DNA of 62,615 nucleotides, the filler included, from Hausera hauseri (taxonomy: Eukaryota): NCBI GenBank assembly GCA_046269625.1. It is 12 parts of 12 records of this genome, joined end to end, with 100 filler letters (N's around TTAATTAATTAA, not from the genome) between each part and the next. Parts side by side here need not be neighbours in the genome. Positions count along the whole stretch, not along the records: positions 4,110 to 13,606 come from JBJURY010357709.1; 11 more parts are not named here. The stretch is one strand, 5' to 3'. A model generated the notes under the pieces. The model did no database searches. It had not been told where the DNA came from and saw only the letters and a program-made list of their open reading frames with translations. The position numbers were made by a program, and so were the translations under genes. Shown here one piece after another: positions 1 to 62,615 of this stretch. Numbering within the stretch: the stretch's first letter is position 1; every line of letters begins with the position of its first letter.

Positions 1-310
1 ATATTTTCTGTCATCACCTGTTGAATTTTTAATTTACTGGCAGATATTTCATCTTGCAATCTGAATACATTCATTTCCGAATCATTCCACAACCCACAAG
101 ATCTATCAAACGTTCTTCTATTCATATCACTGTAATTTTCCTTCATGTTTGCAAAATTTTCGAATTCAACCTGAATAATTTTATCGGCCTGAGCGTGTCT
201 ATTTCATTGGACAGACGGTCACGTTCATCGACAACATCCTCATACTTCAATTCAACGTCTTTTATCTTCTTGCAAAACATCGCCTGTTCCTTATCGTGCA
301 TCAATTGTAT
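1..310 (-). pseudogene. Unidentified coiled-coil coding fragment replacing the SMC4 C-terminal head
   Basis: After SMC4-like AGFSLINLELKE the frame reads HDKEQAMFCKKIKDVELKYEDVVDERDRLSNEID... (heptad-like, with stops and a frameshift). No LSGGE signature or Walker B follows. Confidence 0.35.
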
Positions 311-3300
311 TTCTTTTAATTCCAGGTTGATCAGCGAGAACCCCGCTTAAAATTCCCACAGTCGTTGCTGTTTCAATCTGTAATATTCATCCTTTTGCAA
401 ATCATGAACACTCGTCACGTTCTTCAATTTAATAACACGTTGCATATACTGTTCTTCTTTGTGTCGGTATTCCTCTATAGATGCCAGATTTGGCCTTTGA
501 CAATGAAGTTTGTCCTCCATTTCTTGATATCTAATCTTCTGTACATTAAATGCGTCCAACTCCTCATCTGAATACATCTTCAAAACCGTTTCTTTAAATG
601 CATCCTTTTGAGAACTGATCAATTTTTTGTTTCTTTCTCCAATGAGATCCATAAAAAATTATTGTCTTCTTTAAAATCTTCTGGAATTTGATATAGCTTT
701 AACATAGCGTGGGATTCTTTGATTTTGGAAATTCGATACTTAATTTGATCTACTTTCTCTTGTTTGTCCTTAACATCACGTTCCACCTGGACTTTTGTCT
801 GGTTCTGCATTTTTAATTTGTCTTGCAACTCCGAAAACACCTTTTCTTCTTTTGCTTTTTCTTTGCCCAATTCACCCATCTTCTTCTGAATTTCCTTAAA
901 TTCATTAAACGTTTGTTTAGCCTTTTCTTCCGAATTCGATAATAGTGTGATAAGTTTCTCTAATTATTTTTCTTTGTCTACCTTTTCTTTTTTGTCCCGC
1001 TCCAAGTTTTCACTTGTTTGGCAAGCATTTTTTCAGCAACAATCACGGCTTTGTTAACTTTCTTCAAGGATTCGGCCTTATTTTTCAAACTGTCATTGAT
1101 CGTGTTGATCCTAGTTTATGACACCGACAGTTTCCTTGGTCATGTTCTTAATGTTGTTCGTTAATTCTCCGACTTGATCCTGCAGCTTCTTGATCTTACT
1201 GTTACTCTTGTCGAATTTCTCGGTCAATAAGGCGATTTTCTTTTCGAATTCAGCCAACTGTCTCATGTCCGGTTTCAAATTCTCCAGTTGTTGTTTGGCT
1301 TCGGTAATATTCGCTCGTAAATTCGTCTGCTGTGCCAATAACGGCTTTAAACTATCAGTGCATCGTTGTTAAACACGCTGTCCGGCCTATATGTCCGTAT
1401 TCAATTTGTTCCATCGCTCTTCGAATCCGTTTAACGCCGTTGACAACTCCTGCATTTCCCGACTTTTCTTTGCCATATTCTTCTCGATCTTTCTCCGTTT
1501 GTCATGGGTCAACATCACTGACGGATCGGCTATCTGGTTTATGTTTGTGTTGATTTTCCCTGACAGACTCCTTCCGCCACCGGTGTACGCACCGGCTGGC
1601 TCCAGAAGGTCACCTTCTAATATCACGATTCTCTGCTTTGTTCCCGATGAACTATGAATCTTCTTTGCCGTGATTATGTTATCTACAATGAGCAGATCGC
1701 TCATCACAAAGTAAAATGCGTATCGATATCGACTATTCGAAAATTGCAACATATCGAACACTCAAACAGACTCATTCGGAGCCTTAAATGGTTTGTTCAC
1801 GTCCAGTCTCAATTGTTTATCCAACGCAATGAACGTCAATCGTCCGGCATCAGCTTTTTAGAACATTGTCCAACCTTGGACACGCTGTCGAAATGGCAAC
1901 GTCATATTTACTATCAACAGTTGCCAGATCACCAAGACGACCATATACGTTTTTAATTCTGCCAAACGGCACTTGTTCCATGATAAATTGCAAAGATTTT
2001 TGTCCGGTCTCTTTCGATCGGGATGACTCTAATTTTTGTGAAAGTTCGTTTATTTCTTGTTCAAGATTTTGTTTATTCCTTTTAGTATTATTTAACTTTG
2101 CGCCGTTGTCTTCAAATTCCTTCTCCATTACTGGTAGAGAGGTTTCCAATTTGTTCAGATTCGCTTGGTTCGTTTCAATTTGATGGGAAACGTATTCAAT
2201 ATCCGTTTCTAGCTTGCCTAATTTCTTTTCTTCCGATTTATAATTATTCCACAGCAAATCTCTCTGACATTCGAAATCGGTAATTGCACTCTTTTCTGAA
2301 TCTTTTCCTGTTCCGTTCGGACTTCTTCGTCCTTTTTGTCTCGTTTTTGCTGAATACTTTGAGTTTCTTCTTTCAAGCGCTCCTGAGCAACGATCATATC
2401 TTTATTTTATTTCTGAAGAGATTTCAAAAATTGTTCCTTTTCATCATTTAATTCATCACTTTTCAATTTGGATTCGTCCAGAACATTTTCATAATTAAGA
2501 ATTTCCACTTCGTAACTAGTAATTGATTTCGTCAAGACCTTTATCCGATTTTTTGTGTGCACGTGAATATCGCGCAATCGCGTATTTTCCACTTCATGAT
2601 TGGTGAAATTCTTCTTGGCTACTTTGAATGATTCGCACTTCTTTTCGTAATCTTTTTAGAATTTTTTAATTTCGACTTGTTTTTCAGATTTTTCTGCAAT
2701 TATTACATCCAATTCGGATTGCAATGCTTAGAGATTCTCTTCGTTAAGGTTTCAAATAGCCAATTCTTCAACTGATCAATTTTCCTTTAGTTTAAATTGC
2801 ATTTCTATGCTTTTCCGAATGACGATTTCGTTACAGAGTTTGAGATATTTAACACCTTCGTTTCGAACACCTTCTAATTCTTTCTTCTCTTTTTCAACAA
2901 TTTTAACTCGACTCAATTTTTCAGCACGTAATTCACAAAGTTTTTTTAATCGCATGGACAAGTCTTCGAGCGGAACTTTAAATCGACTAGAACCAATGAT
3001 ATCCTCTAAATATTCCAACAAACCGTCTTCATGTTCAGTAAGGGCTTTCGGTTTCATCAGAGCGATTTGTTTAACTTTTCCTTGCAAAGTCAAAAACCGA
3101 TTATGATCCCAATCAATTCCTTGTTTCTTCAGAAAATTCACAATTTCTTTATTATTTTTCCTGTCGCCATTTATTCAATAAATACTCAAATTATCTTTCG
3201 TCACCGTTCTGGACACGGTAAATTCCGAATTTGAAATTATCTCATAATCTTCATCGCCGTCACCGGTGGACACCATTTGTTGAAAATATACGCACACTGT

Positions 3301-3605
3301 ACAGTCTGGCACATTTGGAAAAAGTTCACTTTTGTGAATCAAAACATTGAGTTTCTTCGATCGAATTTTCGTTGCACGAAATCCAAAAACAAAAGGCATA
3401 GAATCAATAACGTTACTCTTACCGCTTCCATTAGCACCGATAATACACGTGAAATTTTTATGAAACGGACCTAATGTTCGATTTCCCCCATAATATTTAA
3501 AATTTTGTATTTCAGTCTTCGAAATAATCAACCTTGACCCAGATATGTCATAGCAGAATGCTGGTGGTAGTACTCCCTCAACAACTATGGGAGGATATTC
3601 TAATA
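311..3605 (-). pseudogene. SMC4: Condensin subunit SMC4 pseudogene, intronless, with many stops and frameshifts, C-terminal head missing
   Basis: RLIISKTEIQNFKYYGG..LGPFHKNFTCIIGANGSGKSNVIDSM.FVFGFRA.KIRSKKL (Walker A); GIDWDHNRFL.LQG.V.QIALMKPK..EHEDGLLEYLEDIIGS; hinge YGRLGDL..D.KYDVAISTAC and GDLLEPAGAYTGGG; PNLASIEEY. In-frame TGA at 3175-3177 and frameshifts near 2400 and 2260. Confidence 0.92.
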
Positions 3606-4007
3606 TTAATTGTTCGGATGTTTAATTACTTTCAACGAGCGAATTCTCTTCGTGGACAAATTCATAATCTGCAGATATGGAAGCGGATTCAATTCCGCTG
3701 ATTTTAAACGATTCCCCGAAGCATTGATGTAAGGAAGATTCGTGATATTTGACAACGATTGAACTGTTTTAATGGCATTTTTCGACATGTTGATGAAACA
3801 TAAATGAATGAATTGGATGACAGTGGAGGTGTCCGTTAAATCATGTTTTGCACAATCCAATTTGACATATGCAAAATTTAAACTTGCTCCAATTTGTGAA
3901 ATCATATTAATACATTCCGATACGACTATTTTGCCCAAAATCATTATTGGCTCATATTCTTCCATGCTTTCTTTCTTCAATCGCATCATTTGCAAAACAG
4001 TTTCCAA
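3606..4007 (-). pseudogene. LRRC23: Leucine-rich repeat protein fragment, LRRC23-like (ciliary radial spoke), 3'-truncated
   Basis: AYVKLDC..HDLTD....FIHL.FINMSKN.I...L......INASGNRLKSAELN.LPYLQI.NLS matches the recalled LRRC23 N-terminal LRR block. It ends after HP, directly against the SMC4 5' region. Confidence 0.72.
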
Positions 4008-4009
4008 AG

Positions 4010-4109
4010 NNNNNNNNNNNNNNNNNNNNNNNNNNNNNNNNNNNNNNNNNNNNTTAATTAATTAANNNNNNNNNNNNNNNNNNNNNNNNNNNNNNNNNNN
4101 NNNNNNNNN
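4010..4109. other. Assembly linker N44-TTAATTAATTAA-N44; also at 13607, 19367, 23480, 28438, 32769, 37007, 42618, 48403, 53178, 58279
   Basis: The same 100-bp spacer, with stops in all six frames, occurs 11 times. Confidence 0.98.
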
Positions 4110-4111
4110 TT

Positions 4112-4660
4112 AAGGATTGTAAGGCAAGTTTAAGAGAACCCATGTTTAGACTTAGTGAAACAGACTGGGTTAGTTTGCCAAATGGAGGTATTACTACCTC
4201 TCCAAATAAATTAACAGGAACATATCTGGGGAAAGGAATTACGGACGATAAATTTCAAGATACCTCGTCCAAAGGCATATACAGGCCTAAGGAAATTGAA
4301 GCTTTCAGACAATTTATCGCTTTCCCGCAACAACGAACGCTTGAACTAAACCTAGCCATGGCCTCGGTAGTGGCCGATACAAGATATCAGGCTAAATGGG
4401 AATCATTACTTGGCTTAAACCATTATCAGGGAGTAAGTACAGAAATACTCTACAAAATTTCGGGAAGATTTTTGATTTTTGGCCAAGCCGCATCCAGATT
4501 CCTAGCGATATATTTCCTGATACAAATGATCAAGGCGGTCATCCAAAAAGTAATAAATGGATATGAGATATTTACATTAACCGAATTTTCATGCAAAATA
4601 TTGACTTCAATCATAACGCCCTTTGGAAAGTTCTTAAAAGCATATGAAGAGAATAGATGA
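4112..4660 (+). CDS. C-terminal part of a chuvirus (Jingchuvirales)-like fusion glycoprotein with membrane-anchor region
   Basis: DC....PMFRL...WVSLP; SSKGIY..EIEAFRQFIAFPQQR...LN; FLIFGQAAS.FLAIYFLIQMIK.VI..VINGY.I....S.KIL. This follows the recalled chuvirus G pattern (PMY..W; GIY...LR..IMFP; F..FG..SA....I....LIK.II...IHGY). Open from the contig edge. Confidence 0.75.
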   Translation, partial: KDCKASLREPMFRLSETDWVSLPNGGITTSPNKLTGTYLGKGITDDKFQDTSSKGIYRPKEIEAFRQFIAFPQQRTLELNLAMASVVADTRYQAKWESLLGLNHYQGVSTEILYKISGRFLIFGQAASRFLAIYFLIQMIKAVIQKVINGYEIFTLTEFSCKILTSIITPFGKFLKAYEENR

Positions 4661-5329
4661 AAATCAGACGTAGAACGCCATGTCGGCTATCACAATCGTA
4701 AACGAAAAGGAAGGCCTATGTTCTTGTACAAGCGGAAATCTACAAAACCCAATATGCGAAGAAATAATTTAGATGATGACGAGCCTAAGGGAGGAGAAGC
4801 ATTTGCAAAAATAAGCAGGCACAAGACGTACTCTATCATTAAAGCACCATTGACTATGCTACCTCCTACCGCTCTAGTCTATAACGACTGTGACAAACGA
4901 TCAATGAATTCATATTAGACGGAAACCTATAAAAGGATGATTAATGTAGAAGATCCGTATGAAGGCACGAAACGCTACGGAATCCTGCGGAAAATGTGTT
5001 ACCGACAGCCCGTGGAATATCCCAAAATGTTGTACTCTCCGAGAGAGCCTTGGAATATAGAAACTAGGTCAACGGTTTGGGACCATCCAAGGTTGAAAAC
5101 CCTCCAAAATATCGAAGTACACACTAACAATTGAGAACCTTTAATGAGTACTCAAGAAGCAGAAAACTTATTCATCGAAAGCAACGAATTATACCGAAAC
5201 GGAGAGTTGAAGCAACTAGCAGAGTACATAGTATCCTCCCCTGAAATTCGAATTAATGGGCATAAGATATCAATGATTAAACGTCCAAAAGTATCATCGA
5301 ATTGTGTTGGAATAATAATAGAAGGATGA

Positions 5330-8300
5330 CCCTTCGCTAAAATCATTATCGAAGACTGGGAAGTTTATGCATTAATTGATACAGGATCGGAAATGTCTTA
5401 CATCATAAATGATTCAATACCTCAAAGACTCAGAGAGCAGCTATACCCACCGTCTTCAAAAGGTCCAGGAAGTACAGGAGCTTTCGGTCAAATGTCAAAG
5501 CCAAGGTTTAAATGGAACCTGGAAGTTCAAATAGCTGGACAGTTTTTCCGTCATGAATTTGCAGTTATGGAGCAATTAACAAATGACGTAGTTTTAGGGT
5601 GCGATCTACTAAAAAGGTTAATAAATATAGCAATCGATTTGCAAACAGAAAAATTAATAAAAATCAGACTAAATAAAGGTATAATAAAGGCCAAAGAAAG
5701 AAAATTTGGAGAAGTATGGACATCTGTACACGAAGACATTCCACCAAGAACAGAAGTGATAATTTACGCCCAAATACAGCAAGATGACGATCAACGGGTA
5801 TATTTTGAACCAAAGGATACATTAGATCCGAATATATTACATAGCAATATACTAACAAGAGTACACTCCGGTCGGGTGCCGATCAGAATAGCTAATAACG
5901 CGCAGATACCCGTCAGGCTTCATGCTTATACCACTCTGTGAAATACCTATAGAGTATCGTCAATAACTATTGAAGAAAAACCTTATAAGTATGCCGAATT
6001 CCCGCCTCATGCCGAAACTAAGTTTTCATCTGAGTCTTATTGTCGACTCTATGAATTATTATGTCACCATAAATCTCTTCTGGCGAAAAAAGTCGAACGA
6101 ACGCTTAAGGCCAATCTATAGATCTTGGTATTCGCCAATCCAAATGGTTAAGAGGAAAGGTACCACAAAATATCGATTTTGTATTGACTACAGAGTATTA
6201 AATAATCTTACGATGAAAGATTCCTTCCCATTACCGTCAGTCAAAGAGGTGTTAGATAGACTCTCCAGAGCAAAATGCTTTACCACTCTGGATTTACAAT
6301 CCGGATATTGGCAATTAGAAATTCAGGACGAAGACCGTTATAAGACAGCATTTAAAACGCACGATGGTGTTTATGAATTTAACGTCATGCCGTTTGGTAT
6401 TACTATTGGGCCAGCCATATTTACAAGAATGATGAACAAAATGTTAATTGAACTGGATCATGCCTTTGCATATTTGGATGACGTAATGATAGAGTCAAGG
6501 ACAGAAAAGGAACATTTAAAGGATATTGAACATGCGCTGATGCGTTTGGAACAAGCCGGATTGAAACTAAATCCAAAGAAATATAAATGGGCTCAGAATG
6601 CAGTATCCTACCTTGGCCATATAGTTGGAGAATGAGGATCGAAACCATATAAATCGTTATTAAACAAAATATCAGATTTTATGGAAGCACAAAACCAGAA
6701 GGAGCTAAGGCATTGGCTAGGACTCTGCGGATATTATGCAACCTATGTGCCAGATAATTCAAAAATTAATGCACCCTTATATCATCTACTTAAAAAAGAA
6801 TTAAGTGGAAATGGACAGACGTCGAACAGAAGCCTTCGATGAGATGAAGAAGATATTAACAAGTGAATCTGTTTTACGATACCCAGACTTTCACTTACCC
6901 TTTATAATCAAGATAGACGCTAGTAAAGAAAGTATTGGTTATTAATTGGTGCATAAAAGAGAAGATGACAAACTAGAACACCCAATTTCTTATGGAGGAC
7001 ATTCCTTGAAGAAGGCCGAGAAAAATTACTCTGTTGCAGAATTAGAAACCCTAGCCGTAAAAGAAGCACTTTGATACTTCAACGTTTACGTATACGGGCA
7101 GAAAATTTTAATTGTTACTGATCACAAGCTGCTACGCCCTTAAAATGCCAGGCAAATAACCCGACATGCAGACTTAACAGACGGATCGAAGAAATATCGA
7201 GATACAATATCGAATTCCAGTATAAACCGGGAAATAAACATGTAGATGCCGATGCACTATAGAGATTAAAAACTAAAACAATCGCAATCACGGTAATAAG
7301 GAAAAGCAAACTTGAAGCAATAGTAGATTGCCAACGCACCTTAGTGCTGGATAAAGCAATTAAAATCTCCTCAGAATAAAGAAAGGATAAAGTTACTCAG
7401 CAGATTATACAATTTGCTAAAAAAGATATCATACCAAAGGGACGACAATTAAAGAAACATTTACGCAGACATGGACATAAATACTACGTCTTAAATGACA
7501 AGAGCAATAAGGATATTCTATATTACAAAGGAAGGAAATTGATAGTTATTCCAAAAGGTTTACAAATCGAAGCGTTAACTTCTGATCATGATTTGTATTT
7601 AGCCGGACACATGTCCTAGAAGAAAACATTAGAAAGAATAATGAATAAATACTTTTGGCCCAGTATCTGTATTGATATGAAAAATTGGGTAAATAGCTGA
7701 GAAGTATGTGCAACTAAACAAAAGAAGATGAAAAACTACATGGTCGAATTAATACCAATTAATGTGCCCGATAGACATGTGCAAGCCATGTCTATGGATA
7801 TCGTAGGACCTCTTCCTATGACCCACAAGAACAATAAGTATATCTTAACTTGTGTTGATCGACTAACTTATTTTGTCGAGTTGATAGCATTAATTGATCA
7901 AAAGGCAGAAGCTTTGGCCGAAGCCGTAGTAAGAAGAATTATTTGTCGATATGGGCCCCCAGACAAGATACTCACAGATCGAGGAAGAAATTTTACAAGC
8001 GGACTATTCGAGAACATCACCAAAATATTTGAAATCGAACGGTTAACAACTACCACATATCACCCTCAGTGTAATGAAATGGTCGAACGGATGAATGTTA
8101 CCGTCATACGGATACTATCAACAGTAGTGGCGAAGGACCAAAAAGATTGGTACGAATTTTTAGAAGGAACTCAGTTTACTGTTAATACCATTCCACATTC
8201 AGGAACAGGATTTACGCCATTTTTCATGATGTATTGACGTGAAGCCGTATTACCCACGGATATAGGAATGACGCCATACACGGTTAATCTTGAAGATTTA

Positions 8301-8620
8301 GAACAAAATTTTCCAGAATTAGAGCAGACGCAATGACAAAAGTGTTGGGAAATCGCCAAGACGTTATCTCAAGAAAATCAAAAGTAGTTTAAAAAGCAAT
8401 ATGATAAGAAAGCAAAACCACATGATTTGAAACCAGGAAATTTGGTTTATGTACACTATCCCGTAGCCAGGAAAGGCATCTCATTAAAACTGACTCGTAC
8501 AGGCAGAGGACCGTACGAAATTACCATAGTTACGCCGGCCGGAGTATATATTAACAAGAATGGAAAGGAAGAAGTTGTGTTAGTAAAATGAGTGGTCAAG
8601 ACAGAATACGGTCCAATAAA
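5330..8620 (+). pseudogene. pol: Gypsy pol of element A (protease, dUTPase-like spacer, RT, RNase H, integrase), disrupted
   Basis: ALIDTGS (5378); FCIDYRVLN, LDLQSGYWQ, MPFG, YLDD; RNase H DASK and NYSVAELE; integrase MDIVGP, TDRG, MVERMN; GPY motif near 8510. Many stops and frameshifts, and a deletion at the RT start. Confidence 0.95.
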
Positions 8621-10078
8621 CGTTACAATTTACGCCAACGCAAGTTAAAGGCATCTTCAATAATTGTTAGACCGATGTCGTACGTTCAGGTAGTTTTAGT
8701 ATTATCGTTAATTGCTTCTTAAGTTCCGAGAACACAGACTCAATGGTGGCACGATGAATCTACGCTAGGAGATGTATACGAAATTCGAAAGAGTGGAATG
8801 AGGACGAGGACCAAACCAGAACAAACCCCAGAAGAAATCCAAAAGCGAGAAGACATTAAATTATTGCAGTCGATGACAATCCATTATTTCTCGCCACACT
8901 CTGTATGTGTCGTATTTAAGGCGTAGAGGCCACACCACGATTTCGGAAAATTTCAAATCGTCTTACATGATGTAACAACAAAAGAAGCGAAAAATTGTGA
9001 TTTTGAACCGGGAGATTATACGCAGTGTTGCGATGTAGATTTTGGACGCACTTATAATCTTACTGATCGCCTATATCTACCGGATTCATCCAAAGTTTAC
9101 ATCGAAATAAAGCCACAATTCCAATCACTCATCCCTACGTGGAACAGACATCATGTAATAAAGCCTAACGAAATGTTACGATCCACTGACCCAGATATAA
9201 AACTATTAGACGAGATTATCCATAGAATCTCTGTAAACAAGGAAAACCAATGCATCCAAGTAGATGCCAAGACAGAGCTAACTGTCAGTCGAGAAATTAA
9301 TATCACATTCGAAGCAATAAAAGGACCGACTTAGAAGATAGGGTATTGTTCTATTCGCGCAGGCGTGCAACATCCATGCTGTAAACTACCCATAAACTAG
9401 GAGTTTATAATAAAATTTGACTTATATGACGTACGGCTGAATAAACCGAGTATCCAATTACGACCTTACTATCCAGAAAATAAAATATGGAAAATTCCAG
9501 TGGGAACCACGACCAAAGAGCCAACCACTAAGGTTAGTCTTACTACTCGGACTGCTACAGCGAGCAATATAACTAAAGGAAAATTGGAAAGCGTATCTAT
9601 TAAATATTCGGCACACCGATTTAAAATTGTGTTCTTTGTAGAAAGGAAACAAAATTACGATATTCACATAAGTTGCCGAACAACCTATAATAATCAAATT
9701 GTAACGTTACTTAAAGGCACTTATCAGACAGAATGCTTTTTGTTAAAACCGCAATCCGATTACATAGTACAAATAAATGCAGAAGGTAAGCAAAACCAAA
9801 CAATTACATTGCGTACCTTAGACGTAATTCGTGCAGGATCGCATACATATGAAAATATAGACGATGAAATCACAACCCCAGTTACAACACAAGCACCACT
9901 GAGATTAACTACTTTCCGATCGTATCCATTTTTTGTACTGTCAACGTTTGCTCTCATTATACTAATTGCGATTTTTCGGTTAGTTGCCAAAAATTGTTAT
10001 TTTAAGTGTCCTAAAAGTACAAAGTGGGAACTAAGGGAACTGGCAGAGACCATTGATTCATATGATAAAATAACCTGA
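8621..10078 (+). pseudogene. Type I membrane protein following integrase in element A (signal peptide, two Cys-patterned repeats, FN3-like domain, TM)
   Basis: One frame from RYNLRQR (8621) through MSYVQVVLVLSLIAS (8675) to 10078, with 4 point stops. Contains TQCCDVDFGRTY, LLDEII..CIQV..HPCC, CFLLKPQSDYIVQINA and TM YPFFVLSTFALIILIAIF. Confidence 0.75.
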
Positions 10079-10192
10079 CAATTACAGAGCGGGTTATTCT
10101 GTCACTGGATAAAAAATTGGTTTTATTTTAAAAATGATCTTTATTTTAAGAATAATCCGTATTATTTATTTCTCAGAATCGAGAACAGCGGG

Positions 10193-11958
10193 ATGTCCGG
10201 GCGACATAGAATCGACCAACGGGAAAAGGGAAACAATTCGACATGTCGAGTTAGTATAGACGAATTTCTACAGAATCACGCTACTATGCTGATTATGAAT
10301 TCCAATTCTATTTATCGATAAATGCACAACGAACTGTACGGAAAAGCTGTCATAAAATATGACCAGGTTTACGCCATACCGAATAATTTGAAAGGGACAA
10401 CGGAAGAAGCTAGAATCGTCTACCTTTATACCATGAGGGAAGATCGCGACGGTAAAGCCTACTCGCTCAGACAGCTAATAAATCACGAAATCGGTCAGGA
10501 TCTGTATATCCACTTAGCGGATGGCAAAATCTATTACAGGCTACAAAACCAAGAATGCAATACGGAAAATAGACGACATTATAGATTTAGTACCTTAAAA
10601 TTACTAGGTGAAGATTTACAGGATAAAGAATTGAAATTCATAGTCACCGCTTTTTCCGTCAAAATAATGATTGAGGTAACAAAAGACGAACCGAGAAAAG
10701 TCTTGTCACCACCCCTAGAATTTCGGCATAGGCCGTTAGAATCAGAGATAGCGAAATTCTTATATTCCTACAGATTGGTGCCACACGCTAGGAATACTAA
10801 AATTATCGCTCTAAGCTGCGGCGAAGGTAACGAGGCGGACAAAATACCGATGAAAATTTTAATCAGGGAGACGGATGGAATGGAATTATATCACACGATT
10901 ATTAGCCGAAGAAAACGAGTCAGAGATACCTTTTTTGACAAAACAGGAATCCGTAAAGAAAATTTAAAAGAAGGAAGCGACATCAAAATGGTACAAAATG
11001 AATTAGCCCATTGTCTGTATGGATGTATACTTAATGGATATCGTGTGGAATAAGATATATCGTTATTAGAGATTCCTTACTGAAGAATGGCAGGAGTAAG
11101 ACAGCTTAATACGCACCCACTTATTGACGAGAGAACAAAGAAACTGCTACGAGAAAGAGACTATTCGATGCCAAAGATCATGGACGCTTACTTCAAAATA
11201 ATGATAGAAGCTACAATTAATAGTCGGACTAAAATTAGTAAATTGTTGACAGCAACCAAACGTACTCAGTACCTACGAGATGCTTATGCCGGAATATCGT
11301 GGGAACACGAATATGTGCCCACAAAACCTGAGTATAACTTGATCAGTGCTGCAAACCCAAATCAAATTGATGGGAAATACCGTAAAGAATATCAACCCTA
11401 CAAAATGCTCGGAACTGACAATAATTAGCTTCATAGCACCAGTCAGAAAGACTCCATAATGCCACTAGACAAGGAAAAGACGACAAATCGGCCTTCAAAA
11501 TCCCCAAAGTTCCACAAAAGAAACAGAGAATCGATACAAAATCGCAAAATACAAAAGGGAAAACTTCCTTATGTGATCGCATATTTAAAGGGACGCGTAA
11601 AATCAGTGGCACAGAAACGATGATCGAAGTAACGAAGAAGACAGAAAATGTCCTACTAGTTAAAAAAGAATCGGAAGAAACTATAGTTCAAGAAAAAAAA
11701 GACCTAGAAAAGATTAAAAGGTATACGGAAATAAATATTCTTAGGAATAGAAACTCGACCGGAAATCAACACTTTGCTGCTGTAGGAGATTCGCCTAAAA
11801 TGCTAATAATAACTGAACATTATAGCAAAGGAAAGATCAAAGAAGCAGTCTTTTACATCACGGTTACCCCAAAGAGAGAAGTATATGAAAACACCTATAT
11901 ATGGGAGAATCCCAAATTAGGAAAATATGTTGCCCTGATTTTCCAATCAGAGACATGA
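10193..11958 (+). pseudogene. Long accessory ORF of unknown function downstream of the element A polyprotein
   Basis: ATG 10193 and ORFs 10322-11053 and 11087-11428 share one frame broken by isolated stops. ORF 11620-11958 follows in a shifted frame. Same strand and A-rich composition as pol. Confidence 0.5.
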
Positions 11959-12229
11959 AAAATTAACGGTGCCAGTAGANNNNNNNNNNTCAAGACACAA
12001 TATCAGAAATACCTAGCAGCCAACCGAGTTCCGGACTTAGATCACGAGATGGTGGTCGATTGGACATTAGTAGCAGTAAGTTGTGACCCAAGACGAAGCG
12101 CCGTGGACCCAAAACAGAAACGAATTCATGGATACTTATATTGAGGTAAAGAATCGTTAATATTTGAACAAATTGAAATTGCGATCAGTGGACCTGAATG
12201 ACGAAAAATGGAAAAGAGAAGAAAATGAA

Positions 12230-12364
12230 TGCCCAGTCTGTGAGGCAAACTTCCAACAAGGATATGTTATCCTGGATAACAAGGATTGCAGACATAAATA
12301 CCGCCGGGAATGACTAGAAAAGTGGACCCTAGAAAATGGTAAGACCACTTGCCCAGTATGTCGA
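12230..12364 (+). pseudogene. Degenerate RING-H2 zinc finger
   Basis: CPVCEANFQQGYVILDNKDCRHKYRRE*LEKWTLENGKTTCPVCR. Ligands 5 and 6 read CGC and TGA, each one substitution from His and Cys. Not in the ORF track. Confidence 0.75.
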
Positions 12365-13314
12365 GCCGAAGCAGCCGACTTAAAGTACTTCTCAAACGGA
12401 GGATATACGAGAGTAGTACGTATAAAATTTTATCATAGTTACGAAATCGAAATTCGGCACGATCATAATGATACGGATTCCGGAACTAGTTTACGCCGAC
12501 GAATGAATTTATTAAGACCTCGCGAGGCTTGCGGCACATCTTCGGACTAAATGGGCACCTCAGAGAATGCCGTTCAGGAAGAAGATATGTTGTAGTGACG
12601 GACTAGTGGGCGAAATGCTAAACAGGCGACATCTGTAAATATTTTATTTCCTAACAATTAAATTGTAAATACTTATTGGTTTTGAAAATTTCCTGTAGCA
12701 ATTAAATTGTAAATAGTCGGTTTGATGGATTTTGAATGATCATATATGCAATTATAATGCCAATAAAAATAATAGATCAGAAAAAGCGGAAAACAAAACA
12801 AAAATTAATATGTAAAAAGGAAATAGTAGAAAATTTAACGGAAAAATTGGAACTATATAAACAGAGATGAAAATAGTGAAAAAGAGTAGTAATGAGTGGA
12901 AAATAGCTAACGATCGACAGCAAACAATTGGAAACTTCAAGGACAGAGTTGATTGACTTATTTGACGATTTTTATTGCGGAGTGATCGACGTATTGTATC
13001 CAGAATTTTACTGGTAAATGTTTTTTTTATTAAATTGTTGTACGGTCTTAAATTTCTATATAGCTTTGCATTGCCCCATAAGGGTAATTGGACTCTCCTA
13101 AGTTTTTAAAATACACTGTAGCCTTAAATGGTTAAGAGTTGAACTTATAATTCGCACGTCATAGCATTCAGTACAAGCATTATATTTAAAATTTCAATAC
13201 AAGGCACAATCTGTCTACTAGATTACGGTAGACCTTCCCTGTATCAAAAGACTAATTTCAACGTAAATATTGTTAGTATTATAAAATTGCCGGTTCTGGG
13301 CCACCCCCCCTCAT

Positions 13315-13520
13315 TTGCGTAACTTCCGGTTTGAAATTGCGCAACGACCGGGGTAGAATTGCGTCACTTCCGGTAAAAATGGCGTAACCCGGTAGAAATT
13401 GCATCACTTCCGGTAAAAATTGCGTAACATCCGGAGGAAATTACACAATTTTCAGCGGAAATTGTGCAATTTGTGCAGGAATTGCGTCACTTCCGGGGTA
13501 CAAATTGCGTTACTTCCGGC
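13315..13520. repeat. Degenerate tandem repeat, unit about 20-23 bp (AAATTGCGTCACTTCCGGT), about 9 copies
   Basis: Copies include ttgcgtaacttccgg, ttgcgtcacttccgg (twice), ttgcatcacttccgg, ttgcgtaacatccgg and ttgcgttacttccgg. Confidence 0.85.
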
Positions 13521-14368
13521 AGTAGCTGTGTCCTGATGGGGAAAAATAGTGTAAGGCACATAAGTGCGCGGGGATTGTCGGGATAACCGTTCAGGATAGC
13601 CCTGTCNNNNNNNNNNNNNNNNNNNNNNNNNNNNNNNNNNNNNNNNNNNNTTAATTAATTAANNNNNNNNNNNNNNNNNNNNNNNNNNNNNNNNNNNNNN
13701 NNNNNNATTCTTTGTCTTCTGTTTTGTCTTAGTGTAAATTCTTTAGTTGTTACATTTTATTAAGTGACAATGGTATTAACTTTGCAAAATTTAAACAAAA
13801 GTGGGAATAGTGAAACCACGACTGCACCAATCAATATATTGAATTTCAAAATCAATATATTGATTTTCAAAATTCCCCATATAAAATTCCTATGCATTAT
13901 TGATTATCGATCCTGGGGGGGGTTGGTGCAGTGCGCTCACTTTAACCTACTATTACTCGGTTAAGACAATTGATTGAGATATTCAGCAAGAGGTAATAAC
14001 CCTTCGAATCGATTGAACATGAGTGTTATAAATGACCTGAAGAAGTAAGAATTCCTTTGGTAGATAGTCACAGAATTATTAATCTAACCATTAACTTATT
14101 AAACTAGTATGAACACAATAAAATTATTTGACACCTTTTACAAAATAAAGAAGATATAGCGCAGATTACTTCTGTAATCGTACCGCCGTCGAACTCACCT
14201 TCAGATTATCAATATTCATTCGATTTGTATGTTGGTTGTATCAAACACCGAGACATTGCCATATACACAACTAACACTCTTCAAATGTTTTTTCAGCTTT
14301 CGATATTGAATCAAATTTCTTATTACTCAAAACTTGAAGTCAAAATTCCATTTCCTGCCGTTTGTTTA

Positions 14369-14989
14369 CTAACGTGACTTTATCTTGTTCAAGATTTTGA
14401 ATTGTTTGCTGCTTTGTGCGCAAAGGCTTTCAATAGTCTCTATTTCTTCTATTTTCTTTTTCAATTCTCTATCCTTGTTTTCAGCATCAACATCATGACG
14501 AATCACGAGCTCCTCATAATCTCTGGCAGACTTCTCAACACGAACTTTCAAATTATTTTTCGCTGAATAGACACTATCAAATTCTCTCTTTAGTTCTTCT
14601 TGATCTTTTGTTATAGAAATAATATCTTCAATAAACTTTACGCTGTTGGTCTTTTCATCGCTACAAGCTTTTTTTGATTCAGAAATTTCAGACTCCAGCA
14701 ATTCCCTTCCTTTATTTAAACTATCTATTTGCTTTATCAATTTTTGATTTTCTATATCTCTTCTTTCATAGTCATCCACAATAGCCTTACTTTTCTCTAA
14801 TTCTTCAATCAAACTTGAATTTCTTTGTGACATTTCATAAATTTGTTTCAAAATGCGACAATTCAAACCTTTTCCCTGATCCAATTTAACAACCCTTGTC
14901 TTTAAAGAATCTCCGTCATTTTTCAACGAGTTATATTCGTCTTTCATATCATTTAGACTTTTATTCAACTTCTGATTTACTTCGTTCAT
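14369..14989 (-). CDS. Coiled-coil protein fragment, family unknown
   Basis: 206-aa E/K/L-rich heptad ORF with disrupted flanks. Confidence 0.4.
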   Translation of the reverse strand: MNEVNQKLNKSLNDMKDEYNSLKNDGDSLKTRVVKLDQGKGLNCRILKQIYEMSQRNSSLIEELEKSKAIVDDYERRDIENQKLIKQIDSLNKGRELLESEISESKKACSDEKTNSVKFIEDIISITKDQEELKREFDSVYSAKNNLKVRVEKSARDYEELVIRHDVDAENKDRELKKKIEEIETIESLCAQSSKQFKILNKIKSR

Positions 14990-17900
14990 ATTTTCTACAA
15001 CTCAGTCATTTTCACTTCTTTTCGCGTCACTACTTTCAGATAATATCATCAACATCTAAAGACAGACTTTCATTCAACTTCGTTGTACCACAAGGTTCAG
15101 ATTTGCCTATTGCTAATTTTACTTCAATCAATTTCAACTGGCTAGAGTCATTACTTAATGATTCAATCAATGGAACATTTTCATACGAACTTTTCAGTAA
15201 ATTATCTACTCCTGTACATTTCTCTTAATAGAGCGTCGACACTTCTGTACATACAATTGAACTGAGCATCCGTTTGATTGAATTTTGTAAAATTTCCATT
15301 TGATTTCGTAACTCGAAAATAGAATATGAAATCTTTTGTCTATCTTGACCAATTGTACAAATTGTAAATGTGATCCTATCAATGATATCCCCACAATTCG
15401 CATCAATAAAATGTATATCGACACGTTTAAGAATAGTATGTTGCTTATAATTTCGCATTGAATAGGGTAATATCAGCATTTCAGTGATCGAATGTCAAAT
15501 TTGTGACTGTTTTCTTTAATGTAAATTTATTCATACATTTTGTTTCTGAATTTTGATTGTTTTGATGATCTGTAATTTCTTCGGTTAAACGATATCAATT
15601 TCCCACAAGAACACCTGGGGTCCCACCTGAGATGCCATTTGTTCGTCTAAGATTCATTTCTTTAATTATCTTCATTATCTCATATCTTTTCATCTGTATT
15701 TCCCACTTTTCTTTTATTGTTTTCTTAATCACCATTTATGGAAAATTTAAATTCACAAATTAATTTGGAATCTAATAAGACTTTTATTATTACTAACAAT
15801 ACAACGACTTCTTTTATAACATTTAAACAATTTATAATCATTACATAACAATATAAACAAATTGAACACAGGGGAATTCTTCACAATTCTTCACAATGTT
15901 GAGAAGGAATATTTAATTTATTTCCATTATTATTCTTATTGCCATTGTTATTGTTTTAGACTGTCAGCTGACGGATATTGAAGTAAAGGCAGGATTGAAT
16001 TCATTTACCCATCGTTTTGTGTTTATATATTCATTCTTGTTTTGTCGTTGACATGATATAATTTGCAGCAATTATTTATTTATTCTTTCTTCAAACCATC
16101 AACGCCACTATCACATACCACCGCTGACCGAACAGTACCCGACTCTGTCTCGGTAAGTTTATTTGTCGGTACAACGTCTTTAGGGAAAATAATTCTCGTA
16201 AGACGTTATATCGCCTTTTTGATGAAGCTCATAATGTTTGTGAAGCTATGGCAATAATGAAGGAAGGTGATCGTGCCGAGTTTATCACTAGGCACAAAAT
16301 ATTAAGTACTTACATCAGTAATACGTTTAAACTTACTATTTCTTCAATCATAGGACTAACATTATTCAGTCTGCTTCGTTTTACCTCCAAGAGAACCTCG
16401 GGTGTGACATACATCAGATGATCTGCCGTAGTAAACAGGGCCCGCACTTCATGCAATCCTCGCTGAATATCTTGTTTCAATTTAATCAGCTATGCATAAA
16501 CACTCATTTTTGATTTAAATGAAGTCAAAATATCTGACTAAGATGGTTGAGACATTTTCATAAATGAAACTTTCACATCGGCATTTATATCAACTTTCCG
16601 AACTTAAAACAAAGTGGGGTGAGAGTAGTGAAACCCAGATGAGATCAGAAAGTGCTTTGTTCTCGGAGTGGGAATAGTGAAGCCATGATCAGATCAGAAA
16701 ATACAGCAAATTTTTCGTATAGAAAATGCTTTGTTCACAGCCAAAATTTAAACAAAAAATTTTTGCCGCCAAACTCGAATTTTTATACCTACTAAAAATA
16801 ATACAGTACACATACACTTCACGTCATTCTCATACATGCACACACGACCACCTGCCTTCCATCTCTTCCTTATTAACCGTGTATGTGTAGCATTTTCTTG
16901 CACCCATGACTCATCCTCGAACATCAATTCTACTTCAGCACGGGGTGTAATCTAGTATTCTCACTTCAACCTACTTTTGTACCAATTTTTCTGCAGCGAA
17001 TTTATGCCTGAGGTTAGAATATTAAGTAGACGACAGAAATTTTTGTAATTATTTCTTATTTCATTTTGATAATAAAAATAGGATTTTTGTAAAGTATGGA
17101 GATTTTATACATCATTAGTAAGAAAATTTTTTCTTTAGATAATTATTAAATTTAGATAGAAATATAATAGAAATATTCGATCTTAATTGGATCAAGAGAT
17201 TTTTCAAGTGATGGTGCTTATGACATTTATTGCAATCAATTAGTGGTAATTAGTTTTATTGGTTAATATTGATTTTAAATTTTTATTTTGGTATCAAAAA
17301 TACAATTATGAATTCGTATTTATTTAGCTTTGTTAAGTAAAACCTATAGTCAGCAGAGGACTGTAGTTAAGTAATCAACTTTTTTTCCGCATACACACAC
17401 CAAACTTTACATATAATTAAATTTATTTGAAAACCCCTCACAACATATTGGATTTACAAAATTAGTAGAAAAATATATGCATGTACACTTATATTATAAC
17501 TTTTCTTAAATCACCAACTACAGCCAAAATTGGTAGAATTTGTGGACATTCAAAATAATAAGGAGTTAATTGTTACTCATTAATTTTATATTTACCATAA
17601 GTAAATCAGACTTTCTCTACATAAAATGACTTCGGATTAAATAATTTGGTTTTAATAACATTCCCATAGATGTTAGGCCACCAACATATCTAAAATTTAA
17701 GCACTGCAGTTATTTTCATTTATTGTGCTTAATTTACTTTTCTACATACTTTATAAGTATTGTATTAGTTCAAATCTTCATTGTTTACACACATGCACAG
17801 TATTATGGCATTCATAAACCCATTTTGTATTTCCATCATCACTACTCTTTCGCTCAAATAACGATATTTTATAAATACAACTTTAACGAATCAATTTCCC

Positions 17901-19225
17901 ATTTTAAACAAATATTAGAACAATGAAAACTGAATCAATAATTTACTGTTAGAAACCCAGATGACGAATTATCTGTAGGATTATTTCCACTAATTACTGT
18001 ATTAAACCAGCTGCCTATAACATTTCATGAAAATCAGCGGTAATCTATTTGCAGGAGATCTCTACAAAGTTTGACTGAGGCATTGCAAAGGTTCTACAGT
18101 TGCATCCAGTTAAGCGAACTAGTGTCAAAACACAAGGCTAATATAATCACGCAAAATCCACTCGAACAGGCATTTTTACAGCGGAATCATAGCCTCACCC
18201 TTTCTGCATACATGTTTTAGTACAAAGATTAACAAACTGATTCCATTACCCGATATAATAACTGACAATCGATTTATACAGTTGGTAGGGTTCCTTAATA
18301 ACAATTCCCTAAAATACTATACGAAATCCAAAAATTACAATTCAGTTCTAATTCAGAATATCCGAATCGAACCGAAAATGAATATACATTAACATTTATT
18401 TTCGTGATCCGAAAATAATGACATAGATAACTACATTTGTGATATTTGAAATTTGTGCAATTCAAACAATTGCCTATGACTGTGAATATTTGTGTATAAG
18501 TAATAAATCCTTGTACATACCTAAATGTCCTCTTGTTTTCGAGTAATTGCTAATAAAATTAACAATATTCAAAATTATAGAAACAGAAAAACAAAAGTAA
18601 TTATGCGATGTGTCGCATTAGGTACAAATGCCAATTACAGAATGAAATTATAGATTTTCAACGATTAATAATCAAAAATTAATAATATACCAAATAGAGT
18701 CATTTTACTGTCCCTCCTATACGCAGATCTAAATCTGAATCTCGATGACATCGTTGTGTATCTGAGCACTAGAAGTTAGAGCAAAATATAAATTAAAACC
18801 TAGTTCAAGTTATAATAACAATTAACGAAAATCCCGATAAGACTTCCCCATTTGCAGAAAATTAATTACACCGATGACTAATTAATCATCGTAGAATTTG
18901 GAAAATCCAAATTCGTAAAATATGCTTACCACAGCAGAAAAATTGGATTTCCTAATTTCACAACGACATTTCCCATATCGTCAACCCTTATTTCCAAATT
19001 CCGTACTTTCAATCATAATTTTCCCAATAGCATGGCCGAACAACATAGTCACTAATCAACAACGTTCGGTCATCACAACTCAAATGGCGATTTTCAAAAT
19101 CCAAAACATTCAAATCTTAACCGACGGTTTATTAAAATTCAAAAACTACACAATTGCATTTCCAGAATTGAAATAGAAAATAACGACTGAGTCATCGGGA
19201 TTGCCATAAATTACACCCACACACC

Positions 19226-19366
19226 TGTGAGGAGGAATTTAAACGAATATTAATGTTTAAATTCAATTCAAAGTTAAATCAATAAACAACCAATATAAAG
19301 TCAGGAAATTCAAAAAAGGATGAAAAGAAGAATCATTTAATGAGTGAAGGAGATAATTGTTATACA
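19226..19366 (-). repeat. Dispersed repeat of about 140 bp, inverted copy of 61075-61216
   Basis: gaatttaaacgaatattaatgtttaaatt...gaagaatcatttaatgagtgaaggagataa is the near reverse complement of the 61.1-kb segment. Confidence 0.85.
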
Positions 19367-19466
19367 NNNNNNNNNNNNNNNNNNNNNNNNNNNNNNNNNN
19401 NNNNNNNNNNTTAATTAATTAANNNNNNNNNNNNNNNNNNNNNNNNNNNNNNNNNNNNNNNNNNNN

Positions 19467-20347
19467 AACAGGCATTTGACAGCATTCACAACGTCCATCA
19501 CCCTGGATCAAAAGCCACAGTTTGCCTATTATGCAGTAGAGTTTGTTGGCCTTGCATGCTAAACGACGTAAATCGGTGGACAAAAAAATGTTCACTGTGC
19601 CAACAGTATAAGGTCAACAAGACCATACAACCACCAATCCTACACTACCCTACTGGCTCACGGTATGAAACCATCCACATGGACATAGTAGGACCACTTT
19701 CCGAATGTAACGGATATCAGTACATACTAACCATTCTCGACCGGAAAACAAGATGGCCTGAAGCCATTCCAATCCGCCAAATAACCACGCAAAGCGTTGT
19801 GGCTGTATTGCTAAATACATGGATTTCTCGGTTTGGAGTACCTAAAAACATTATAACAGATCAAAGTGCCCAATTCAAATCAGCCATGTTTAATCAGTTA
19901 ACCAAATCGCTTGGTTCAAATCATATACATATATCGCCCTACAATCCACAGGCGAATGGTTTTATCAATCGATTTCATTGTACACACAAATCATCCTTAC
20001 TAAACCTATGCCACGAAAACAAGAACTGGTTGGATGCACTACCCATTGTGCTAATAGGATGGAGAAACACTCAAAACACTAGCACTGATGCCTCTATGAC
20101 ACAACTATTATTTGGTGCCCACCTCACATTCCCACAAGATCTCGTGAGCAATCAGGAATTAAATTTCATTCCCGCTCTCCACGAAGCTCGGAAGTATTTC
20201 CCGTTAATAGACACGAACCATGCATTCCACAGCAATCACAAAAATCCACTCATGTCCAAGAAACTACAAGATGCGTCCTTTATCTTGCTCAAAAGCCAAC
20301 AAAGGCACAGTTTTGAACCGTACTACACGGACCCTACAATCTCATAG
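19467..20347 (+). mobile_element. Gypsy integrase fragment, CsRn1-like clade
   Basis: HHCC finger H..HHPG...WP.M..DV..W...C..CQ; HMDIVGPL; LTILDRKTRWPEAIP; WISRFGVP..I.TDQ; YNPQANG. The catalytic Glu is lost (FINRFH). Confidence 0.9.
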
Positions 20348-21728
20348 AAATCACCGAACACAATGCCAAAGTATTACGAGACAATAAAGAACGTAAAACC
20401 AGCATTCGGCTACAATAATTCCAATACCGAAAGTCCTATCCAAAAAGACGTAACAAGCATGTCGGAAGTAGACGGGCTTCGAGGAAACTACGAGAAGATT
20501 GATCCGTTCAATATGGACAATCCTGTAGTATATGACCCGACCCCGGTCCAAACTGAAACACTGATTAGCCCAACGCCCATACTTCCAGATATGGAACGTA
20601 CGAAAATACGCAACCATACTCCTGTCGCACCGATACCGAGTCGAATCAGGAGTGCATCTAAGATACCTCAAATTCATTGAAACCCTACCGTAACCAAAAA
20701 GCAAATGTCGCGTTACACGTAGCGTAAACGCCGCACCAAAACAGGTGAGAATCAAACCCAGTGCCAAAACCGACACTTGCTCATGCCGTTTTTAATAGGC
20801 AACGAGTACGCTGTATGCAACTAGGTAACGCGCAATATAATTTGAAACAAGTGCAAAATCGGCAAACACCATTCCTCACCGAAATATTACCGAATATTGA
20901 CAGAAATAAAATGTTAAAGTCTAATAAATTTTCCAATAATATTGCAGATTATTATTCTACAATTTTAATAGAAAACTAAATTGAAACCCTGAGAAATAAA
21001 AAAAGCGAATCCAAAACGTAAGAATCTTTAATACTTTGGTCATTTGATTTTAGGAACTAACATTGCTTAAACATCGTCTATAAAAATAAATCCTTGTTTT
21101 CGTCAGGAAAGTACGAGTAACACGTTTAATTTTAATACAAAATTCCTTTACTAATGTCAGCATATTGGAAGTAATATATAAATGCATAAATGTATGAAAG
21201 ATTTTGTACATACTAAATAAGCTCTTCGAGGAATCATCATATTTAACAGTGACACTGTACTGATTGAACATTACTCACGTAATATAAATAGAAAAACATG
21301 GCATAAAGAATAAGTACCATTAGGTAGAACAATGTGGCACATATATGTGAACAAAGTGGAGTGTGGCAAAGTAGTGGGAAGTGTCCTCTCTACCGCGCGT
21401 TTCTGATTGATCCGCCGACCAGTTTTCCACACCCGATTGGCTGTTCCGAATATTTCACTAATTTTTTGTCACGACCCCTCGCAGAAAATGAGGTAGAACA
21501 AAGAGGTTCGGACCAGGTGATATCAATAGGGCGTGACGAGGTGAGCAAAAGTTAACAGAAGTGTGGCTTTGAGAAATGTAAAAGGCAGGCAGTAGAATAG
21601 GAAGAAGCAAAACAGGAAATATTCCACGTATAACTCGAAACATGTTGTTAGCACTGAGAAAAATGTGTATGAGTGCTAAATCGGTATTGGCGATTGCGAT
21701 GGACACTGTTGCAACTCAGTCAGACTAT

Positions 21729-22484
21729 GGAAACATGGGGGAAAGAGATGGGAAATTTCAAACTGGTAAAATTTCCCCATATTCAAGTCTGTCGGTGATG
21801 GAGATTGGTCTAATACATTGCTCATAAGCTTGGGAAATTTTCATATTATAGCCATCTCACGTTCAGACAAGTGGATCGGGGTGAAAAATGCAATCGAACA
21901 AACAAACCAAAAAAGCGCAATGTTAAAGTCAAAGTCAAAATCATCGTAGTAGGTAGAAATGTCATTTTGTCCTCACTTCCCAAAAAGTGCTCAGATGGAC
22001 CTAGGGCCTAGTTTTTCTCACCCATCTCGCAATTCTGAGCATTTCATGTTTTGGGGTCGCAGACCCCCACCCCGTGGAAAGAAGAAGCAATGGACTTTGG
22101 ACCCAGACCAATCGGCCGAGCTGGGCAAGGCGAACAAAAGTCAACAGCGGCGCGAAGCCCAAAAATGTAACCTCGCGGCACCGGAGGCTGAAGAAGAAAA
22201 ACGGGCAATGTGCAACTGGCAACGCAACACATGTATTTTGTATACGGAAATTTTGTGCAGAGGTAAAATTAATGTTGGCAAGTCGAATGGACACGGTTTC
22301 GTCATCGTCCGACCAATGGAACATGGGAAAAATCGGTTGTGAAAATTTCCGTCTGGTAAAATTTCCCCCTGTTCAAGTCTGCCGGTGATGGAAATGGGTC
22401 CGGTACATTGCCCATAAGTTGGTGAAAATTTCATATTATAACCGCATCACGATGAGACCAATGGATTCGGGGTGAAAAACGCAA
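21729..22484. repeat. Pair of diverged direct repeats of about 165 bp (21729-21893, 22318-22484)
   Basis: Both carry ctggtaaaatttcccc...ttcaagtctg.cggtgatgga...tacattgc.cataag.t...tttcatattata...ggggtgaaaaa.gcaa. Confidence 0.85.
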
Positions 22485-22930
22485 ACGTCAAGATCGTCGT
22501 CATTTTCGTTTTGTGTTTTTTGTAAATGCGTTTGTTCGTTTTGTTGTAAAAATCTATGTCGTGAATTTTGTTTTGTACTACGACGACGACTAAAACTGAA
22601 CGGCGGTTAATAATAATAAACTACAATCGCACAATGAGCATGAGCTCATAACTGAGTACTACTCATAAGGAGAATGATTATTATCAAAACTGCAATGCTA
22701 GTAGTAGTAGTAGTAGTAGCAAAGGTGACACCTCCGAGACCGTGTACCAATGTAACAAAGGTAATGAAACTAAATAACAATACATGGCGGTAACAACAAC
22801 AACAACAACAACAACAACAGCAACAACAGCAATACAGCACGTAGTATATTTTAAAATCATAAAAATTCTTTGTCTATCCACACAAAAACAGTCTGTCTGT
22901 CTGTCTGTCCACTCAAAAAGCGGAATACGT

Positions 22931-23307
22931 TCACAATAATGTCTGTAATATAAGCCACAATAAGCAGTAATGTCCACACAATATGGTAAGCGGATGCTGA
23001 TAATAAAGTCGATTATATTCAACACGATGATTATGTGATTACCGTTCAATTTGAGAAACTAACGATGAGGGTAATAAAACCCGAGCGGATAGAATACCTT
23101 GACGATAGTCGGATGTACATACACCGCAATCCAATGTTCGCCCAGTAACGATGAACTGTGTGTATTGACGATGAAACCTCCGCCACTGCCATTTTGTCGT
23201 AAGTCACGCGACACACTGTCCAGTGGAAACACCCCCAAGAGCAGTTTTCTATACTGATTGAGTTCAGTTGAGCTAAACGTAAAACGTGATTTAATCATAA
23301 TAGTCAT
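22931..23307 (-). pseudogene. Polinton/adintovirus adenain-type cysteine protease
   Basis: GVFPLD...FIVNT.SS...GEHWIAVY, and after a disruption YNRLYYQHPLTILCGHYC (catalytic His, Gln and Cys). Confidence 0.88.
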
Positions 23308-23362
23308 AATGGTAATAAATTACTTCATGGTACAAATAGGAGGAGGAAGAAGAATGTTTTAC

Positions 23363-23479
23363 TTACACAGAAACGGTTTCATTTTTCGTTATTTCAACCT
23401 CTGCATCAAATACACCGTAAATGTACATCACGGTAGATTGCTCCAACGCTTTAGCAAAGTGAACCTCCAGTCGCAGGTT
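23363..23479 (-). CDS. C-terminus of the Polinton major capsid protein
   Basis: NLRLEVHFAKALEQSTVMYIYGVFDAEVEITKNETVSV* is a typical MCP end. It lies just upstream of the protease and is cut by the gap. Confidence 0.75.
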   Translation of the reverse strand, partial: NLRLEVHFAKALEQSTVMYIYGVFDAEVEITKNETVSV

Positions 23480-23639
23480 NNNNNNNNNNNNNNNNNNNNN
23501 NNNNNNNNNNNNNNNNNNNNNNNTTAATTAATTAANNNNNNNNNNNNNNNNNNNNNNNNNNNNNNNNNNNNNNNNNNNNAAATTTATAGCGGAAAGGTCT
23601 ACATGCATTTGGTCCAATTTGCGAATTATTCGAAAACCA

Positions 23640-26370
23640 ATAAATCGATTTAAATTCTAACTGCACATTCACGTACAACATCAAGTGCACTACCGATTGC
23701 ACCCGATCCCGAGTGCTAATGATCGATTTTTGATTTTTCGAAAATCCAATATTATTGATTTTTGCACATTTGCACATGTGCTACACACTTGCACTTTCAC
23801 CAATCGATGTGCACTCATGTGCACTATCGATTAGCACAAAGTGCAGATCGACTCGATCAATAGTGCACTGTGCCGCGATCGATTTGTGAAAAGTGCAAAA
23901 GTGCCCTTACCAACGGTTTCTAGCAGCACCGTTGCCAGGCACTTTTTGGATCAATAGTGCTCCGGATGCACTCTCGATCGGCACATGTGCAAAATCGATT
24001 TATCGATTACCGCTTCCTCCGGGGTGGGGCAGAACTGCCATTTTATCACTACTAGTAGCCAAATCAATTTTAGATGTTGAAGGTAAAGGTACGGTGGCAT
24101 AACGAGCTGTACAGTTCTACAGTTCTAGGGAGATGTTGGTTCCGTCATACTTACCCATACCGTACTTCCGGTCACGTGATAGAGTGCATCATTTCCGGTC
24201 GAATAGCATCGCTTCCAATTCAGTTTGCTTTACTTCCGATCAAATTTTGTATATTTTCGGCACAATGTGAGCAATTGCGAGAACAAGACACGTGATTTTG
24301 CGTAGTTTCGTAGTGAAAATTGTGCAGTCCATCACGTACTCATGTGATAATTTTAAAAATACAGAAAATCTACTAAGTGAATTGAGAAATTGACCTTAAA
24401 AGGAAATGGTTTTTGGGAAGTTGCGTCGGAACCAAGAAATATATTGCATTTTTATTTCTATAGTCGACCTAAACATATCAGCGCAGTTATAACAGTATAT
24501 AGCATATTTGTCCAGGCTGATAACACCGGCTGATTCAGTCACAGTTCCCGTTTTTCAGTCAAATTTTCCAGGATGTGCGATATCTCAACTCCCAAGAATC
24601 CAATGGAGTTGGTTAAGATGTCGTTCAATTCGTATAAATGAGGTGAGACAAATAAATCCAATATGAACGAAATACATACCAGTAGTATGAGTAAAAAACT
24701 GAGCAAAAAATACATCTTGGCTTGATCACTGCTCAAAAATGAAATATAATATGGGACTTTTATGTATTCCTTCGAGTAGTATTCTGTAAGCTCTATCCAC
24801 TTGAATCTGATTAGAATTTGTCTGATGAGTAGTTTGAACACTATTTAATTTTGGGCTACAGCTATTTAAAGTTTTTGAAAATCAGAAAATGTCTAATAAT
24901 TCAGTAAGCGTAGAGGATAAGGAGTCGGTTAGCATATTATTGGAAAGGTAAAGAGGAGAGAAATTGAATGGTGAAAAGTGCGTGGTCGACTGATTCATCT
25001 TAGTTGAGAAGTGGGCAATTGAATACTTTTGTAGGTTAAAATACGTGGGCACACAACAACACATCGTAAGGAGTCGAGTAATTGTGCAAACGAAAAGCCA
25101 TGCCTCAAATTATGCGAGCCTATGTGTACCATATGTCAGTAATTGTTGAGTAATGAGTTATCAAAGAAAAGTTTACATATATAGACAGTAAATATGAGCA
25201 ATCGATTAGGATGTCCAGTCCAGATTATATGCAATCAATGGAGCATATGGATATAAGTCAGATCATTCGTACATTATTTCATTATTATTATCATTCAACA
25301 AGCAGTGTGTTATTTTAGTGTAGACCGCTTTGGTAGAATGTTAGAACGTGTAATACCAAATACCCCTGGATATGATATATTTTCTTCGGCGACTTTGATA
25401 CTAGAGCCACATATTCAAGAACTTGTGGACGTCAGAGTTTGCCTAATGCTTCCTTATGGCATTTACTCTCAAATATGTTCTAAAGGCTGATTATCCTCTA
25501 AATTTAACACCCATGTTGGCACTGGAGTAACTGGCAGTATAGGAAAAATAGGAAGTCTGCCCACCCGGGGGGGGGCGTTAATCGATAAAACCATTTTGCA
25601 AACATGTTGGTCGATAGTGCGCATGGAGCACTATCGATCGTAATGTACCAGGCAACGGTGGCGTTAAGCAGCGTTGCTAAGCACATTTTTTATATTTCAC
25701 AAATCGATAGCTGAACATTGCACTTTTGATCGAATCGATCGACACAAAGTGCTAATCGATAATGCATATTAGTGCACATGGATTGGTGCATAGTGCAGGT
25801 GCACTGCATATTTGGAAGTGTGCAAAAATCAATAATACCGGATTCCGGATTTCCGATCATCCAAATATTGATGATTAACACGTGGCACCGGGTGCAATCG
25901 AGTTCAAAATCGATGCACTATGTGAATGTACAATTAGAATTTAAATCGGTCTAATGGTGCTCAATAAAATGCCAAGTGGGGCAGACTTCCCACAGGGCTT
26001 TTCGGTATAAAATAAAAATCAATAAAATCGACATGTTGCATTTACAGGTCGGTAGTGCACGAGGGGCACCACCAATCGGCAAGTGCTCAAGGCGGATGTG
26101 CCCTTGGGCATCGTTGCCACGGCACTTTTGCACTCTTCACATTTTTGTAGATGTACGGCCTAGCATTGATAGAATCGATCGAAGCCAAGTGCAGGTGGAT
26201 AGCGCATGTCGAGATGCATCGTGTTATGCACTGTCAGATGCACTGCACATGTGCAAGTGTGGAAAAATCAATAATATCGGTTTTCCGGTATTTCCAATAT
26301 TTCCGGGTGCAATCGATTCGAAAAACGGTGTGCTATATGAATGTGAAATTAAAATTTAAATCTATCAAGT
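23640..26370. repeat. Three diverged copies of a ~400-bp unit: 23640-24050, inverted 25545-25950, and a further tandem inverted copy 25975-26370
   Basis: Shared blocks atttaaattcta, attgcacccg, attattgatttttgcaca, caccgttgcc.gg and gggtgggg?cagac appear in opposite orientations. Confidence 0.75.
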
Positions 26371-27278
26371 GGATTTCGATTAATATCGACTCGAAGGTGA
26401 GGTGGATCAGAGATCCCACAAGTTTTATTTGCCCTAAGCACTCAAATATCGATATCATTTTGAACGGGGACAGATAGGAAACAGAGTATGCAGGTCTCGA
26501 ATATCGAGTCGAATATTCAAAATTCGAATATTTTTGTTCGAATATCGAATTTCGAGATTTTCGAAAAATCTAACAACGGCATTTGATTCCCCATGTCCGA
26601 AAATCCCTCGACGCATTAAAATTATTTCATGAAAATGTGCTATATAGATACAAAATCAATATTTCAAGTTAAGCAAAATGTGCATTTAAAGCTTAGTAAA
26701 GTGGATATCGATAAATATAACAGCACACACAGATAAGAAGCCATATGTGTCGAATCGTAGCATGACGTCAAATATTCGGATTAGAATTAAAAGTCGAATA
26801 TTTAGCTATTTGAACTCGAAAACTCGGTAAAGCATGCATTATTCGAAGAATCTAATGACGTCATTCAATTCTCCATGTATGAAAACCTTTTAAATTTGGC
26901 GCTTAAGTGCATTTAATTTATTTGGTGCATTAAACAAAGTGTTCTAGAATGTTCGAAAATAAAGAAAAATTTAAAATTTAAAAAATCCATAAATATTGCA
27001 GTGTGCGTTGACATGGCCATATATTTCATTATTTCCAAAATCACTTTCACGAATGATGAGATTTTTATTTGTGCTCCTCAAATAATTGGTTGATTTTTAG
27101 ATGTGCAATCCATACAAAGAATGCTTGGCTCAAATTCACGAGCATTAAAATTTTCAAAACATTATGAAGAAATGTTTCAGCCATCTTTACAACATGGCTG
27201 AGTATTATATATGACCTATATGTGAAGTAGTGTGCCACAACCAATTATGAGGACTTTTACAATGGCCTTAAGCAACAC

Positions 27279-28437
27279 TTGATTTCCTTCACCAAGTCGA
27301 AAAAACAAATATTCAGTACCACTATGCTGATAATGACTTCCATGACTAAAGAAAATCAAAGATGCAGTTCATATGTGTATTGCACATGTGCAATACACAA
27401 TCCTCAGAATTGCCACAATACCATGAGGAGCTATTATGGACACAAATTTAATAGAATCATCTATTATATCTGCTTCGGATGTGAGGCTGTATGTGATGGA
27501 GAATATATACAGATTTATGAAGATCACAAACATCATTTGACTGACTTTACATCAAAGTCAAAGATGATCATCTTTAATAAACATATGCTACTTGCACAGC
27601 TTGCAGTACCACAGCCTGCAGTACAACCACATGCAGTACTAAAACGCTCATCAGGCACATCAGGCGCATATGTCGCATCAGGCGTAGCGGCTCCATCAAA
27701 GAGTCAAACAGAGAGGCAAGTTAATGCTGCACCATTAAAGAGGAAATGCCACAAATATATATTTGATGCAACTGGTCAAACAACAGTCAAGGAGTTCCTG
27801 GAGTACACAGAGGAAGAAACAATTGCGATTCTTCGGGAAACATAACTGAGATCCAGACCCTTAAGGGGAATATGAACCTTGATGCGACATACGTCAATGT
27901 TGATGTCGAAGAATCCAATAGGGCCTTCAAGACCAAAAATAGACCCATTTTTGAAGCCACCAATATAGTAGAATGGATGCATGAAGAGCATGCAAAGCTG
28001 ATCCGTGAAGCCAATGAGAGGCAGAGTAAGAAGGACGGATGGACTCTGGCAACCATCAAGAGATTGCTTGTGTATGATCACAAGTACTCTCCAATGCGGG
28101 GTAGTTCATATATTCAGATTCCGGAATGGATCGCTAATAAAAAGCATGCATCAATGTCCTTAATGATGACAGTAAGTGTATCATATATGCAATTTTATGT
28201 AAATTCGAACGGGATCAAAAGCATTCAGCAGATCGAGTTTGGTTATATAATGATATGAAGCACAACTATGACTTCCAATGTATTAAGTTCCCGCCATCCA
28301 TAGATGAAATCAAAAAATTTGGGCGAATCAACAATATATCCATCAACATCATTTGATTAAATGATGAGGACAAATTCTATCCCCTGCAGATATGTGATAC
28401 TGAATTGGGCGATCATAGGGATCTGCTCCTACTAGAT
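27279..28437 (+). pseudogene. N-terminal region of a Polinton protein-primed PolB (second lineage)
   Basis: GWTL..I; YSPMRGSSYIQIPEWIANKK; shifted frame ACINVLNDDSKC..YAIL, FPPSIDEIKKF..INNISIN, YPL..DLLLL. Homologous to 56700-57883. Confidence 0.8.
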
Positions 28438-28537
28438 NNNNNNNNNNNNNNNNNNNNNNNNNNNNNNNNNNNNNNNNNNNNTTAATTAATTAANNNNNNN
28501 NNNNNNNNNNNNNNNNNNNNNNNNNNNNNNNNNNNNN

Positions 28538-30070
28538 GTCACAGATTACTGAAGAATTTCTGGAATTTTTGGAGTTTTACAAAAGATTAGTCAGAATCCC
28601 GATGATAAATTTATTGAATCATTTATATTGCATGTGTTTTATGAGATACAGAATAATATCAAATCATTATTGGATTTTCCCGAAGAGTTGTATGCTTCAG
28701 ATGACCATCAGAAGAATCCGAACAGACGAGTCTCTTTTCGTGAACAATCTGATAACAATGAACTGAGTGTCTCTCGAGATCCATTGTTGCCAATCAAAAG
28801 GAAAATTGTCGTTGAATTAAACAATATATTATCTGATTTCAATCGACGAAACGGTAATTTTATGGTTGATCGAGGCATGAAACCGTTAGTGGAAGAATTG
28901 ATAAAGTTCATAAAACTGTGCAGTGACCTCATCGGTATATCTCGGTAATGCTTCAATAATCCAAATACATCATTAAGTTCAACAATGACAAAGGCCGATT
29001 CTCTAAATCCTGATGCTACCATCGATATTAATCAGGTAGTGCGAATAATTCGTAACTGCATTCACAACTCAAATAATAATAAACAGAGAACTTTGAGTTG
29101 GATTAGAGAAATAGATATCAAGAACACGCGCTTAGATATACCAAAGACATGGTACAGATGTACTACTGTTTGTGAAATATGTTCTAGTCAATGCACTCAC
29201 CACCTTTCCCGTAATGGCAATCACAAAAATGATATACAGTGCGAAAATATTGATAAAAACAAAATTTATTATTGTAAGCAATGTATTGTTCACAATTTGT
29301 CCACGAAACATGTTCCCCACGTATCAACGTCTACGAGCAAATCACAATTTTTTTACAAAACGTTATTTTACACCCTTTCAGTGGCTTCTTAGTTGAATGT
29401 GACAGACAAGGTATTGCATTTGATTCGAATATATTCTGTATATCGGATGAAAATGCGGTTGATGTAGTTGATTTATACAAATGGCCTGGTCAGAATTTCT
29501 TAAAAGATAACGTACATCTAATGAGTCAGATGATCATCGACGTTGTAAAAGTGTGTTAGAACCTGTTAACCATTTACTTGTTCAGTTAGGTGAATATTTA
29601 TTGGATGTAGTCAATCCGGACTACTGGGAATTGACTAATTCAGCTAGTTTATGTAGTTCTTGTAAAAAGATATCTATGAAGTTTATGAATAAGCATCACT
29701 GTCGCATTTCTAAACAAGGTCTTTGCAGCTACTGTATCCAGGGTCAGGATAACAGTCGGAAGCTGTGTTCGGGATGTTTTATTAAAATCCAAACCACGAA
29801 CATTGGTAACGACCTGCCAATTATCACCGGAAAAAATAAAATCATCAACATTTGGTTACACATTCGGATACTTTCGAAAATCGTTGACAACATGGAACGG
29901 ACCAATGAATTGGGAGGTGGATGATATTGTCCATGAATGTTTTATATGCAATGCAGAATTTTCACCCCAATTTAATCCCATTCGTCATTTTCGAGCTTGT
30001 GGGAAACACGTTTGTAATGAATGTAGTCAACGTCTCCAAACATTCAAATGGAGAGAAATAAATGATCCGA
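28538..30070 (+). pseudogene. ZFYVE1: ZFYVE1/DFCP1 (double FYVE) pseudogene, 3' part, frameshifted
   Basis: C...CEIC...C; IYYCKQC; FSGFLVEC; WPGQNFLKDN; first FYVE PDYW...CSSC...KHHCR; second FYVE WEVDD...CFIC...RHFRACGKHVCNECS, truncated before its last Cys pair. Confidence 0.8.
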
Positions 30071-31439
30071 TGTTGAAACTAGCTATTGAAGACCAAATAA
30101 GAAGTTTTGGACAAACTTCAAGTCAACCCCTCACAGAACTACATCCTCCACGAAATTCTGCGTTTCGTGTCAGCCCTCTGATATTTGCTCTAGTCCTATC
30201 AGATTTGTTGATGATATTTAAGTTTGTTAGCAATTCTCCTATAGTTTGGATGTCAGGCAACGTCCATCTTCAATCGCCATTACCTGCCGTACTGACAATA
30301 TCCGGTAACTATGTCTATGGAATTAACAAGTGGAACCATGCGGCAGCTGTAAGTGCCCATGCCTCAGTCCCGCAATCAATATCTGTAATATTACCTTTAG
30401 CTACCTCTCCGAACTCGCAATATTTTTCATCATACGTAACTAGTAATCAGTATCTTACAAATGTGGATTCTCATTACAAAAGGGTCACAATCGTACCATT
30501 AGTAGTGTAATTATCATTGTCTATGGACCCACTTTTGGGACAAACAAATTTTCTGTCAAATCACAATTTTGGAGAAGGACTCGACCTATGTATCCGACCC
30601 CGTAATCATCAACTGGAGAAAGCGCCTACTTCATTCTCAGTTTATCCGTTTCTGGAGTAACGAGATTCAGTCAACGGACTCAAAATTTGCCGCGATTCTT
30701 CACAATATCCTCTCAAAGTCTCCCGGAAATAATTTATTCGATAATAGAAAGAACAAACATTTGAGATGTGTCGACGAGACCGGCGTCGATTTCATTAACA
30801 AGGACGATCCAGGGGGAAAACACTTGAGATATGGCAAAATGCAACAATCAGTATTCGGACGTTAAAACACAGATGGGTGAGATTCTTATTGCCGGTTTAC
30901 GCCCACCAGTGCAACTCTTTTTGCGCTTATGCAGGTCTCTGTGGCTAAAACCATTTTTCATTTTAAAGGTTTTTTAAGCTTAATGTCTTTGAATGCCCTT
31001 TATCCCAATCATCACTCGCCACTGCTACCCCAGCTGCACGCCCGTACCCCTTGTTAACACAGAAGGAAACCGCTCAAGCTCCCCATGCATTTCACCATTC
31101 CATTGGGATCATTTCGCTGCAACTCTCCTTCCTAGTCTTCAGCAATAACCAACACATAAAAACCATTAGAACTCCACTCCACGCCACGGCGCAGCTCCTA
31201 TACATTTCTTTATCCTCCTCACTCAACACTTCCAACTTCTATTTTACACACCAATACATCACTGTATATCCTGTCGACTCACTCCTATTTTTCGTCTGCC
31301 ATGAACGTCCAGTCATCCATCTCATGCTTTATTTTCGCCTTCGGGGTGGATCGGATTCAAACCCATTCTTCTCGGGTGACAAGTCCACAAATACAGGGAA
31401 CGTCTATCGTTTGCCACATTCCCAACAATCACGAGGGTC

Positions 31440-32768
31440 ATTAAATTTACCTTGTGTGTAATTTTCCCTGGACAAAAACAACTCCAGCAAATCATGGCTC
31501 CAATTACACCAACAGTGTCTAAAATCGAACAACATTACTGATTCCTTTGTGCGAGCCAGGAGCCTCTTAATTCTTCTGCCTACTAACGTCAAGCAGTAGA
31601 TTAATAATATCTCTGAGCTGCTACAATCCTCGACACCTTACGAGGCACTCTGTGAAGCTGTACTGCATGTCGCGGATCCTTCGATTGACAATATAATACA
31701 AAAGTATTTTACTGACCACGCGATAGGAAGCCAAAATCCATCCCACTTTCTCCAGACGGCCATTCTTCAGCTCAGCGTGCTAGGAGTGACACCTACAATT
31801 AACGCCGATTTTATTCGCCGTTATTTCTTATAGTCTTTGCCCATCTGAATCAGAGCCTTACTCACCGTTGTTGACGAGTCCAGTGCTATCGAAAAACTGG
31901 CAGTAATGGCTGACAAATCCTTTGAGATTCTTCTTACCAACAGTTCTCTCCCTATTGCGGCTGAAACCGCATGTACTCCAACTACAGACACAACTTTTTG
32001 TACTGAACAATTGCAAATGATGCAGGAACAGTTTGGCGGGTTACAGCAATCGATTTCGGCAATTACTACCAAACTAAATAATCTTAATGGGCCCCGACGA
32101 AGTAAAACCACACCTTCAATGGAGAGAAGCATTTCCAAACACTCTGCTCGATTCATTTTACCTGGTAGACGCATGACGTGTTTCTATCACACGCGATTTC
32201 GAAGGCATGATAAGAAGTGCTTTTTGGGTTGTCGGTTCTACAGCGGGCGGTACGCTATGGACAACCTTATATGTGTCTACCACAATAAGTTCCAGTCACA
32301 GGATAGATAATGCGTGTCTGGTTGTAAACATTACAAAGATAAATCTCCTCGCTTTTTTTTCTTTTTCTTTTTCTTCAAAACCTTCAAAAAACTAATAATG
32401 CCGCCAGATTTTACGGCACATTCTTGGGCAGGCAATATCGCTCATCTTCTGGCCATTTCAACACCGCCTCTACAGTCTTTCTGTTAAAAGCTGTACTGTT
32501 ATGCAGAGATACTTCACATATCGACTTCCTTATAGACTCAGGAGCTGCCTTTTCGCTCCTTCCCTTGTCCTTCGTTCCTACATCGACTATGATTTCCTGT
32601 CCACCGCTTTTCACTGCCAGTGGTGAACCGTTCCATGTTGCATGAACCACGGAATTGACTTTCACATTCACCAACTTACCAGATAAGTTTGTCTGGAAGT
32701 TCCACGTGGCCAATATTAAATCTCCCATAATAGGCTCAGATTTTCTTGCCGCACATGATCTATTGGTC
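31440..32768 (+). mobile_element. CsRn1-like Gypsy gag-protease relic
   Basis: PYEALC, IGSQNPSHFL, SLP..IRALL, LAVMADK; CHCC knuckles CFYHTRF....KKC..GC and CVYHNKF....C.SGC; protease FLIDSGAAFSLLP...PIIGSDFL. Confidence 0.85.
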
Positions 32769-33507
32769 NNNNNNNNNNNNNNNNNNNNNNNNNNNNNNNN
32801 NNNNNNNNNNNNTTAATTAATTAANNNNNNNNNNNNNNNNNNNNNNNNNNNNNNNNNNNNNNNNNNNNGCAGAGTATAAAATCATCATATTTGAAATTTT
32901 GTATTTTACCTGCTTTGTGTACTTGATATTTTGCTATTTTTTCTGTTTATTTGAATCATTTTGGCTGCTCTTGTTTAAGAGTGCATTAAAGCAAATCATG
33001 GTCTGCATTACTGATTTGGTATAGTTTTTATGCCGGATGCCCTTCATAATGCAATCATCCTATTTATCTGGACAATTATTCCTGTTAATATAAAACATGT
33101 TTTCTATCATTGTCATTAAAACATGAAGGTAGAAACACAACCAAATTAATCATATTTGAATGATAAATCAGTTTGAAAACAATTCATTTATTTGCCACTA
33201 ATTTGTTAAGGTTCTTGTGGGTTAAAAGCAGTGAAATTATTCATTGACCTCATACATCATTCACACATTAATTATTCTCACATCAAGAAGTAGTTTAGAG
33301 TGGCCAATCAGAAAAGTTGTATAACTAGTGAGAGAACCAGACTATCCTGAATGATAAAAAGAAAAAAACACGAATAATTGTTCACAGTGACCAAAGAGAG
33401 TAACTATGTTGCTTTGTTGTAACCAATCAATTTGCATCATGGCAGGGTTCTCTAGCCCTCATTTTCACGAAATGTGCTTATGTCCAAAAAATAATCAATT
33501 TGAAAAA

Positions 33508-33942
33508 ATGGAATCCTCAAATCAAGGAACAACAACAACAATCTCCACCACAACTCTGTTTAAGGAGCCAAAAACCTACTTCGGTTACTCAATTCATTTC
33601 CTTCATCAACCAAAAGTAGTGAAATTTAAAGAACCAGTTCAGTTAAAAACAACCAAATTCGGATATCTACTACGAAATGTGTCAAAGGATGATATATACG
33701 CGTTAAATGAAGTTTTCAACATAATGCCGCGTCCAATATCACTTGATTCGGAAAAGCTTTTTGTGAAAAAAATGAACCCTCTTGGTATTTTTAACAGCCA
33801 AGGAAAGAGGATCAAGTCAGTCCCTCAGGATTCAGTGGTGAACATCCGCATGCAAGTGAATGGTTATAAAGTCAGCTCAGAGGGTAAGGCATCACCACTT
33901 TTCGAGATCAAAGAAGTTCGTCTAGAATTCTTAGATGACTAG
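33508..33942 (+). CDS. Member of an unnamed ORF family shared with 53427 and 47422 (possible OB-fold ssDNA-binding protein)
   Basis: YFGYSIHFL...VQLK..KFG.L...S.DD.., and C-terminal NGYKVSSEGKASPLF, align with 53427-53882. The ORF is intact. Confidence 0.55.
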   Translation: MESSNQGTTTTISTTTLFKEPKTYFGYSIHFLHQPKVVKFKEPVQLKTTKFGYLLRNVSKDDIYALNEVFNIMPRPISLDSEKLFVKKMNPLGIFNSQGKRIKSVPQDSVVNIRMQVNGYKVSSEGKASPLFEIKEVRLEFLDD

Positions 33943-34259
33943 TTATTGTTTTCTTTCATTAAAAACAATAAAAATGGTTTCTTTAACTTTGTTACTTTTT
34001 TCCATATAACTAATTTAATAACCATGATTTTATAGTGCAATAGTTATCGATTATAATTTGCAATTTTTAGTTGCACTGTTGATTATCAAATTTAACTTTT
34101 TACATGCTATAAACAATTAATATATTTAGATAATTTTTTATATTCTTATTCACAAATATTAAGAAATTTGAACAATTTCAAAGGATTTACAGTGATGAAA
34201 AAACTATAAATTAAAAAATGATTAGGTTTCTTATACGGATTCCCATTACATTTTACAAT

Positions 34260-35300
34260 TCAACATGAAAATTTTAGTTCAAAATTTCCATTTCTAAAAA
34301 TGGTAAAAATGCTCATTCTCTGAATTGTCAACAGGAAAGTTAACGTTATCTCAGAGTAAATATGGCAATACTCCTGCGTAATTTCAGAGGTCCAGACTTC
34401 CTTGATAGTATCGGTTAAGTTTTTTGCTAAAGTATGATTTCTAACATCGACTTTTCTTTTGACAATGGCCCAACAATTCTCTATTAGGTTCAGGTCTGGT
34501 GAGGATCCAGGACAAACCACCGGCTTTTTGTCTTTGTGTATGACACGGCGCTCCATCCTGTTGGAAGATGATGGTTTTGTGTATTGCCATCCACTTGGGT
34601 AGCTTCTGCGTTAGTATCTTGATGTACCGCTCAGTATTAAGGGAATTAAGGTATTCGGTGGAACAAACCATAGTTCAGCTATATTTTTGACAATAATGGC
34701 ACCCAAAATCATGACAGGTTGAGAGTGTTTTACTGTAGCGACCAAGTACTTTTTGTTGTATCACATATTTGACGGACGAGGAAAAAATTGGAGTAAGTGT
34801 AGAATTGTGAAATGGTATTCTCATCTGAGACTATCAGCTTTCTACAGTTAGCTACTGTCTAATGAGAACCTGTCTTGCAAAGGCCAATCTATCTGAAACA
34901 TTCTTTTTTGACATAGTTGGCTACTTTACCGGTTTGTAATATTTTAGGTAAAATTCATCGAGGTGGGGTCGTTGAATAGTGTGTACGCCCGAAATCTGAT
35001 CATCAGTTGAAAAACTGGAACAAATTGCAGTACTGGATATCATAGGATTAAGTTGGGTACGGAGAAGAATCACATTATCAGAACTTACTGACGTAACAGG
35101 TGGTCTGCTTGATCGCTTCCGTGATGCATAATTATTTTTATCAGCAATTCCTTTGAGTGTGTATGAAAACGGACAATGGAAAACATCTAAGTGAGGTACA
35201 ATGGTCCTTTGTGATAAGGTGTCCTTCTTCAAAACGTCGATTTGGTTCTCTTTTCTGTCGAAATTTCACATTTGTACCCGTTTTTAGCAGTTTTATAACC
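34260..35300 (-). mobile_element. Tc1-family transposase relic
   Basis: FQQDGAPCH; PGSSPDLNLIENCW..VKRKV; ATVKHSQPVMILGAI; N-terminal RKRSSRP. Frameshifted. Confidence 0.9.
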
Positions 35301-35674
35301 CTAAAAAACAGAAATAAAGTAAATGTTGGAACCAGAATGACTAGTTGGGGAATCCGGTCAAACCCCAACGGAAGAGGTGTAAGGGGTGCATAAATGTATA
35401 TAAATTGTATATATATAAAACTATATAATGTATATATGTGTGTATGTATGCGTAAAAATGTATGTGTTTATGTTAGTTGCACTGTGCGTACTGGTTGATA
35501 AAATAAGGGTTGTATAGAATGTATAAAACGTTGGTTGGATGTGTGTGTAAAATAATGGATGTATGATCCCTGGCAGGGTTCGGAGAACTGGGAATGCAGG
35601 AATAACCGTGAGTTGAGAGGTCGTCAAACGATCTTTACAAAACCATTGTTTTATAATTGCATGATGCTTGCACA

Positions 35675-35917
35675 ATGAGCAGACTGAATGACTTTAAAAG
35701 ATTACGGAAAATCGGGCAAGGTGCATTTGGTAACGCGTGGTTAGTTGAAGCTAGAGCCGATAATATGAAATACGTTGGAAAAGAAATGGGTTCTTATAAG
35801 ATGTCCGAAAGAGAATGACTAGATGCCAGAAAAGAGATTCTTATGCTATCGAAAATAAATCATCAAAATATCGTTACGTATTTGAAATACGAAGAAGAAG
35901 GAAAAATTGCCAAATGA
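35675..35917 (+). pseudogene. NEK-family kinase N-lobe fragment
   Basis: FKRLRKIGQGAFGNAWLV....KYVGKEM...MSERE*LDARKEI.ML.KINHQNIVTY. One internal stop; no catalytic lobe. Confidence 0.8.
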
Positions 35918-36077
35918 AAAGAAATTAGATAAATGGTACACACCAAAATAAAAGGAAAATAACGCAATTGGAGCTTTGAAATGTGAAAACCAAGGATGGC
36001 AAAATATTCACTCTGGATAAGAACAAGAATAATTTGTACATTTAAAGCATAATGGATAAGAGCAATAATAATTTATA

Positions 36078-36350
36078 TATTCGCCATCAACAGCGATATC
36101 AAAGAAAGTTTGGGCCGCTTTTTGGAAAGGATTTAAATTTGTGGGAATTCCCACTTATATATAATTATATATATATGATTATATAATATTATAATTATAT
36201 TTTTTACAATGGAATTTACTTCCCTTGTAACAAAATCCATTTTCACCAGTACACAAAGCCCGAAAATTCTCAATTGATTTTGGAACATCGTCGTGCAGCT
36301 TAAGGGCAGTTATTCTGAGGTTTTTGCCATCAGCGGCGATAATATGAAAT
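36078..36350 (-). pseudogene. Cyclophilin A-like fragments with a probable 54-bp intron (36154-36207)
   Basis: IAADGKN...[26 protein letters not shown], then a GT..AG AT-rich intron, GIP, and a second N-terminal piece TFFDIAVDGE. Confidence 0.8.
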
Positions 36351-36419
36351 AACATAAGCTGCTAAGCAGCTATATAATATAATCTATTGATGGGAAATTG
36401 AATAATAATAAATTGTATA

Positions 36420-37006
36420 ATGCAAATAATTATGAGTGATGTACAAAATGTCCTGATATGGACAAAAACAACAAATTCAATTTTTATGCAAAATATGCAC
36501 AGAAAAGGTGGAAATATGGTATCTGTCGATACAGATAAATTCGAGGGCCATACCTCTCGAGTCTCAAGTAAAAAGGTGAAATATTCAGGCCGGGAAAGGC
36601 CTCCAAAGTATGGACTATCAAAAGTGTCCAAATCGCTTTATTTGGAGAAACAAATGCAACATTCTGACATGATTTATTTGGAAATTAAAGCATTACAAAT
36701 AGCTTCTAAGTCTATATCTCAAAGTATCTCTGAAATTAAAGGACGGATTAGCAATGGGAAAAGATGTAAAAAAAGTATGTCAGATCTCAAAAGTGTTGAT
36801 CAGAAAAATTTATTGACTGCTCCAAAACTCATCTGTCGAGATACGTTCGATTCTTTTGAAGTTATCAGTTCTTTGGATCGTTGTGATTTAAACGAAATTA
36901 TTGTTAAATGGACTAAAGACAATTTATCAACTAGACAATCGTTCATTTTGGATATACTGTTCTACAGACAATTTTTATCAACGGAAAAAGATGTGCAAAT
37001 AATAGC
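36420..37006 (+). CDS. Hypothetical ORF, running into the gap
   Basis: About 195 open codons; no motif recognised. Confidence 0.25.
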
Positions 37007-37376
37007 NNNNNNNNNNNNNNNNNNNNNNNNNNNNNNNNNNNNNNNNNNNNTTAATTAATTAANNNNNNNNNNNNNNNNNNNNNNNNNNNNNNNNNNNNNN
37101 NNNNNNTACCGGTCGTAGCTAGCTGTTTTCTAGCAAAACATGATGCGCAATGGAAAAAAAATGTTTAAAGAAAGAAATGAAAAGAATTCGCTATATAGCA
37201 ATATAAATGACAAGAACGATGATAATGATGATTTCGAAATTAAGCCAAAAAGCAGTAAATATATAGAGATGGAGAAATCTCTCATTAAAACCACGAAAGC
37301 GGAAATACATGTCGAGGTTGATAACAGACTTACCACAATTAAACGATGAATATCATGGACAAGCTACAACGGACAA

Positions 37377-40300
37377 ATGATAACGAATCCATCAGCTCCT
37401 CAATATTCAAAGCGTGAGGAAATGTACCCCATGTATCAAGTCCTACAAATAAAACGAAATTATGATGAAAATCTCATACCAAGCCACCATGAATCAAACT
37501 GTAAAACGACGGACAAGAATGAGTCACAATCGCCTGTGAAACCAGAAATAAATATAGAAGTAAACGTATACCCATTAACGGCTTTGCTGGATACTGGATC
37601 TACAACCACTATCATGAGAGATGACCAGTTACCTAAAGAACTGAGAAGAAAGTTAAGAAAACCAAACACAACGCTAGTTAACGTGGGAGCATTTGGTATG
37701 GAAGAAGAAATAAAAACGGTACTAGACGCAAAAGTTAAGATTGGCAACCAAATACTAAACCACACAATTAGAGTAGCCAAGAATTTGACCAACGATATAT
37801 TAATCGGATGTGACATATTAAATCAGCTAGAGAATGCTTATATTGATTTAAAGACAGGTCAATTAAAAACCTTTAATAAGGAACAGCATGAAGGGTCAGT
37901 TTCTCTGGTACAGGACGTGATAATTCCACCACAATCCGAAATAATAGTACCTGGCCAAATAGAAAGCAAATTACTCGCCACATATATACACTTTGAACCG
38001 TTTTTAAGAACAATGGAGAAGTACGATATTATTATTGCTCCGCATGTAGATAAAGTGAGAAATGGAAAGATTCACTTACGAATTTGCAACGCTGGAAATA
38101 ATGAAAAATGACTAAAGGGAAATACAAGGTTGGGAAAAGTAACAGAGATCGAAGAAATACAAAAAGAAAAAATTAATTCAGTTATATCAGACGTAGATGA
38201 GATAGAAGAGTTGATGAAGAAGAAATTGAAGAAGGAAGCAAAGGAAGGCAGGAGAAATAAAGAAATGACAAGAATTAATTGGGAAGAAAAGTTGGGGGAC
38301 TGCGAAATATTAACCAAGGATGAGAGAAGAATGTTAATTCAATTATTAAAAAAGAACAACGAAAGATTTGCCCAAAATGATTATGATCTAGGTACGATGA
38401 AGGTAATACAACATTCCATCAAATTAAAAGAAGGACAGGAGAAACCAATAAAGAAACGACCATATCGCCTAGCTTATTATAAAAAGCAGGAAGCTCAGAA
38501 AATCATAGAGGAAATGAGAAAAAACAAGATAATACGACCAAGTTGCTCACCATGGACAGCGCCTGTAGTGATGGTTAAAAAGAAAGACGGAGCCATGAGA
38601 TTCTGCATAGATTATAGAGCTTTAAATGAAATAACCGAAACCGACACTTATCCGCTACCTAGAATCGACGAAATACTAGACAAATTACACGGATCAACGA
38701 TATTTACCACTATTGATTTACAAAAAGGGTATTGGCAAGTAGAAGTAAAGGAGGAAGATAAACCTAAGACAGCCTTTTCAATAGGCGAAGGACTATGGGA
38801 ATTTAATAGAATGCCGTTCGGATTAAAGAATGGACCACCAACGTTTCAAAGAGGAACTGAATTACTACTGCTGGACGCACCACATGCCATGGTCTATATT
38901 GATGATGTTATAATAGCATCATCAGACTTCCAACAGCATTTAAAGGACCTGCAAGACCTCTTTGATAGATGCGAAATAATGAGCCTAAAAATAAACCCAA
39001 AGAAGTGCTAATTCGCCCGGGCAGAGGTCGATTTCCTCGGACACCGAGTCGATAGGCACGACGTGAAACCGCAAGATAGGCTTTTAGGGAAGATAAAAGA
39101 TTTTCCCAAACCAACTACAGTGAATGAACTACGCCGATTCCTGGGCTTAGCGAATTATTATCGAAGATTTATAAAAGATTTTAGCAAAATAGCCAAACCC
39201 TTATATGAATTACTACGCGAAGATTTAGAAAAAGTAGTATGGACAAGTGACTGCCAGAGAACTTTCGAGGAATTAAAAGAAAGATGGCTAAATACTCCAA
39301 TCTTAATCTACACAGACATGACAAAGCCGTTTATATATTGGCAACGGACGCAAGTGACTATGGAGTAGGAGCAGTCCTTTCCCAAAAAGGCGAAGATGGG
39401 AAAGAACACCCAGTAGCTTATGCTTCTAGAAAGTTAAATAAACATCAAAGGAATTATGCAGTTATTGAAAAGGAACTACTAGCCGTAATATTTGCACTAG
39501 AAGTGTTCTCACCATATATCAGTGAGAATAAGCCATTATCGATATACACAGATCACCGACCCCTACAATGGCTGAAGCAACACGAAAACCCAAATAGTCG
39601 ATTATTACGATGGGCTCTCAAATTACAGCCCTATACGTTAAATTTTCAATATAAACCAGGAACACGGAATGCAAATGCAGACTATTTATCAAGAATGCTT
39701 GAAACACCGAAGATAAAAGAAGTGGTCGCTGCAGTATGGAGCATGGATGGATCCGTAGAGAAAATAAAACAGAATCAACAAGAAGACACAGAGATAAAGG
39801 CAATTAGAAATTATATACAAAACAAAATATTACCATCAAATCGAGAATTAGCTAGACATTTGGCCCGATTCAGTGAGGCCTACGAAGAAAAGGATGGATT
39901 TTTATATTATATCCACCAAAATGGACCAACCTTGGTAATACCAGAGAAGAACAGAACAGTGTTATTGACACAATACCATGACGGATTATTAGGAGGTCAC
40001 CAATCAGCACGAAAAACGACAGCCAAATTAAAAAGGAAGTATTTTTGGCCCACCTTAGTGAAGGACGTACAAGAATGGTGTGATAGCTGTAAACTCTGCG
40101 CTACGCGTAGGAACACCGGATCAAAATTCAAAGCTCCCCTCAAAGTATGGGATAATCCGCCAGCCCCGTTTGAGTTCACAGCTATGGATGTAACAGGACC
40201 TTTACCACTAACCCGAAACGGAAATAGATATATTCTAGTTTTCATAGATTACTTCACTCGATGGGTAGTAGCACTGCCTATGGCAGATATGAAAGCGGAC

Positions 40301-41089
40301 ACAATAGCCGAAAAATTTGTAGAAAATATAGTATTTAATTACGGAGCCCCAAGAATTCTATTAACAGATCAAGCGTCTAACCTTACTGGTAATGTAATGC
40401 AGGCGATATACGATATTATGCGAATTTTGAAACTACGTTCAACACCAGGACACCCGAAAAACAACGGAATGCTTGAAAAATACATTGGTGATTTAAAAAG
40501 TAAATTGCAAACGGTTGTTAGCTCACGACAGGACGATTGGGATGAATATATCAACGCCTGTGTATTCGTAAATCGAACATCTGTACATGAAGCCACCAAG
40601 GAAACGCCGTTTTATTTAATGTATCTAAGAGATACCCGACTACCTATTGATTTGGATTTCAACGCAAAGCCCACATCTCATTTGATGGAGTTGGAAGAAT
40701 ACAAATTGTTAATGCAGGAACGTTTACAATTAGCATATAAAATAGTGAAGGATAATCAAAAAGACTATAAAGTCACCTATAAAAAGTATTATGACGAAAA
40801 AACGAAACAACCTAAGATCAAGGTCGGAGATAAGATGATGTTGCATACGCCACTAAACAAGAAAGGAAAGACATCCAAATTGGATAGACCGTATAAAGGC
40901 CCATACGAAGTAGAAAAAGTGGACCTACCAAATCTCTGTCTAAAGAAGAATAACACCACATTCAAAGTACATGTAAATAGATGTAAACCAGCAGCCAAAG
41001 AAAGCAAGCTTAGACAAGATGAACAGGATATAGTAAGAAGTATCGAGGATAAATCAATTGTAAATCATAAATCCTACGAACCAAAGAGA
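37377..41089 (+). pseudogene. pol: Gypsy pol of element B
   Basis: LLDTGS; FCIDYRALN, IDLQKGYWQ, MPFGLKN, YIDD; TDASDYGVGAVL, EKELLA, TDHRPL; HHCC finger; D-D-E in AMDVTG, LTDQ, GMLE; GPYEV. Confidence 0.96.
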
Positions 41090-42499
41090 CATCTCTTACT
41101 AGTAATACTAATGTTACTGCCACAAGTGTTGAGTCAACTAACTAATCAGGAAATCGAACGAGCTAAAATACGACATGCAATGGCCATAAACGAAGATTTG
41201 ATGCTGAAAAGTTTGAAGTATCACATAACCTATTCTATGAAAGGCCAGAAATGTGCCATTTGGTACATTACAAGACAAATGCCCAGCAAATATATGATAG
41301 GAATACAAATGATCCCGTGGAACGACTATAAAAGGGATCCTAATGATCGACAGTACGACTGTACACTTTATCCAGCAACAAATGAAACCCAATGTTTGTT
41401 AGAAAATTCAGGGATTAACACGGTATACCTTACACTCATAAAAAGAAAAGGAGACTATTATCATAGTCTATATACCAAATTTAGCAAATACATTCAAATC
41501 CCCAGTCGATTGCAAATGAACGAAACTCTATTGGACGAAATCATACTCAAGCAATTAAGGATAAGATCGATGGGATTCAAAAGTGGACGTAGTTGCATTG
41601 AAGTTGTAAGTATAATAGAACTCGAATACATCCGATGGATAACAATATATATAAAAGAATCAGGAGGCAAACAAAAACTATTAAAGTGCGAAATAACATA
41701 TGAGCAACAGCAAGTATGTTGCAATGTAACGAGAGGTAAAATATACGATACAAAATATGTTTTATCTCGAAAGGAACATGGAAAATTTAAAAATAGAATG
41801 CAGATAAAAGGACCAACCATGTATATTAGATATAAAAACAAAATAGAGTATAATGAGAAGATTGAAGTTGTCACAAAACCATCTGAGGTTACGGGGCCGG
41901 CTGTGCATTTCCCGTTGAGTAATGACAAGAGAGACATGACTATTTTGATCAAACCATATGCATCATACTACCGACAAAAACGCTCCATATGGGAAAATGT
42001 TACAATTACAACTACCCCGACAGCACTAATACTGGCAGTAAAACCAGATCTTGATTTCATAAAAGTAAAATTTACATGTAAGTTGCGAGATAAGGTAGTA
42101 GCAAAGGGAGACATAACCCCTGACGATTTAATAGCGCCATGTGCGGCCTTGGCACCCAATACTCAATATACGGTTATTCTCCAGTTAGTCGATAATAACC
42201 ATAAAGTAATATTAACGAAAATCTTAACGGCTATCACACGAAAGGAAATAAGAACTCCAAAGTTACACGACCAAGTCATCAACAAATATACCACCACTCA
42301 AAGGCCGCCACGTGCCACATATAAATACTCTCGAATAGAATTGATAATAGTAGGTGTTTGTGCCCCCATAGTATTACTATTAATTACCTTAGTTTTAATA
42401 AAAGTAACTCTTTATGTACGACGACGTCGCAGACAGACATGGACAAGAATAGACCTGCGACGTATACCGAACACCTTGAAAACCGATAATCCAAGCTGA
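41090..42499 (+). CDS. Type I membrane protein fused in frame to the integrase C-terminus (about 470 aa)
   Basis: Signal-like HLLLVILMLLPQVLSQ; Cys-patterned repeats; furin-type RQKR/S (41972); FN3-like CAALAPNTQYTVIL; T/P-rich stalk; TM IELIIVGVCAPIVLLLITLVLIKVTLYV followed by RRRRR; several NxT sequons. Confidence 0.85.
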   Translation, partial: HLLLVILMLLPQVLSQLTNQEIERAKIRHAMAINEDLMLKSLKYHITYSMKGQKCAIWYITRQMPSKYMIGIQMIPWNDYKRDPNDRQYDCTLYPATNETQCLLENSGINTVYLTLIKRKGDYYHSLYTKFSKYIQIPSRLQMNETLLDEIILKQLRIRSMGFKSGRSCIEVVSIIELEYIRWITIYIKESGGKQKLLKCEITYEQQQVCCNVTRGKIYDTKYVLSRKEHGKFKNRMQIKGPTMYIRYKNKIEYNEKIEVVTKPSEVTGPAVHFPLSNDKRDMTILIKPYASYYRQKRSIWENVTITTTPTALILAVKPDLDFIKVKFTCKLRDKVVAKGDITPDDLIAPCAALAPNTQYTVILQLVDNNHKVILTKILTAITRKEIRTPKLHDQVINKYTTTQRPPRATYKYSRIELIIVGVCAPIVLLLITLVLIKVTLYVRRRRRQTWTRIDLRRIPNTLKTDNPS

Positions 42500-42717
42500 C
42501 GGTGGATGATAAGGATTGTGATCGACACAATCCACGCAAGAGAGATAGCTAAATGTCATGTAGCTACCCTTTTAGCAATCAAAAATAAAATTACAATGAT
42601 TACCGAAAATAATTATTNNNNNNNNNNNNNNNNNNNNNNNNNNNNNNNNNNNNNNNNNNNNTTAATTAATTAANNNNNNNNNNNNNNNNNNNNNNNNNNN
42701 NNNNNNNNNNNNNNNNN

Positions 42718-42793
<76 letters not shown>

Positions 42794-42810
42794 ATGATGA
42801 TGATAGTGAT
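42718..42810. repeat. (TGA)n microsatellite
   Basis: About 25 perfect units at the contig edge. Confidence 0.95.
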
Positions 42811-42825
42811 GACGCAGTATGTGTA

Positions 42826-43888
42826 TTATCGACGACTATGACGAAAATGATGCATCAGATGTGTGTTGGCTCCAAACAGAAATTTAATGAGTTTATAAAA
42901 TTTGTTTTCTATATACACCGAAATACTGTGTACACCATTGTGAGACAACGATAAATGCATGGGCCGGATGATATTTACGTGAGCAGTTTCGTCCAGTGTT
43001 TTGAACATGTCGGAATCCAGTCTAATACAAGCCAATAGTTGTTTACGGTCTCCGCCAACATATACGGGTTTGGTTAGATCAGTTAAAATATTGGTTCGAT
43101 GAAATACTTTGTAGAGACGTGATTTGTGTTTAGAAAGAATGGGCCGTCCGCCACCGGTTTGACCGAATACTCGTTTCTTAAAACTCAGATTCCGTGCCAA
43201 TAGTTCATCAAAGGCAAAATATGTAACATTATTATGTACTGTAAACGAAATACGACCATCAGAGTTTAATTCTAATGTCTTGAGAACCAATTTAGCTACT
43301 GCCTTGATGGTTGCGCAAAGTTCTGTATTCGTTTCCGTACAAAAACCAGTTTCTGTTGTATGAGAGTAAAAGAATGATTCAGTCTTACCATTTCACTGTA
43401 ATTTCGGTGGTGTTCATGGAAAAGTTCAATTTTTCACTAACTCTACTATGTTTACCGAGCTGTAGACCTTTCTAACGCATGCTGACAGATTGAAAACCCA
43501 ATGTCTGATCGTCGACTAGTGATTTAAATTGCAATTCAATCGGATGTTTGTGTTTTAGCACCAATCGATTGTTTAAATAAAAAATATAAACCGGCAAATA
43601 TTGCTGATTGTAATTGCGAACGTGAAATGTTTCATTAGAATCTCGGATTAACTGTTAACGACTATATGCAGTAGATTTTCTTGCTAGAATATAGTATATT
43701 CCACTGTTCTCACATATTCTTATTGGTGAAAATGTAAATGCGAATTCCGCCAAAGCCATTTCCCATGCTCCCTGCCGCAAATCGACCGGTTGGTCCAAGT
43801 GTATGGTAACCTGTTTAGCTGTATTGTCATTGTCATCATGTTGTGATAATGATCTGTTACTATCAAGTACCGAATAAATGCTCATCAC
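42826..43888 (-). pseudogene. Polinton minor capsid protein (penton)
   Basis: N-terminal YSVLDSNRS..DNT...IHLDQPVDL.QGAWEMALAEF; C-terminal TDL.KPVYVGG...LL..I...P....SISVYI......IKF...HF. Confidence 0.8.
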
Positions 43889-44900
43889 TCAATCTGCGAT
43901 GCAAATATACAACTGGGTGTATTGTATCCGTGCCACTTGACGAGATATTGTTTATTCGAAACTTTGCCACGGAAACATAGAATTTTCTGAATACGATATA
44001 TATAAGGTTTTTTGGATAGTACCTGCAGTTCCTGTTCGTAAAATTTGCCACGTATTTCGTCACCATTTTCCTCTTTTAAACGCACATAACAGGTGTTTGT
44101 TTTGTGTTGATCGCTGAAATTCGGAAAACCACATCGCTCCAGTTCTGACTGAAATTCTTAATAAATGGCGTCGTACTCAGCTTTGAAATACGTGCATAAT
44201 TACCGATTTTATACTTGGAACGTTTAATTGGTCGTCGTAGTCGTCGCTGTGTTCGGTTTTGATAAAGCCACATGTCCAAATCATCGATTACGTCCGCCGG
44301 CCGTAATCTATTGATGCCACGATGTGTCGAATGATTGTATGTATGAATAATATCCGGTAGTACATCTACCCAGAGTTTATTCCCCTGTTTGGTATGAGTA
44401 ATTGAGTATGCCGCGTAAGGTTCGATTAAATCGTTCAACAAGTGCAGCCTTGTATTGCGAAAACACCGAGTAGTGGTTTATACCGATCAGCCTCAAAACC
44501 AGTATGACACGGGTGTTGTAAAATTCTTTAGACAAATCCGTTCGTACATGTTTCGGTGGTTGTTATTCAATTAATATGTGAATAGCATCGGCAATCTCTT
44601 TACCGGATTTGAATTTGGCAGCAATTTTACGTGCAAAATGACTAAACACATCAATAAATGTCAGCACATACCGATACCCATCGTTGATACTGGCGTACGG
44701 AATCATTTGCATCAGATCCATTTGCCATACATTACTTACATCTGCAGCACGGTATGAATGAGTTAGAAACCGCCTTCTTATCGGTTTGTTTAGGCCGTAT
44801 GCTAACTGTTTCCCCAGACAACGTTGGGTTTGTCGCCAATTATGTTTGACAGTCTACGCCAGTATACCCGTTGGGATGACGCGGGTGGAACCGCACGTCG
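43885..44900 (-). pseudogene. Polinton retroviral-type integrase with C-terminal chromodomain
   Basis: WQMDL, YRYVLTFIDVFS, RTD..KEFYN, YNHSTHRGI, NWSDVVFRI, GKFYEQELQ, YLVKWHGY. Confidence 0.9.
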
Positions 44901-45049
44901 CCCATCGTTGCCGTCGATGGTGTCGGTTTTGCTGGCATGACAACAATTAGAACGAAACGTAAATGAAAGATTCGATAAACTGGGACAGAAAGATGAAAAC
45001 CATGCACCCATATTGCCGAATCATCATATACTTACCGTCAGTGTTTGTA

Positions 45050-45373
45050 TTAAACTGTTCCACCAATGAGTCCACCCAGTAATGACGTGACAACCGATAG
45101 AATTGCACCAAGAAATCCGCCGTCGTGCTGATACATGACCTCTCGTTTCAGTCGTTTACTACGAGCGTTGACAAGGCCAATGAGTCGTTTTCGATGCTTT
45201 AGAAAATTCCGCTTCCCACTACCAATGTCAACGTGACCCACAACGATATTGTACAAAATTTCCATCAAATAGTCTACTACAAATTGTGGGAATGATCGTA
45301 GCATGTTTCGCTTGTGTCTCGTAGATGCCTTGAGCAAAGCAATAAAGTACGGCTGACTACGTTTTAATCGCAT
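45050..45373 (-). CDS. Conserved small Polinton virion protein: basic, with GG/FL and an amphipathic tail
   Basis: EILYNI..G.V; C-terminal QHDGGFLGAILSVVTSLLGGL, between the ATPase and the integrase. Confidence 0.65.
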   Translation of the reverse strand: MRLKRSQPYFIALLKASTRHKRNMLRSFPQFVVDYLMEILYNIVVGHVDIGSGKRNFLKHRKRLIGLVNARSKRLKREVMYQHDGGFLGAILSVVTSLLGGLIGGTV

Positions 45374-45591
45374 TTTCTCGACGTATTGATGCTGATGAGA
45401 CGTAGTTGTTTATAACCGCTGCCACTGTGACTATAATTTGCGTCTAGCTGCGGCTTTTGTTGTTTGAAGCACAAAATTGATTAATCGCTTGACTGTAGCG
45501 GTTCGTTTTGACACAGGTTTCTTGCTGGACATCCGCTTGTTAGGTTTACGTTTAACAATCGTTTTTCGGAAATTCTTTATTTTTATTATAA

Positions 45592-46315
45592 TTATGTCGT
45601 CGATTTTCGAATTTGTTTATAAACATATACACCTTTCTCATTGAAAATATCTGTTCGTATACGCATATCATCGGGACACTTGCGTAAAGTTAATAAACAA
45701 GTATCCGTGTGACTCGATCGTAGCATCATGATATGCATTTATCTAGTAGGCCCGGTTGTGAGGAAATGCCTGTCGTGCAACGTAATCTATCGCGGTTTGA
45801 TCACGGGGATTTTTGAACAACACTAAATAGTGTACGTTGAGATTTCGTGTTCGGTGCTTGTCGCCCTGATGGAACATGTTTCGTATAATGAACATTACTG
45901 TTATGCCAAGGTTCCATGCAATCTTCGTGAACAGATTGTTGAAGTCCTATTGTTTCGTTGCCGCTTGAAATAAATCGTCAATGATAATAACGTCACTGTT
46001 GTGTAACCGTCCAGACCAGTTCTCATCAAACCCATCTATTACCGTTACGGATTTTAATTTACAGAATTCCCATCGTGTCAGGCCGGACTTTCCATCATCA
46101 CCACTGCCCTGATGCCAGTAAACGATATTGAACAGCGGCGATTGGTATATGTCACGGTAGTTCTGCATCAATTTGCAAACAAAGTGCGTTTTGTCACTTC
46201 CACTTGGGCCTACAATCTGGAAAATGGCATTATTCTGTAGCTTCGTCTTGTTGTTGATACATTTCTCATACATTTTGTTTATAATCACACATATAAATAG
46301 GCGCCGCATGAGCAT
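45592..46315 (-). pseudogene. Polinton FtsK/A32-like packaging ATPase
   Basis: Walker A GPSGSDKT (mutated), Walker B IIIDDL, NLNVHYLVLFKNPRD, GYLFI, RIRTDIF. Confidence 0.9.
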
Positions 46316-46337
46316 TGTTTCAATAAATTAATCAATC

Positions 46338-46830
46338 ATGATAGTCAATATTAACTACTGCGGATATGTTACCGAATGTATTAATGCACTGCCGTTTAAT
46401 CAATGGAAGCCGAGGCAAAATGTTCACAAATGTCCACCGGATATTACATGCATCATATTTCCATTGGGAAAGTGTCGCATTATGGGTTGTCGCAAACCAA
46501 TCACAAATGACAGACATCTACCATTCGGAATTATCGTTGACCAAATTCAATAAATAACGGTAACGATTCAGTTAGATTCCTCAAAACCAACACCATCAAT
46601 TAATCTGCACAAATTAGCAATGGCTACCGAATTTATTTATGATCCCGAACTGTTTCCTGCACTGCGACTAACACTATTCCGCCCTGTTTGTGTCAATATG
46701 TTCAGCAGTGGAAAAATTGTCGTATTGGGGATTCGGTCAATCAACTACGAGACGGCTATTAATCAAGTTAATCACCATATAAGTGTTTTACTGAATCAAA
46801 GTAATATACTCTGGCCAATTGACTATAAAT
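46338..46830 (+). pseudogene. TATA-binding-protein-like gene inside the Polinton
   Basis: Two TBP-type halves in one frame: VNINY...TCIIFPLGKCRIMG and INLHKL...YDPELFPAL....VNMFSSGKIVVLG. A single TAA at 46551. Confidence 0.8.
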
Positions 46831-47421
46831 ATTATTCTCATGTTCGTTCGGACATTAATACGATGAAAAGCGACGATAAAACGATTCTGCTCAAGGATGA
46901 CGAAGGTACAGATTTGTCATGGGTGTTTGGTGACAATAATGGCAATATTAACTGTCTTGAACCGAAACCTGTCCAACAATTAGTAAAACCGGTATTAAAA
47001 CGGCAATGGAGAATTATTAGTGGTAAACGCATGTCAGATGAAGATAGAGCGATAGTACTCAATGGTGATGGTAATGATCACGATAGTTCCAATTTATCAC
47101 GAGTGCTTGGTGGCAACAATTCTAATGTCAACTATTTGGAACCGAAAATAGAACCTGTCCAATAAATAGAAAAGGCTAAATTAAAACGTCAAGCGCGAAT
47201 GATTAATGGAATATAAAAACGAAAATTAACGTCCACGCATCAAATAACGACATTTTTACCGACGCAACGTTTCTGAAAGTATGAAATGCATTATCCTACA
47301 CGCACGTCCAGATATCGTTGAATGATCCGGTGTTGTTGACCACACCCAAGTACAGTTATCGTGTAAAGCAGCTATCGCGTGAAAATGTTGCGAACTTGGT
47401 GATGCTTTAAGTCAATTAAAC

Positions 47422-47637
47422 ATGGACTTAAAATTGAACGAAACAGCCTTACAACAGCAATATGCCGTTTTACCGGCCACAAAATCTAAACTGATTGATT
47501 TTATCGGTAGTGAAATGTCTAATGTGTTCGATGATTTAAAGTGTCGACTCAACATTGAATTGCAGGGATACAAAGAAAAGGACGGTATCAAAAGCCCAAT
47601 TTGGCGTTTATGCAAAGCACTTTTTGATTATCAATAA
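47422..47637 (+). pseudogene. C-terminal part of the unnamed GYK..SPIW family ORF
   Basis: LNIELQGYKEKDGIKSPIWRL versus LTLKLKGYKERSGVKSPIWKM at 53.8 kb. Confidence 0.6.
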
Positions 47638-47697
47638 ATGTTGTTATTGTTTTAATTTTTTTTCTTCTTCAACAATGAGTATAAATATACATGTGTA

Positions 47698-48186
47698 ATG
47701 GGCTTTTCATTAATAACAATAATAAATAATGTAAGGATTATTTTGACGGATGAAAATGCTACTGTATCGAGACGTGTTAAGGCAAGCAGTGCGAGCTGTG
47801 ATGTGTTTTCTAATGCTAATACGACAATTTTGGATAGCAAAATCAAATGCATGACGACTGGGATTCGATTGGAAATTCCACCCGGTTACTACGGCCAAAT
47901 TTTATCCAAAAGTGGACTGGTAAAGCTCGGACTGATTGTTGTGGGCGCTGAAATTGATTCAGACTTTCGTGGTGAAATTAAGGTGTTGCTGGAAAACCAA
48001 TCCGGGCTATTGTATAATATTGTGAAAGGCAGTGCAATCGCATAAATCGTTTTTCTTCGATGTGAAGAGGCAGAATTCAGTGTAATGTCACCGGAACAAT
48101 GGGGATTGTTTTGTGTCAATGAAGCAACACGAAATGAACGCAAAAAATTTGGCTTTGGGGATATGGACAAAACCACCTATGTTTAG
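47698..48186 (+). pseudogene. dut: Trimeric dUTPase carried by the Polinton
   Basis: SASCDV, TTGIRLEIPPGYYGQILSKSGL, IDSDFRGEIKVLL.N, IA*IVF (stop at the conserved Gln), C-terminal R..FG. Confidence 0.9.
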
Positions 48187-50591
48187 TGATTTGTGATGAT
48201 AATAATAATAATAATAATAGTTAGTTGTTTTGTTTGTGTTATAAACAAAAAATGATTCTGTACATAGTAAGTAATGGCGACAGGATTTATAGATATTGAA
48301 ACTCTCTAAGATGTTAATGATCAGTAACTGATAAAGGAATTATGCACTATGGACGTGGTAAAATTTTCGAACTGCTTGCGTACGTATTCAAGTCCGCCGT
48401 TANNNNNNNNNNNNNNNNNNNNNNNNNNNNNNNNNNNNNNNNNNNNTTAATTAATTAANNNNNNNNNNNNNNNNNNNNNNNNNNNNNNNNNNNNNNNNNN
48501 NNAATTAAATAATTTTATATATGATTATATATTTGGTAAAGGGTATATGGGATATATGAATCGGTGTTTATGAAATCAGGGTCAGATTTAAAAGAAAATG
48601 GTTATGTAGGAGAAGTGAACGCACATGTGCATTATAATTTGGTGAAAAGGCAGGGGTCTCTCGGAGAAAACAAACAAAACTCTAAAAAGGATGTTTGTCG
48701 CCTGGATTGGGATCTGTTGAGGGAAAATAATAATATAGATTTAAATGGGCCCAGCAAACAATCACTCTGCTCCGTTGAAATTGTTAATAAATTTATTTTA
48801 AATCTTCCAGTGGCTGACAATTTATGAAAAATACCAAAATTATTTTACTGTGTATATATGCGTATTACTGAATAAGTTTCATATTTTTACATAATTGGTT
48901 GAATTATCCCATGTTATTTCAGGAATCTGGATAGGTAGTACTGTAGGATCTGTGACGTCAGTTCTAACAGGCCTTTGTATTCTTGTTTGTCAGGACTGGA
49001 AAAAACAAGCCCAATTGGTAAATATTTCCTGTATTCTGTTATTTATTAATATTGTTCATCATTTCATTTTGCAATTTGCACAGATGTTACATTCAAGGTT
49101 ATCGCGGATAAATGGCTCTTCTCCATTATCTGTCACATTCAATTTTTGTACAACCGAATATTCGATGAGTATTTTGAGTGTAGATAAAAAATAGGGGATA
49201 ACATTAAAACTGTTCTACAATTTTCGTACTCATTTTTGAATAATGATGACGTAACGAGTAGTTTGTATAATAATTATTCGATGGTACCCCAATTTTATTC
49301 ATTTTGATACATTGACTATATAGTATGCATTGGTTATTTCAGGCCATGGAAAGGATAACATATAGCACATTTAAATCCAACCAGATTGAGCATGAAAAGA
49401 CAAGTACTCATTATTTACTATTGTATTATGTAACAATCATCATCAGATTTGATGCATAGCAAAAGAGCAAATTCCAATTCAATGGCAATAGATCCAAATC
49501 ATATTCGTACACCCAGCTATCCAATATCATGTTCTACAGAATATGTTGAATTGCCGAAGCCGAAAACAAACGTTACCAAACGAATACTGCTCCAGAAATT
49601 CATGTTCTTGTGTTTAGCCGTAACAATAATGGTCATAGGCATATTGATAAAAGTGTATTTACCAGTAAACTTATATCGACCACTAAACTCGAATTACACT
49701 TTTGTTTGAATCGCAACATGTCACGTTTGTAAATGTATCATAAATTAGTTCATTTAAATATTCGTCCAATTTTTGCTTATATCCAGTTACTAACATTTTG
49801 TTTTTCTTTATGAAATTTGATGTAATTGTATACTAGTTTCCTTATAGATGAGAAATTTCCCTTCGTTGCTATGGAATTTGTACATATATTGTTTACTTTG
49901 GATACCGACCAACCGATGGCTAAAATTTCAATAATAAAATTTAAGACACTAAATTTGAACAGTTTACTATTTATGAATGACAACCTAAAATATTCGTATC
50001 CAAGGTAAATAACATGGGCAATAATCCATAGCAACGAAGAAATTTTCAAATCAAAAATTGAGGAACGAAAATTTTGTCAAAGTTCAAAGTGGAGGAAATT
50101 TGAACAAGTGTGAAATACTGCCACATTTAAAATGTTCAAAATGTGTTATTTTGACTTCCATGATAAAAGTATTTTTATTCTATTAATCAGCATTGTATTT
50201 TGCACGTCTATCATGATATAGTGGTGAATGTTTATAACAAATGAAATCCTGAAAACGTTTTATTAAGATTCTTTAACAACTAAATATCGATTTTCCCATA
50301 TTGATCACACAACGAACATTTTGCTCATGAAAATGATTATATGTCATGTATTATGTCATTCGCATATATGTATGTCAAAATTCATTGGAATTTTCAGTTG
50401 CATCAGTTGATATAGATACCAATTTAAAAAATATGAACAATAACTCGATTATTCGATTGCCAAGTCACAACTAATCAATAATTTTGTGAATCCAAACATT
50501 TCAGTTTGTTTATTGAACATAATTAATTCGATGACAGCAGTGTGTTCGTCATTTTAATTAAATCGAACATCTGACTTTGTCGACATTGTAA

Positions 50592-52556
50592 ATGGTACAG
50601 AGCATCAGTAATTTCAGATTTCCTTTGGCCGCCTGGATCATCATCATCCATGAGGTTCTGGAACGGTTCTCATTCTATGGCATGAAAGGGATACTATCGT
50701 TGTACTTAAATATATATTTGGGGTTTTCTGAGGACACTTCAACTATTTTCTATCATTTATTTACGGCAGTGTCTTACTTGAGTCCGATACTCGGTGCTGT
50801 GGTTGCAGATAATTATTTAGGTCGATACAAAACAATACTCTGGATGGGAATTATTTATCTAATTGGTCATTTGTTGATGTCTTTAACGGCAATTGTGAAC
50901 AACATCCCCGGACCTTTAATTGGAATGTTCATTTTAGCACTCGGTGCTGGATTGATCAAATCATCGGTGGGGGCATTTGGTGGGGACCAAATCCCGGCGA
51001 ATAATGATGACATGATTGCCAAATATTTCTCTTTGTTCTATACAGCAATCAATATCGGTGCATTTGTTGCCCAGTTCGTAACGCCCATTTTACGACGAGA
51101 TATCTCCTGTGTAGATGGTCAGTGTTACCCATTAGCATTCGGTGTACCCGCAATGGCATTTCTCCTGACGTATTTGTTGTTTGTTGCCGGTTCAAAAACA
51201 TACAACATTGTTCCATTATCAAAGAGCGCTATTTCGAAATTTGTCGAGTGTACAATTTATGGCATCTGTCAGTTTGTTAGAAAACGAAAGGAGAAAAACT
51301 TCAACTCGATATTGGACTATGCCAATGATCGGTTTGATGTCGAATTCATACAACAATGCAAAAAGGCAATTCGAATCATTATTATTTATACCCCTATCCC
51401 AGTTTTCTGGGCTCTATATGATCAACAAGGATCCAGATGGACCCTTCAGGCAAAGTATATGAACGGTAAAATTGGTCAATCATATTACATGAAACCAGAA
51501 CAAATCCAGTCATTTAATTCACTTTTTATCATCCTGCTGATCCCAGTTTTTGATATGATCATCTATCCTTTGCTGGGTCACATGAATATTTTACTGAAGC
51601 CAACTAGTAGAATAATTTCATCTTATTTTGTAGCTGCTGCGGCATTCATACTGGCTGCCATTATTCAGATATTTCTCAATCAAGGTCAACAAGTCTATTT
51701 CCCATTGAACTCGAAAATCGTCTTAATGAATACTATTCAAAACTGCAGTCTTTATGGAAATATTTCCGGCGTTGAATTTTCAATTCCTTATTCAAACTAT
51801 AGGGTCGTAGATACTCCAGCAGGAAACCTCAGTCTCATTGCAAATTGTGGTGGAACCCTTGCACTAGAAAAATCCATAACGTTAAAAAAGAATGCAATAA
51901 AAATGGGAATAATCGATTTAGAACATGGAAAAATGAGACTAACATCCGATGATGTTATTGTTTACCCAGCAGATGGATTTGGTTATGTTAGAAAATTGCC
52001 AATAAATACGGGAAATATTTCGGTAAGAGAAATGAATGAAGATAAAGTAATCGACGATAAATATCGACAAATCAGAGTTGGACAGTACAAAATAATTTGC
52101 CAAGGAAACAACAGTCATTCTACAGAATGCGGTGTTGTTGATATTTCACCAGGTTTAACTGGGACTCTTGTCCAAATTCAAACGAATGAAGTTCGATTTA
52201 TTCCCGAACATTCTCCCACATTGATTCATATGTTATGGCAGCTACCGCAATATGTTATCATAACGTGCGCGGAAATTGTGTGCTCAATTACGACACTTTC
52301 CTTTGCTTACTGTGAGGGTCCAGATAAGCTGAGGTCGCTTATGCAATCCGTTTACCTTTTGACGATATTCGGTGGGAATTTGATTGTTGTATTTGCTGCT
52401 ACTGTTGGCCGACTGGTGAGTCAGACTATTGAGTTTTTCTTGTTTGCAACTGCTGCCGCGATTGCCGGTTTGGTCAATTGGATCTTAATTAAATACGTTT
52501 GGGAATCTCAGAGGACCATATCAGTTACGAATGTGGTTGATTATCAGATGAATTGA
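50592..52556 (+). CDS. Proton-coupled oligopeptide transporter, animal SLC15A1/2 (PepT) type; intact and intronless
   Basis: EVLERFSFYGM; SPILGAVVADNYLGRYKTI; AFGGDQ; FY.AINIG; FWALYDQQGSRWTLQA; large extracellular domain before HMLWQLPQY. 654 aa. Confidence 0.95.
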   Translation: MVQSISNFRFPLAAWIIIIHEVLERFSFYGMKGILSLYLNIYLGFSEDTSTIFYHLFTAVSYLSPILGAVVADNYLGRYKTILWMGIIYLIGHLLMSLTAIVNNIPGPLIGMFILALGAGLIKSSVGAFGGDQIPANNDDMIAKYFSLFYTAINIGAFVAQFVTPILRRDISCVDGQCYPLAFGVPAMAFLLTYLLFVAGSKTYNIVPLSKSAISKFVECTIYGICQFVRKRKEKNFNSILDYANDRFDVEFIQQCKKAIRIIIIYTPIPVFWALYDQQGSRWTLQAKYMNGKIGQSYYMKPEQIQSFNSLFIILLIPVFDMIIYPLLGHMNILLKPTSRIISSYFVAAAAFILAAIIQIFLNQGQQVYFPLNSKIVLMNTIQNCSLYGNISGVEFSIPYSNYRVVDTPAGNLSLIANCGGTLALEKSITLKKNAIKMGIIDLEHGKMRLTSDDVIVYPADGFGYVRKLPINTGNISVREMNEDKVIDDKYRQIRVGQYKIICQGNNSHSTECGVVDISPGLTGTLVQIQTNEVRFIPEHSPTLIHMLWQLPQYVIITCAEIVCSITTLSFAYCEGPDKLRSLMQSVYLLTIFGGNLIVVFAATVGRLVSQTIEFFLFATAAAIAGLVNWILIKYVWESQRTISVTNVVDYQMN

Positions 52557-52794
52557 ATATGACTAAACAGTACTTTCGTTTGGCTTCAGTATATCAATAA
52601 TTTTTATTTGACAATATTTTAAATTCTCTGCTGACTTGTCATGTTGGACTGGGAATTAAAGTACTTTAAGTTAATCAATATATTACACATAACAGCAAGC
52701 GACATATTTTGTCAATCTTTGTCTGTCATTCAAAGTAAGAATTTTGTAATTTTATAATATATGTTACATTATTCATAGATATATAAAAAGCCAA

Positions 52795-52920
52795 AATTAA
52801 GTATTATTAGCGAGGATCTTTATGAGACGATTATCCGAATGAAGAAAGCCGACATGACATATGCAAAAATTACCGAATAGGCAAACGTTAGTAAAACGAC
52901 GATATTCAGAACCATAGGTA
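52795..52920 (+). mobile_element. Tc1-like transposase HTH fragment
   Basis: ISEDLYETIIRMKKADMTYAKITE*ANVSKTTIFR. Confidence 0.45.
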
Positions 52921-53426
52921 ATTAATAACTGGTTCACAAATAGTTTGGGTTGGGTAGCAATAACATTAATTTTGTAATTCTGATATCTTTATACATATTG
53001 TAAATAAATGCTTAACTAAAAATTATACTTAAAACTATTTAAATTATCAAACCTAAAATAAATACCAATAACTTCCAAATATACGTAACTTTAAAAATAT
53101 ATAGTTTAAAATTCATATATAACAACATACAATTAGAATTCATGTTGAAAACAGTATCTAATGTAATCTACTTCCAANNNNNNNNNNNNNNNNNNNNNNN
53201 NNNNNNNNNNNNNNNNNNNNNTTAATTAATTAANNNNNNNNNNNNNNNNNNNNNNNNNNNNNNNNNNNNNNNNNNNNTATATTACGAATGATTGGAGACG
53301 TGGAGATAATTTGTATCGTTCTGATGAGATAATACTCACAAAGTAAATGTCTATTGTCTACAATGAAAACAAACCTTTGATATAAATATGGATGGAATTT
53401 CATGAAACGTTTGTCTTTTTTAAACA

Positions 53427-53882
53427 ATGTCTTTGGAAAACAATTCAGCAGGTGACAGTCTGTCAAAAAAGCCACGGTACAGAGAATATTTGTTCAGAAA
53501 TTCCCGATTGTATAATGGATACAACTTGCATTATCTGCGCAACGCTATTCAATTGCCATTGACGCAAACGGTCAAATTCAAAGAGGTAAAGTATGGCATA
53601 ATGGTGAAAAAGATCAGCGACGATGATTTGGATACAATGGAAGACACAATTGGAAAAGTTGACAGTGATTTTGCGTTGAGTGACAATATCCGAGATACAT
53701 CGTCGATTTTTCTCAAAGGAAATATGGCGAAAATTGTCAGTTCACATAGCGTAGAAGCAGCAGCAGCAGTTTTGCCACTGGCAGGAGCTAAAGGTTACCT
53801 GACATTGAAGCTCAAAGGATACAAGGAAAGGAGCGGCGTCAAATCCCCAATATGGAAAATGAGGAAGTTTACTATGATTTAA
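53427..53882 (+). CDS. Unnamed Polinton-associated ORF (possible OB-fold SSB), convergent with pPolB
   Basis: Intact 151 aa; homologous to 33508-33942 and 47422-47637. Confidence 0.6.
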   Translation: MSLENNSAGDSLSKKPRYREYLFRNSRLYNGYNLHYLRNAIQLPLTQTVKFKEVKYGIMVKKISDDDLDTMEDTIGKVDSDFALSDNIRDTSSIFLKGNMAKIVSSHSVEAAAAVLPLAGAKGYLTLKLKGYKERSGVKSPIWKMRKFTMI

Positions 53883-54159
53883 CTTACTTAATTTGTGTGG
53901 TTTGGTAATTTTAGTTTTTCTCCGATCAGTAAATANNNNNNNNNNTGCAAGGTTATTGTTTTACTTTTACTTGTATCTTACTTAATAATAATAGGTGAAG
54001 TAAGTACCCAAAACAAAACACAAAGACATTGAACAAAATACGTTATTGAAATGTAAAAAGCAATATACATCGCACAATTGTCAATGACTGTCACAGTAAC
54101 TGAACTGAATTGAACTGATTTGTTTGAACCCACAGAGCACCTATTGTTTGTACGTGCCT

Positions 54160-57100
54160 TTATTTCAGCCACCAATGTCCATACGTCCAACTCTTATTTC
54201 ACCGCACCCACTTTCGCTTGTCATCATTACATGACAAAGCGACTTTCGCACTAGTTATTGTGTACAGCTGGTGCTCAATTGATCGAATGATAGTTTGAGA
54301 CAAAACAACCACTGATTGTCCTCCTTCTGCTGCTGCTGTTGCTTCATATATACGGTGATAATCACCGTGACCGATTTCCGTCTGATGCAGCTAGACTCCG
54401 TTTGCTCGCATCCACAGTCCTGACACTGAACCCGACCTTCACTTTCATCCTTGAAGCAGCGGATTTTGTTGGTTATCGCGCTCCTGTACGACGGATGATC
54501 CGGTGGATAGTGGGACATGTCCAGTAATCCATCTGACAGAACTTGCTGCAGTAGCTGTTCGCGATTGACTTTTTTCAGCCACAGAAAAAAACTATCTGTG
54601 TTACTGGCAAATATACTAATATCACAGCCGTCAAACATTTGCCGGTAATGTGCCAAATTGCGATACTGCAGCTCATACATCCGCAACTTGCTCAGGTCAA
54701 ATACCACTTGTCCAATGTAACTTGGCTGGTCCAGAACGACTTCTTCTCTGTTTAACAGTACCGCAACCAATCCATAGGAAATGTGCATTGACCGCCGAAA
54801 CTGTGCCTTGCTGGTATACGTAACCAGCCGCTTTTCACTGTTGCATAGATGTACAATGAACCGCTTTTTCAGATTCTTCACTGTTTTTCCATACAGGGAA
54901 TTGTTTTTCAGCTTGTAATAGTCCTTTTCGAACTTTGAACAAGCTGCGGCTCGTTTCTCCGAATTTACACCTGTCTACGCCTTGTATATGGAAGTCTGAG
55001 AAAATTGGATTGCACGGTGCATCTATGCAACGCGAATACCGAGCTGCATGTAGAACTGTAGCAGACGCTAAGGGACAACGTAATTCAGCTTCGGTTCATG
55101 CGTCATGAGAAGTTTCTTTACTTTTGAGCGTGGCGGACATTGGTTAAATGGTGCGACCGGCAAATCGTCCGAAATGTTATGCAGCTCATCTAGTATCTCG
55201 AGATCGACCTCCATCAGGTGTCCGACTGAGCCTGCCATGTCTGCTCGTGGTAGGTTGACCATTATATCGTCCAAATCTTGTCTGTTTACTATCCATTCGA
55301 ATGAACCGTACGGCAAGGGTTGCGAAAGCGCCCAGCCGTACAGATTATTAATATCAGTATAGAGCAGTGATGTGGTATCCGTAGCCCTGATCTGATGCTT
55401 GTTGACAAAGGTCATGGCACCTCGAATAATAACATGAAACAGCCGGTACATTTCCGGATCTTGCAGCAACTCAATGTCTCGATCCAGTGACATTAGAGCT
55501 GACGCCCAACCCATTACCGTTATGGAATAAAAATTGAGTGGCTCCAGCCCATCTTCAGGCAACGCTTTAGCTCGAAATGTCTGAAACACATCGGCTAATA
55601 AGTGCACGCCCAGTTTAAGATACTGAAGCATATACTCCAACATGTTTCTGCAGCCCAGTTCTGTCCAGAACCTCTGTGATTTCCGGTATTCATTCCCTGC
55701 GATACCTGTCTATCACGGCGGTAATTCCTCTGCCGTTTGGAGTCTCTCATATGATGTTGTAAAGTAATACGGGAATATGCTTTTGCTACGCGCAATATGT
55801 GTGGGAAATTGCGTTAATGTTATCGGCACATCCTGCAAACCATTTAAGAACTTTGCTAGAGACTTACTAAAAATTGCAATGAGTCGAGGAAGCGTACCTT
55901 GAACCGGTTTATGCGTGCTGACAGGGACAGGCATTTCTCCATTTTTGTTGGGATTACTGACAGTTCCCAGTGGGGAAATCCATTATTGGCCCATTTCAGT
56001 ATATGGTGACAATCATAACCTGGAACATTATGAAAAATCACCGGTAAGAATGGCCTCACACGCCTTGCCAAATTGCATGAATTACATGCTGCTCCGAGAT
56101 ATCGACTAGTAAAATGATCGTATCCTGTACGTGCCGTTCCAGTGCGTCAAACGGAAATATTTTGTGGCACAGATAACATTCATCTGTGACTACAAACGTC
56201 AGGCGTTCATCTTTATCTGTCCACATCAAGAATTTATTGCTATTTCTACTGTACCCGGGTGCGATTTCAGTTTCCACTATGGTTTGCAACTGCTGCAGGA
56301 AATCACGTACACAGTTCCAGCCGCCAAAGGCCTAATACTGCAGTTGACCGACCGCTTTTATTGGGACAACCAACATACAGACGGCGATTGTAACATGTTT
56401 TTGATCATACACGTTGTGCAGTGGTAGAATTGTCTCAATATCGGCATATACCATATATGCCGGACTGTTCGTTTTCGACCAGTCACTGAATCGGAGCTCC
56501 TTTTTGAGTGGCATTACGTACATGATTGTTTCCGTTGAATTCTGCTTGCACAGCGCCACATGTTTCTCCAATGTTGTCTTTGACCTGAATCCATGCAGAC
56601 ATACAGGACACCATTTGAATCGTATTCTATTTTTGATGATCTGGTCATGTTCCATGTTCAACAGTCTATTCAGATTTGTCACTTCCACGTAATGAAATTT
56701 TTCGGCCTGCTCCAATAGCAACAAATTTATCGAGCGTCCATTCGGGTTCCGACTGAGATAAATTATGTCGACATGGAGGTTCGTATAAATTTCTTCGTCT
56801 TACGGTATTTCAATTATTGTGTTGTACCGGAAAACGTTGATTGACAGTGTCGTATTACNNNNNNNNNNACTTCGCTGTACTTCAGTACAGCCAAAATATT
56901 GTACAGAAAACAGTATTCGTCGTCAGTATTTTGTATATTCACTACCGCCAGAGACTGCTTTAGAGATGCAGGTGTCTGTATGAATGACAGTCCAGACAAA
57001 TATACCACGTCACTCGACTTTGTTATGACAAATCCGAATGCTACAATTCGTATAATTCGCCATCCACTAACCTTTTCGGTATAGTTGGCGATTTTCTCAT

Positions 57101-57883
57101 CCAAGTTTTCGCCTACATGGCAATAAAATCTTCTGAATACGGTACGTCTCGATGTGAGAGGTACTATTGTTTCGTGACACCTTCAACGTCCTCAAATTCT
57201 GCAAGTGCATAATATTGCACTTTGCAGTTGTTGCGTTTGAATTTCTCCACCCATAATTCCAACCGGCTGCGCACACCAGACGGAACATGTCTCAGCTGTA
57301 GTGTTGTTGTACCCGACATGTTTACTTTCATGTCCACGTACAATTTGTTTAGATCGTACTTGACAGTAATGGAAGGTTCCTGCTGTTGCATCTGCTGCTG
57401 TTCGGTACTGTTTCGGATGTATTCGTCAAGACTTTTTGAGGCCTGACGTTTCCTACTTGTTGAGCAGATATTGGTTTTTTTCGTCGCCATCACTATTTCC
57501 TTTTTGGACCGCTGAAACTGGTTCAAGTAGTCCTTGTGTTGGTTATAAAACTGTTCATAGTTGATTTCATCAACTGTCGAACAACCGGGACAAACGTAGG
57601 CCCGTTTGCAGTGCACCGTTGTGGCGCCATAGTACTGCTCCATTACCCTGTGGCAACCATCAACGTCATGCATTCTACTACTACAGTATCGCTGGTATTT
57701 GGAGCAATGCACAACCATCATGTTCTTTGCACGCGTAAACGGGCCAAGATGATGCCTCTGCATCGCATAAAAGTCGGGGTATGGACAAAGGATCGAAATA
57801 CTACCGCACGTTGGACACAAATATAAGTGGTGCCAACGTTTAATATTTAGCCATCTGCTGATGGCACTGCTCCTGCTCCGCAT
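54160..57883 (-). pseudogene. Polinton protein-primed DNA polymerase B with endonuclease VII-like insert, fragmented
   Basis: ExoI YADIE; ExoII FHN..GYD.H; DHFTSRYLGAACNSCN; PolA YTDINNLYGWA; PolB KLKNNSLYGKT; PolC NTDS; FKDE; DDKR..YGH. Confidence 0.93.
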
Positions 57884-58705
57884 GTATGCGCAAGACTCAA
57901 TACATTGGACAATTAGTACACCTCTGAATGGAAAACAAAATAAAATAAATGTTTTACATTAAGATATAAATACTGTAACTTGAAATATGACAACATATTT
58001 TTCGGTCTTGAGAAAAAAGCCTCCTTACTCCCTTATAAACAATTATTCTAAACGCTACAACAAGAACAACAACAACAACTAAAAGTCGCATGGAACAGTA
58101 CATTGAAAGCGAGTTTAAGAAATTGACCGATAATATTTTGAGTGGATATGCCTTTGATGTTCAGTTTTTATGTGAGCTCGCAAAAACCAGAATAATTAGT
58201 AGACGGGAATATATTGAATTAATTGTCAGATCTCTATTCATACAACGTATCAAAGATGAAATGAGACGAAAACGGCAANNNNNNNNNNNNNNNNNNNNNN
58301 NNNNNNNNNNNNNNNNNNNNNNTTAATTAATTAANNNNNNNNNNNNNNNNNNNNNNNNNNNNNNNNNNNNNNNNNNNNCACAACTGCCAATCAAAACGTT
58401 GGGGCTATGATAACATAGACAGCAGGGGAGAAGTCGAAAAGCTTGTTTATGTAATTGTCGTGTTCACCATTTTATAAGGTAGCGAAGTAACACCTGTCAG
58501 GAGGTTTGAAATGTGTATTTTGTCTGTATCAGAAATCCATCTAACAGTGTCATGAGACAAAAGGCCGGCTGATTGTGATTCTTGTCGATACATTGGTCCT
58601 CCTTCAGTTGTTAAAATTGTTAATTGGAGTGAGGATGAAAAAAATCAAATGTAAAATACAAGGTGGGAAAGAGTTGTTAACAGAAAATTATATTTTGGAT
58701 GTGAA

Positions 58706-60585
58706 TTGAATTCAGTCGGAGAATATGACATTACAGAGATGTTTAACGGAACAAATTCATTTAATTCTGATGACATAAAAATACTTATCCCATTTGAATT
58801 GTTTCCATTTAGATGTGCAGTTGGGATACAAAGTGAAGAATATTCATGGAAAATCATTGGTTATTTCAATGAAAGTTCCATTGCAAGTTCTATAGATGAG
58901 ACTGAAATTTGTAGTGAATATTGTAAGAATGTTGGCTTATTAAAAATTGTCGAGTTCGGCAATGAGATTGTTTTAAAAGAAGTGAAAAAAGTATATGGTG
59001 AGTGTAAATGGATTGGTAAAATAAATAGTCGGATTACAGTCGGGATAGAATTCAATATCGATGTCAAAAACAAACGAAAACTAATTCTAAATGTAATAGA
59101 CATTGCACATTATTACAAAGCACTCAGTTGCGAATCAATTGTCAGTTTGGATCGATTCCTACCAGAAATGTTGGCAAAAACTGATATTATTGAAGAAATG
59201 TTGGCCGGTTCGTCACAAGTTGTGGAAGTGAGTGACATTCAAAATCTTGGTCCAATAGTATCGAATTTGATGTACAGTAATAATCAGTTGGTCCTTAGCA
59301 AGGTTGAACGATCACTGCAAAATGCATTGTGTGTTAACCGATGTTTGGTAAAAGAACTAACATTAATTACTGGTTGTAGATCACCAGAGACATTATTGAC
59401 ACCATTTGTATAATCATATATTACAAGTCGGCGGAACGTTGCAATATTGTATTTGGGCCTATACGGAAGCACTGGGGGTGATTTCGTATACGTTGGCAGA
59501 GAATATTGAATTGAATTTGATACAGACAGTGACGAAATTGTGTAAACGTTATATCGACGGAGAGAAAAATGCAGGAACTAATATTAAGCATGGTTGTGTG
59601 TCGAATATAACGGAAGATGATGTGATACAACCGTTGTTGGCGAACCACAGTTCGATAATGTTGACAACGGGAACGGTGTATGTATTGAGGCCGATTTATA
59701 CCGTTTTACAAATAATTATGACAAAGACTTATGTTCAAAGGTTGGCGGGTGTCCTTATAATTCTCCGGTACCTGTTCAATTCTGAAAAGATTTGTGAATT
59801 AAACCGTTGGATTTTCGGAACCATATACGTCAGTGCGTTGAAAAAATCATGCGAATTGCCAAAGAAATTCGGTCCGTTTGAGATATACGAAGATCGTCCG
59901 GTCAACAAAGATAATTCACATTCGAATACGTGGAATGTAAAGTGCTACGTCTATCTGGATTGGGCTGGTTTGAGGATTGAATTTGCCAAATACGGTGTAC
60001 GAAGTAGTTTACTTGGAACACAAATGCCAACTACTAACACTCCAAATTTTCGTAAACAACGAATGTTTCGGACTGCTCATGAAATATATTTGTCTACGCA
60101 GAGTGAACAGCGGAGAATTCGTTGCCATCAATCAGTACATGATGGGTGATTTAATAAAATCGAGAATCTGGTGCGTCGACGTGAGTTATGTCGTTATGGT
60201 TAAAAAAGGATCCATCCAGAAAATTATCTGTACCTCAAACGACATTAAAAACTTATACGAAATTATACGAGAGATTAGACGGTCTTCCATAATAAAAATG
60301 GCTGCCGATAAATCATCGATCATTGACCAGAATCAAAATCTGAATTTACATGTCAGTAATCCGGGTCGTCAAAAACTGACATCATTGTATTTCTATAGAT
60401 GGAAACCGAGACTCGAAACGAGACTGTGCTACTGGTTATCTATAACACAAACAACACCAAATATTATTCAACCTCTGTGGAATTTGGTGGATGTGATAAC
60501 AAAATTGGGAATGTTAACGGCTATCTTCAGAACCACAATTATTGATTGCAACGGGGTTCTGAATCCCCTTAAAAATTCGATGTAA
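58706..60585 (+). pseudogene. Unidentified frameshifted coding region (three overlapping ORFs over 200 aa)
   Basis: Consecutive same-strand ORFs of 235, 247 and 202 aa in AT-rich DNA; no motif recognised. Confidence 0.4.
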
Positions 60586-60663
60586 TCCTTGTTTCAGTAG
60601 ACACTAAAAAATAATACGAAGGTGAGATCAATGTTTGCTACTCTGGAGGTATGAGAATCTAAA

Positions 60664-60732
60664 TCAATGCCAGGGACCGAACTGGAGACCTTCTGTGTGT
60701 TGACCCAGATTGTATCGCAATTAACGAGTCCA
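60664..60732 (-). tRNA. Degenerate tRNA-Val(AAC)-like sequence (pseudogene or SINE head)
   Basis: Reverse strand TCTG.GTC-AAC-ACACAGA-AGGTC-TCCAG-TTCGGTCC-CTGG resembles the anticodon and T arms. The D arm and acceptor stem are poor. Confidence 0.4.
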
Positions 60733-61074
60733 TGACCAGAACTAAGGAATATCAGATCGAAAACATAAACAGACTGATAAATGTAAAAAAGGTCAGTTAT
60801 TCTACATTGCTGTATATATTATCGGTACCCTTCTCTGCTCCCCGCCTCAAACTTCCTTTTGGTGATTACCGTAATAAAATTTATTGGGGGAAATTGTTTT
60901 GCGTTTATATTATCGTTTTAAGCCTTTTAAGAATAAACATAAAAATAAAACTACTCTTTCTTGAGAATTTGTCTTCAAAAGTTGTTATTAGATCGCGTTT
61001 CTACCATTCTGGCTTCAACATCACTCGATGATTGTAAGATTGAATTCTGCATAAGAAATTTATTATAAAAGTTT

Positions 61075-61216
61075 GTATAATATTTATCTCCTTCACTCAT
61101 TAAATGATTCTTCTTTTCAACCTGTTTTTGAATTTTCTGAATTTATATTGGCTGTTTATTGATTTAACTTTGAATTAAATTTAAACATTAATATTCGTTT
61201 AAATTCCGTTTCACAG
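61075..61216 (+). repeat. Dispersed repeat shared with 19226-19366, upstream of gag
   Basis: Near-identical reverse complement; the match ends around TCACAG. Confidence 0.8.
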
Positions 61217-61439
61217 ACAATATAGCAGTACTACATAGAAATAGAGAAGAGATTGATAATAAAGAGAAACAAGCGAATCAAAGGTTTAATTGGATACAAA
61301 ATCAAGTAGCAATTATAATATGCGAGCAAGAGCAAATATAAGTAGAAAACAATCACACCAGAAGTCAAATAGATACTCTAGCTCTAGGTATAAATCAATT
61401 AATGAACGTCTCGAACAAATAAGGACAGAGGAACGGATG

Positions 61440-62615
61440 ACTTGACTAGACGAATACGATTCATTAGCAACAGCCATGCATTGGGACGAGACAAAGATAA
61501 TATCTCTTCTACCAGTGCATGTAAATAACGACCTGAGAATGGCAATAACTCGCCTATCTACACAAATGGATGAAACTGGGACACAACACCGAGAAAGGAT
61601 TCTACAAAATCAGCAGGTAAACATACAAGAAAACGGATATTTGAAATTCCAAAACTGTAAACAGAAACCAAATGAAGAGATATTGACATACATTAATAGA
61701 TTTAAAGCGGCAATGAATAGATATTTTGTCTTGAGTGCACACTCATTTGGTGCCATGATCATGAAACAATTTGTACATGGACTTTTATTGCCCTTACAAG
61801 AAGGAGTTAAATTCCATAGAGCCAACAATTTTAACGAGCTGATAGAATATACCCGACGAATGGAAACCCGCATAGATGAAACATCTTTATGTACTAATCA
61901 AACACAGATCGCAGCAGTAGTCACGACACCATTATTAGTAAGGCTAGACGTACCAAATCGTTGAAACTCACCTTGGAGAGACTCTTCGAGAAGCCAAAGC
62001 CCTAATCGACAAGGCAATAACACACCGCAGAGAAGCAGTACTCCAGAAAGAGGGAACTATAATCAATCATTTAAAGATCTTAACAATAAGCAATGGGGCA
62101 CCTCATGTCCAAGAAATAGAGGATATTATAATAATCGACAAAAGAATGATACAAGATACGATAGATCACAAGATTATTCAAGATATAGAATTGATAATAG
62201 AAATCGATTCCCTAGTGGAGAAAGGTACAGTAATGATCGAAATCCCAGTCGTTATGAGAATAGAAACAATCAAATAAATCCATATTGTAAATCAGACGAT
62301 ATCCGGACGCAGTATCCAATTGATTGATCGGAAGGATCAAGACCCATCTATTCCAATGATAAGCGAAGCGAAAGTCACGAGTAGTTTAGAAGAAATGATA
62401 GCTGAGAACGGTATAGTAATTTAAATAGGAACAATAGCAAAGAAAGAGATAACCGACGAGGCGATAGCAGAGATAGGCATACTCCTGGAAACGATAATAA
62501 AAATAGGTATAACGATTCGAGATCTGGAAACTGTGACAGAAGAAGTGGCTATACTCCACCTCGACAAGAATTAGACAGATATAATAAAAATCCTAGTCCA
62601 TATTCTCCAAGATAC
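61440..62615 (+). mobile_element. gag: Gypsy gag relic with a long R/S/N/D-rich tail
   Basis: LDEYDSLATAMHWDE; MHR-like KQKPNEEILTYINRF; FVHGL; then SRSQSPNR-type low-complexity sequence with stops. Confidence 0.8.

Follow-up and report, generated by a model that had tools for sequence, protein, structure and literature searches.

Organization of the element

The analysed window is a 62,615-nucleotide stretch of the Hausera hauseri assembly (GCA_046269625.1), joined from 12 parts. The contig at positions 4110-13606, bounded by N44-TTAATTAATTAA-N44 joints, carries, in order along the + strand, an Env C-terminus, protease (PR), reverse transcriptase (RT), RNase H (RH), integrase (IN), TM2 (a further membrane protein of type I), an accessory ORF and a RING finger:

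4112..4660, +, Env C-terminal third, gB-type (chuvirus-like, class III), including the membrane anchor and truncated where the contig begins (PF24664)
4661..5329, +, Env-to-protease linker, sharing its frame with Env and PR
5330..5940, +, aspartic protease (DTG motif) and PR-RT spacer (RVP, E 8e-5; colinear with relatives)
6105..6800, +, reverse transcriptase (YLDD), one stop (RVT_1, E 7e-34)
6820..7146, +, RNase H with two stops, read in another frame (RT_RNaseH_2, E 4e-26)
7548..8590, +, integrase: zinc finger, core and GPY-containing C-terminus (Integrase_H2C2, E 3e-11; rve, E 2e-12)
8675..10078, +, TM2 (homology to P0210; profile and fold evidence)
10322..11428, +, accessory ORF: N-terminal domain and DEDDh exonuclease-like domain (PDB hits, profiles of relatives)
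11429..12170, +, broken coding stretch spanning a 10-N gap, with no homologue found
12173..12547, +, RING-H2-like finger, putatively linked to the element (zf-RING_2, RNF38)
13315..13519, no strand, tandem repeat with a period of ~21

Every module listed in the preliminary description, in the order proposed there, lies on this one contig and strand. Pfam identifies the Env, Pol and RING domains, and TM2 is marked by a hydrophobic helix that follows a signal-like start. The three minus-strand frames of the contig gave no Pfam match. The PR-RT-RH-IN order with Gypsy-type Pfam domains is that of Ty3/Gypsy (Metaviridae) elements, and a gB-type Env that precedes PR and shares its frame is the arrangement of GAG-ENV-POL errantiviruses. 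The Env fragment matches Monjiviricetes_fusion (PF24664) at 4115-4669 (profile positions 426-609 of 653, E 9e-18, Pfam) and the Env of five intact relatives (27-29%, E 1e-17 to 1e-20), with which the focal contig is colinear; its RT matches those of the relatives at 45-50%. The possibility that this Env is the end of another element lying upstream was rejected.

The focal copy is a dead element copy. There are at least 24 internal stops, counted along the domain-bearing frames, and at least four frame changes in the polyprotein region; ~50 codons are gone between PR and RT. The linker has three stops beyond the one directly after Env, and the Env-PR spacing is 231 codons, compared with 272 in P0126 and 315 in P0167. 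The contig lacks Gag, the position of which lies beyond the contig start, as well as the greater part of Env and both LTRs. No LTR pair was found in it or in loci L001-L004, every one of which is truncated at one or both ends. A 10-N scaffold gap at 11980-11989 parts the RING from the rest of the element. The SMC4-like sequence at 1-4009 is on a separate contig and has no link with the element.

The preliminary description also pointed to a divergent relative at 37107-42617, and PR-RT-RH-IN-TM2 is indeed repeated there (Pfam):

37539..41017, +, second divergent copy: PR, RT, RH and IN (Pfam; comparison with relatives)
41078..42499, +, second-copy TM2, continuing the RH-IN frame, with three repeats marked by Cys, a TM helix and a basic tail

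In this copy, RH-IN-TM2 forms a single 1082-aa frame. Its IN is 34% identical to that of the focal copy, and the two copies are sisters in the RT tree.

Intact relatives share the module order

Six relatives carry Env-PR-RT-RH-IN-TM2 in one open frame. P0126 (3735 aa) and L003/P0167 (3703 aa) each consist of one ORF that encompasses CCHC knuckles, PF24664 (E 1e-91 and 1e-83, respectively), PR, RT, RH, IN and TM2, and P0165, P0168, P0169 and P0171 have a like layout from Env or Gag onward. Gag is seen in P0126 and L003 (Pfam) and in P0165 (precomputed Pfam). The accessory genes of the relatives are separate ORFs that follow the single Gag-Env-PR-RT-RH-IN-TM2 ORF.

In quick trees, the TM2 bearers, including both window copies, form one side of a branch for both IN (8 of 119 rows, SH-aLRT 92; 4 short rows left out) and RT (13 of 69 rows, SH-aLRT 91; every second protein of the outgroup taken and 2 short ones removed); all group nodes are below 95, and the focal IN branch is long (1.85). 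P0027 and P0109 also have a hydrophobic segment after IN, yet fall outside the TM2 clade and are missed by the FN3 profile.

Because of these six one-frame relatives, and because the TM2 bearers fall in one RT and one IN clade, we conclude that the order is not a nested mosaic. An origin of the contig order by nested insertions or mis-scaffolding is very improbable overall. For the Env-Pol-TM2-exonuclease part, it is ruled out by the six single-ORF relatives together with the exonuclease homologue located behind TM2 in all four close loci; L050 (47% in its best segment) is excluded from these four because its sequence stops ~270 bases past the match. The proposal that this is one complex element with two membrane proteins bracketing Pol is upheld by the recurrence of the order in intact, independent relatives.

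The accessory ORF is an exonuclease homologue

The long ORF behind TM2, initially considered an orphan, proved to be a homologue of DEDDh exonucleases. Its top four PDB matches are all DnaQ/DEDDh proteins (E 0.004-0.03), and its scores with the profiles built from relatives are 20.0 and 42.8 bits (best shuffles <=6.6 and <=9.7). The exonuclease-like domain spans about 10800-11310, and the N-terminal domain (10322-10790) has no credible PDB or Pfam match.

Of the catalytic D, E, D, H and D, the focal domain retains the middle D alone, with motif residues lost at the first two positions and at the last, so that it does not have the make-up of an active DEDDh enzyme. The exonuclease is degenerate in four of the seven aligned ORFs (focal, L001a, L002a and L004), and the catalytic residues are intact in L001b, L002b and L003. 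The exonuclease-like protein of the focal subfamily might bind RNA ends, or host RNA-decay or silencing factors, without cutting.

TM2 is a predicted FN3-repeat membrane protein

The focal TM2 consists of a signal-like start, three Cys-marked FN3-like repeats, a Thr-rich stalk, a TM helix (aa 419-437, 9929-9985) and a 30-aa tail that ends in YDKIT. It contains four internal stops and is in a different frame from IN in this copy. It aligns with the intact P0210 over 451 aa (33%, E 7e-79), the C-termini being alike.

The FN3 assignment follows from profile and fold comparisons. All 26 matches listed for a profile of six TM2 domains against PDB are FN3 chains (best E 0.0087). The membrane-proximal repeat of the second copy, modelled with AlphaFold2 (pLDDT 68), matches FN3 targets in Foldseek (prob 1.0, E 6e-5, TM 0.72) and has the seven-strand sandwich and the L-x-P-x-T-x-Y motif of FN3 domains; the two distal repeats of that copy are assigned to FN3 by Cys pattern only. 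The whole TM2, modelled from a single sequence (pLDDT 42), gave no Foldseek match at E 0.001. Neither TM2 nor the accessory ORF has a Pfam match above cut-off; the weak hits to Enterotoxin_b, CHIPS and Tuberculin (14-17 bits, with cut-offs of 25 bits) were dismissed as chance.

Searching 1.84 billion proteins yielded 13 matches, among them seven cellular FN3-repeat proteins and five TM2-like ones. In BFVD, the matches are to FN3 domains from phages and giant viruses, and the look-alikes in the Atlas are cytokine receptors (0.88-0.92, under its recognition threshold). None of the 7,701 candidates in a direct search with the TM2 of the second copy was a homologue. Viral contigs showed no relative with two single-protein queries; searched with an alignment, they yielded two ordinary Gag-Pol-Env elements.

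Among the other Pol proteins, none of 115 matches the TM2 domain profile; within the group, P0168 is missed, and P0169 and L004 score weakly. The number of repeats varies among relatives from one to three or more, and P0001 has, at the place of TM2, a Cys-rich non-FN3 ectodomain (204 of 490 shuffles scored equally high). Some copies may lack TM2, given that a contig from run X1 connects 8605 directly with 9946, leaving out the ectodomain, and that the summed depth in this run is lower over TM2 (1,100-2,100) than over Pol (2,800-24,000).

Relationship to known elements

In planarian Burro/GYPSM1, an in-frame Env separates Gag from Pol (PMC6431247), and gB-type GAG-ENV-POL elements are known from nematodes, bryozoans and flatworms (PMC13524379). 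Thus, the Env-before-Pol layout, part of an arrangement that the preliminary description did not recognize among known families, is already on record. Since this layout is known and the Env of the relatives resembles that of Schmidtea elements, we regard the element as likely a known lineage with an extra part. On sequence grounds, it likely belongs to the flatworm Burro/GAG-ENV-POL errantivirus group.

The likeness to Burro/GYPSM1 extends to the giant polyprotein of the relatives, their Gag and in-frame Env (P0126, L003) and PR-RT-RH-IN, with the focal contig being colinear, and to separate accessory ORFs (in the relatives), tandem repeats and an Env similar to mononegavirus fusion proteins (PMC6431247); it may also extend to ubiquitin-like and ankyrin domains. 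The putative ubiquitin-like domain is located between Gag and Env in the relatives, as in Burro. Ankyrin domains are present in P0003, L001 and L002 (E 1e-10 to 5e-12) and a weak ubiquitin match in L003 (E 0.018); neither domain was seen in the window copy. Among the differences, Burro polyproteins are longer (4,873-5,140 aa versus 3,700-4,060 aa in the relatives), the elements being characterized by a length of 25-30 kb, and section 7 of that review mentions neither another membrane protein nor an FN3 domain or an exonuclease ('fibronectin' has no hits).

The Platyhelminthes C1a errantiviruses (Smed_errantivirus_1-6; PMC13524379) share the Gag-Env-Pol order and the gB-type Env. Comparison by eye shows that the Env of P0168, P0171 and L003 has motifs in common with the Smed errantiviruses, namely YQESDF, PENC-AAFQ, C-TGES, TP-LMS and KCG-V-TNY-G; in the Env N-terminal domains and the cysteine pattern of the Smed type, a part of Env missing in the window, the relatives likewise seem by eye to match the rows of the supplement. 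The main text of PMC13524379 does not contain 'fibronectin', 'exonuclease', 'ring' or 'accessory' and does not mention sequence after the integrase.

A DEDD-type exonuclease in an accessory ORF behind pol is also found in Juno/Vesta of bdelloid rotifers (PMC5408684); that enzyme is of the DEDDy/RNase D type, has intact catalytic residues and replaces Env. The exonuclease described here, in contrast, is of the DEDDh/REX4 type, has an extra N-terminal domain and occurs alongside Env and TM2. The NERV clade of nematodes, which Sacco et al. are said to have described in 2022, is reportedly a metavirus-type element with Env before Pol and is not known to have a second membrane protein. The one nematode Env row compared from the PMC13524379 supplement is unlike the Env of the relatives by eye. 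Literature listings gave nothing relevant on LTR elements with an additional membrane protein of the FN3 type. For TM2, as a part of this likely known lineage, no published description was found among them.

Possible roles of TM2

In the one pair compared (L001 versus L002, with dS near saturation), dN/dS is ~0.27 in the ectodomain of TM2, compared with 0.04 in Pol and 0.19 in the intact exonuclease ORF, i.e., TM2 is under the purifying selection that the preliminary description had listed among its checks. Among 15 near-identical polyproteins, the last 530 residues contain 40 variable columns, compared with 3 in 500 Env residues. Such fast variation would be expected of a host-contact protein and would fit relaxed constraint too. 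A C-terminal [ST]-x-[VIL], the class I PDZ motif, is present in 9 of 13 relatives and in 2 of 115 other Pol proteins. It is missing from TM2 of both window copies, and the focal subfamily has a terminal Y-x-x-I.

Herpesvirus gB acts with separate receptor-binding glycoproteins, and paramyxovirus F with HN/G; herpesvirus gB-type fusogens need partner proteins for cell binding. TM2 has no homology to those proteins. By analogy, attachment or targeting alongside Env, which would help the element bind cells or move between them, is a likely role for TM2, judging from its sequence. The reading of the locus as a dead Ty3/Gypsy copy, likely of the flatworm Burro/GAG-ENV-POL group, in which TM2, a predicted FN3 protein, would be the attachment or membrane-targeting partner of the gB-like fusogen, has slightly better than even standing in our judgement.

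Starting from the single ORF of the relatives, two putative internal signal peptides (recognized by eye as hydrophobic segments with small residues at -3/-1) would direct the ectodomains of Env and TM2 to the ER lumen, Gag and Pol remaining cytosolic, and host signal peptidase and the proteases of the element would release the parts. Both glycoproteins, being co-translated and released from one precursor, would be made together and reach the same membrane. The FN3 repeats could then bind a surface molecule of neighbouring cells, with Env fusing after attachment. The tail (class I PDZ in most relatives, terminal Y-x-x-I in the focal subfamily) could target TM2 to particular membrane domains and thereby place budding there. 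A fuller scenario, which we offer tentatively and consider less probable, has enveloped particles with two-protein entry (a class III fusogen plus a fast-evolving FN3 attachment protein), one membrane-threaded polyprotein shared with Gag and Pol, a PDZ tail leading to cell junctions, and live or dead exonucleases that would counter RNA silencing together with the RING.

The receptor-like build of TM2 (FN3 repeats, a single TM helix, tyrosine and PDZ motifs) suits a mimic of a host receptor equally well. Kept on the infected cell as a decoy or dominant-negative cytokine or adhesion receptor, TM2 would dampen defence or cell death. A pseudo-nuclease and a RING beside TM2 point in the same direction, as do the BIR, BCL2-like and MATH domains, apoptosis- or ubiquitin-related cargo, reported for Burro (PMC6431247); Pfam finds none of these three in the scanned relatives. 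We nevertheless consider this role unlikely, if far from negligible: TM2 shares the frame of the structural polyprotein in each of the six full relatives, whereas the other accessory genes are separate ORFs, and no close cellular receptor emerged as a donor from the 1.84 billion proteins.

Improbable, to a greater degree, is that TM2 serves mainly as a membrane tether, holding the precursor by its Pol end at the membrane of assembly, or as a superinfection block that masks the element's own receptor. The signal-plus-TM frame is steadier than the ectodomain, as the swap in P0001 and the varying repeat number illustrate, but the selection on the ectodomain, its conserved cysteines and the conserved PDZ tail would all be superfluous for a tether.

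For most elements, the mechanism of transmission remains elusive (PMC13524379). If TM2 is the partner of Env, a conserved FN3 membrane protein co-translated with the fusogen would be a concrete candidate for how gB-bearing retrotransposons find target cells. Pol would sit between membrane anchors, a mode of assembly unlike that of retroviral Gag-Pol. Annotation that ends at the integrase misses this lineage-wide gene. If the group assignment is true, TM2 can be examined in Schmidtea mediterranea, for which related elements are listed with up to 215 intact copies.

The RING finger and the 3' region

The RING is identified by zf-RING_2 at 12224-12364 (E 4e-6, Pfam) and by similarity to RNF38 (E 1e-6), and this decayed copy retains six of the eight zinc ligands of RING-H2. 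If carried by the element, it could be a ubiquitin ligase directed at host factors. Mis-scaffolding or a mosaic has an appreciable, although less than even, probability for the RING together with the preceding stretch (11429-12170, with no Pfam match above cut-off, no PDB match and no match in the loci). The 10-N gap lies ahead of the RING, the depth in run X1 jumps across it from 15 to 1,064, and the RING motif occurs in none of the four close loci, only L003 of which extends more than 1.2 kb past the last exonuclease ORF. Against this, the A-rich strand skew continues through the RING (0.22 at 12110-12609), falling to 0.02 by 13110. The tandem repeat at 13315..13519, which has high summed depth in run X1, possibly belongs to the 3' region of the element.

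Gene order in contig A and its relatives

The window consists of 12 small contigs joined with filler (each joint reads N44-TTAATTAATTAA-N44), so that adjacency across a joint carries no meaning; contig A (4110–13606) has a single internal gap of 10 N at 11980–11989. When its frames were translated with X for stops and searched against Pfam, the plus strand yielded PF24664 (E 9e-18), followed by protease (PR), reverse transcriptase (RT), RNase H (RH), integrase (IN) and a RING finger. The PF24664 match corresponds to the C-terminal portion of a chuvirus-like, gB-type glycoprotein (Env), and Env, the linker and PR share a frame. The gene for TM2, the second type I membrane protein (467 codons, beginning with a signal-like segment and including a TM helix), lies between integrase and the accessory ORF (10322–11428). 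This copy is dead: the domain-bearing frames contain 24 internal stops, the reading frame shifts at the PR/RT, RT/RH, RH/IN and IN/TM2 boundaries, and a stretch of about 50 codons is absent upstream of RT. In contig B (37107–42617), RH, IN and TM2 still form an uninterrupted 1082-aa frame, which bears out the divergent relative with a TM protein after Pol reported in the preliminary description.

A search of long proteins with the RH-IN region of contig B produced 996 matches, the best five at 44–46% identity and the others at 38% or less. In each of these best five, integrase is followed by a hydrophobic stretch, then an ectodomain, and finally a TM helix at the C-terminus. Of the 121 proteins examined, 8 have a hydrophobic helix downstream of IN, namely these five, P0126 and two unrelated proteins. 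P0126 is a single 3735-aa ORF that comprises, in order, Gag with CCHC knuckles, a signal-like segment, Env (E 1e-91), two protease-like domains, RT, RH, IN and TM2; locus L003 encodes another such polyprotein (3703 aa). The order from Env to TM2 initially read from one contig is present in A and recurs in intact one-ORF relatives. The P0126 Env, compared with proteins of 2054–6537 aa, gave seven matches, five of which (the L003 protein among them) contain IN; all five have a post-IN signal-like segment, and four pass the C-terminal TM threshold, the fifth having a weaker helix.

Contig A is colinear with five of the Env-bearing relative polyproteins. The relatives share 52–90% IN identity with one another, 36–40% with A and 44–50% with B, a spread that indicates many separate families; the same order occurs in independent relatives. 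The TM2 bearers together with A and B form one group in both the IN tree (SH-aLRT 92, 119 rows) and the RT tree (SH-aLRT 91, 69 rows); contig A is a long branch, and the TM2-bearer node is unstarred in both. We conclude that the Env-Pol-TM2 architecture is real and lineage-wide.

The P0171 cluster (P0178–P0191) includes 15 distinct, near-identical intact polyproteins of 4026–4029 aa, each on its own contig (14.6–18.4 kb), with variation concentrated in TM2 and the Gag-Env linker. Polyproteins of P0002, P0003, P0168, P0169, P0171, L001 and L002 include additional aspartic-protease-like domains, some after integrase; the tandem proteases might be activated inside the single chain. Ankyrin repeats vary in position: they follow IN in P0003, L001 and L002 and lie between Env and PR in P0165. 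The Gag-Env region of P0126 and L003, as well as L002:10906–11517, contains a ubiquitin-like domain (Pfam E 0.02–0.04) preceded by a helical segment that, by eye, is TFIIS-N-like; some elements have this unit within the polyprotein, whereas in L002 it forms an ORF of its own farther downstream.

The second membrane protein

In leave-one-out profile comparisons, the TM2 proteins of A (12.7 bits), B (9.2 bits) and P0002–P0005 outscore every one of 436–500 shuffles; P0001 fails this test. P0001, from the same clade, has a post-integrase protein with a short Cys-rich ectodomain unrelated to fibronectin type III (FN3) repeats, a module that may have been swapped. In the alignment of the membrane-proximal TM2 repeat, C, L, Y and I are invariant, and all 26 listed PDB matches of the repeat profile are FN3 chains (best E 0.0087). 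The AlphaFold2 model of the B repeat (seven strands and a TM helix, pLDDT 68) matches FN3 domains as well (E 6e-5, TM 0.72). The same profile recognizes P0171, P0167, P0165, L001 and L002 (E 3e-12 to 2e-4), weakly P0169 and L004, and none of the 115 other Pol proteins; among 1.84 billion representatives, it has 13 matches (5 TM2-like, 7 cellular FN3-repeat proteins and 1 other).

One of these matches, P0210, is at the protein level an intact counterpart of the TM2 of A (33% over 451 aa, E 7e-79), with three cysteine clusters in common and a matching end (YDRIT in P0210, YDKIT in A), which implies that the stop of A at 10076 is natural. A C-terminal class I PDZ-binding motif is present in 9 of 13 relatives vs 2 of 115 other Pol proteins and is lacking in the TM2 tails of A and B. 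The dN/dS analysis proposed in the preliminary description gave, for L001 vs L002, about 0.27 in the ectodomain, 0.24 in the TM and tail and 0.04 in Pol, with dS near saturation.

Gene order, the single ORF, the fold of one repeat, conservation and tail motifs are direct observations. In the proposed mechanism, two internal signals would determine the topology of the polyprotein, which would be processed into parts; the Env and TM2 glycoproteins would be delivered together, TM2 serving in attachment and targeting, and the dead nuclease might bind RNA.

The accessory ORF, the RING and contig depth

The accessory ORF is no longer an orphan: the top four PDB matches of its C-terminal half are DnaQ/DEDDh exonucleases (E 0.004–0.03), and its two halves score 20.0 and 42.8 bits against profiles that contain the relatives only, with shuffles reaching at most 6.6 and 9.7. 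For the N-terminal domain, no family was found. A DEDDh-like ORF follows TM2 in all four close loci (L001–L004), paired in two of them, and in 0 of 59 other loci. The catalytic residues are complete in three of seven aligned exonuclease ORFs and missing in four, including A, which makes their loss a subfamily trait, more than decay alone. Between the paired ORFs there are short tandem duplications (L001:8368–8488 and L002:8767–8944) with a common GGTAGGAGGC core, possibly signals for subgenomic transcripts.

The RING, located beyond the 10-N gap, resembles RNF38 (E 1e-6) and retains six of eight zinc ligands. It shares the strand and A-rich skew of the element and is repeated in sequencing run X1, which is possibly the source sample; the motif is found in none of L001–L004, of which only L003 extends far enough. 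On balance, we consider it fairly probable that the RING belongs to the element.

Summed depth of X1 contigs matched at 80% likeness, which is not copy number, is 1,100–24,000 over 4110–10132, 61–77 across the accessory ORF, 15 immediately ahead of the gap, 1,064 at the RING and 8 past it; X1 pieces that match the window exactly have 4–7. The element clearly belongs to a large family of repeats. One X1 contig (depth 136) connects 8605 to 9946, which suggests a subfamily without the TM2 ectodomain.

Relation to described elements

Planarian Burro/GYPSM1 encodes one polyprotein of 4,873–5,140 aa that includes Gag as well as ubiquitin-like, BCL2-like, BIR and ankyrin domains, and in which an in-frame Env separates Gag from Pol (PMC6431247). 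GAG-ENV-POL elements with gB-type Env are likewise described from nematodes, bryozoans and flatworms (PMC13524379), and the Env of the relatives shares many motifs, by eye, with the Schmidtea rows shown there. The lineage and the Env position are therefore likely already known, and the view of an undescribed layout is to this extent not supported. DEDDy accessory ORFs are reported for rotifer LTR elements (PMC5408684). The parts of this literature that were covered mention neither a second membrane protein nor an FN3 one, and literature searches for such a protein found none; one may be noted in figures, in Repbase, in Sacco 2022 or in Grohme 2018 and its supplement. In this coverage, TM2 and the live/dead exonuclease pair were not found in print.

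Other contigs of the window

Features outside contigs A and B
1–4009, minus strand: SMC4-like coding sequence on a separate contig, uninterrupted but decayed (SMC_N E 8e-28, hinge)
19469–20344, plus strand: integrase of another Gypsy family
29511–30510, plus strand: FYVE zinc-finger fragments
34263–35265, minus strand: Tc1/mariner-like fragments (by eye)
42718–48402 and 53278–58278: Polinton-like fragments (DNA polymerase B, E 1e-4; small ATPase; TBP-like ORF, E 2e-8; dUTPase, E 1e-12)
50592–52556, plus strand: POT/PTR2 peptide transporter, intact, 654 aa, intron-free (E 5e-80)
58655–60585 and 61446–62327, plus strand: TCP-1 chaperonin fragments, then ribonucleotide reductase large subunit fragments, upstream of a Gag-like start

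The exact POT/PTR2 sequence is absent from the protein collection searched. Ahead of the SMC4-like sequence, in another frame, there is a leucine-rich-repeat-like fragment (by eye), and 1–4009 looks like a chimeric retrocopy. The chaperonin and reductase fragments are another host-gene chimera beside a retroelement.

Follow-up and report, generated by a model that had tools for sequence, protein, structure and literature searches.

A 9.5-kb contig of Hausera hauseri, at positions 4110-13606 of the window (the whole stretch of 62,615 nucleotides analyzed here, from assembly GCA_046269625.1), very probably carries a decayed Ty3/gypsy copy with GAG-ENV-POL organization: its gB-type env precedes the protease in the same frame, and the element was likely expressed as one Gag-Env-Pol polyprotein. 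Given that relatives encode these domains in a single ORF and share an RT clade with it, we regard the locus as one decayed element whose env was inherited and not freshly captured. The copy itself is a relic of the GAG-ENV-POL type, not an intact element: stops and frame changes occur throughout, whereas the inclusion rule of PMC13524379 calls for intact ORFs.

The left boundary of the copy is set by the assembly. Unrelated contigs are joined in the window by a linker of 44 N, 12 fixed bases and 44 N, which occurs 11 times, and the Env fragment starts 2 bases past the 100-base occurrence at 4010..4109. SMC4 sequence upstream of 4010 belongs to a different contig. Because the contig end cuts inside env, the ectodomain and any gag and 5′ LTR of the element are missing; no gag was found in the window, and the region 5′ of env, where gag would have lain, is beyond the contig edge. 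No direct repeats were detected within 4110-13606, so a lone 3′ LTR would be unrecognizable. Elsewhere in the window, contig 10 encodes a peptide transporter whose nearest PDB entries are animal SLC15A1/2.

The segment at 4112..4657 (+ strand) encodes the C-terminal ~180 amino acids of an HSV/gB-type (chuvirus-like) Env, as identified by Pfam, hydropathy, the ESM Atlas and alignment to relatives. It matches PF24664 (Monjiviricetes_fusion) at profile positions 426-599 of 653 with an E-value of 2.9e-19, the N-terminal ~425 profile positions being absent at the contig edge, and hydropathy places a membrane anchor near 4487-4545. The three best matches in an Atlas feature search were PF24664 clusters (0.95, 0.93 and 0.93), at a recognition value of 2220, below the tool's mark of 2300; herpes gB and rhabdovirus G appeared among the lower-ranked matches. 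Both results bear out the chuvirus-like identity that an earlier, sequence-only reading had proposed for the glycoprotein. Other searches were negative, namely a word-based homology search of proteins of 320-2,000 amino acids with the Env fragment (0 of 395 candidates), tblastn against a phage collection (no match), an IMG/VR scan with Env (0 of 23 stretches) and a PDB sequence search with Env (a single match, E 0.8). An IMG/VR scan with the RT alignment yielded two weak loci (E 2e-4), which were left unused, and a single-sequence fold of Env plus linker was unusable (mean pLDDT 35.5).

Env and protease are connected by an in-frame linker of 224 codons (4658..5329, +). The ATG starts at 4142, 4718, 4937, 5144 and 5393, said in the sequence-only reading to share one frame interrupted by single stops alone, do all lie in one + frame, and exactly four stops separate 4112 from the protease, at 4658, 4916, 5132 and 5327. 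The shared frame of Env and protease exceeds chance: the linker frame, which was set beforehand by the two flanking Pfam domains, has four stops, the two other forward frames have 19 and 17, and 5,000 dinucleotide shuffles average 16.0 (P 0.0004). A codon-usage score weakly favors the same frame (-7.5 versus -10.3 and -16.0). The distance from the end of the Env ORF to the protease ORF is 672 bases, so that env is directly upstream of pol (within 2 kb). Pattern and domain searches found neither gag nor CCHC in the linker, as had been claimed for the interval between the glycoprotein and the DTGS motif, and no LTR or direct repeat lies in it. The linker was also considered as a short gag, after the ENV-GAG-POL layout of mites in the available part of PMC13524379, and this was rejected on the same gag and CCHC searches. 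It gave no significant match to the linkers of relatives, and its likeness to the sister element on contig 8 is not significant.

The pol order is PR-RT-RNase H-IN with gypsy-type domains according to Pfam and tblastn, and the RT falls among gypsy Pol proteins, in keeping with the earlier assignment of the element to Gypsy. The retroviral-type aspartic protease (5330..5626, +) has DTGS at 5378 and an RVP match at 5330-5938 (E 3.9e-6); the protease region is 30% identical to that of the contig 8 sister element. It is followed by a conserved PR-RT spacer (5630..5938, +) that matches the same place in relatives with E-values down to 5e-10. Pfam found no match in this spacer, and its likely identity as a dUTPase-like domain is suggested by analogy with Burro, which has such a domain at the same place between PR and RT (available part of PMC6431247). 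The reverse transcriptase (5967..6815, +; YLDD; RVT_1, E 9e-36) contains stops, and its front is ~45 codons shorter with a frame change, tblastn with P0003 passing from residue 586 to 632 at 6088/6090. RNase H and integrase occupy 6816..8591 (+; core 7779-8066; rve, E 4.6e-14), as traced by tblastn of P0001-P0004, again with stops and frame changes. Across the clade, Pfam detected RVT_1, RT_RNaseH, H2C2 and rve of gypsy type and no Pao-specific family; a BEL/Pao-type Pol was ruled out by these gypsy-type domains, the RT tree itself holding no BEL/Pao row. Sub-cut-off Pfam matches to CHIPS, Enterotoxin_b, Tuberculin, DUF2703 and MecA were treated as chance.

Public assemblies contain relatives that encode Gag-Env-PR-RT-RNase H-IN as a single ORF. 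With the X-read Env-linker-PR as query, a protease followed Env in the same protein in 10 of the best 12 of 50 matches (8 by Pfam, 2 by a DTG motif); the other two, P0133 and P0135, end soon after the Env anchor. A second search, restricted to 1,444-4,598 amino acids and biased towards fusions, found PF24664 and protease in 12 of 12 matches, nine of which also have RT and integrase. Upstream of Env, P0126, P0131, P0136, P0139, P0181, P0183, P0184, P0186, P0187 and P0188 have CCHC knuckles or Retrotrans_gag, and the family ancestor presumably had a single ORF with gag upstream. The Env-Pol polyprotein postulated from the window is what these relatives encode, and the 303 amino acids between the Env anchor motif and the first protease motif in the window fall within their range of 145-388. 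One ORF through to RT is not universal, since the ORF ends after the protease(s) in P0130, P0131, P0132 and P0186. P0135 has a weak Bcl-2 match before Env, and P0175 has ankyrin repeats.

In a tree of 31 RT rows, the window lies within a 10-row clade (support 100/98) that includes all six of the tree's RTs from Env-Pol relatives. Its Env scores 49.5-81.2 bits against all 18 polyprotein Envs and 34.7-45.1 bits against all 10 other Envs, and is 29% identical to its nearest relative. Neither Env tree places the window by itself, since its long branch falls, in each, between the polyprotein Envs and the rest. A sister Gypsy element on contig 8 (37107..42499, +) has the linker, PR, RT, RNase H, IN and a signal-ectodomain-anchor segment in frame with IN, its env region being beyond its contig edge. 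In sequencing run X1, which is possibly the window's own source and whose summed depth is not a copy number, related contigs cover the whole of 4110-8700 (30 of 30 bins), and the Env-linker junction is crossed by one diverged contig spanning 4613-4798. Nearly all X1 depth differs from the window copy at the pol stops 5939, 6633 and 7617, and stops like these are therefore private decay. The sequencing-run search gave one matching run and listed no RNA run, which has no bearing on expression.

Nematode NERVs (those of Sacco and colleagues, J Gen Virol, 2022) reportedly have a continuous gag-env-pro-pol ORF; like the window they combine a flipped env/pol order in a metavirus with an RNA-virus-type glycoprotein. 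Chary and Hayashi (eLife 2026; PMC13524379) describe Chuviridae-like HSV/gB-type env in many gypsy elements, list the GAG-ENV-POL order as known in Nematoda, Bryozoa and Platyhelminthes, and make the case that env was inherited from ancient times. In the planarian element Burro, env lies in frame between gag and pol (Arkhipova and Yushenova, 2019; available part of PMC6431247). The sequence-only reading had noted a reversal of the usual pol-env order; with these two reports in print, that order is not undescribed. The GAG-ENV-POL errantiviruses, especially Smed_errantivirus_1-6, have in common with the window's element a gypsy pol and a Chuviridae-like gB-type env before it, an ectodomain between two hydrophobic segments and multiple copies; by contrast, the copy in the window is a dead one, its 5′ half missing, and the available text of PMC13524379 describes no post-integrase membrane module for these elements. 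Among 19 polyprotein relatives, 12 share a short YQE-type motif and 16 a C-x-T-G-x-S motif with the six Schmidtea ENV domain I-II rows; neither motif occurs in any of 5 stand-alone glycoproteins. C1a is the lineage-specific cysteine bridge of the Schmidtea ectodomain domains I-II (same part of PMC13524379), and the relatives share motifs with the C1a rows; because domains I-II are missing from the window, the Schmidtea link runs via relatives, through motifs picked by eye.

Burro encodes one large polyprotein with the same layout as the relatives, and its Env has matches to mononegavirus fusion proteins, the class not being named gB-type in the available part of PMC6431247. It exceeds 30 kb and carries BIR, MATH, Bcl-2 or ankyrin cargo, and accessory domains are a trait that it has in common with the relatives P0135 and P0175, whereas BIR, MATH and Bcl-2 were not seen in the window and Pfam found none of the four in the 9.5-kb contig; the same part of the review mentions no post-integrase membrane protein. 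A chuvirus-like glycoprotein also lies inside the mosquito LTR retrotransposon Anakin (Dezordi et al., 2020; available part of PMC7642597), but its pol is BEL/Pao, and the window's element falls with gypsy elements by both RT and integrase.

Even within a single GAG-ENV-POL element, env might end naturally at or near 4658, with pol as a distinct same-frame ORF that is translated via stop read-through, splicing or re-initiation. The PF24664 match fades near 4658 (profile positions 599-609 of 653), so the Env tail could end there, an ATG at 4718 follows the stop, and neither 4658 nor the other three Env-PR stops are among the 40 listed of 681 difference rows in run X1; that four relatives are broken between the protease and RT regions shows that recoding or splitting exists in the clade. 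We nevertheless consider such an arrangement unlikely. Among relatives with enough downstream sequence, a break between Env and the first protease occurs only in P0133, P0135 and P0141, possibly fragments, and decay at the pol rate predicts four stops per 224 codons, the linker density (4/224 codons, 1.8%) being about that of the RNase H-integrase region of the same copy (7/462, 1.5%). Most likely, the four stops are decay within a dead copy.

The 29% identity of Env to its nearest relative and its long branch between groups would suit the independent capture that the sequence-only reading had supposed, with a Gypsy element that had no env recently taking up a chuvirus glycoprotein. Such an event is very improbable: the window's RT is nested in a clade whose members already carry such an Env at the same position, the scores prefer polyprotein Envs over stand-alone ~655-aa glycoproteins, and the relatives' Env has motifs common to published Schmidtea elements. 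We give next to no credence to chance neighbors, in which the pol of one element would happen to lie beside either a fossil viral glycoprotein or another element's 3′ env. Upstream sequence is hidden by the contig edge and a shared frame has a 1-in-3 probability, but the linker is stop-depleted in frame and free of LTR or gag, the Env-linker junction recurs in the diverged X1 copy, and the relatives with the same order in one ORF already largely refute this reading. A single decayed GAG-ENV-POL element with an inherited env is the reading we adopt.

Beyond its integrase, this element has a membrane module (8639..10078, +) with a signal-like segment at ~8654, an ectodomain of ~400 amino acids, an anchor at ~9911 and four internal stops. 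N-glycan sequons occur four times in the ectodomain, which also has an FN3-like motif at 9734. A frame change parts the module from integrase in the window copy, whereas the signal-ectodomain-anchor layout is in frame with integrase in the contig 8 sister and relatives. This layout was found in the window, the contig 8 sister and 10 of 14 related Pol proteins, with weak fibronectin-III evidence. Profiles of the relatives' modules gave nothing above shuffles against the window's module, and Foldseek returned no match at E<=0.001. The best Atlas matches of the P0178 module were all fn3 (0.81), which we take as a lead only; with VIA-align, a predicted model of the contig 8 module (mean pLDDT 42) gave FN3-like fold matches at Z about 5, the one to fibronectin having Z 5.2 and rmsd 2.4 over 62 aligned residues and tying with other sandwiches. 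The rear module varies by lineage: it appears FN3-like in most, P0001, P0187 and P0188 have a cysteine-rich helical domain there, and P0185 lacks it. A search of the accessible literature on FN3-type or membrane modules downstream of integrase returned nothing relevant, and "fibronectin" has 0 matches in the available text of PMC13524379; within these sources we found no earlier description of the predicted post-integrase fibronectin-like surface protein. Farther downstream, an open frame without an assigned function (10079..11958, +) runs for ~510 codons in the same frame and continues as a 173-aa ORF past a frame change, with no Pfam family above cut-off, and a broken RING-finger ORF (12161..12547, +; zf-RING_2, E 2.8e-7 with X at the stop) is possibly accessory cargo of the element.

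For intact relatives, we infer a topology in which the hydrophobic segment before Env would serve as an internal signal, sending the ectodomain into the ER and parting it from Gag. With transfer halted at the Env anchor, the linker and the enzymes from protease through RT and RNase H to integrase would remain cytosolic, held by the Env tail to the membrane at which budding takes place until protease cleavage frees them. One additional surface protein would be inserted by a second signal, located behind integrase. Tentatively, and with more doubt than confidence, we propose that the clade, one of endogenous viruses of invertebrates, encodes a two-glycoprotein envelope in one ORF, with a gB-type fusogen ahead of Pol and, behind integrase, an attachment or decoy protein of FN3 type that can be swapped. 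The enzymes would then form a cytosolic loop between two anchors, packaged into particles via the envelope and not by Gag-Pol fusion, and the rear module would be exchanged between lineages like a receptor-binding or immune-facing protein.

Both the env order and the Env type are already known, and what the window contributes is a further decayed family within a published class, with no case left for a new capture. Retroviruses normally set Gag:Pol:Env ratios through frameshifting and splicing. An element whose gag, env and pol share a frame has lost that control, so membrane topology must sort the products, and we found no tests of such sorting in the available literature on these elements. 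If the post-integrase module is the receptor-binding partner of the gB-type fusogen, entry would be a two-protein process resembling that of herpesviruses, and the module would be a marker missed by annotation confined to gag, pol and env.

The window consists of 12 contigs with 100-base linkers between them. The Env-to-protease region of the studied Gypsy copy opens contig 2 (4110-13606), lying at its 5′ edge. A single plus-strand frame runs from 4112 into the protease ORF at 5330-5941, interrupted by four single stops (4658, 4916, 5132, and 5327), so that the glycoprotein and protease share a frame as the sequence-only reading had held. Its first part, 4112-4657 (+), matches PF24664 (E-value 2.9e-19, profile positions 426-599 of 653) and corresponds to the portion nearest the anchor in class III fusion proteins of chuvirus type. 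The last segment matches retroviral protease, and profile matches to RT and integrase follow downstream. The intervening linker (4658-5329, +) contains four stops in 224 codons, compared with 19 and 17 in the other forward frames and a mean of 16.0 after shuffling (P = 0.0004). Because this density is near that of the RNase H-integrase region of the same copy (seven stops per 462 aligned codons), the linker resembles coding sequence with the same decay rate. Codon usage clearly supports the frame in Env, PR, RT, and IN, and weakly in the linker. No CCHC, gag domain, or repeat was found in the linker, in agreement with the claim that no gag separates glycoprotein from protease. Stops and frame changes occur in every region of this copy, which is therefore unable to make the polyprotein. 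The host is an animal.

Searching 1.84 billion representatives by HMMER with Env-linker-PR, stops replaced by X, yielded 50 matches. A second search, limited to proteins of 1,444-4,598 aa and using the Env of P0126, a Gag-Env-Pol polyprotein relative, yielded 12, nine of which also carry RT and integrase. The proposal that the element encodes an Env-Pol polyprotein is well supported through these relatives: protease follows Env within one protein in 10 of the 12 best matches of the first search (eight by Pfam, two by motif), and Env and protease occur together in 12/12 of the length-limited search. The main alternative, in which the stop at 4658 is natural and pol forms a separate ORF, is in our judgment improbable. 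Four relatives terminate after their proteases, and the longest contigs of the database proteins P0131 and P0003 are equal in length, as are those of P0132 and P0176, suggesting split ORFs on one contig, through decay or recoding. P0126 (2,627 aa) has the order CCHC, hydrophobic segment, Env, anchor, PR, RT, RNase H, IN, hydrophobic segment, ectodomain, and anchor, and gag features precede Env in ten relatives. The distance from anchor to protease is 303 aa in the contig 2 copy versus 145-388 aa in relatives, and the linker sequence is not conserved among them. NCBI lists P0126 among the proteins of a Flavobacteriaceae genome bin, where its contig is 9 kb long; the record is most likely animal DNA within a bacterial bin. 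Repeated aspartic-protease domains were seen in P0002, P0003, P0127, P0131, P0175, P0181, P0182, P0184, P0185, and P0187, with a maximum of six DTG-type motifs in P0175; in several of these proteins, one such domain is located after integrase. Nematode elements with a continuous ORF were reportedly described by Sacco et al. in 2022.

The ancestor of this element family very probably produced a single Gag-Env-Pol polyprotein. Polyproteins of enveloped RNA viruses acquire their topology through internal signals and stop-transfer anchors. In the relatives, one hydrophobic segment precedes the Env ectodomain and another ends it; the former is predicted to act as an internal signal cleaved by signal peptidase, and the latter as a stop-transfer anchor. 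With the ectodomain flanked in this way, PR-RT-RNase H-IN would remain cytosolic and would enter budding particles attached to the Env tail, from which the protease would free them.

The relationships of RT and Env bear on the origin of the glycoprotein. Of 111 RT rows, 31 entered the tree: the 22 that scored best, those of the Env-Pol relatives, and named outgroups. There the contig 2 copy, on a long branch of its own, falls within a 10-row clade (support 100/98) that includes all six Env-Pol RTs and the contig 8 sister element (37107-42499, +). The Env fragment scores every one of 18 polyprotein Envs above every one of 10 other glycoproteins. Independent capture, as originally proposed, is thus not supported, and the Env appears from these comparisons to have been inherited within one element. 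Because the contig 2 Env forms a long branch between the polyprotein group and other glycoproteins in two Env trees, these neither show nor reject membership in that group. In sequencing run X1, which may be the source of the window itself, 12,997 contigs matched 4110-8700 at a level of at least 85%, covering 30/30 bins, and the element family is present in many copies; the junction of Env and linker is spanned by one diverged contig. Nearly all X1 depth departs from the contig 2 copy at three pol stops; the four Env-PR stops are not among the 40 differences listed of 681.

Using Anakin-type baits, Chary and Hayashi found 114 arthropod elements in which Chuviridae-like HSV/gB-type env adjoins gypsy pol, and they favor an ancient origin (PMC13524379). 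They also report the GAG-ENV-POL order for Nematoda, Bryozoa, and Platyhelminthes (36, 10, and 9 rows of supplement 1 by term count; PMC13524379), and the supposition of an undescribed gene order is accordingly not supported. Six Schmidtea Env rows there share short, eye-picked motifs with the clade's polyproteins that are absent from five stand-alone glycoproteins. The capture reading drew on the state of knowledge in Dezordi et al. (2020, 2023), who describe Anakin and report no clear Gypsy capture in insects (PMC7642597, PMC10084718).

Elsewhere in the window, intron-free host-gene sequence comprises a decayed SMC sequence (1-4009, minus strand, SMC_N match), an SLC15 peptide transporter open over 654 aa (50592-52553), and pieces of TCP-1 that continue into pieces of ribonucleotide reductase (58655-60582). 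By eye, we take ORFs at 23580-28437, 32869-37006, 42718-48402, and 53278-58278 to resemble Polinton/Maverick or adintovirus genes, presumably packaging ATPase-like, integrase-like, DNA polymerase B-like, and dUTPase-like. At the end of contig 12, a gag-like ORF (61446-62615; Retrotrans_gag E 0.02, below cut-off) has a long Arg/Asn/Asp-rich tail and weakly matches the gag region of the related protein P0136.

Behind integrase, the contig 2 copy carries a membrane module (8639-10078) with a signal-like stretch at about 8654, an anchor at about 9911, and about 400 codons between them containing four sequons and ten cysteines. On the same strand follows a further open frame of about 2.5 kb (10079-12547), with a broken RING finger as its last part and without a match among the relatives tested. 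The 3′ end of the contig (13335-13520) carries short inverted and tandem repeats, all imperfect, that do not seem to be an LTR. The signal-ectodomain-anchor layout recurs in frame with integrase in contig 8 (41072-42499) and in 10 of 14 related Pol proteins (P0002, P0003, P0126, P0127, P0175, P0179, and P0181-P0184); a cysteine-rich helical module replaces it in P0001, P0187, and P0188, and P0185 has no rear module. Profiles built from the modules of relatives scored that of contig 2 no higher than shuffles, so the case for its homology is made by position, layout, and motif. The FN3-like motif C-x2-L-x-P-x-[TS]-x-[YH] occurs in its strict form in 6/14 relatives, contig 8, and the contig 2 copy, in a loose form in 10/14 relatives, and strictly in 0/116 other gypsy matches, many of them shorter. 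Its chance level was 19 in 50,000 shuffles; the choice of S as an alternative was made with the contig 2 sequence in view. An Atlas search with one relative's module returned fn3 families exclusively (scores at most 0.81), and a structure model of the contig 8 module, itself of low confidence, aligned with fibronectin-III domains at a Z of about 5, equally well as with other beta-sandwiches. The likeness to FN3 consists of three agreeing leads, each weak.

The contig 2 copy is a dead member of an already published class of element. No such post-integrase module was found in the literature covered, an incomplete selection that included part of PMC13524379, and the rear module could be the new part of our findings. 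It is possible, though we hold this tentatively, that the gB-type Env and the rear module together form a two-glycoprotein envelope.

Follow-up and report, generated by a model that had tools for sequence, protein, structure and literature searches.

Beyond the pol region of a decayed LTR element, the DNA examined here carries a long reading frame and, on the far side of a short run of N's, a segment resembling a RING finger. The question raised by this locus is whether the two belong to a single accessory gene and, if so, what the product of such a gene could have done for the element. The window, meaning the whole stretch of DNA that was analysed (62,615 nucleotides from Hausera hauseri, filler included), consists of 12 contigs chained by N44-spacer-N44 joints, and the region of interest lies on the contig at positions 4110–13606.

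Genomic setting of the locus

Everything on this contig reads on the + strand: a fusion glycoprotein, present as its C-terminal part, is followed by a protease, a reverse transcriptase–RNase H–integrase region, a membrane-type ORF and the putative accessory gene (Table 1). The portion of env present on the contig is the C-terminal 182 aa, and its match to PF24664 bears on the HSV/gB-type class from partial sequence. The order of env upstream of PR-RT-RH-IN, established by Pfam and tblastn searches, is that of GAG-ENV-POL errantiviruses, whose gag, paired LTRs and primer-binding site would here lie off the contig, and the element is a decayed env-pol Ty3/gypsy; the original prediction, which had placed an accessory gene in an LTR element, is supported. 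Between 4658 and 5330 the env frame closes with a single TGA; the same frame, interrupted by a few further stops, then continues to the protease, which gives env and pol the look of a single frame. The ORF that follows the integrase returned no family above cut-off in a Pfam search, and its membrane topology was assigned by eye. A contig from run X1 (depth 136) joins 8605 to 9946, seemingly a form of the element that lacks most of the membrane-protein ORF.

Elsewhere in the window, a second gypsy pol at 37107–42617 is nearly intact, and its integrase frame continues into a protein of about 450 aa with signal-peptide, ectodomain and transmembrane-like parts, which has no Pfam family and shows a weak likeness to the membrane-type ORF at 8675–10078 (pairwise E 0.008). 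At 58655–60585, TCP-1 chaperonin fragments adjoin fragments of the ribonucleotide reductase large subunit, and one ORF (59400–60149) matches both families, possibly another host-gene mosaic. An unbroken ORF of 654 codons at 50592–52556 encodes a POT/PTR2 peptide transporter (E 5e-80).

The 3' end of the element was located by motif. PPT-like 12-mers followed by TG occur at six sites on the contig, five of them within coding stretches, and the remaining one gives the candidate LTR start in Table 1; this boundary is a motif call, and the 5' LTR lies off the contig. Two alternative starts are a deeply covered block from about 13210 and a PPT-like site at 12576; the latter falls on the conserved protein tail, and the DNA beyond it has a depth of 8–11. 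The proposal that the ORF and RING might lie inside the 3' LTR does not hold, as all candidate LTR starts are downstream of the RING. No second copy of the LTR was found elsewhere in the window. The repeated 15-base motif that precedes the candidate LTR may resemble a composite ETS/CRE promoter motif. From this arrangement we infer that the gene sits between the membrane-protein ORF and the 3' LTR.

Table 1. Features along the contig at 4110–13606, with positions counted along the window.
Feature	Position	Strand	Basis
Envelope/fusion glycoprotein, C-terminal part, upstream of pol	4112..4657	+	Pfam PF24664 Monjiviricetes_fusion, E 2.9e-19; start off contig
Aspartyl protease, retroviral type	5327..5620	+	Pfam RVP, E 6.2e-6
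Decayed RT, RNase H and integrase	6090..8636	+	tblastn (query: pol of the second gypsy element in the window), E 3e-50 and 2e-77; translations
First accessory ORF: hydrophobic N-terminus, ectodomain, C-terminal transmembrane-like stretch	8675..10078	+	translation; 4 internal stops
Candidate splice acceptor	10162..10176	+	sequence; one of the seven best among 137 YAG sites
Predicted AlkB/2OG-oxygenase-like double-stranded beta-helix, no conserved HxD/E	10235..10699	+	AlphaFold model, structure search, motif scan
Predicted ISG20/REX4-like DEDDh pseudo-exonuclease	10793..11329	+	structure search, profile, alignment; 1/5 catalytic residues, 2 internal stops
Charged, poorly conserved linker with stop and frame change	11429..11779	+	frame tracking against P0011; P0011 model pLDDT below 50
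Conserved domain (P0011 residues 599–732), crossing the 10-N gap	11780..12177	+	tblastn, window scan
RING finger, C3HC4 type by ligand pattern	12230..12364	+	Pfam, ligand pattern; 6/8 ligands, one stop; conserved tail to ~12592
Six copies of a 15-base motif	13315..13519	+	most deeply covered part of the contig 3' end
PPT-like 12-mer then TG; candidate 3' LTR start at 13550	13538..13606	+	PPT scan; contig ends at 13606

One broken gene and its intact relative

The long frame with sparse stops that had been reported from the ATG at 10193 is present (411 codons, three internal stops), as is the acceptor-like tract that precedes it. Over the same stretch the other two frames contain 31 and 34 stops and shuffled sequences 28.8 ± 5.0, and none of 2000 shuffles had three stops or fewer. 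A splice acceptor at 10176 is plausible on sequence grounds. Across the contig 137 YAG sites were scored, and seven of them have at least 11 pyrimidines in 15; 10176 is equalled or surpassed in pyrimidine richness by the six others, and it alone of the seven lies between ORFs. A distant relative, the locus L002, has an acceptor-like tract (site 1836, top three of 43) in the gap before its ORF, a parallel that is weak because such inter-ORF gaps are T-rich anyway. The conserved domain begins about 20 codons past the ATG, and in two related proteins, P0011 and P0012, it is directly preceded by a Met that the window ORF lacks; position 10193 may therefore not be the original start.

The ORF had been described as an orphan, a view overturned by a full HMMER scan, in which nine proteins matched at E ≤ 0.001. 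Word-based searches with the window ORF returned none of 1720 and none of 2180 candidates as homologs, DNA scans of viral_contigs and metagenome_contigs found no locus of the window ORF, and a DNA scan of viral_contigs found none for P0011. The best HMMER match is P0011 (E 6e-84), an intact natural protein of 870 aa without breaks, encoded on one ENA contig of 16 kb. By tblastn it aligns in order with three segments of the window, 10256–11401 (39% identity), 11626–12177 (39%) and 12185–12592 (48%), and in the window these are interrupted by stops, while the frame shifts in the linker, again near 12180 and probably also near 11950. On this alignment, the ORF at 10193 and the RING make up the remains of a single accessory gene, 10193–12592. 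The architecture of the whole fusion is that of a single intact protein from a single 16-kb contig.

A RING relic had been noticed in a part of the gene missed by the ORF track, and it is confirmed by Pfam (zf-RING_2, E 2.3e-7, above cut-off). It had been assigned to the RING-H2 class, an assignment that has to be revised. Ligand positions 5 and 6 are Arg and a stop in the window and Cys-Cys in P0011, where all eight ligands occur in the order and spacing of the C3HC4 type, and the class is accordingly C3HC4 (RING-HC) by ligand pattern; the window RING looked H2-like because these two ligands have been lost. The Pfam scores of P0011 (zf-C3HC4 2.6e-7, zf-RING_2 7.6e-7) do not by themselves separate the classes. 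The segment is 48% identical to P0011 residues 736–870, the best-conserved part of the gene, and both proteins keep a Trp, and an Arg after the last Cys, which presumably have roles in E2 binding. The best PDB sequence matches of P0011 are RING E3s, for example RLIM (E 1.6e-4), and on this likeness of sequence the protein may be a RING E3 ubiquitin ligase. Among the relatives, no RING was found in the three that were scanned and none is listed for 11 further proteins; these 14 more distant relatives keep the five nuclease residues and have no detected RING.

The linkage of the RING to the long ORF had been thought to be weakened by the 10-N gap (11980–11989). It could be argued that the RING is a separate sequence, either a nested repeat or the product of a wrong scaffold join at the gap, since the frame changes between the pieces and the X1 depth of the RING (709–2048) differs from that of the first ORF (45–111). 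However, the two sides of the gap match consecutive parts of P0011, the segment 11626–12177 crossing it with nearly the spacing found in that protein, and the two modules are joined in a natural protein with which this region is collinear. One X1 contig is also present on both sides (11921 to 12058, with 47 letters on the shorter side), although joints at 80% likeness can arise from repeats, and the gene has decayed in step with pol. A separate origin of the RING is on this evidence extremely unlikely, and the original pairing of the RING with the long ORF stands.

Stops are as frequent in the accessory gene (7 in 702 codons) as in pol (11 in 1014; Fisher p 1.0), and the membrane-protein ORF has 4 in 467; the accessory gene has decayed at the same rate as pol, and the copy at 10193–12592 is dead. 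It is also multi-copy, as diverged copies with 80–86% identity occur in run X1 over 10127–10535, 10338–10629, 11133–11397 and 12258–12547, and two of the gene parts so covered include the candidate acceptor. Summed X1 depth, which is not a copy number, is 709–2048 over the RING, 45–111 over the first two domains and 1,500–28,700 over pol, and contigs identical to the window have a depth of 4–7; X1 may be the source sample of the window rather than an independent one. The low depth over the first two domains fits fast divergence and would also fit carriage by part of the family. Two outcomes would have counted against the original prediction, a RING mapping outside the element and a RING matching a single-copy host gene. 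Neither was borne out, as the RING occurs in many copies and a natural protein links it to the upstream ORF. A place within the element is favoured by the stop density shared with pol, the diverged X1 copies, the PPT-like site in a deeply covered block downstream of the RING, and the position of the relative P0014 behind a retroviral protease ORF.

Predicted folds and the loss of catalytic residues

In order, the gene specifies an AlkB/2OG-oxygenase-like domain, an ISG20/REX4-like DEDDh domain, a linker, a further conserved domain and the RING. The first two, which the original prediction did not mention, are the informative part. Modelling of codons 1–412 with AlphaFold from a 17-row alignment (mean pLDDT 73) gave a structure that splits into these two domains. 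For model residues ~15–169, VIA gave Ofd2 (Z 10.1, rmsd 3.5, 133 aligned), ALKBH6 (9.5), and ALKBH1 and ALKBH5 (both 9.0). Matches to the AlkB family overall are structural, with rmsd 3.4–4.4, 133–146 aligned residues and 5–13% identity, and because prolyl hydroxylases score alike (Z 9.1 for a viral one, and 8.8), the likeness does not extend to an AlkB subfamily. A scan of the 17 rows by sequence, without superposition, found no shared HxD/E iron motif in this domain; stray HxD/E occurrences are present in four rows, at three different places, and another histidine is invariant (15 of the 15 rows with a residue there). The N-terminal domain is thus predicted to have an AlkB/2OG-oxygenase-like fold that lacks the iron motif. 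An AlkB-like domain had also been sought in the linker (11330–11760), where there was no match, the fold mapping to the N-terminus.

The second domain (model residues 201–379) matches ISG20 (VIA Z 16.1, rmsd 2.8, 159 aligned), with agreement from Foldseek (ISG20L2, E 6e-7) and from a comparison of the family profile with ISG20L2 (E 4e-17), and a DEDDh fold of the ISG20/REX4 group is predicted. A separate model of P0011 likewise matches ISG20 and 2OG-oxygenases. The DEDDy alternative was considered, but the active-looking relatives have the motif III His, match RNase_T/ISG20, and are not DEDDy. A Pfam search with the window ORF detected neither of the two N-terminal domains. Weak Pfam matches to CHIPS (E 0.02–0.04) and Enterotoxin_b (E 0.016) fell below cut-off and were taken as chance.

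All five DEDDh residues are kept in 14 of the 17 alignment rows, which include close kin of one another and do not represent 14 independent events. Of the catalytic D, E, D/E, H and D, the window ORF keeps one of five, P0011 none of five, and P0012, which is truncated, none of the two that it covers. Motif I retains its D and E in 14 of the 17 aligned proteins, the exceptions being the window ORF, P0011 and P0012; 16 rows have residues at motif III, and 14 of these retain its H and D, which the window ORF and P0011 lack. The conserved domain that precedes the RING (P0011 599–732) returned no Pfam family above cut-off and no usable atlas match, which is not evidence of a new fold. The P0011 model has pLDDT under 50 over these residues, and its C-terminal half is unreliable except at 745–815.

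Homologs of the nuclease domain include cellular REX4 proteins, and this fold was therefore host-derived at some point. A possible extension of this is that the whole gene is a passenger, a captured host mRNA or a mosaic of host pieces with no role in the element's cycle. The named REX4 proteins, however, match the nuclease part only (E 4e-4 to 7e-4), whereas unnamed proteins of AlkB-like plus DEDDh type match over both domains, and one of these, the active-looking P0014, is found in L002, where it follows a retroviral protease ORF at a distance of 257 bases. A passenger would not be expected to keep its domain order at 39–48% identity, and we regard this explanation as very unlikely. In L002 itself, the ORF upstream of P0014 (3–1682) runs straight from a retroviral protease into a membrane-type protein, without an intervening RT, an arrangement that is possibly non-autonomous or gag-side. 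The domain order and RING ligands common to the window protein and P0011, which are 39–48% alike and both without the nuclease residues, suggest long upkeep of a non-catalytic role. The anatomy of the accessory gene as set out here is held with high confidence.

Possible role and relation to known systems

The locus is probably what remains of an accessory gene that an env-pol Ty3/gypsy element carried, and the protein, when intact, would have been an RNA-tethered ubiquitin ligase acting on host proteins. Its message would be a spliced subgenomic mRNA. The two dead folds, AlkB-like and ISG20-like, would hold the protein on RNA or an RNP, and through its RING a host E2 would be brought in to ubiquitinate proteins on the bound RNA, the targets most likely being silencing or restriction factors. 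The lineage may have started from an ORF with an AlkB-like and an active DEDDh domain, in which catalysis was lost and the RING gained. Given the anatomy, we put the chances of a ligase directed against host factors at about even. A wider proposal would be that a large animal gypsy family uses dead host RNA enzymes (AlkB-like and ISG20-like) to target RING-driven destruction of host silencing or restriction proteins on element RNA, as a mirror of the host protein PML, whose RBCC region includes a RING, with the steps of its origin visible in living relatives; this is offered tentatively and must be considered rather doubtful.

The main rival is that the dead folds act as a shield or decoy, covering the ends or modified bases of element RNA or titrating the partners of host AlkB and REX4 proteins, with the RING serving for self-turnover or oligomerisation. 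Both folds are of nucleic-acid-handling types, and fourteen relatives work without a detected RING, so it would not be needed for the basic role. Yet the loss of nuclease residues goes with the RING-bearing branch (three proteins, one truncated), and the RING is the best-conserved part of the gene (48%), so that a shield or decoy is judged unlikely.

To our knowledge, the counter-defence proteins of invertebrate LTR elements have barely been characterised. With its defined RING and two pseudo-enzyme folds, the intact P0011 provides a handle on the proposed ligase, as proteins found to bind it would show which host factors such elements must overcome, and the 14 relatives with intact nuclease motifs form a natural comparison. 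The window contributes the three-part architecture and its context on one contig, in the order env, pol, membrane ORF, fusion gene and PPT.

Accessory DEDD exonucleases of LTR elements have been called well known (PMC6338049). In the LTR retrotransposons Juno and Vesta of bdelloid rotifers, ORF3 encodes a DEDDy, RNase D-like protein with intact catalytic residues; splicing typically produces the messages for ORF3s, and there are inactive DEDD derivatives that still bind RNA (PMC5408684). The present gene is similarly a DEDD-superfamily accessory ORF downstream of pol, but it is of the ISG20/REX4-like DEDDh type, its catalytic residues have eroded, and it is linked in one protein with an AlkB-like fold and with a RING. 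Neither of these fusions is mentioned in the accessible text on Juno and Vesta (PMC5408684). An AlkB-family (2-ODD) domain occurs in an extra ORF of a Ty3/gypsy element of Phalaenopsis, and the orchid protein binds RNA; it is a recent and active m6A demethylase, whereas the likeness seen here is at the level of fold, with 5–13% identity and no HxD/E (PMC9289625).

Among elements with env ahead of pol, the GAG-ENV-POL errantiviruses of nematodes, bryozoans and flatworms share this arrangement, and the words 'accessory', 'RING' and 'exonuclease' do not occur in the main text describing them, although its supplements may list such ORFs (PMC13524379). The giant gypsy elements of planarians (Burro/GYPSM1) are alike in two respects, as env lies between gag and pol in Burro and its accessory domains are linked to ubiquitination, including an AIR1 RING-type Zn finger and MATH, BIR and Ubi/SUMO-like domains (PMC6431247). 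These form part, together with BCL2 and ankyrin domains, of a polyprotein of ~4,900 aa upstream of the protease, a region that in the present element lies off the contig with the rest of the 5' half, in contrast to the separate RING gene found here 3' of pol and fused to two pseudo-enzymes, and 'AlkB' does not occur in the accessible text of the Burro review (PMC6431247). On the host side, vertebrate PML is a functional analogue, as it combines a DEDDh-type domain with an RBCC region, and human PML-I promotes proteasomal loss of L1 ORF1p (PMC10123124). PML is a host restriction factor, compared here by function and not by homology, and it differs from the window protein, which is element-borne, with its RING at the C-terminus and an additional AlkB-like fold (PMC10123124). 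Literature searches, which were thin on subscription journals and excluded supplements, found no paper describing a fusion of AlkB-like, DEDDh and RING domains. Accessory ORFs of the DEDD and AlkB kinds have thus been published before for LTR elements, and it is the three-part fusion with a RING that makes the architecture of the present gene unusual.

Follow-up and report, generated by a model that had tools for sequence, protein, structure and literature searches.

A conserved second membrane protein behind the integrase of Burro-like Ty3/gypsy retroelements, represented by two decayed copies in DNA of Hausera hauseri

The tail that follows the integrase in one Ty3/gypsy-type element of Hausera hauseri (element B) and recurs in a divergent second copy (element A) is a real feature, a conserved second membrane protein of Burro-like retroelements. 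Judged from its sequence, the tail would, with slightly better than even chances, be a second surface glycoprotein at the end of the Ty3/gypsy polyprotein that serves attachment or cell-contact-targeted spread, while a separate gB-type envelope protein (env) does the fusing.

The window, i.e., the whole analysed stretch of 62,615 nucleotides, consists of 12 distinct contigs with N44-TTAATTAATTAA-N44 spacers between them. Elements A and B lie on two different contigs (4110-13606 and 37107-42617, respectively), and the pol regions of both were of the Ty3/gypsy type according to Pfam. Neither copy is intact: A contains numerous stops and frame changes, and B has two stops and a frame change upstream of the frame 39251-42499. 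An LTR pair was not detected in the seven regions scanned, the contigs probably being shorter than the elements, and no tRNA gene was found in the window.

The protease and reverse transcriptase of element B (37350-39335, plus strand; Pfam RVP 5.6e-11, RVT_1 1.9e-29) are broken by stops at 38109-38111 and 39009-39011 and by a frame change near 39330. The gag and env regions of B are out of view, because its contig begins only at 37107; the 5' end of the contig gave no significant match to the env tails of relatives. The open frame at 39251-42499 encodes 1082 amino acids and contains no stop from RNase H through the integrase to the membrane tail, in agreement with the in-frame run described in an earlier note on this DNA. 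RNase H and integrase occupy 39251-40987 on the plus strand (RT_RNaseH 1e-37, Integrase_H2C2 7e-19, rve 3e-11), with both the zinc finger and the core of the integrase present and a GPY module at the end (KGPYEVEKV, 40895-40921; VHVNRCK, 40967-40987). An internal signal-peptide-like stretch (41087-41134, plus strand; hydropathy peak 2.6, hydrophobic part 41093-41134) begins 38 residues past the integrase, and a by-eye call from the −3/−1 rule places the cleavage after VLS. The following ectodomain of approximately 400 residues contains nine cysteines and four N-glycosylation sequons. It starts with two Cys-patterned, beta-rich domains (41135-41971), which are common to A in the A-B alignment. 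These are followed, on the same strand, by RQKR (41972-41983), a possible furin site, by a membrane-proximal fibronectin type III (FN3) domain (41984-42250), whose span includes CAALAPNTQYTV at 42140-42175, and by a stalk containing Thr and Pro (42251-42340), Ser, Thr, and Pro making up 23% of the last 70 ectodomain residues. The protein continues into a transmembrane helix (42341-42400; 19-residue hydropathy 3.15) and a cytoplasmic tail (42401-42499), which carries RRRRR at 42419-42433 and has DNPS as its C-terminus.

Element A is cut by the start of its contig within a gB-type (chuvirus-like) env, of which the C-terminal part remains (4112-4657, plus strand; Pfam PF24664, E 2.3e-19), located upstream of the protease and in the same frame. 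This part matched the env of relatives in tblastn (E 5e-17 to 5e-22). The pol region (PR, RT, RH, and IN; 5330-8600, plus strand) contains many stops and frame changes. The tail (8621-10078, plus strand) comprises RYNLRQR (8621-8641), a signal-like hydrophobic stretch (8684-8719), two Cys-patterned domains, an FN3-family domain (9554-9832), a stalk, and a transmembrane helix (9929-9976). RYNLRQR, the hydrophobic stretch, LLDEII, the Cys pattern, CFLLKPQSDYIV (9734-9769), and the transmembrane helix are all held by frame +2, in which the tail has four stops (8720, 8924, 9332, and 9398) and ends at the present stop with DKIT. Because the GPY module lies in frame +3 and the tail, with its four stops, in frame +2, the fusion in A is deduced and not directly visible. 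Downstream of the tail, a broken frame (10310-11296, plus strand), which had no Pfam match of its own, is kin to the DEDDh-type exonuclease frames of the clade described below (tblastn E 2e-5 to L001 and 8e-5 to L008). It is followed by a RING finger with one stop (12200-12460, plus strand; Pfam zf-RING_2, E 1.5e-7) and, in the 3' non-coding part, by short tandem repeats with 32-nt units (13357-13534). Weak Pfam matches of A to CHIPS (0.018) and Enterotoxin_b (0.0076) were taken as chance.

For comparison with B, the tail of A was aligned with X in place of the four stops. The BLOSUM45 local score of 124 was not reached in any of 2000 shuffles (maximum 106), and the ectodomain alone gave a score of 99, again with no shuffle as high (0/2000). 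One shuffle in 2000 was as high when residues were shuffled locally in stretches of 10, likewise one in 2000 with BLOSUM62, and 14 in 2000 for the ectodomain under local shuffles. The identity between A and B is approximately 25% in the tail, 46% in the reverse transcriptase, and 34% in the integrase. The similarity of the tails is therefore weak but real, and the homology proposed earlier, for which a significance check had been suggested, lies above chance.

Features of other kinds were observed elsewhere in the window. Overlapping frames at 58655-60585 contain chaperonin (Cpn60/TCP-1) and ribonucleotide-reductase pieces, possibly the result of host-gene capture, and a weak gag-like frame follows at 61446-61964. 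An unbroken frame of 654 codons encodes a PTR2/POT peptide transporter (50592-52556, E 5e-80), and a DNA polymerase B piece (54255-55709, minus strand; E 1e-4) together with a weak GIY-YIG match is perhaps Polinton-like. Other contigs carry an unrelated gypsy integrase (19415-20347), a FYVE finger (29689-30510), a TBP piece (46554-47165), and an SMC-hinge/coiled-coil piece (1850-2401).

Relatives of the tail were obtained through Pol only. With the tail alone as query, no match was found among 4092 and 7988 candidates or in 1.84 billion representatives, so that the homologue search proposed in the earlier note yielded retroelement relatives via Pol and nothing for the tail by itself. Scans of viral contigs found no relative. 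In the Pol search, the best 8 of 120 listed matches were set apart (428-550 bits, next 401), and in all eight the integrase is followed by a signal-like stretch and an ectodomain; a transmembrane-like stretch was found in none of the other 112 listed Pol matches with a tail >90 aa. A scan with two integrase motifs returned 44 stretches and 11 confirmed loci, all with the same continuation, which reaches a transmembrane helix in 10 loci and is cut by the contig end in one. The 19 relatives considered here are the eight top Pol matches and these 11 loci, picked by integrase motifs independently of the tail. All 19 continue in frame past the integrase to a signal-like stretch (18 by the hydropathy cut, P0009 by eye), and the transmembrane helix is reached in 17, the other two being cut by the record end. 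One clade member, P0002, is labelled as a protein of a Turicibacter MAG and is probably eukaryotic DNA in a bacterial bin.

In an unrooted integrase tree of 69 rows, the 19 tail-bearing rows formed one side of a branch (98/95). The tree included 50 of the 112 control Pol matches, their choice guided by similarity to B; L004, L011, and P0011 were too short to be used. The placement of A is unsure because of its long branch. The tree supports a tail-integrase fusion that would be ancestral in the clade: the fusion is present in 19 of 19 relatives and RYNLRQR stands in the tail frame of A, whereas the GPY module of A in another frame leaves this part of the earlier proposal indirect. That the tail is an artefact, either an open frame arisen by chance or an element joined to a host receptor exon as a chimera, might be suspected from the lack of homologues of the tail alone in protein searches and from the decay of both window copies. 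Such an artefact is extremely improbable, as the same architecture recurs in 19 independent records and contigs of two public runs cover 30 of 30 bins of B, tail included, mostly with 85-99% likeness.

The membrane-proximal domain of B is, according to structural modelling, a fibronectin type III fold. A repeat profile seeded by 19 repeats from the relatives and free of window sequence gave 23.8 bits for the last domain of A and 14.0 bits for that of B, the null maximum being 8.4 over 667,000 residues; the A/B pair matched this profile with a probability of 94% (E 1.3e-7). The AF2 model of the B domain, calculated from a 21-row alignment, had a pLDDT of 82.7 and seven strands. Foldseek against the PDB returned 33 matches at E <= 1e-3, and the rows listed were all FN3, among them tenascin (TM 0.63/0.67, E 2.4e-4). 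The VIA match to fibronectin had a Z of 10.2 (rmsd 3.4, 97 aligned), and the profile of the 21-row alignment matched fibronectin by sequence as well (E 3.6e-4). The pattern L-x-P-x-T-x-Y, the tyrosine-corner motif of FN3, appears as LAPNTQY in B and as LKPQSDY in A.

The two N-terminal domains did not match the repeat profile significantly. Their language-model neighbours were FN3 at 0.86-0.89 (<0.9), which serves as a lead only, and the first 280 ectodomain residues had a pLDDT <50 in a single-sequence model. A single-sequence model of the whole B ectodomain was discarded (pLDDT 38; VIA Z 5.5, last domain only). The FN3-like ectodomain expected in the earlier note, with AlphaFold and Foldseek as the check, therefore holds for the membrane-proximal domain (pLDDT 82.7, Z 10.2), whereas it is not supported for the first two domains, where the profile matches were not significant. 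A kinship to cytokine receptors in the strict sense was not borne out: WSxWS, the class I cytokine receptor motif, was absent from all 19 ectodomains of relatives. The best single Pfam match among 21 repeats was a receptor-phosphatase FN3 (Dep-1; E 4e-4, 1/21).

The tail as a new kind of fusogen, i.e., as the env itself, would fit its location in the usual env position, the RQKR of B, and the N-terminal 280 residues that were poorly modelled (pLDDT <50). This reading is very improbable. Pfam gave no match for the B tail, the last domain is FN3, and the viral fold search returned named matches mostly of the FN3 type with no fusogen among the matches listed, in line with the earlier view that the tail is not a known fusogen. 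The domain after RQKR lacks a fusion-peptide-like hydrophobic peak, and RQKR, which had been counted among the features of the protein, is not conserved, as it is absent from A and R-x-K/R-R occurs in only 2 of 19 ectodomains of relatives. Nor is a fusogen role likely for the tail given that a gB-type env stands ahead of the protease in each of the four records long enough on the upstream side to show it, A among them (E 1e-91 in P0127, 1e-83 in L009, 5e-94 in L007, and 2e-19 in A). Since a gB-type env precedes pol, the clade is already equipped with a fusogen, and the tail would therefore be a second glycoprotein.

The order of the complete polyproteins was read from P0127 (3735 aa) and L009 (3703 aa), which are natural single frames. 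They start with a Gag, which has two CCHC knuckles in each of them at the head of the giant ORF, followed by an insert, a signal, the gB-type env, and a transmembrane helix, and continue with two protease-like domains, RT, RH, IN, a second signal, two repeats, a stalk, a transmembrane helix, and a tail. An extra signal-FN3-TM cassette is located upstream of the protease in L007 (4796-5065, between env and pol) and in P0008 (residues 60-149); it scored 53.8 bits against the repeat profile, though not a seed. Two or three aspartyl-protease-like domains per polyprotein were observed in L007, L009, L011, P0006, and P0127. Many of these domains keep D-T/S-G/A, and they might dimerise within one chain. 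An extra protease-like domain directly after the integrase was found in five relatives (L001, L005, L006, L011, and P0004) and is lacking in B; in L005 and L006, an ankyrin block (E 1e-10) accompanies this domain in the part between integrase and signal, with a dN/dS of 0.14.

Downstream frames of one family were present in all 10 loci with downstream sequence (L001-L010), and five of them match DEDDh-type exonucleases in Pfam. Each locus has one or two such frames, each with a common uncharacterised N-terminal part. Other cargo occurs in some members only, such as a RING in L003 (E 5e-7) and ankyrin in L005 (E 1e-10). Weak ubiquitin-like matches were observed in the Gag-env interval of L009 (residues 848-903, E 0.018) and in a downstream frame of L005 (10906-11517, E 0.041), and the 3' non-coding part of L010 contains a 64-nt tandem array (5849-6680).

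The ectodomain varies among relatives in length (98-460 aa) and in type. FN3-family repeats were assigned firmly in 12 of 19 relatives and by eye in three, and were absent from four; RGD was found in 1 of 19 ectodomains. In L001 (3172-4776) and P0003, the FN3 repeats are replaced by a short Cys-rich ectodomain, and the tails carry PPSY and E-x-V; these two are the nearest integrase relatives of B. L010 and L011 have still other kinds of ectodomain. The dN/dS of the FN3 part was 0.26 both in the pair L003/L004 and in the pair L005/L006, the latter with a dS near saturation, compared with 0.00 and 0.03 for the integrase. Among L007, L009, and P0127, the identity was 85-88% in the reverse transcriptase, 68-73% in the integrase, 49-58% in env, and 23-27% in the FN3 part. 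A Cys pair and the L-x-P-x-T-x-Y pattern are kept in the FN3 part. The FN3 part is thus under purifying selection, yet diverging much faster than env.

The rapid divergence under purifying selection and the swappable ectodomains would also suit a host-modulating receptor mimic that acts on the producer cell outside transfer, as a decoy, an immune dampener, or a superinfection block. Such a role might further be suggested by the single Dep-1 match among the 21 repeats and by the ankyrin, RING, and ubiquitin-like cargo nearby, as reviewed for Burro in the accessible part of PMC6431247. We nevertheless regard the receptor mimic as rather unlikely: WSxWS is missing from all ectodomains of relatives, the cytoplasmic tails are free of enzyme domains, and the tail is translated as one chain with the structural proteins in all 19 relatives, unlike other cargo, which is variable in position and often encoded in a frame of its own.

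The cytoplasmic tails of relatives comprise 23 to 131 residues, and a class I PDZ-binding motif (S/T-x-V/L) was found at the C-terminus in 14 of 17 relatives, with E-x-V in two more. The background was 3 of 112 control Pol proteins, some of which may be truncated by the end of their contig, and the internal rate was 3.6%. The relatives are not independent; the count by lineage, A and B included, was 9/13. P0005 and P0127 lack the class I motif, and so do A and B at their present stops (DKIT and DNPS, respectively). Because A and B are broken and without the motif, we propose the PDZ step for the family as a whole and not for these two copies. According to the accessible text of PMC4810129, a class I PDZ ligand is S/T-x-hydrophobic at a free C-terminus, and the class I PDZ motif of HTLV-1 Env binds DLG1 at virological synapses. 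HTLV-1 Env thus offers, in the parts of PMC4810129 and PMC3395148 available to us, a retroviral surface glycoprotein that ends in S/T-x-V/L and meets DLG1 at cell contacts, and the tails of most relatives end alike. In HTLV-1, however, the motif is on the fusogen itself, whereas here it is on the second, FN3-type protein and the gB tail runs into the protease.

The constancy of the signal, the transmembrane helix, and the last residues, set beside an ectodomain of variable length and type, could also indicate that the tail chiefly serves to anchor and address at the membrane: signal, helix, and PDZ motif would position Pol and assembly, with the ectodomain as an exchangeable spacer. This is improbable, since the FN3 part is held at a dN/dS of 0.26 with its Cys pair and L-x-P-x-T-x-Y retained, the extra cassette of L007 and P0008 has no free C-terminus, and the tail would lose its hold on Pol once the signal is cleaved.

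Attachment or contact-targeted transfer remains the best fit, because the ectodomain is fast-changing, selected, swappable, displayed on a PDZ-anchored stalk, and made together with gB. The swapped ectodomain types, however, make a poor fit with one conserved receptor. The intact relatives can be read as Gag-Env(gB)-PR-RT-RH-IN-signal-FN3 repeats-stalk-TM. Very probably, two internal signals would thread this polyprotein such that gB and the FN3 ectodomain reach the ER lumen, Gag and Pol stay cytosolic, and the integrase keeps the hydrophobic signal until trimming by a protease; the order of threading was derived from the succession of hydrophobic segments. The first internal signal would bring gB into the ER, and the transmembrane helix of gB would bring the chain back to the cytosolic side for Pol. 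The FN3 ectodomain would then be directed into the ER by the second signal, and only a short tail would remain cytosolic behind the last transmembrane helix. Both ectodomains would be freed by signal peptidase, whose release of the tail from the integrase we consider a reasonable inference. A hydrophobic stub would stay on the integrase, as it does on flavivirus capsid proteins, and the adjoining protease-like domain of five relatives, absent from B, could trim it. On balance, the ectodomain would then rather bind a host surface molecule while the C-terminal motif docks on PDZ scaffolds of cell junctions, which would concentrate assembly and transfer at cell contacts.

Among described systems, the planarian Burro/GYPSM1 elements come close. 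In the accessible part of PMC6431247, they share one giant ORF, a Gag with CCHC knuckles, accessory ORFs, and an env in frame between gag and pol that is akin to mononegavirus glycoproteins, as well as ankyrin and RING cargo, which only some members of the clade carry. Neither a second membrane protein nor an FN3 domain, a PDZ motif, or an exonuclease frame is named in that part of the account. The Burro polyprotein has 4873-5140 aa there, compared with approximately 3700 aa in the two complete ones here. The BIR, BCL2, and MATH domains of Burro were not listed by Pfam in P0127 and L009, the review having used the more sensitive HHpred; nor were Smc and dUTPase-like domains listed here, and a ubiquitin-like match reached E 0.018 in L009. 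Burro/GYPSM1 is further characterised by a size >30 kb, a planarian host, and a Pol that clusters with Burro1; the likeness described here is one of layout, and the clade is filed as Burro-like, not as Burro.

The GAG-ENV-POL HSV/gB-type errantiviruses (Chary and Hayashi, PMC13524379; Smed_errantivirus_1-4) likewise place a gB-type env before pol, a comparison that rests on env fragments and not on Pol C-termini. In the 230-row env sheet of that paper, as far as available, VYQES (three rows) and ELREF (two rows) occur in Schmidtea rows only. The same motifs were found in L007, L009, or P0127, which points to flatworms as probable hosts of the clade. The accessible main text of the paper mentions no fibronectin, accessory, or exonuclease component. 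It states the entry route of gB-only errantiviruses as unknown and the GAG-ENV-POL elements as not one clade. For the nematode gag-env-pol endogenous retroviruses (Sacco et al. 2022, via PMC13524379), which like the elements described here place env before pol in a metavirus, the same portion does not mention a post-integrase membrane protein. The bdelloid rotifer LTR elements with ORF3 (PMC5408684) are similar in their DEDD-type exonuclease frames downstream of pol and small extra frames bearing transmembrane segments; their extra frames are, however, separate ORFs, and the available text mentions neither fibronectin nor a signal peptide. In the literature searched, we found no description of a post-integrase FN3 or second membrane protein; Jurka 2007 and Fig. 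2A of PMC6431247 could annotate the tail.

Four to six passages through the ER membrane are predicted for the polyprotein of these retroelements, and the finding suggests that membrane proteins behind integrases have possibly been missed where pipelines trim Pol at the integrase. To our knowledge, LTR retroelements and retroviruses generally carry one env, which both binds and fuses. Herpes gB requires partner glycoproteins, which the gB-type errantiviruses lack, and the second surface protein is a concrete candidate for entry. As a tentative and rather doubtful extension, the elements might be two-glycoprotein endogenous viruses, in which an FN3 adhesion receptor of host type, once captured and then freely swapped and duplicated, partners gB in attachment or triggering, as gD and gH/gL do in herpesviruses, and anchors a transfer synapse via PDZ scaffolds. 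If true, this would be an entry system that has not been described for any LTR retroelement.
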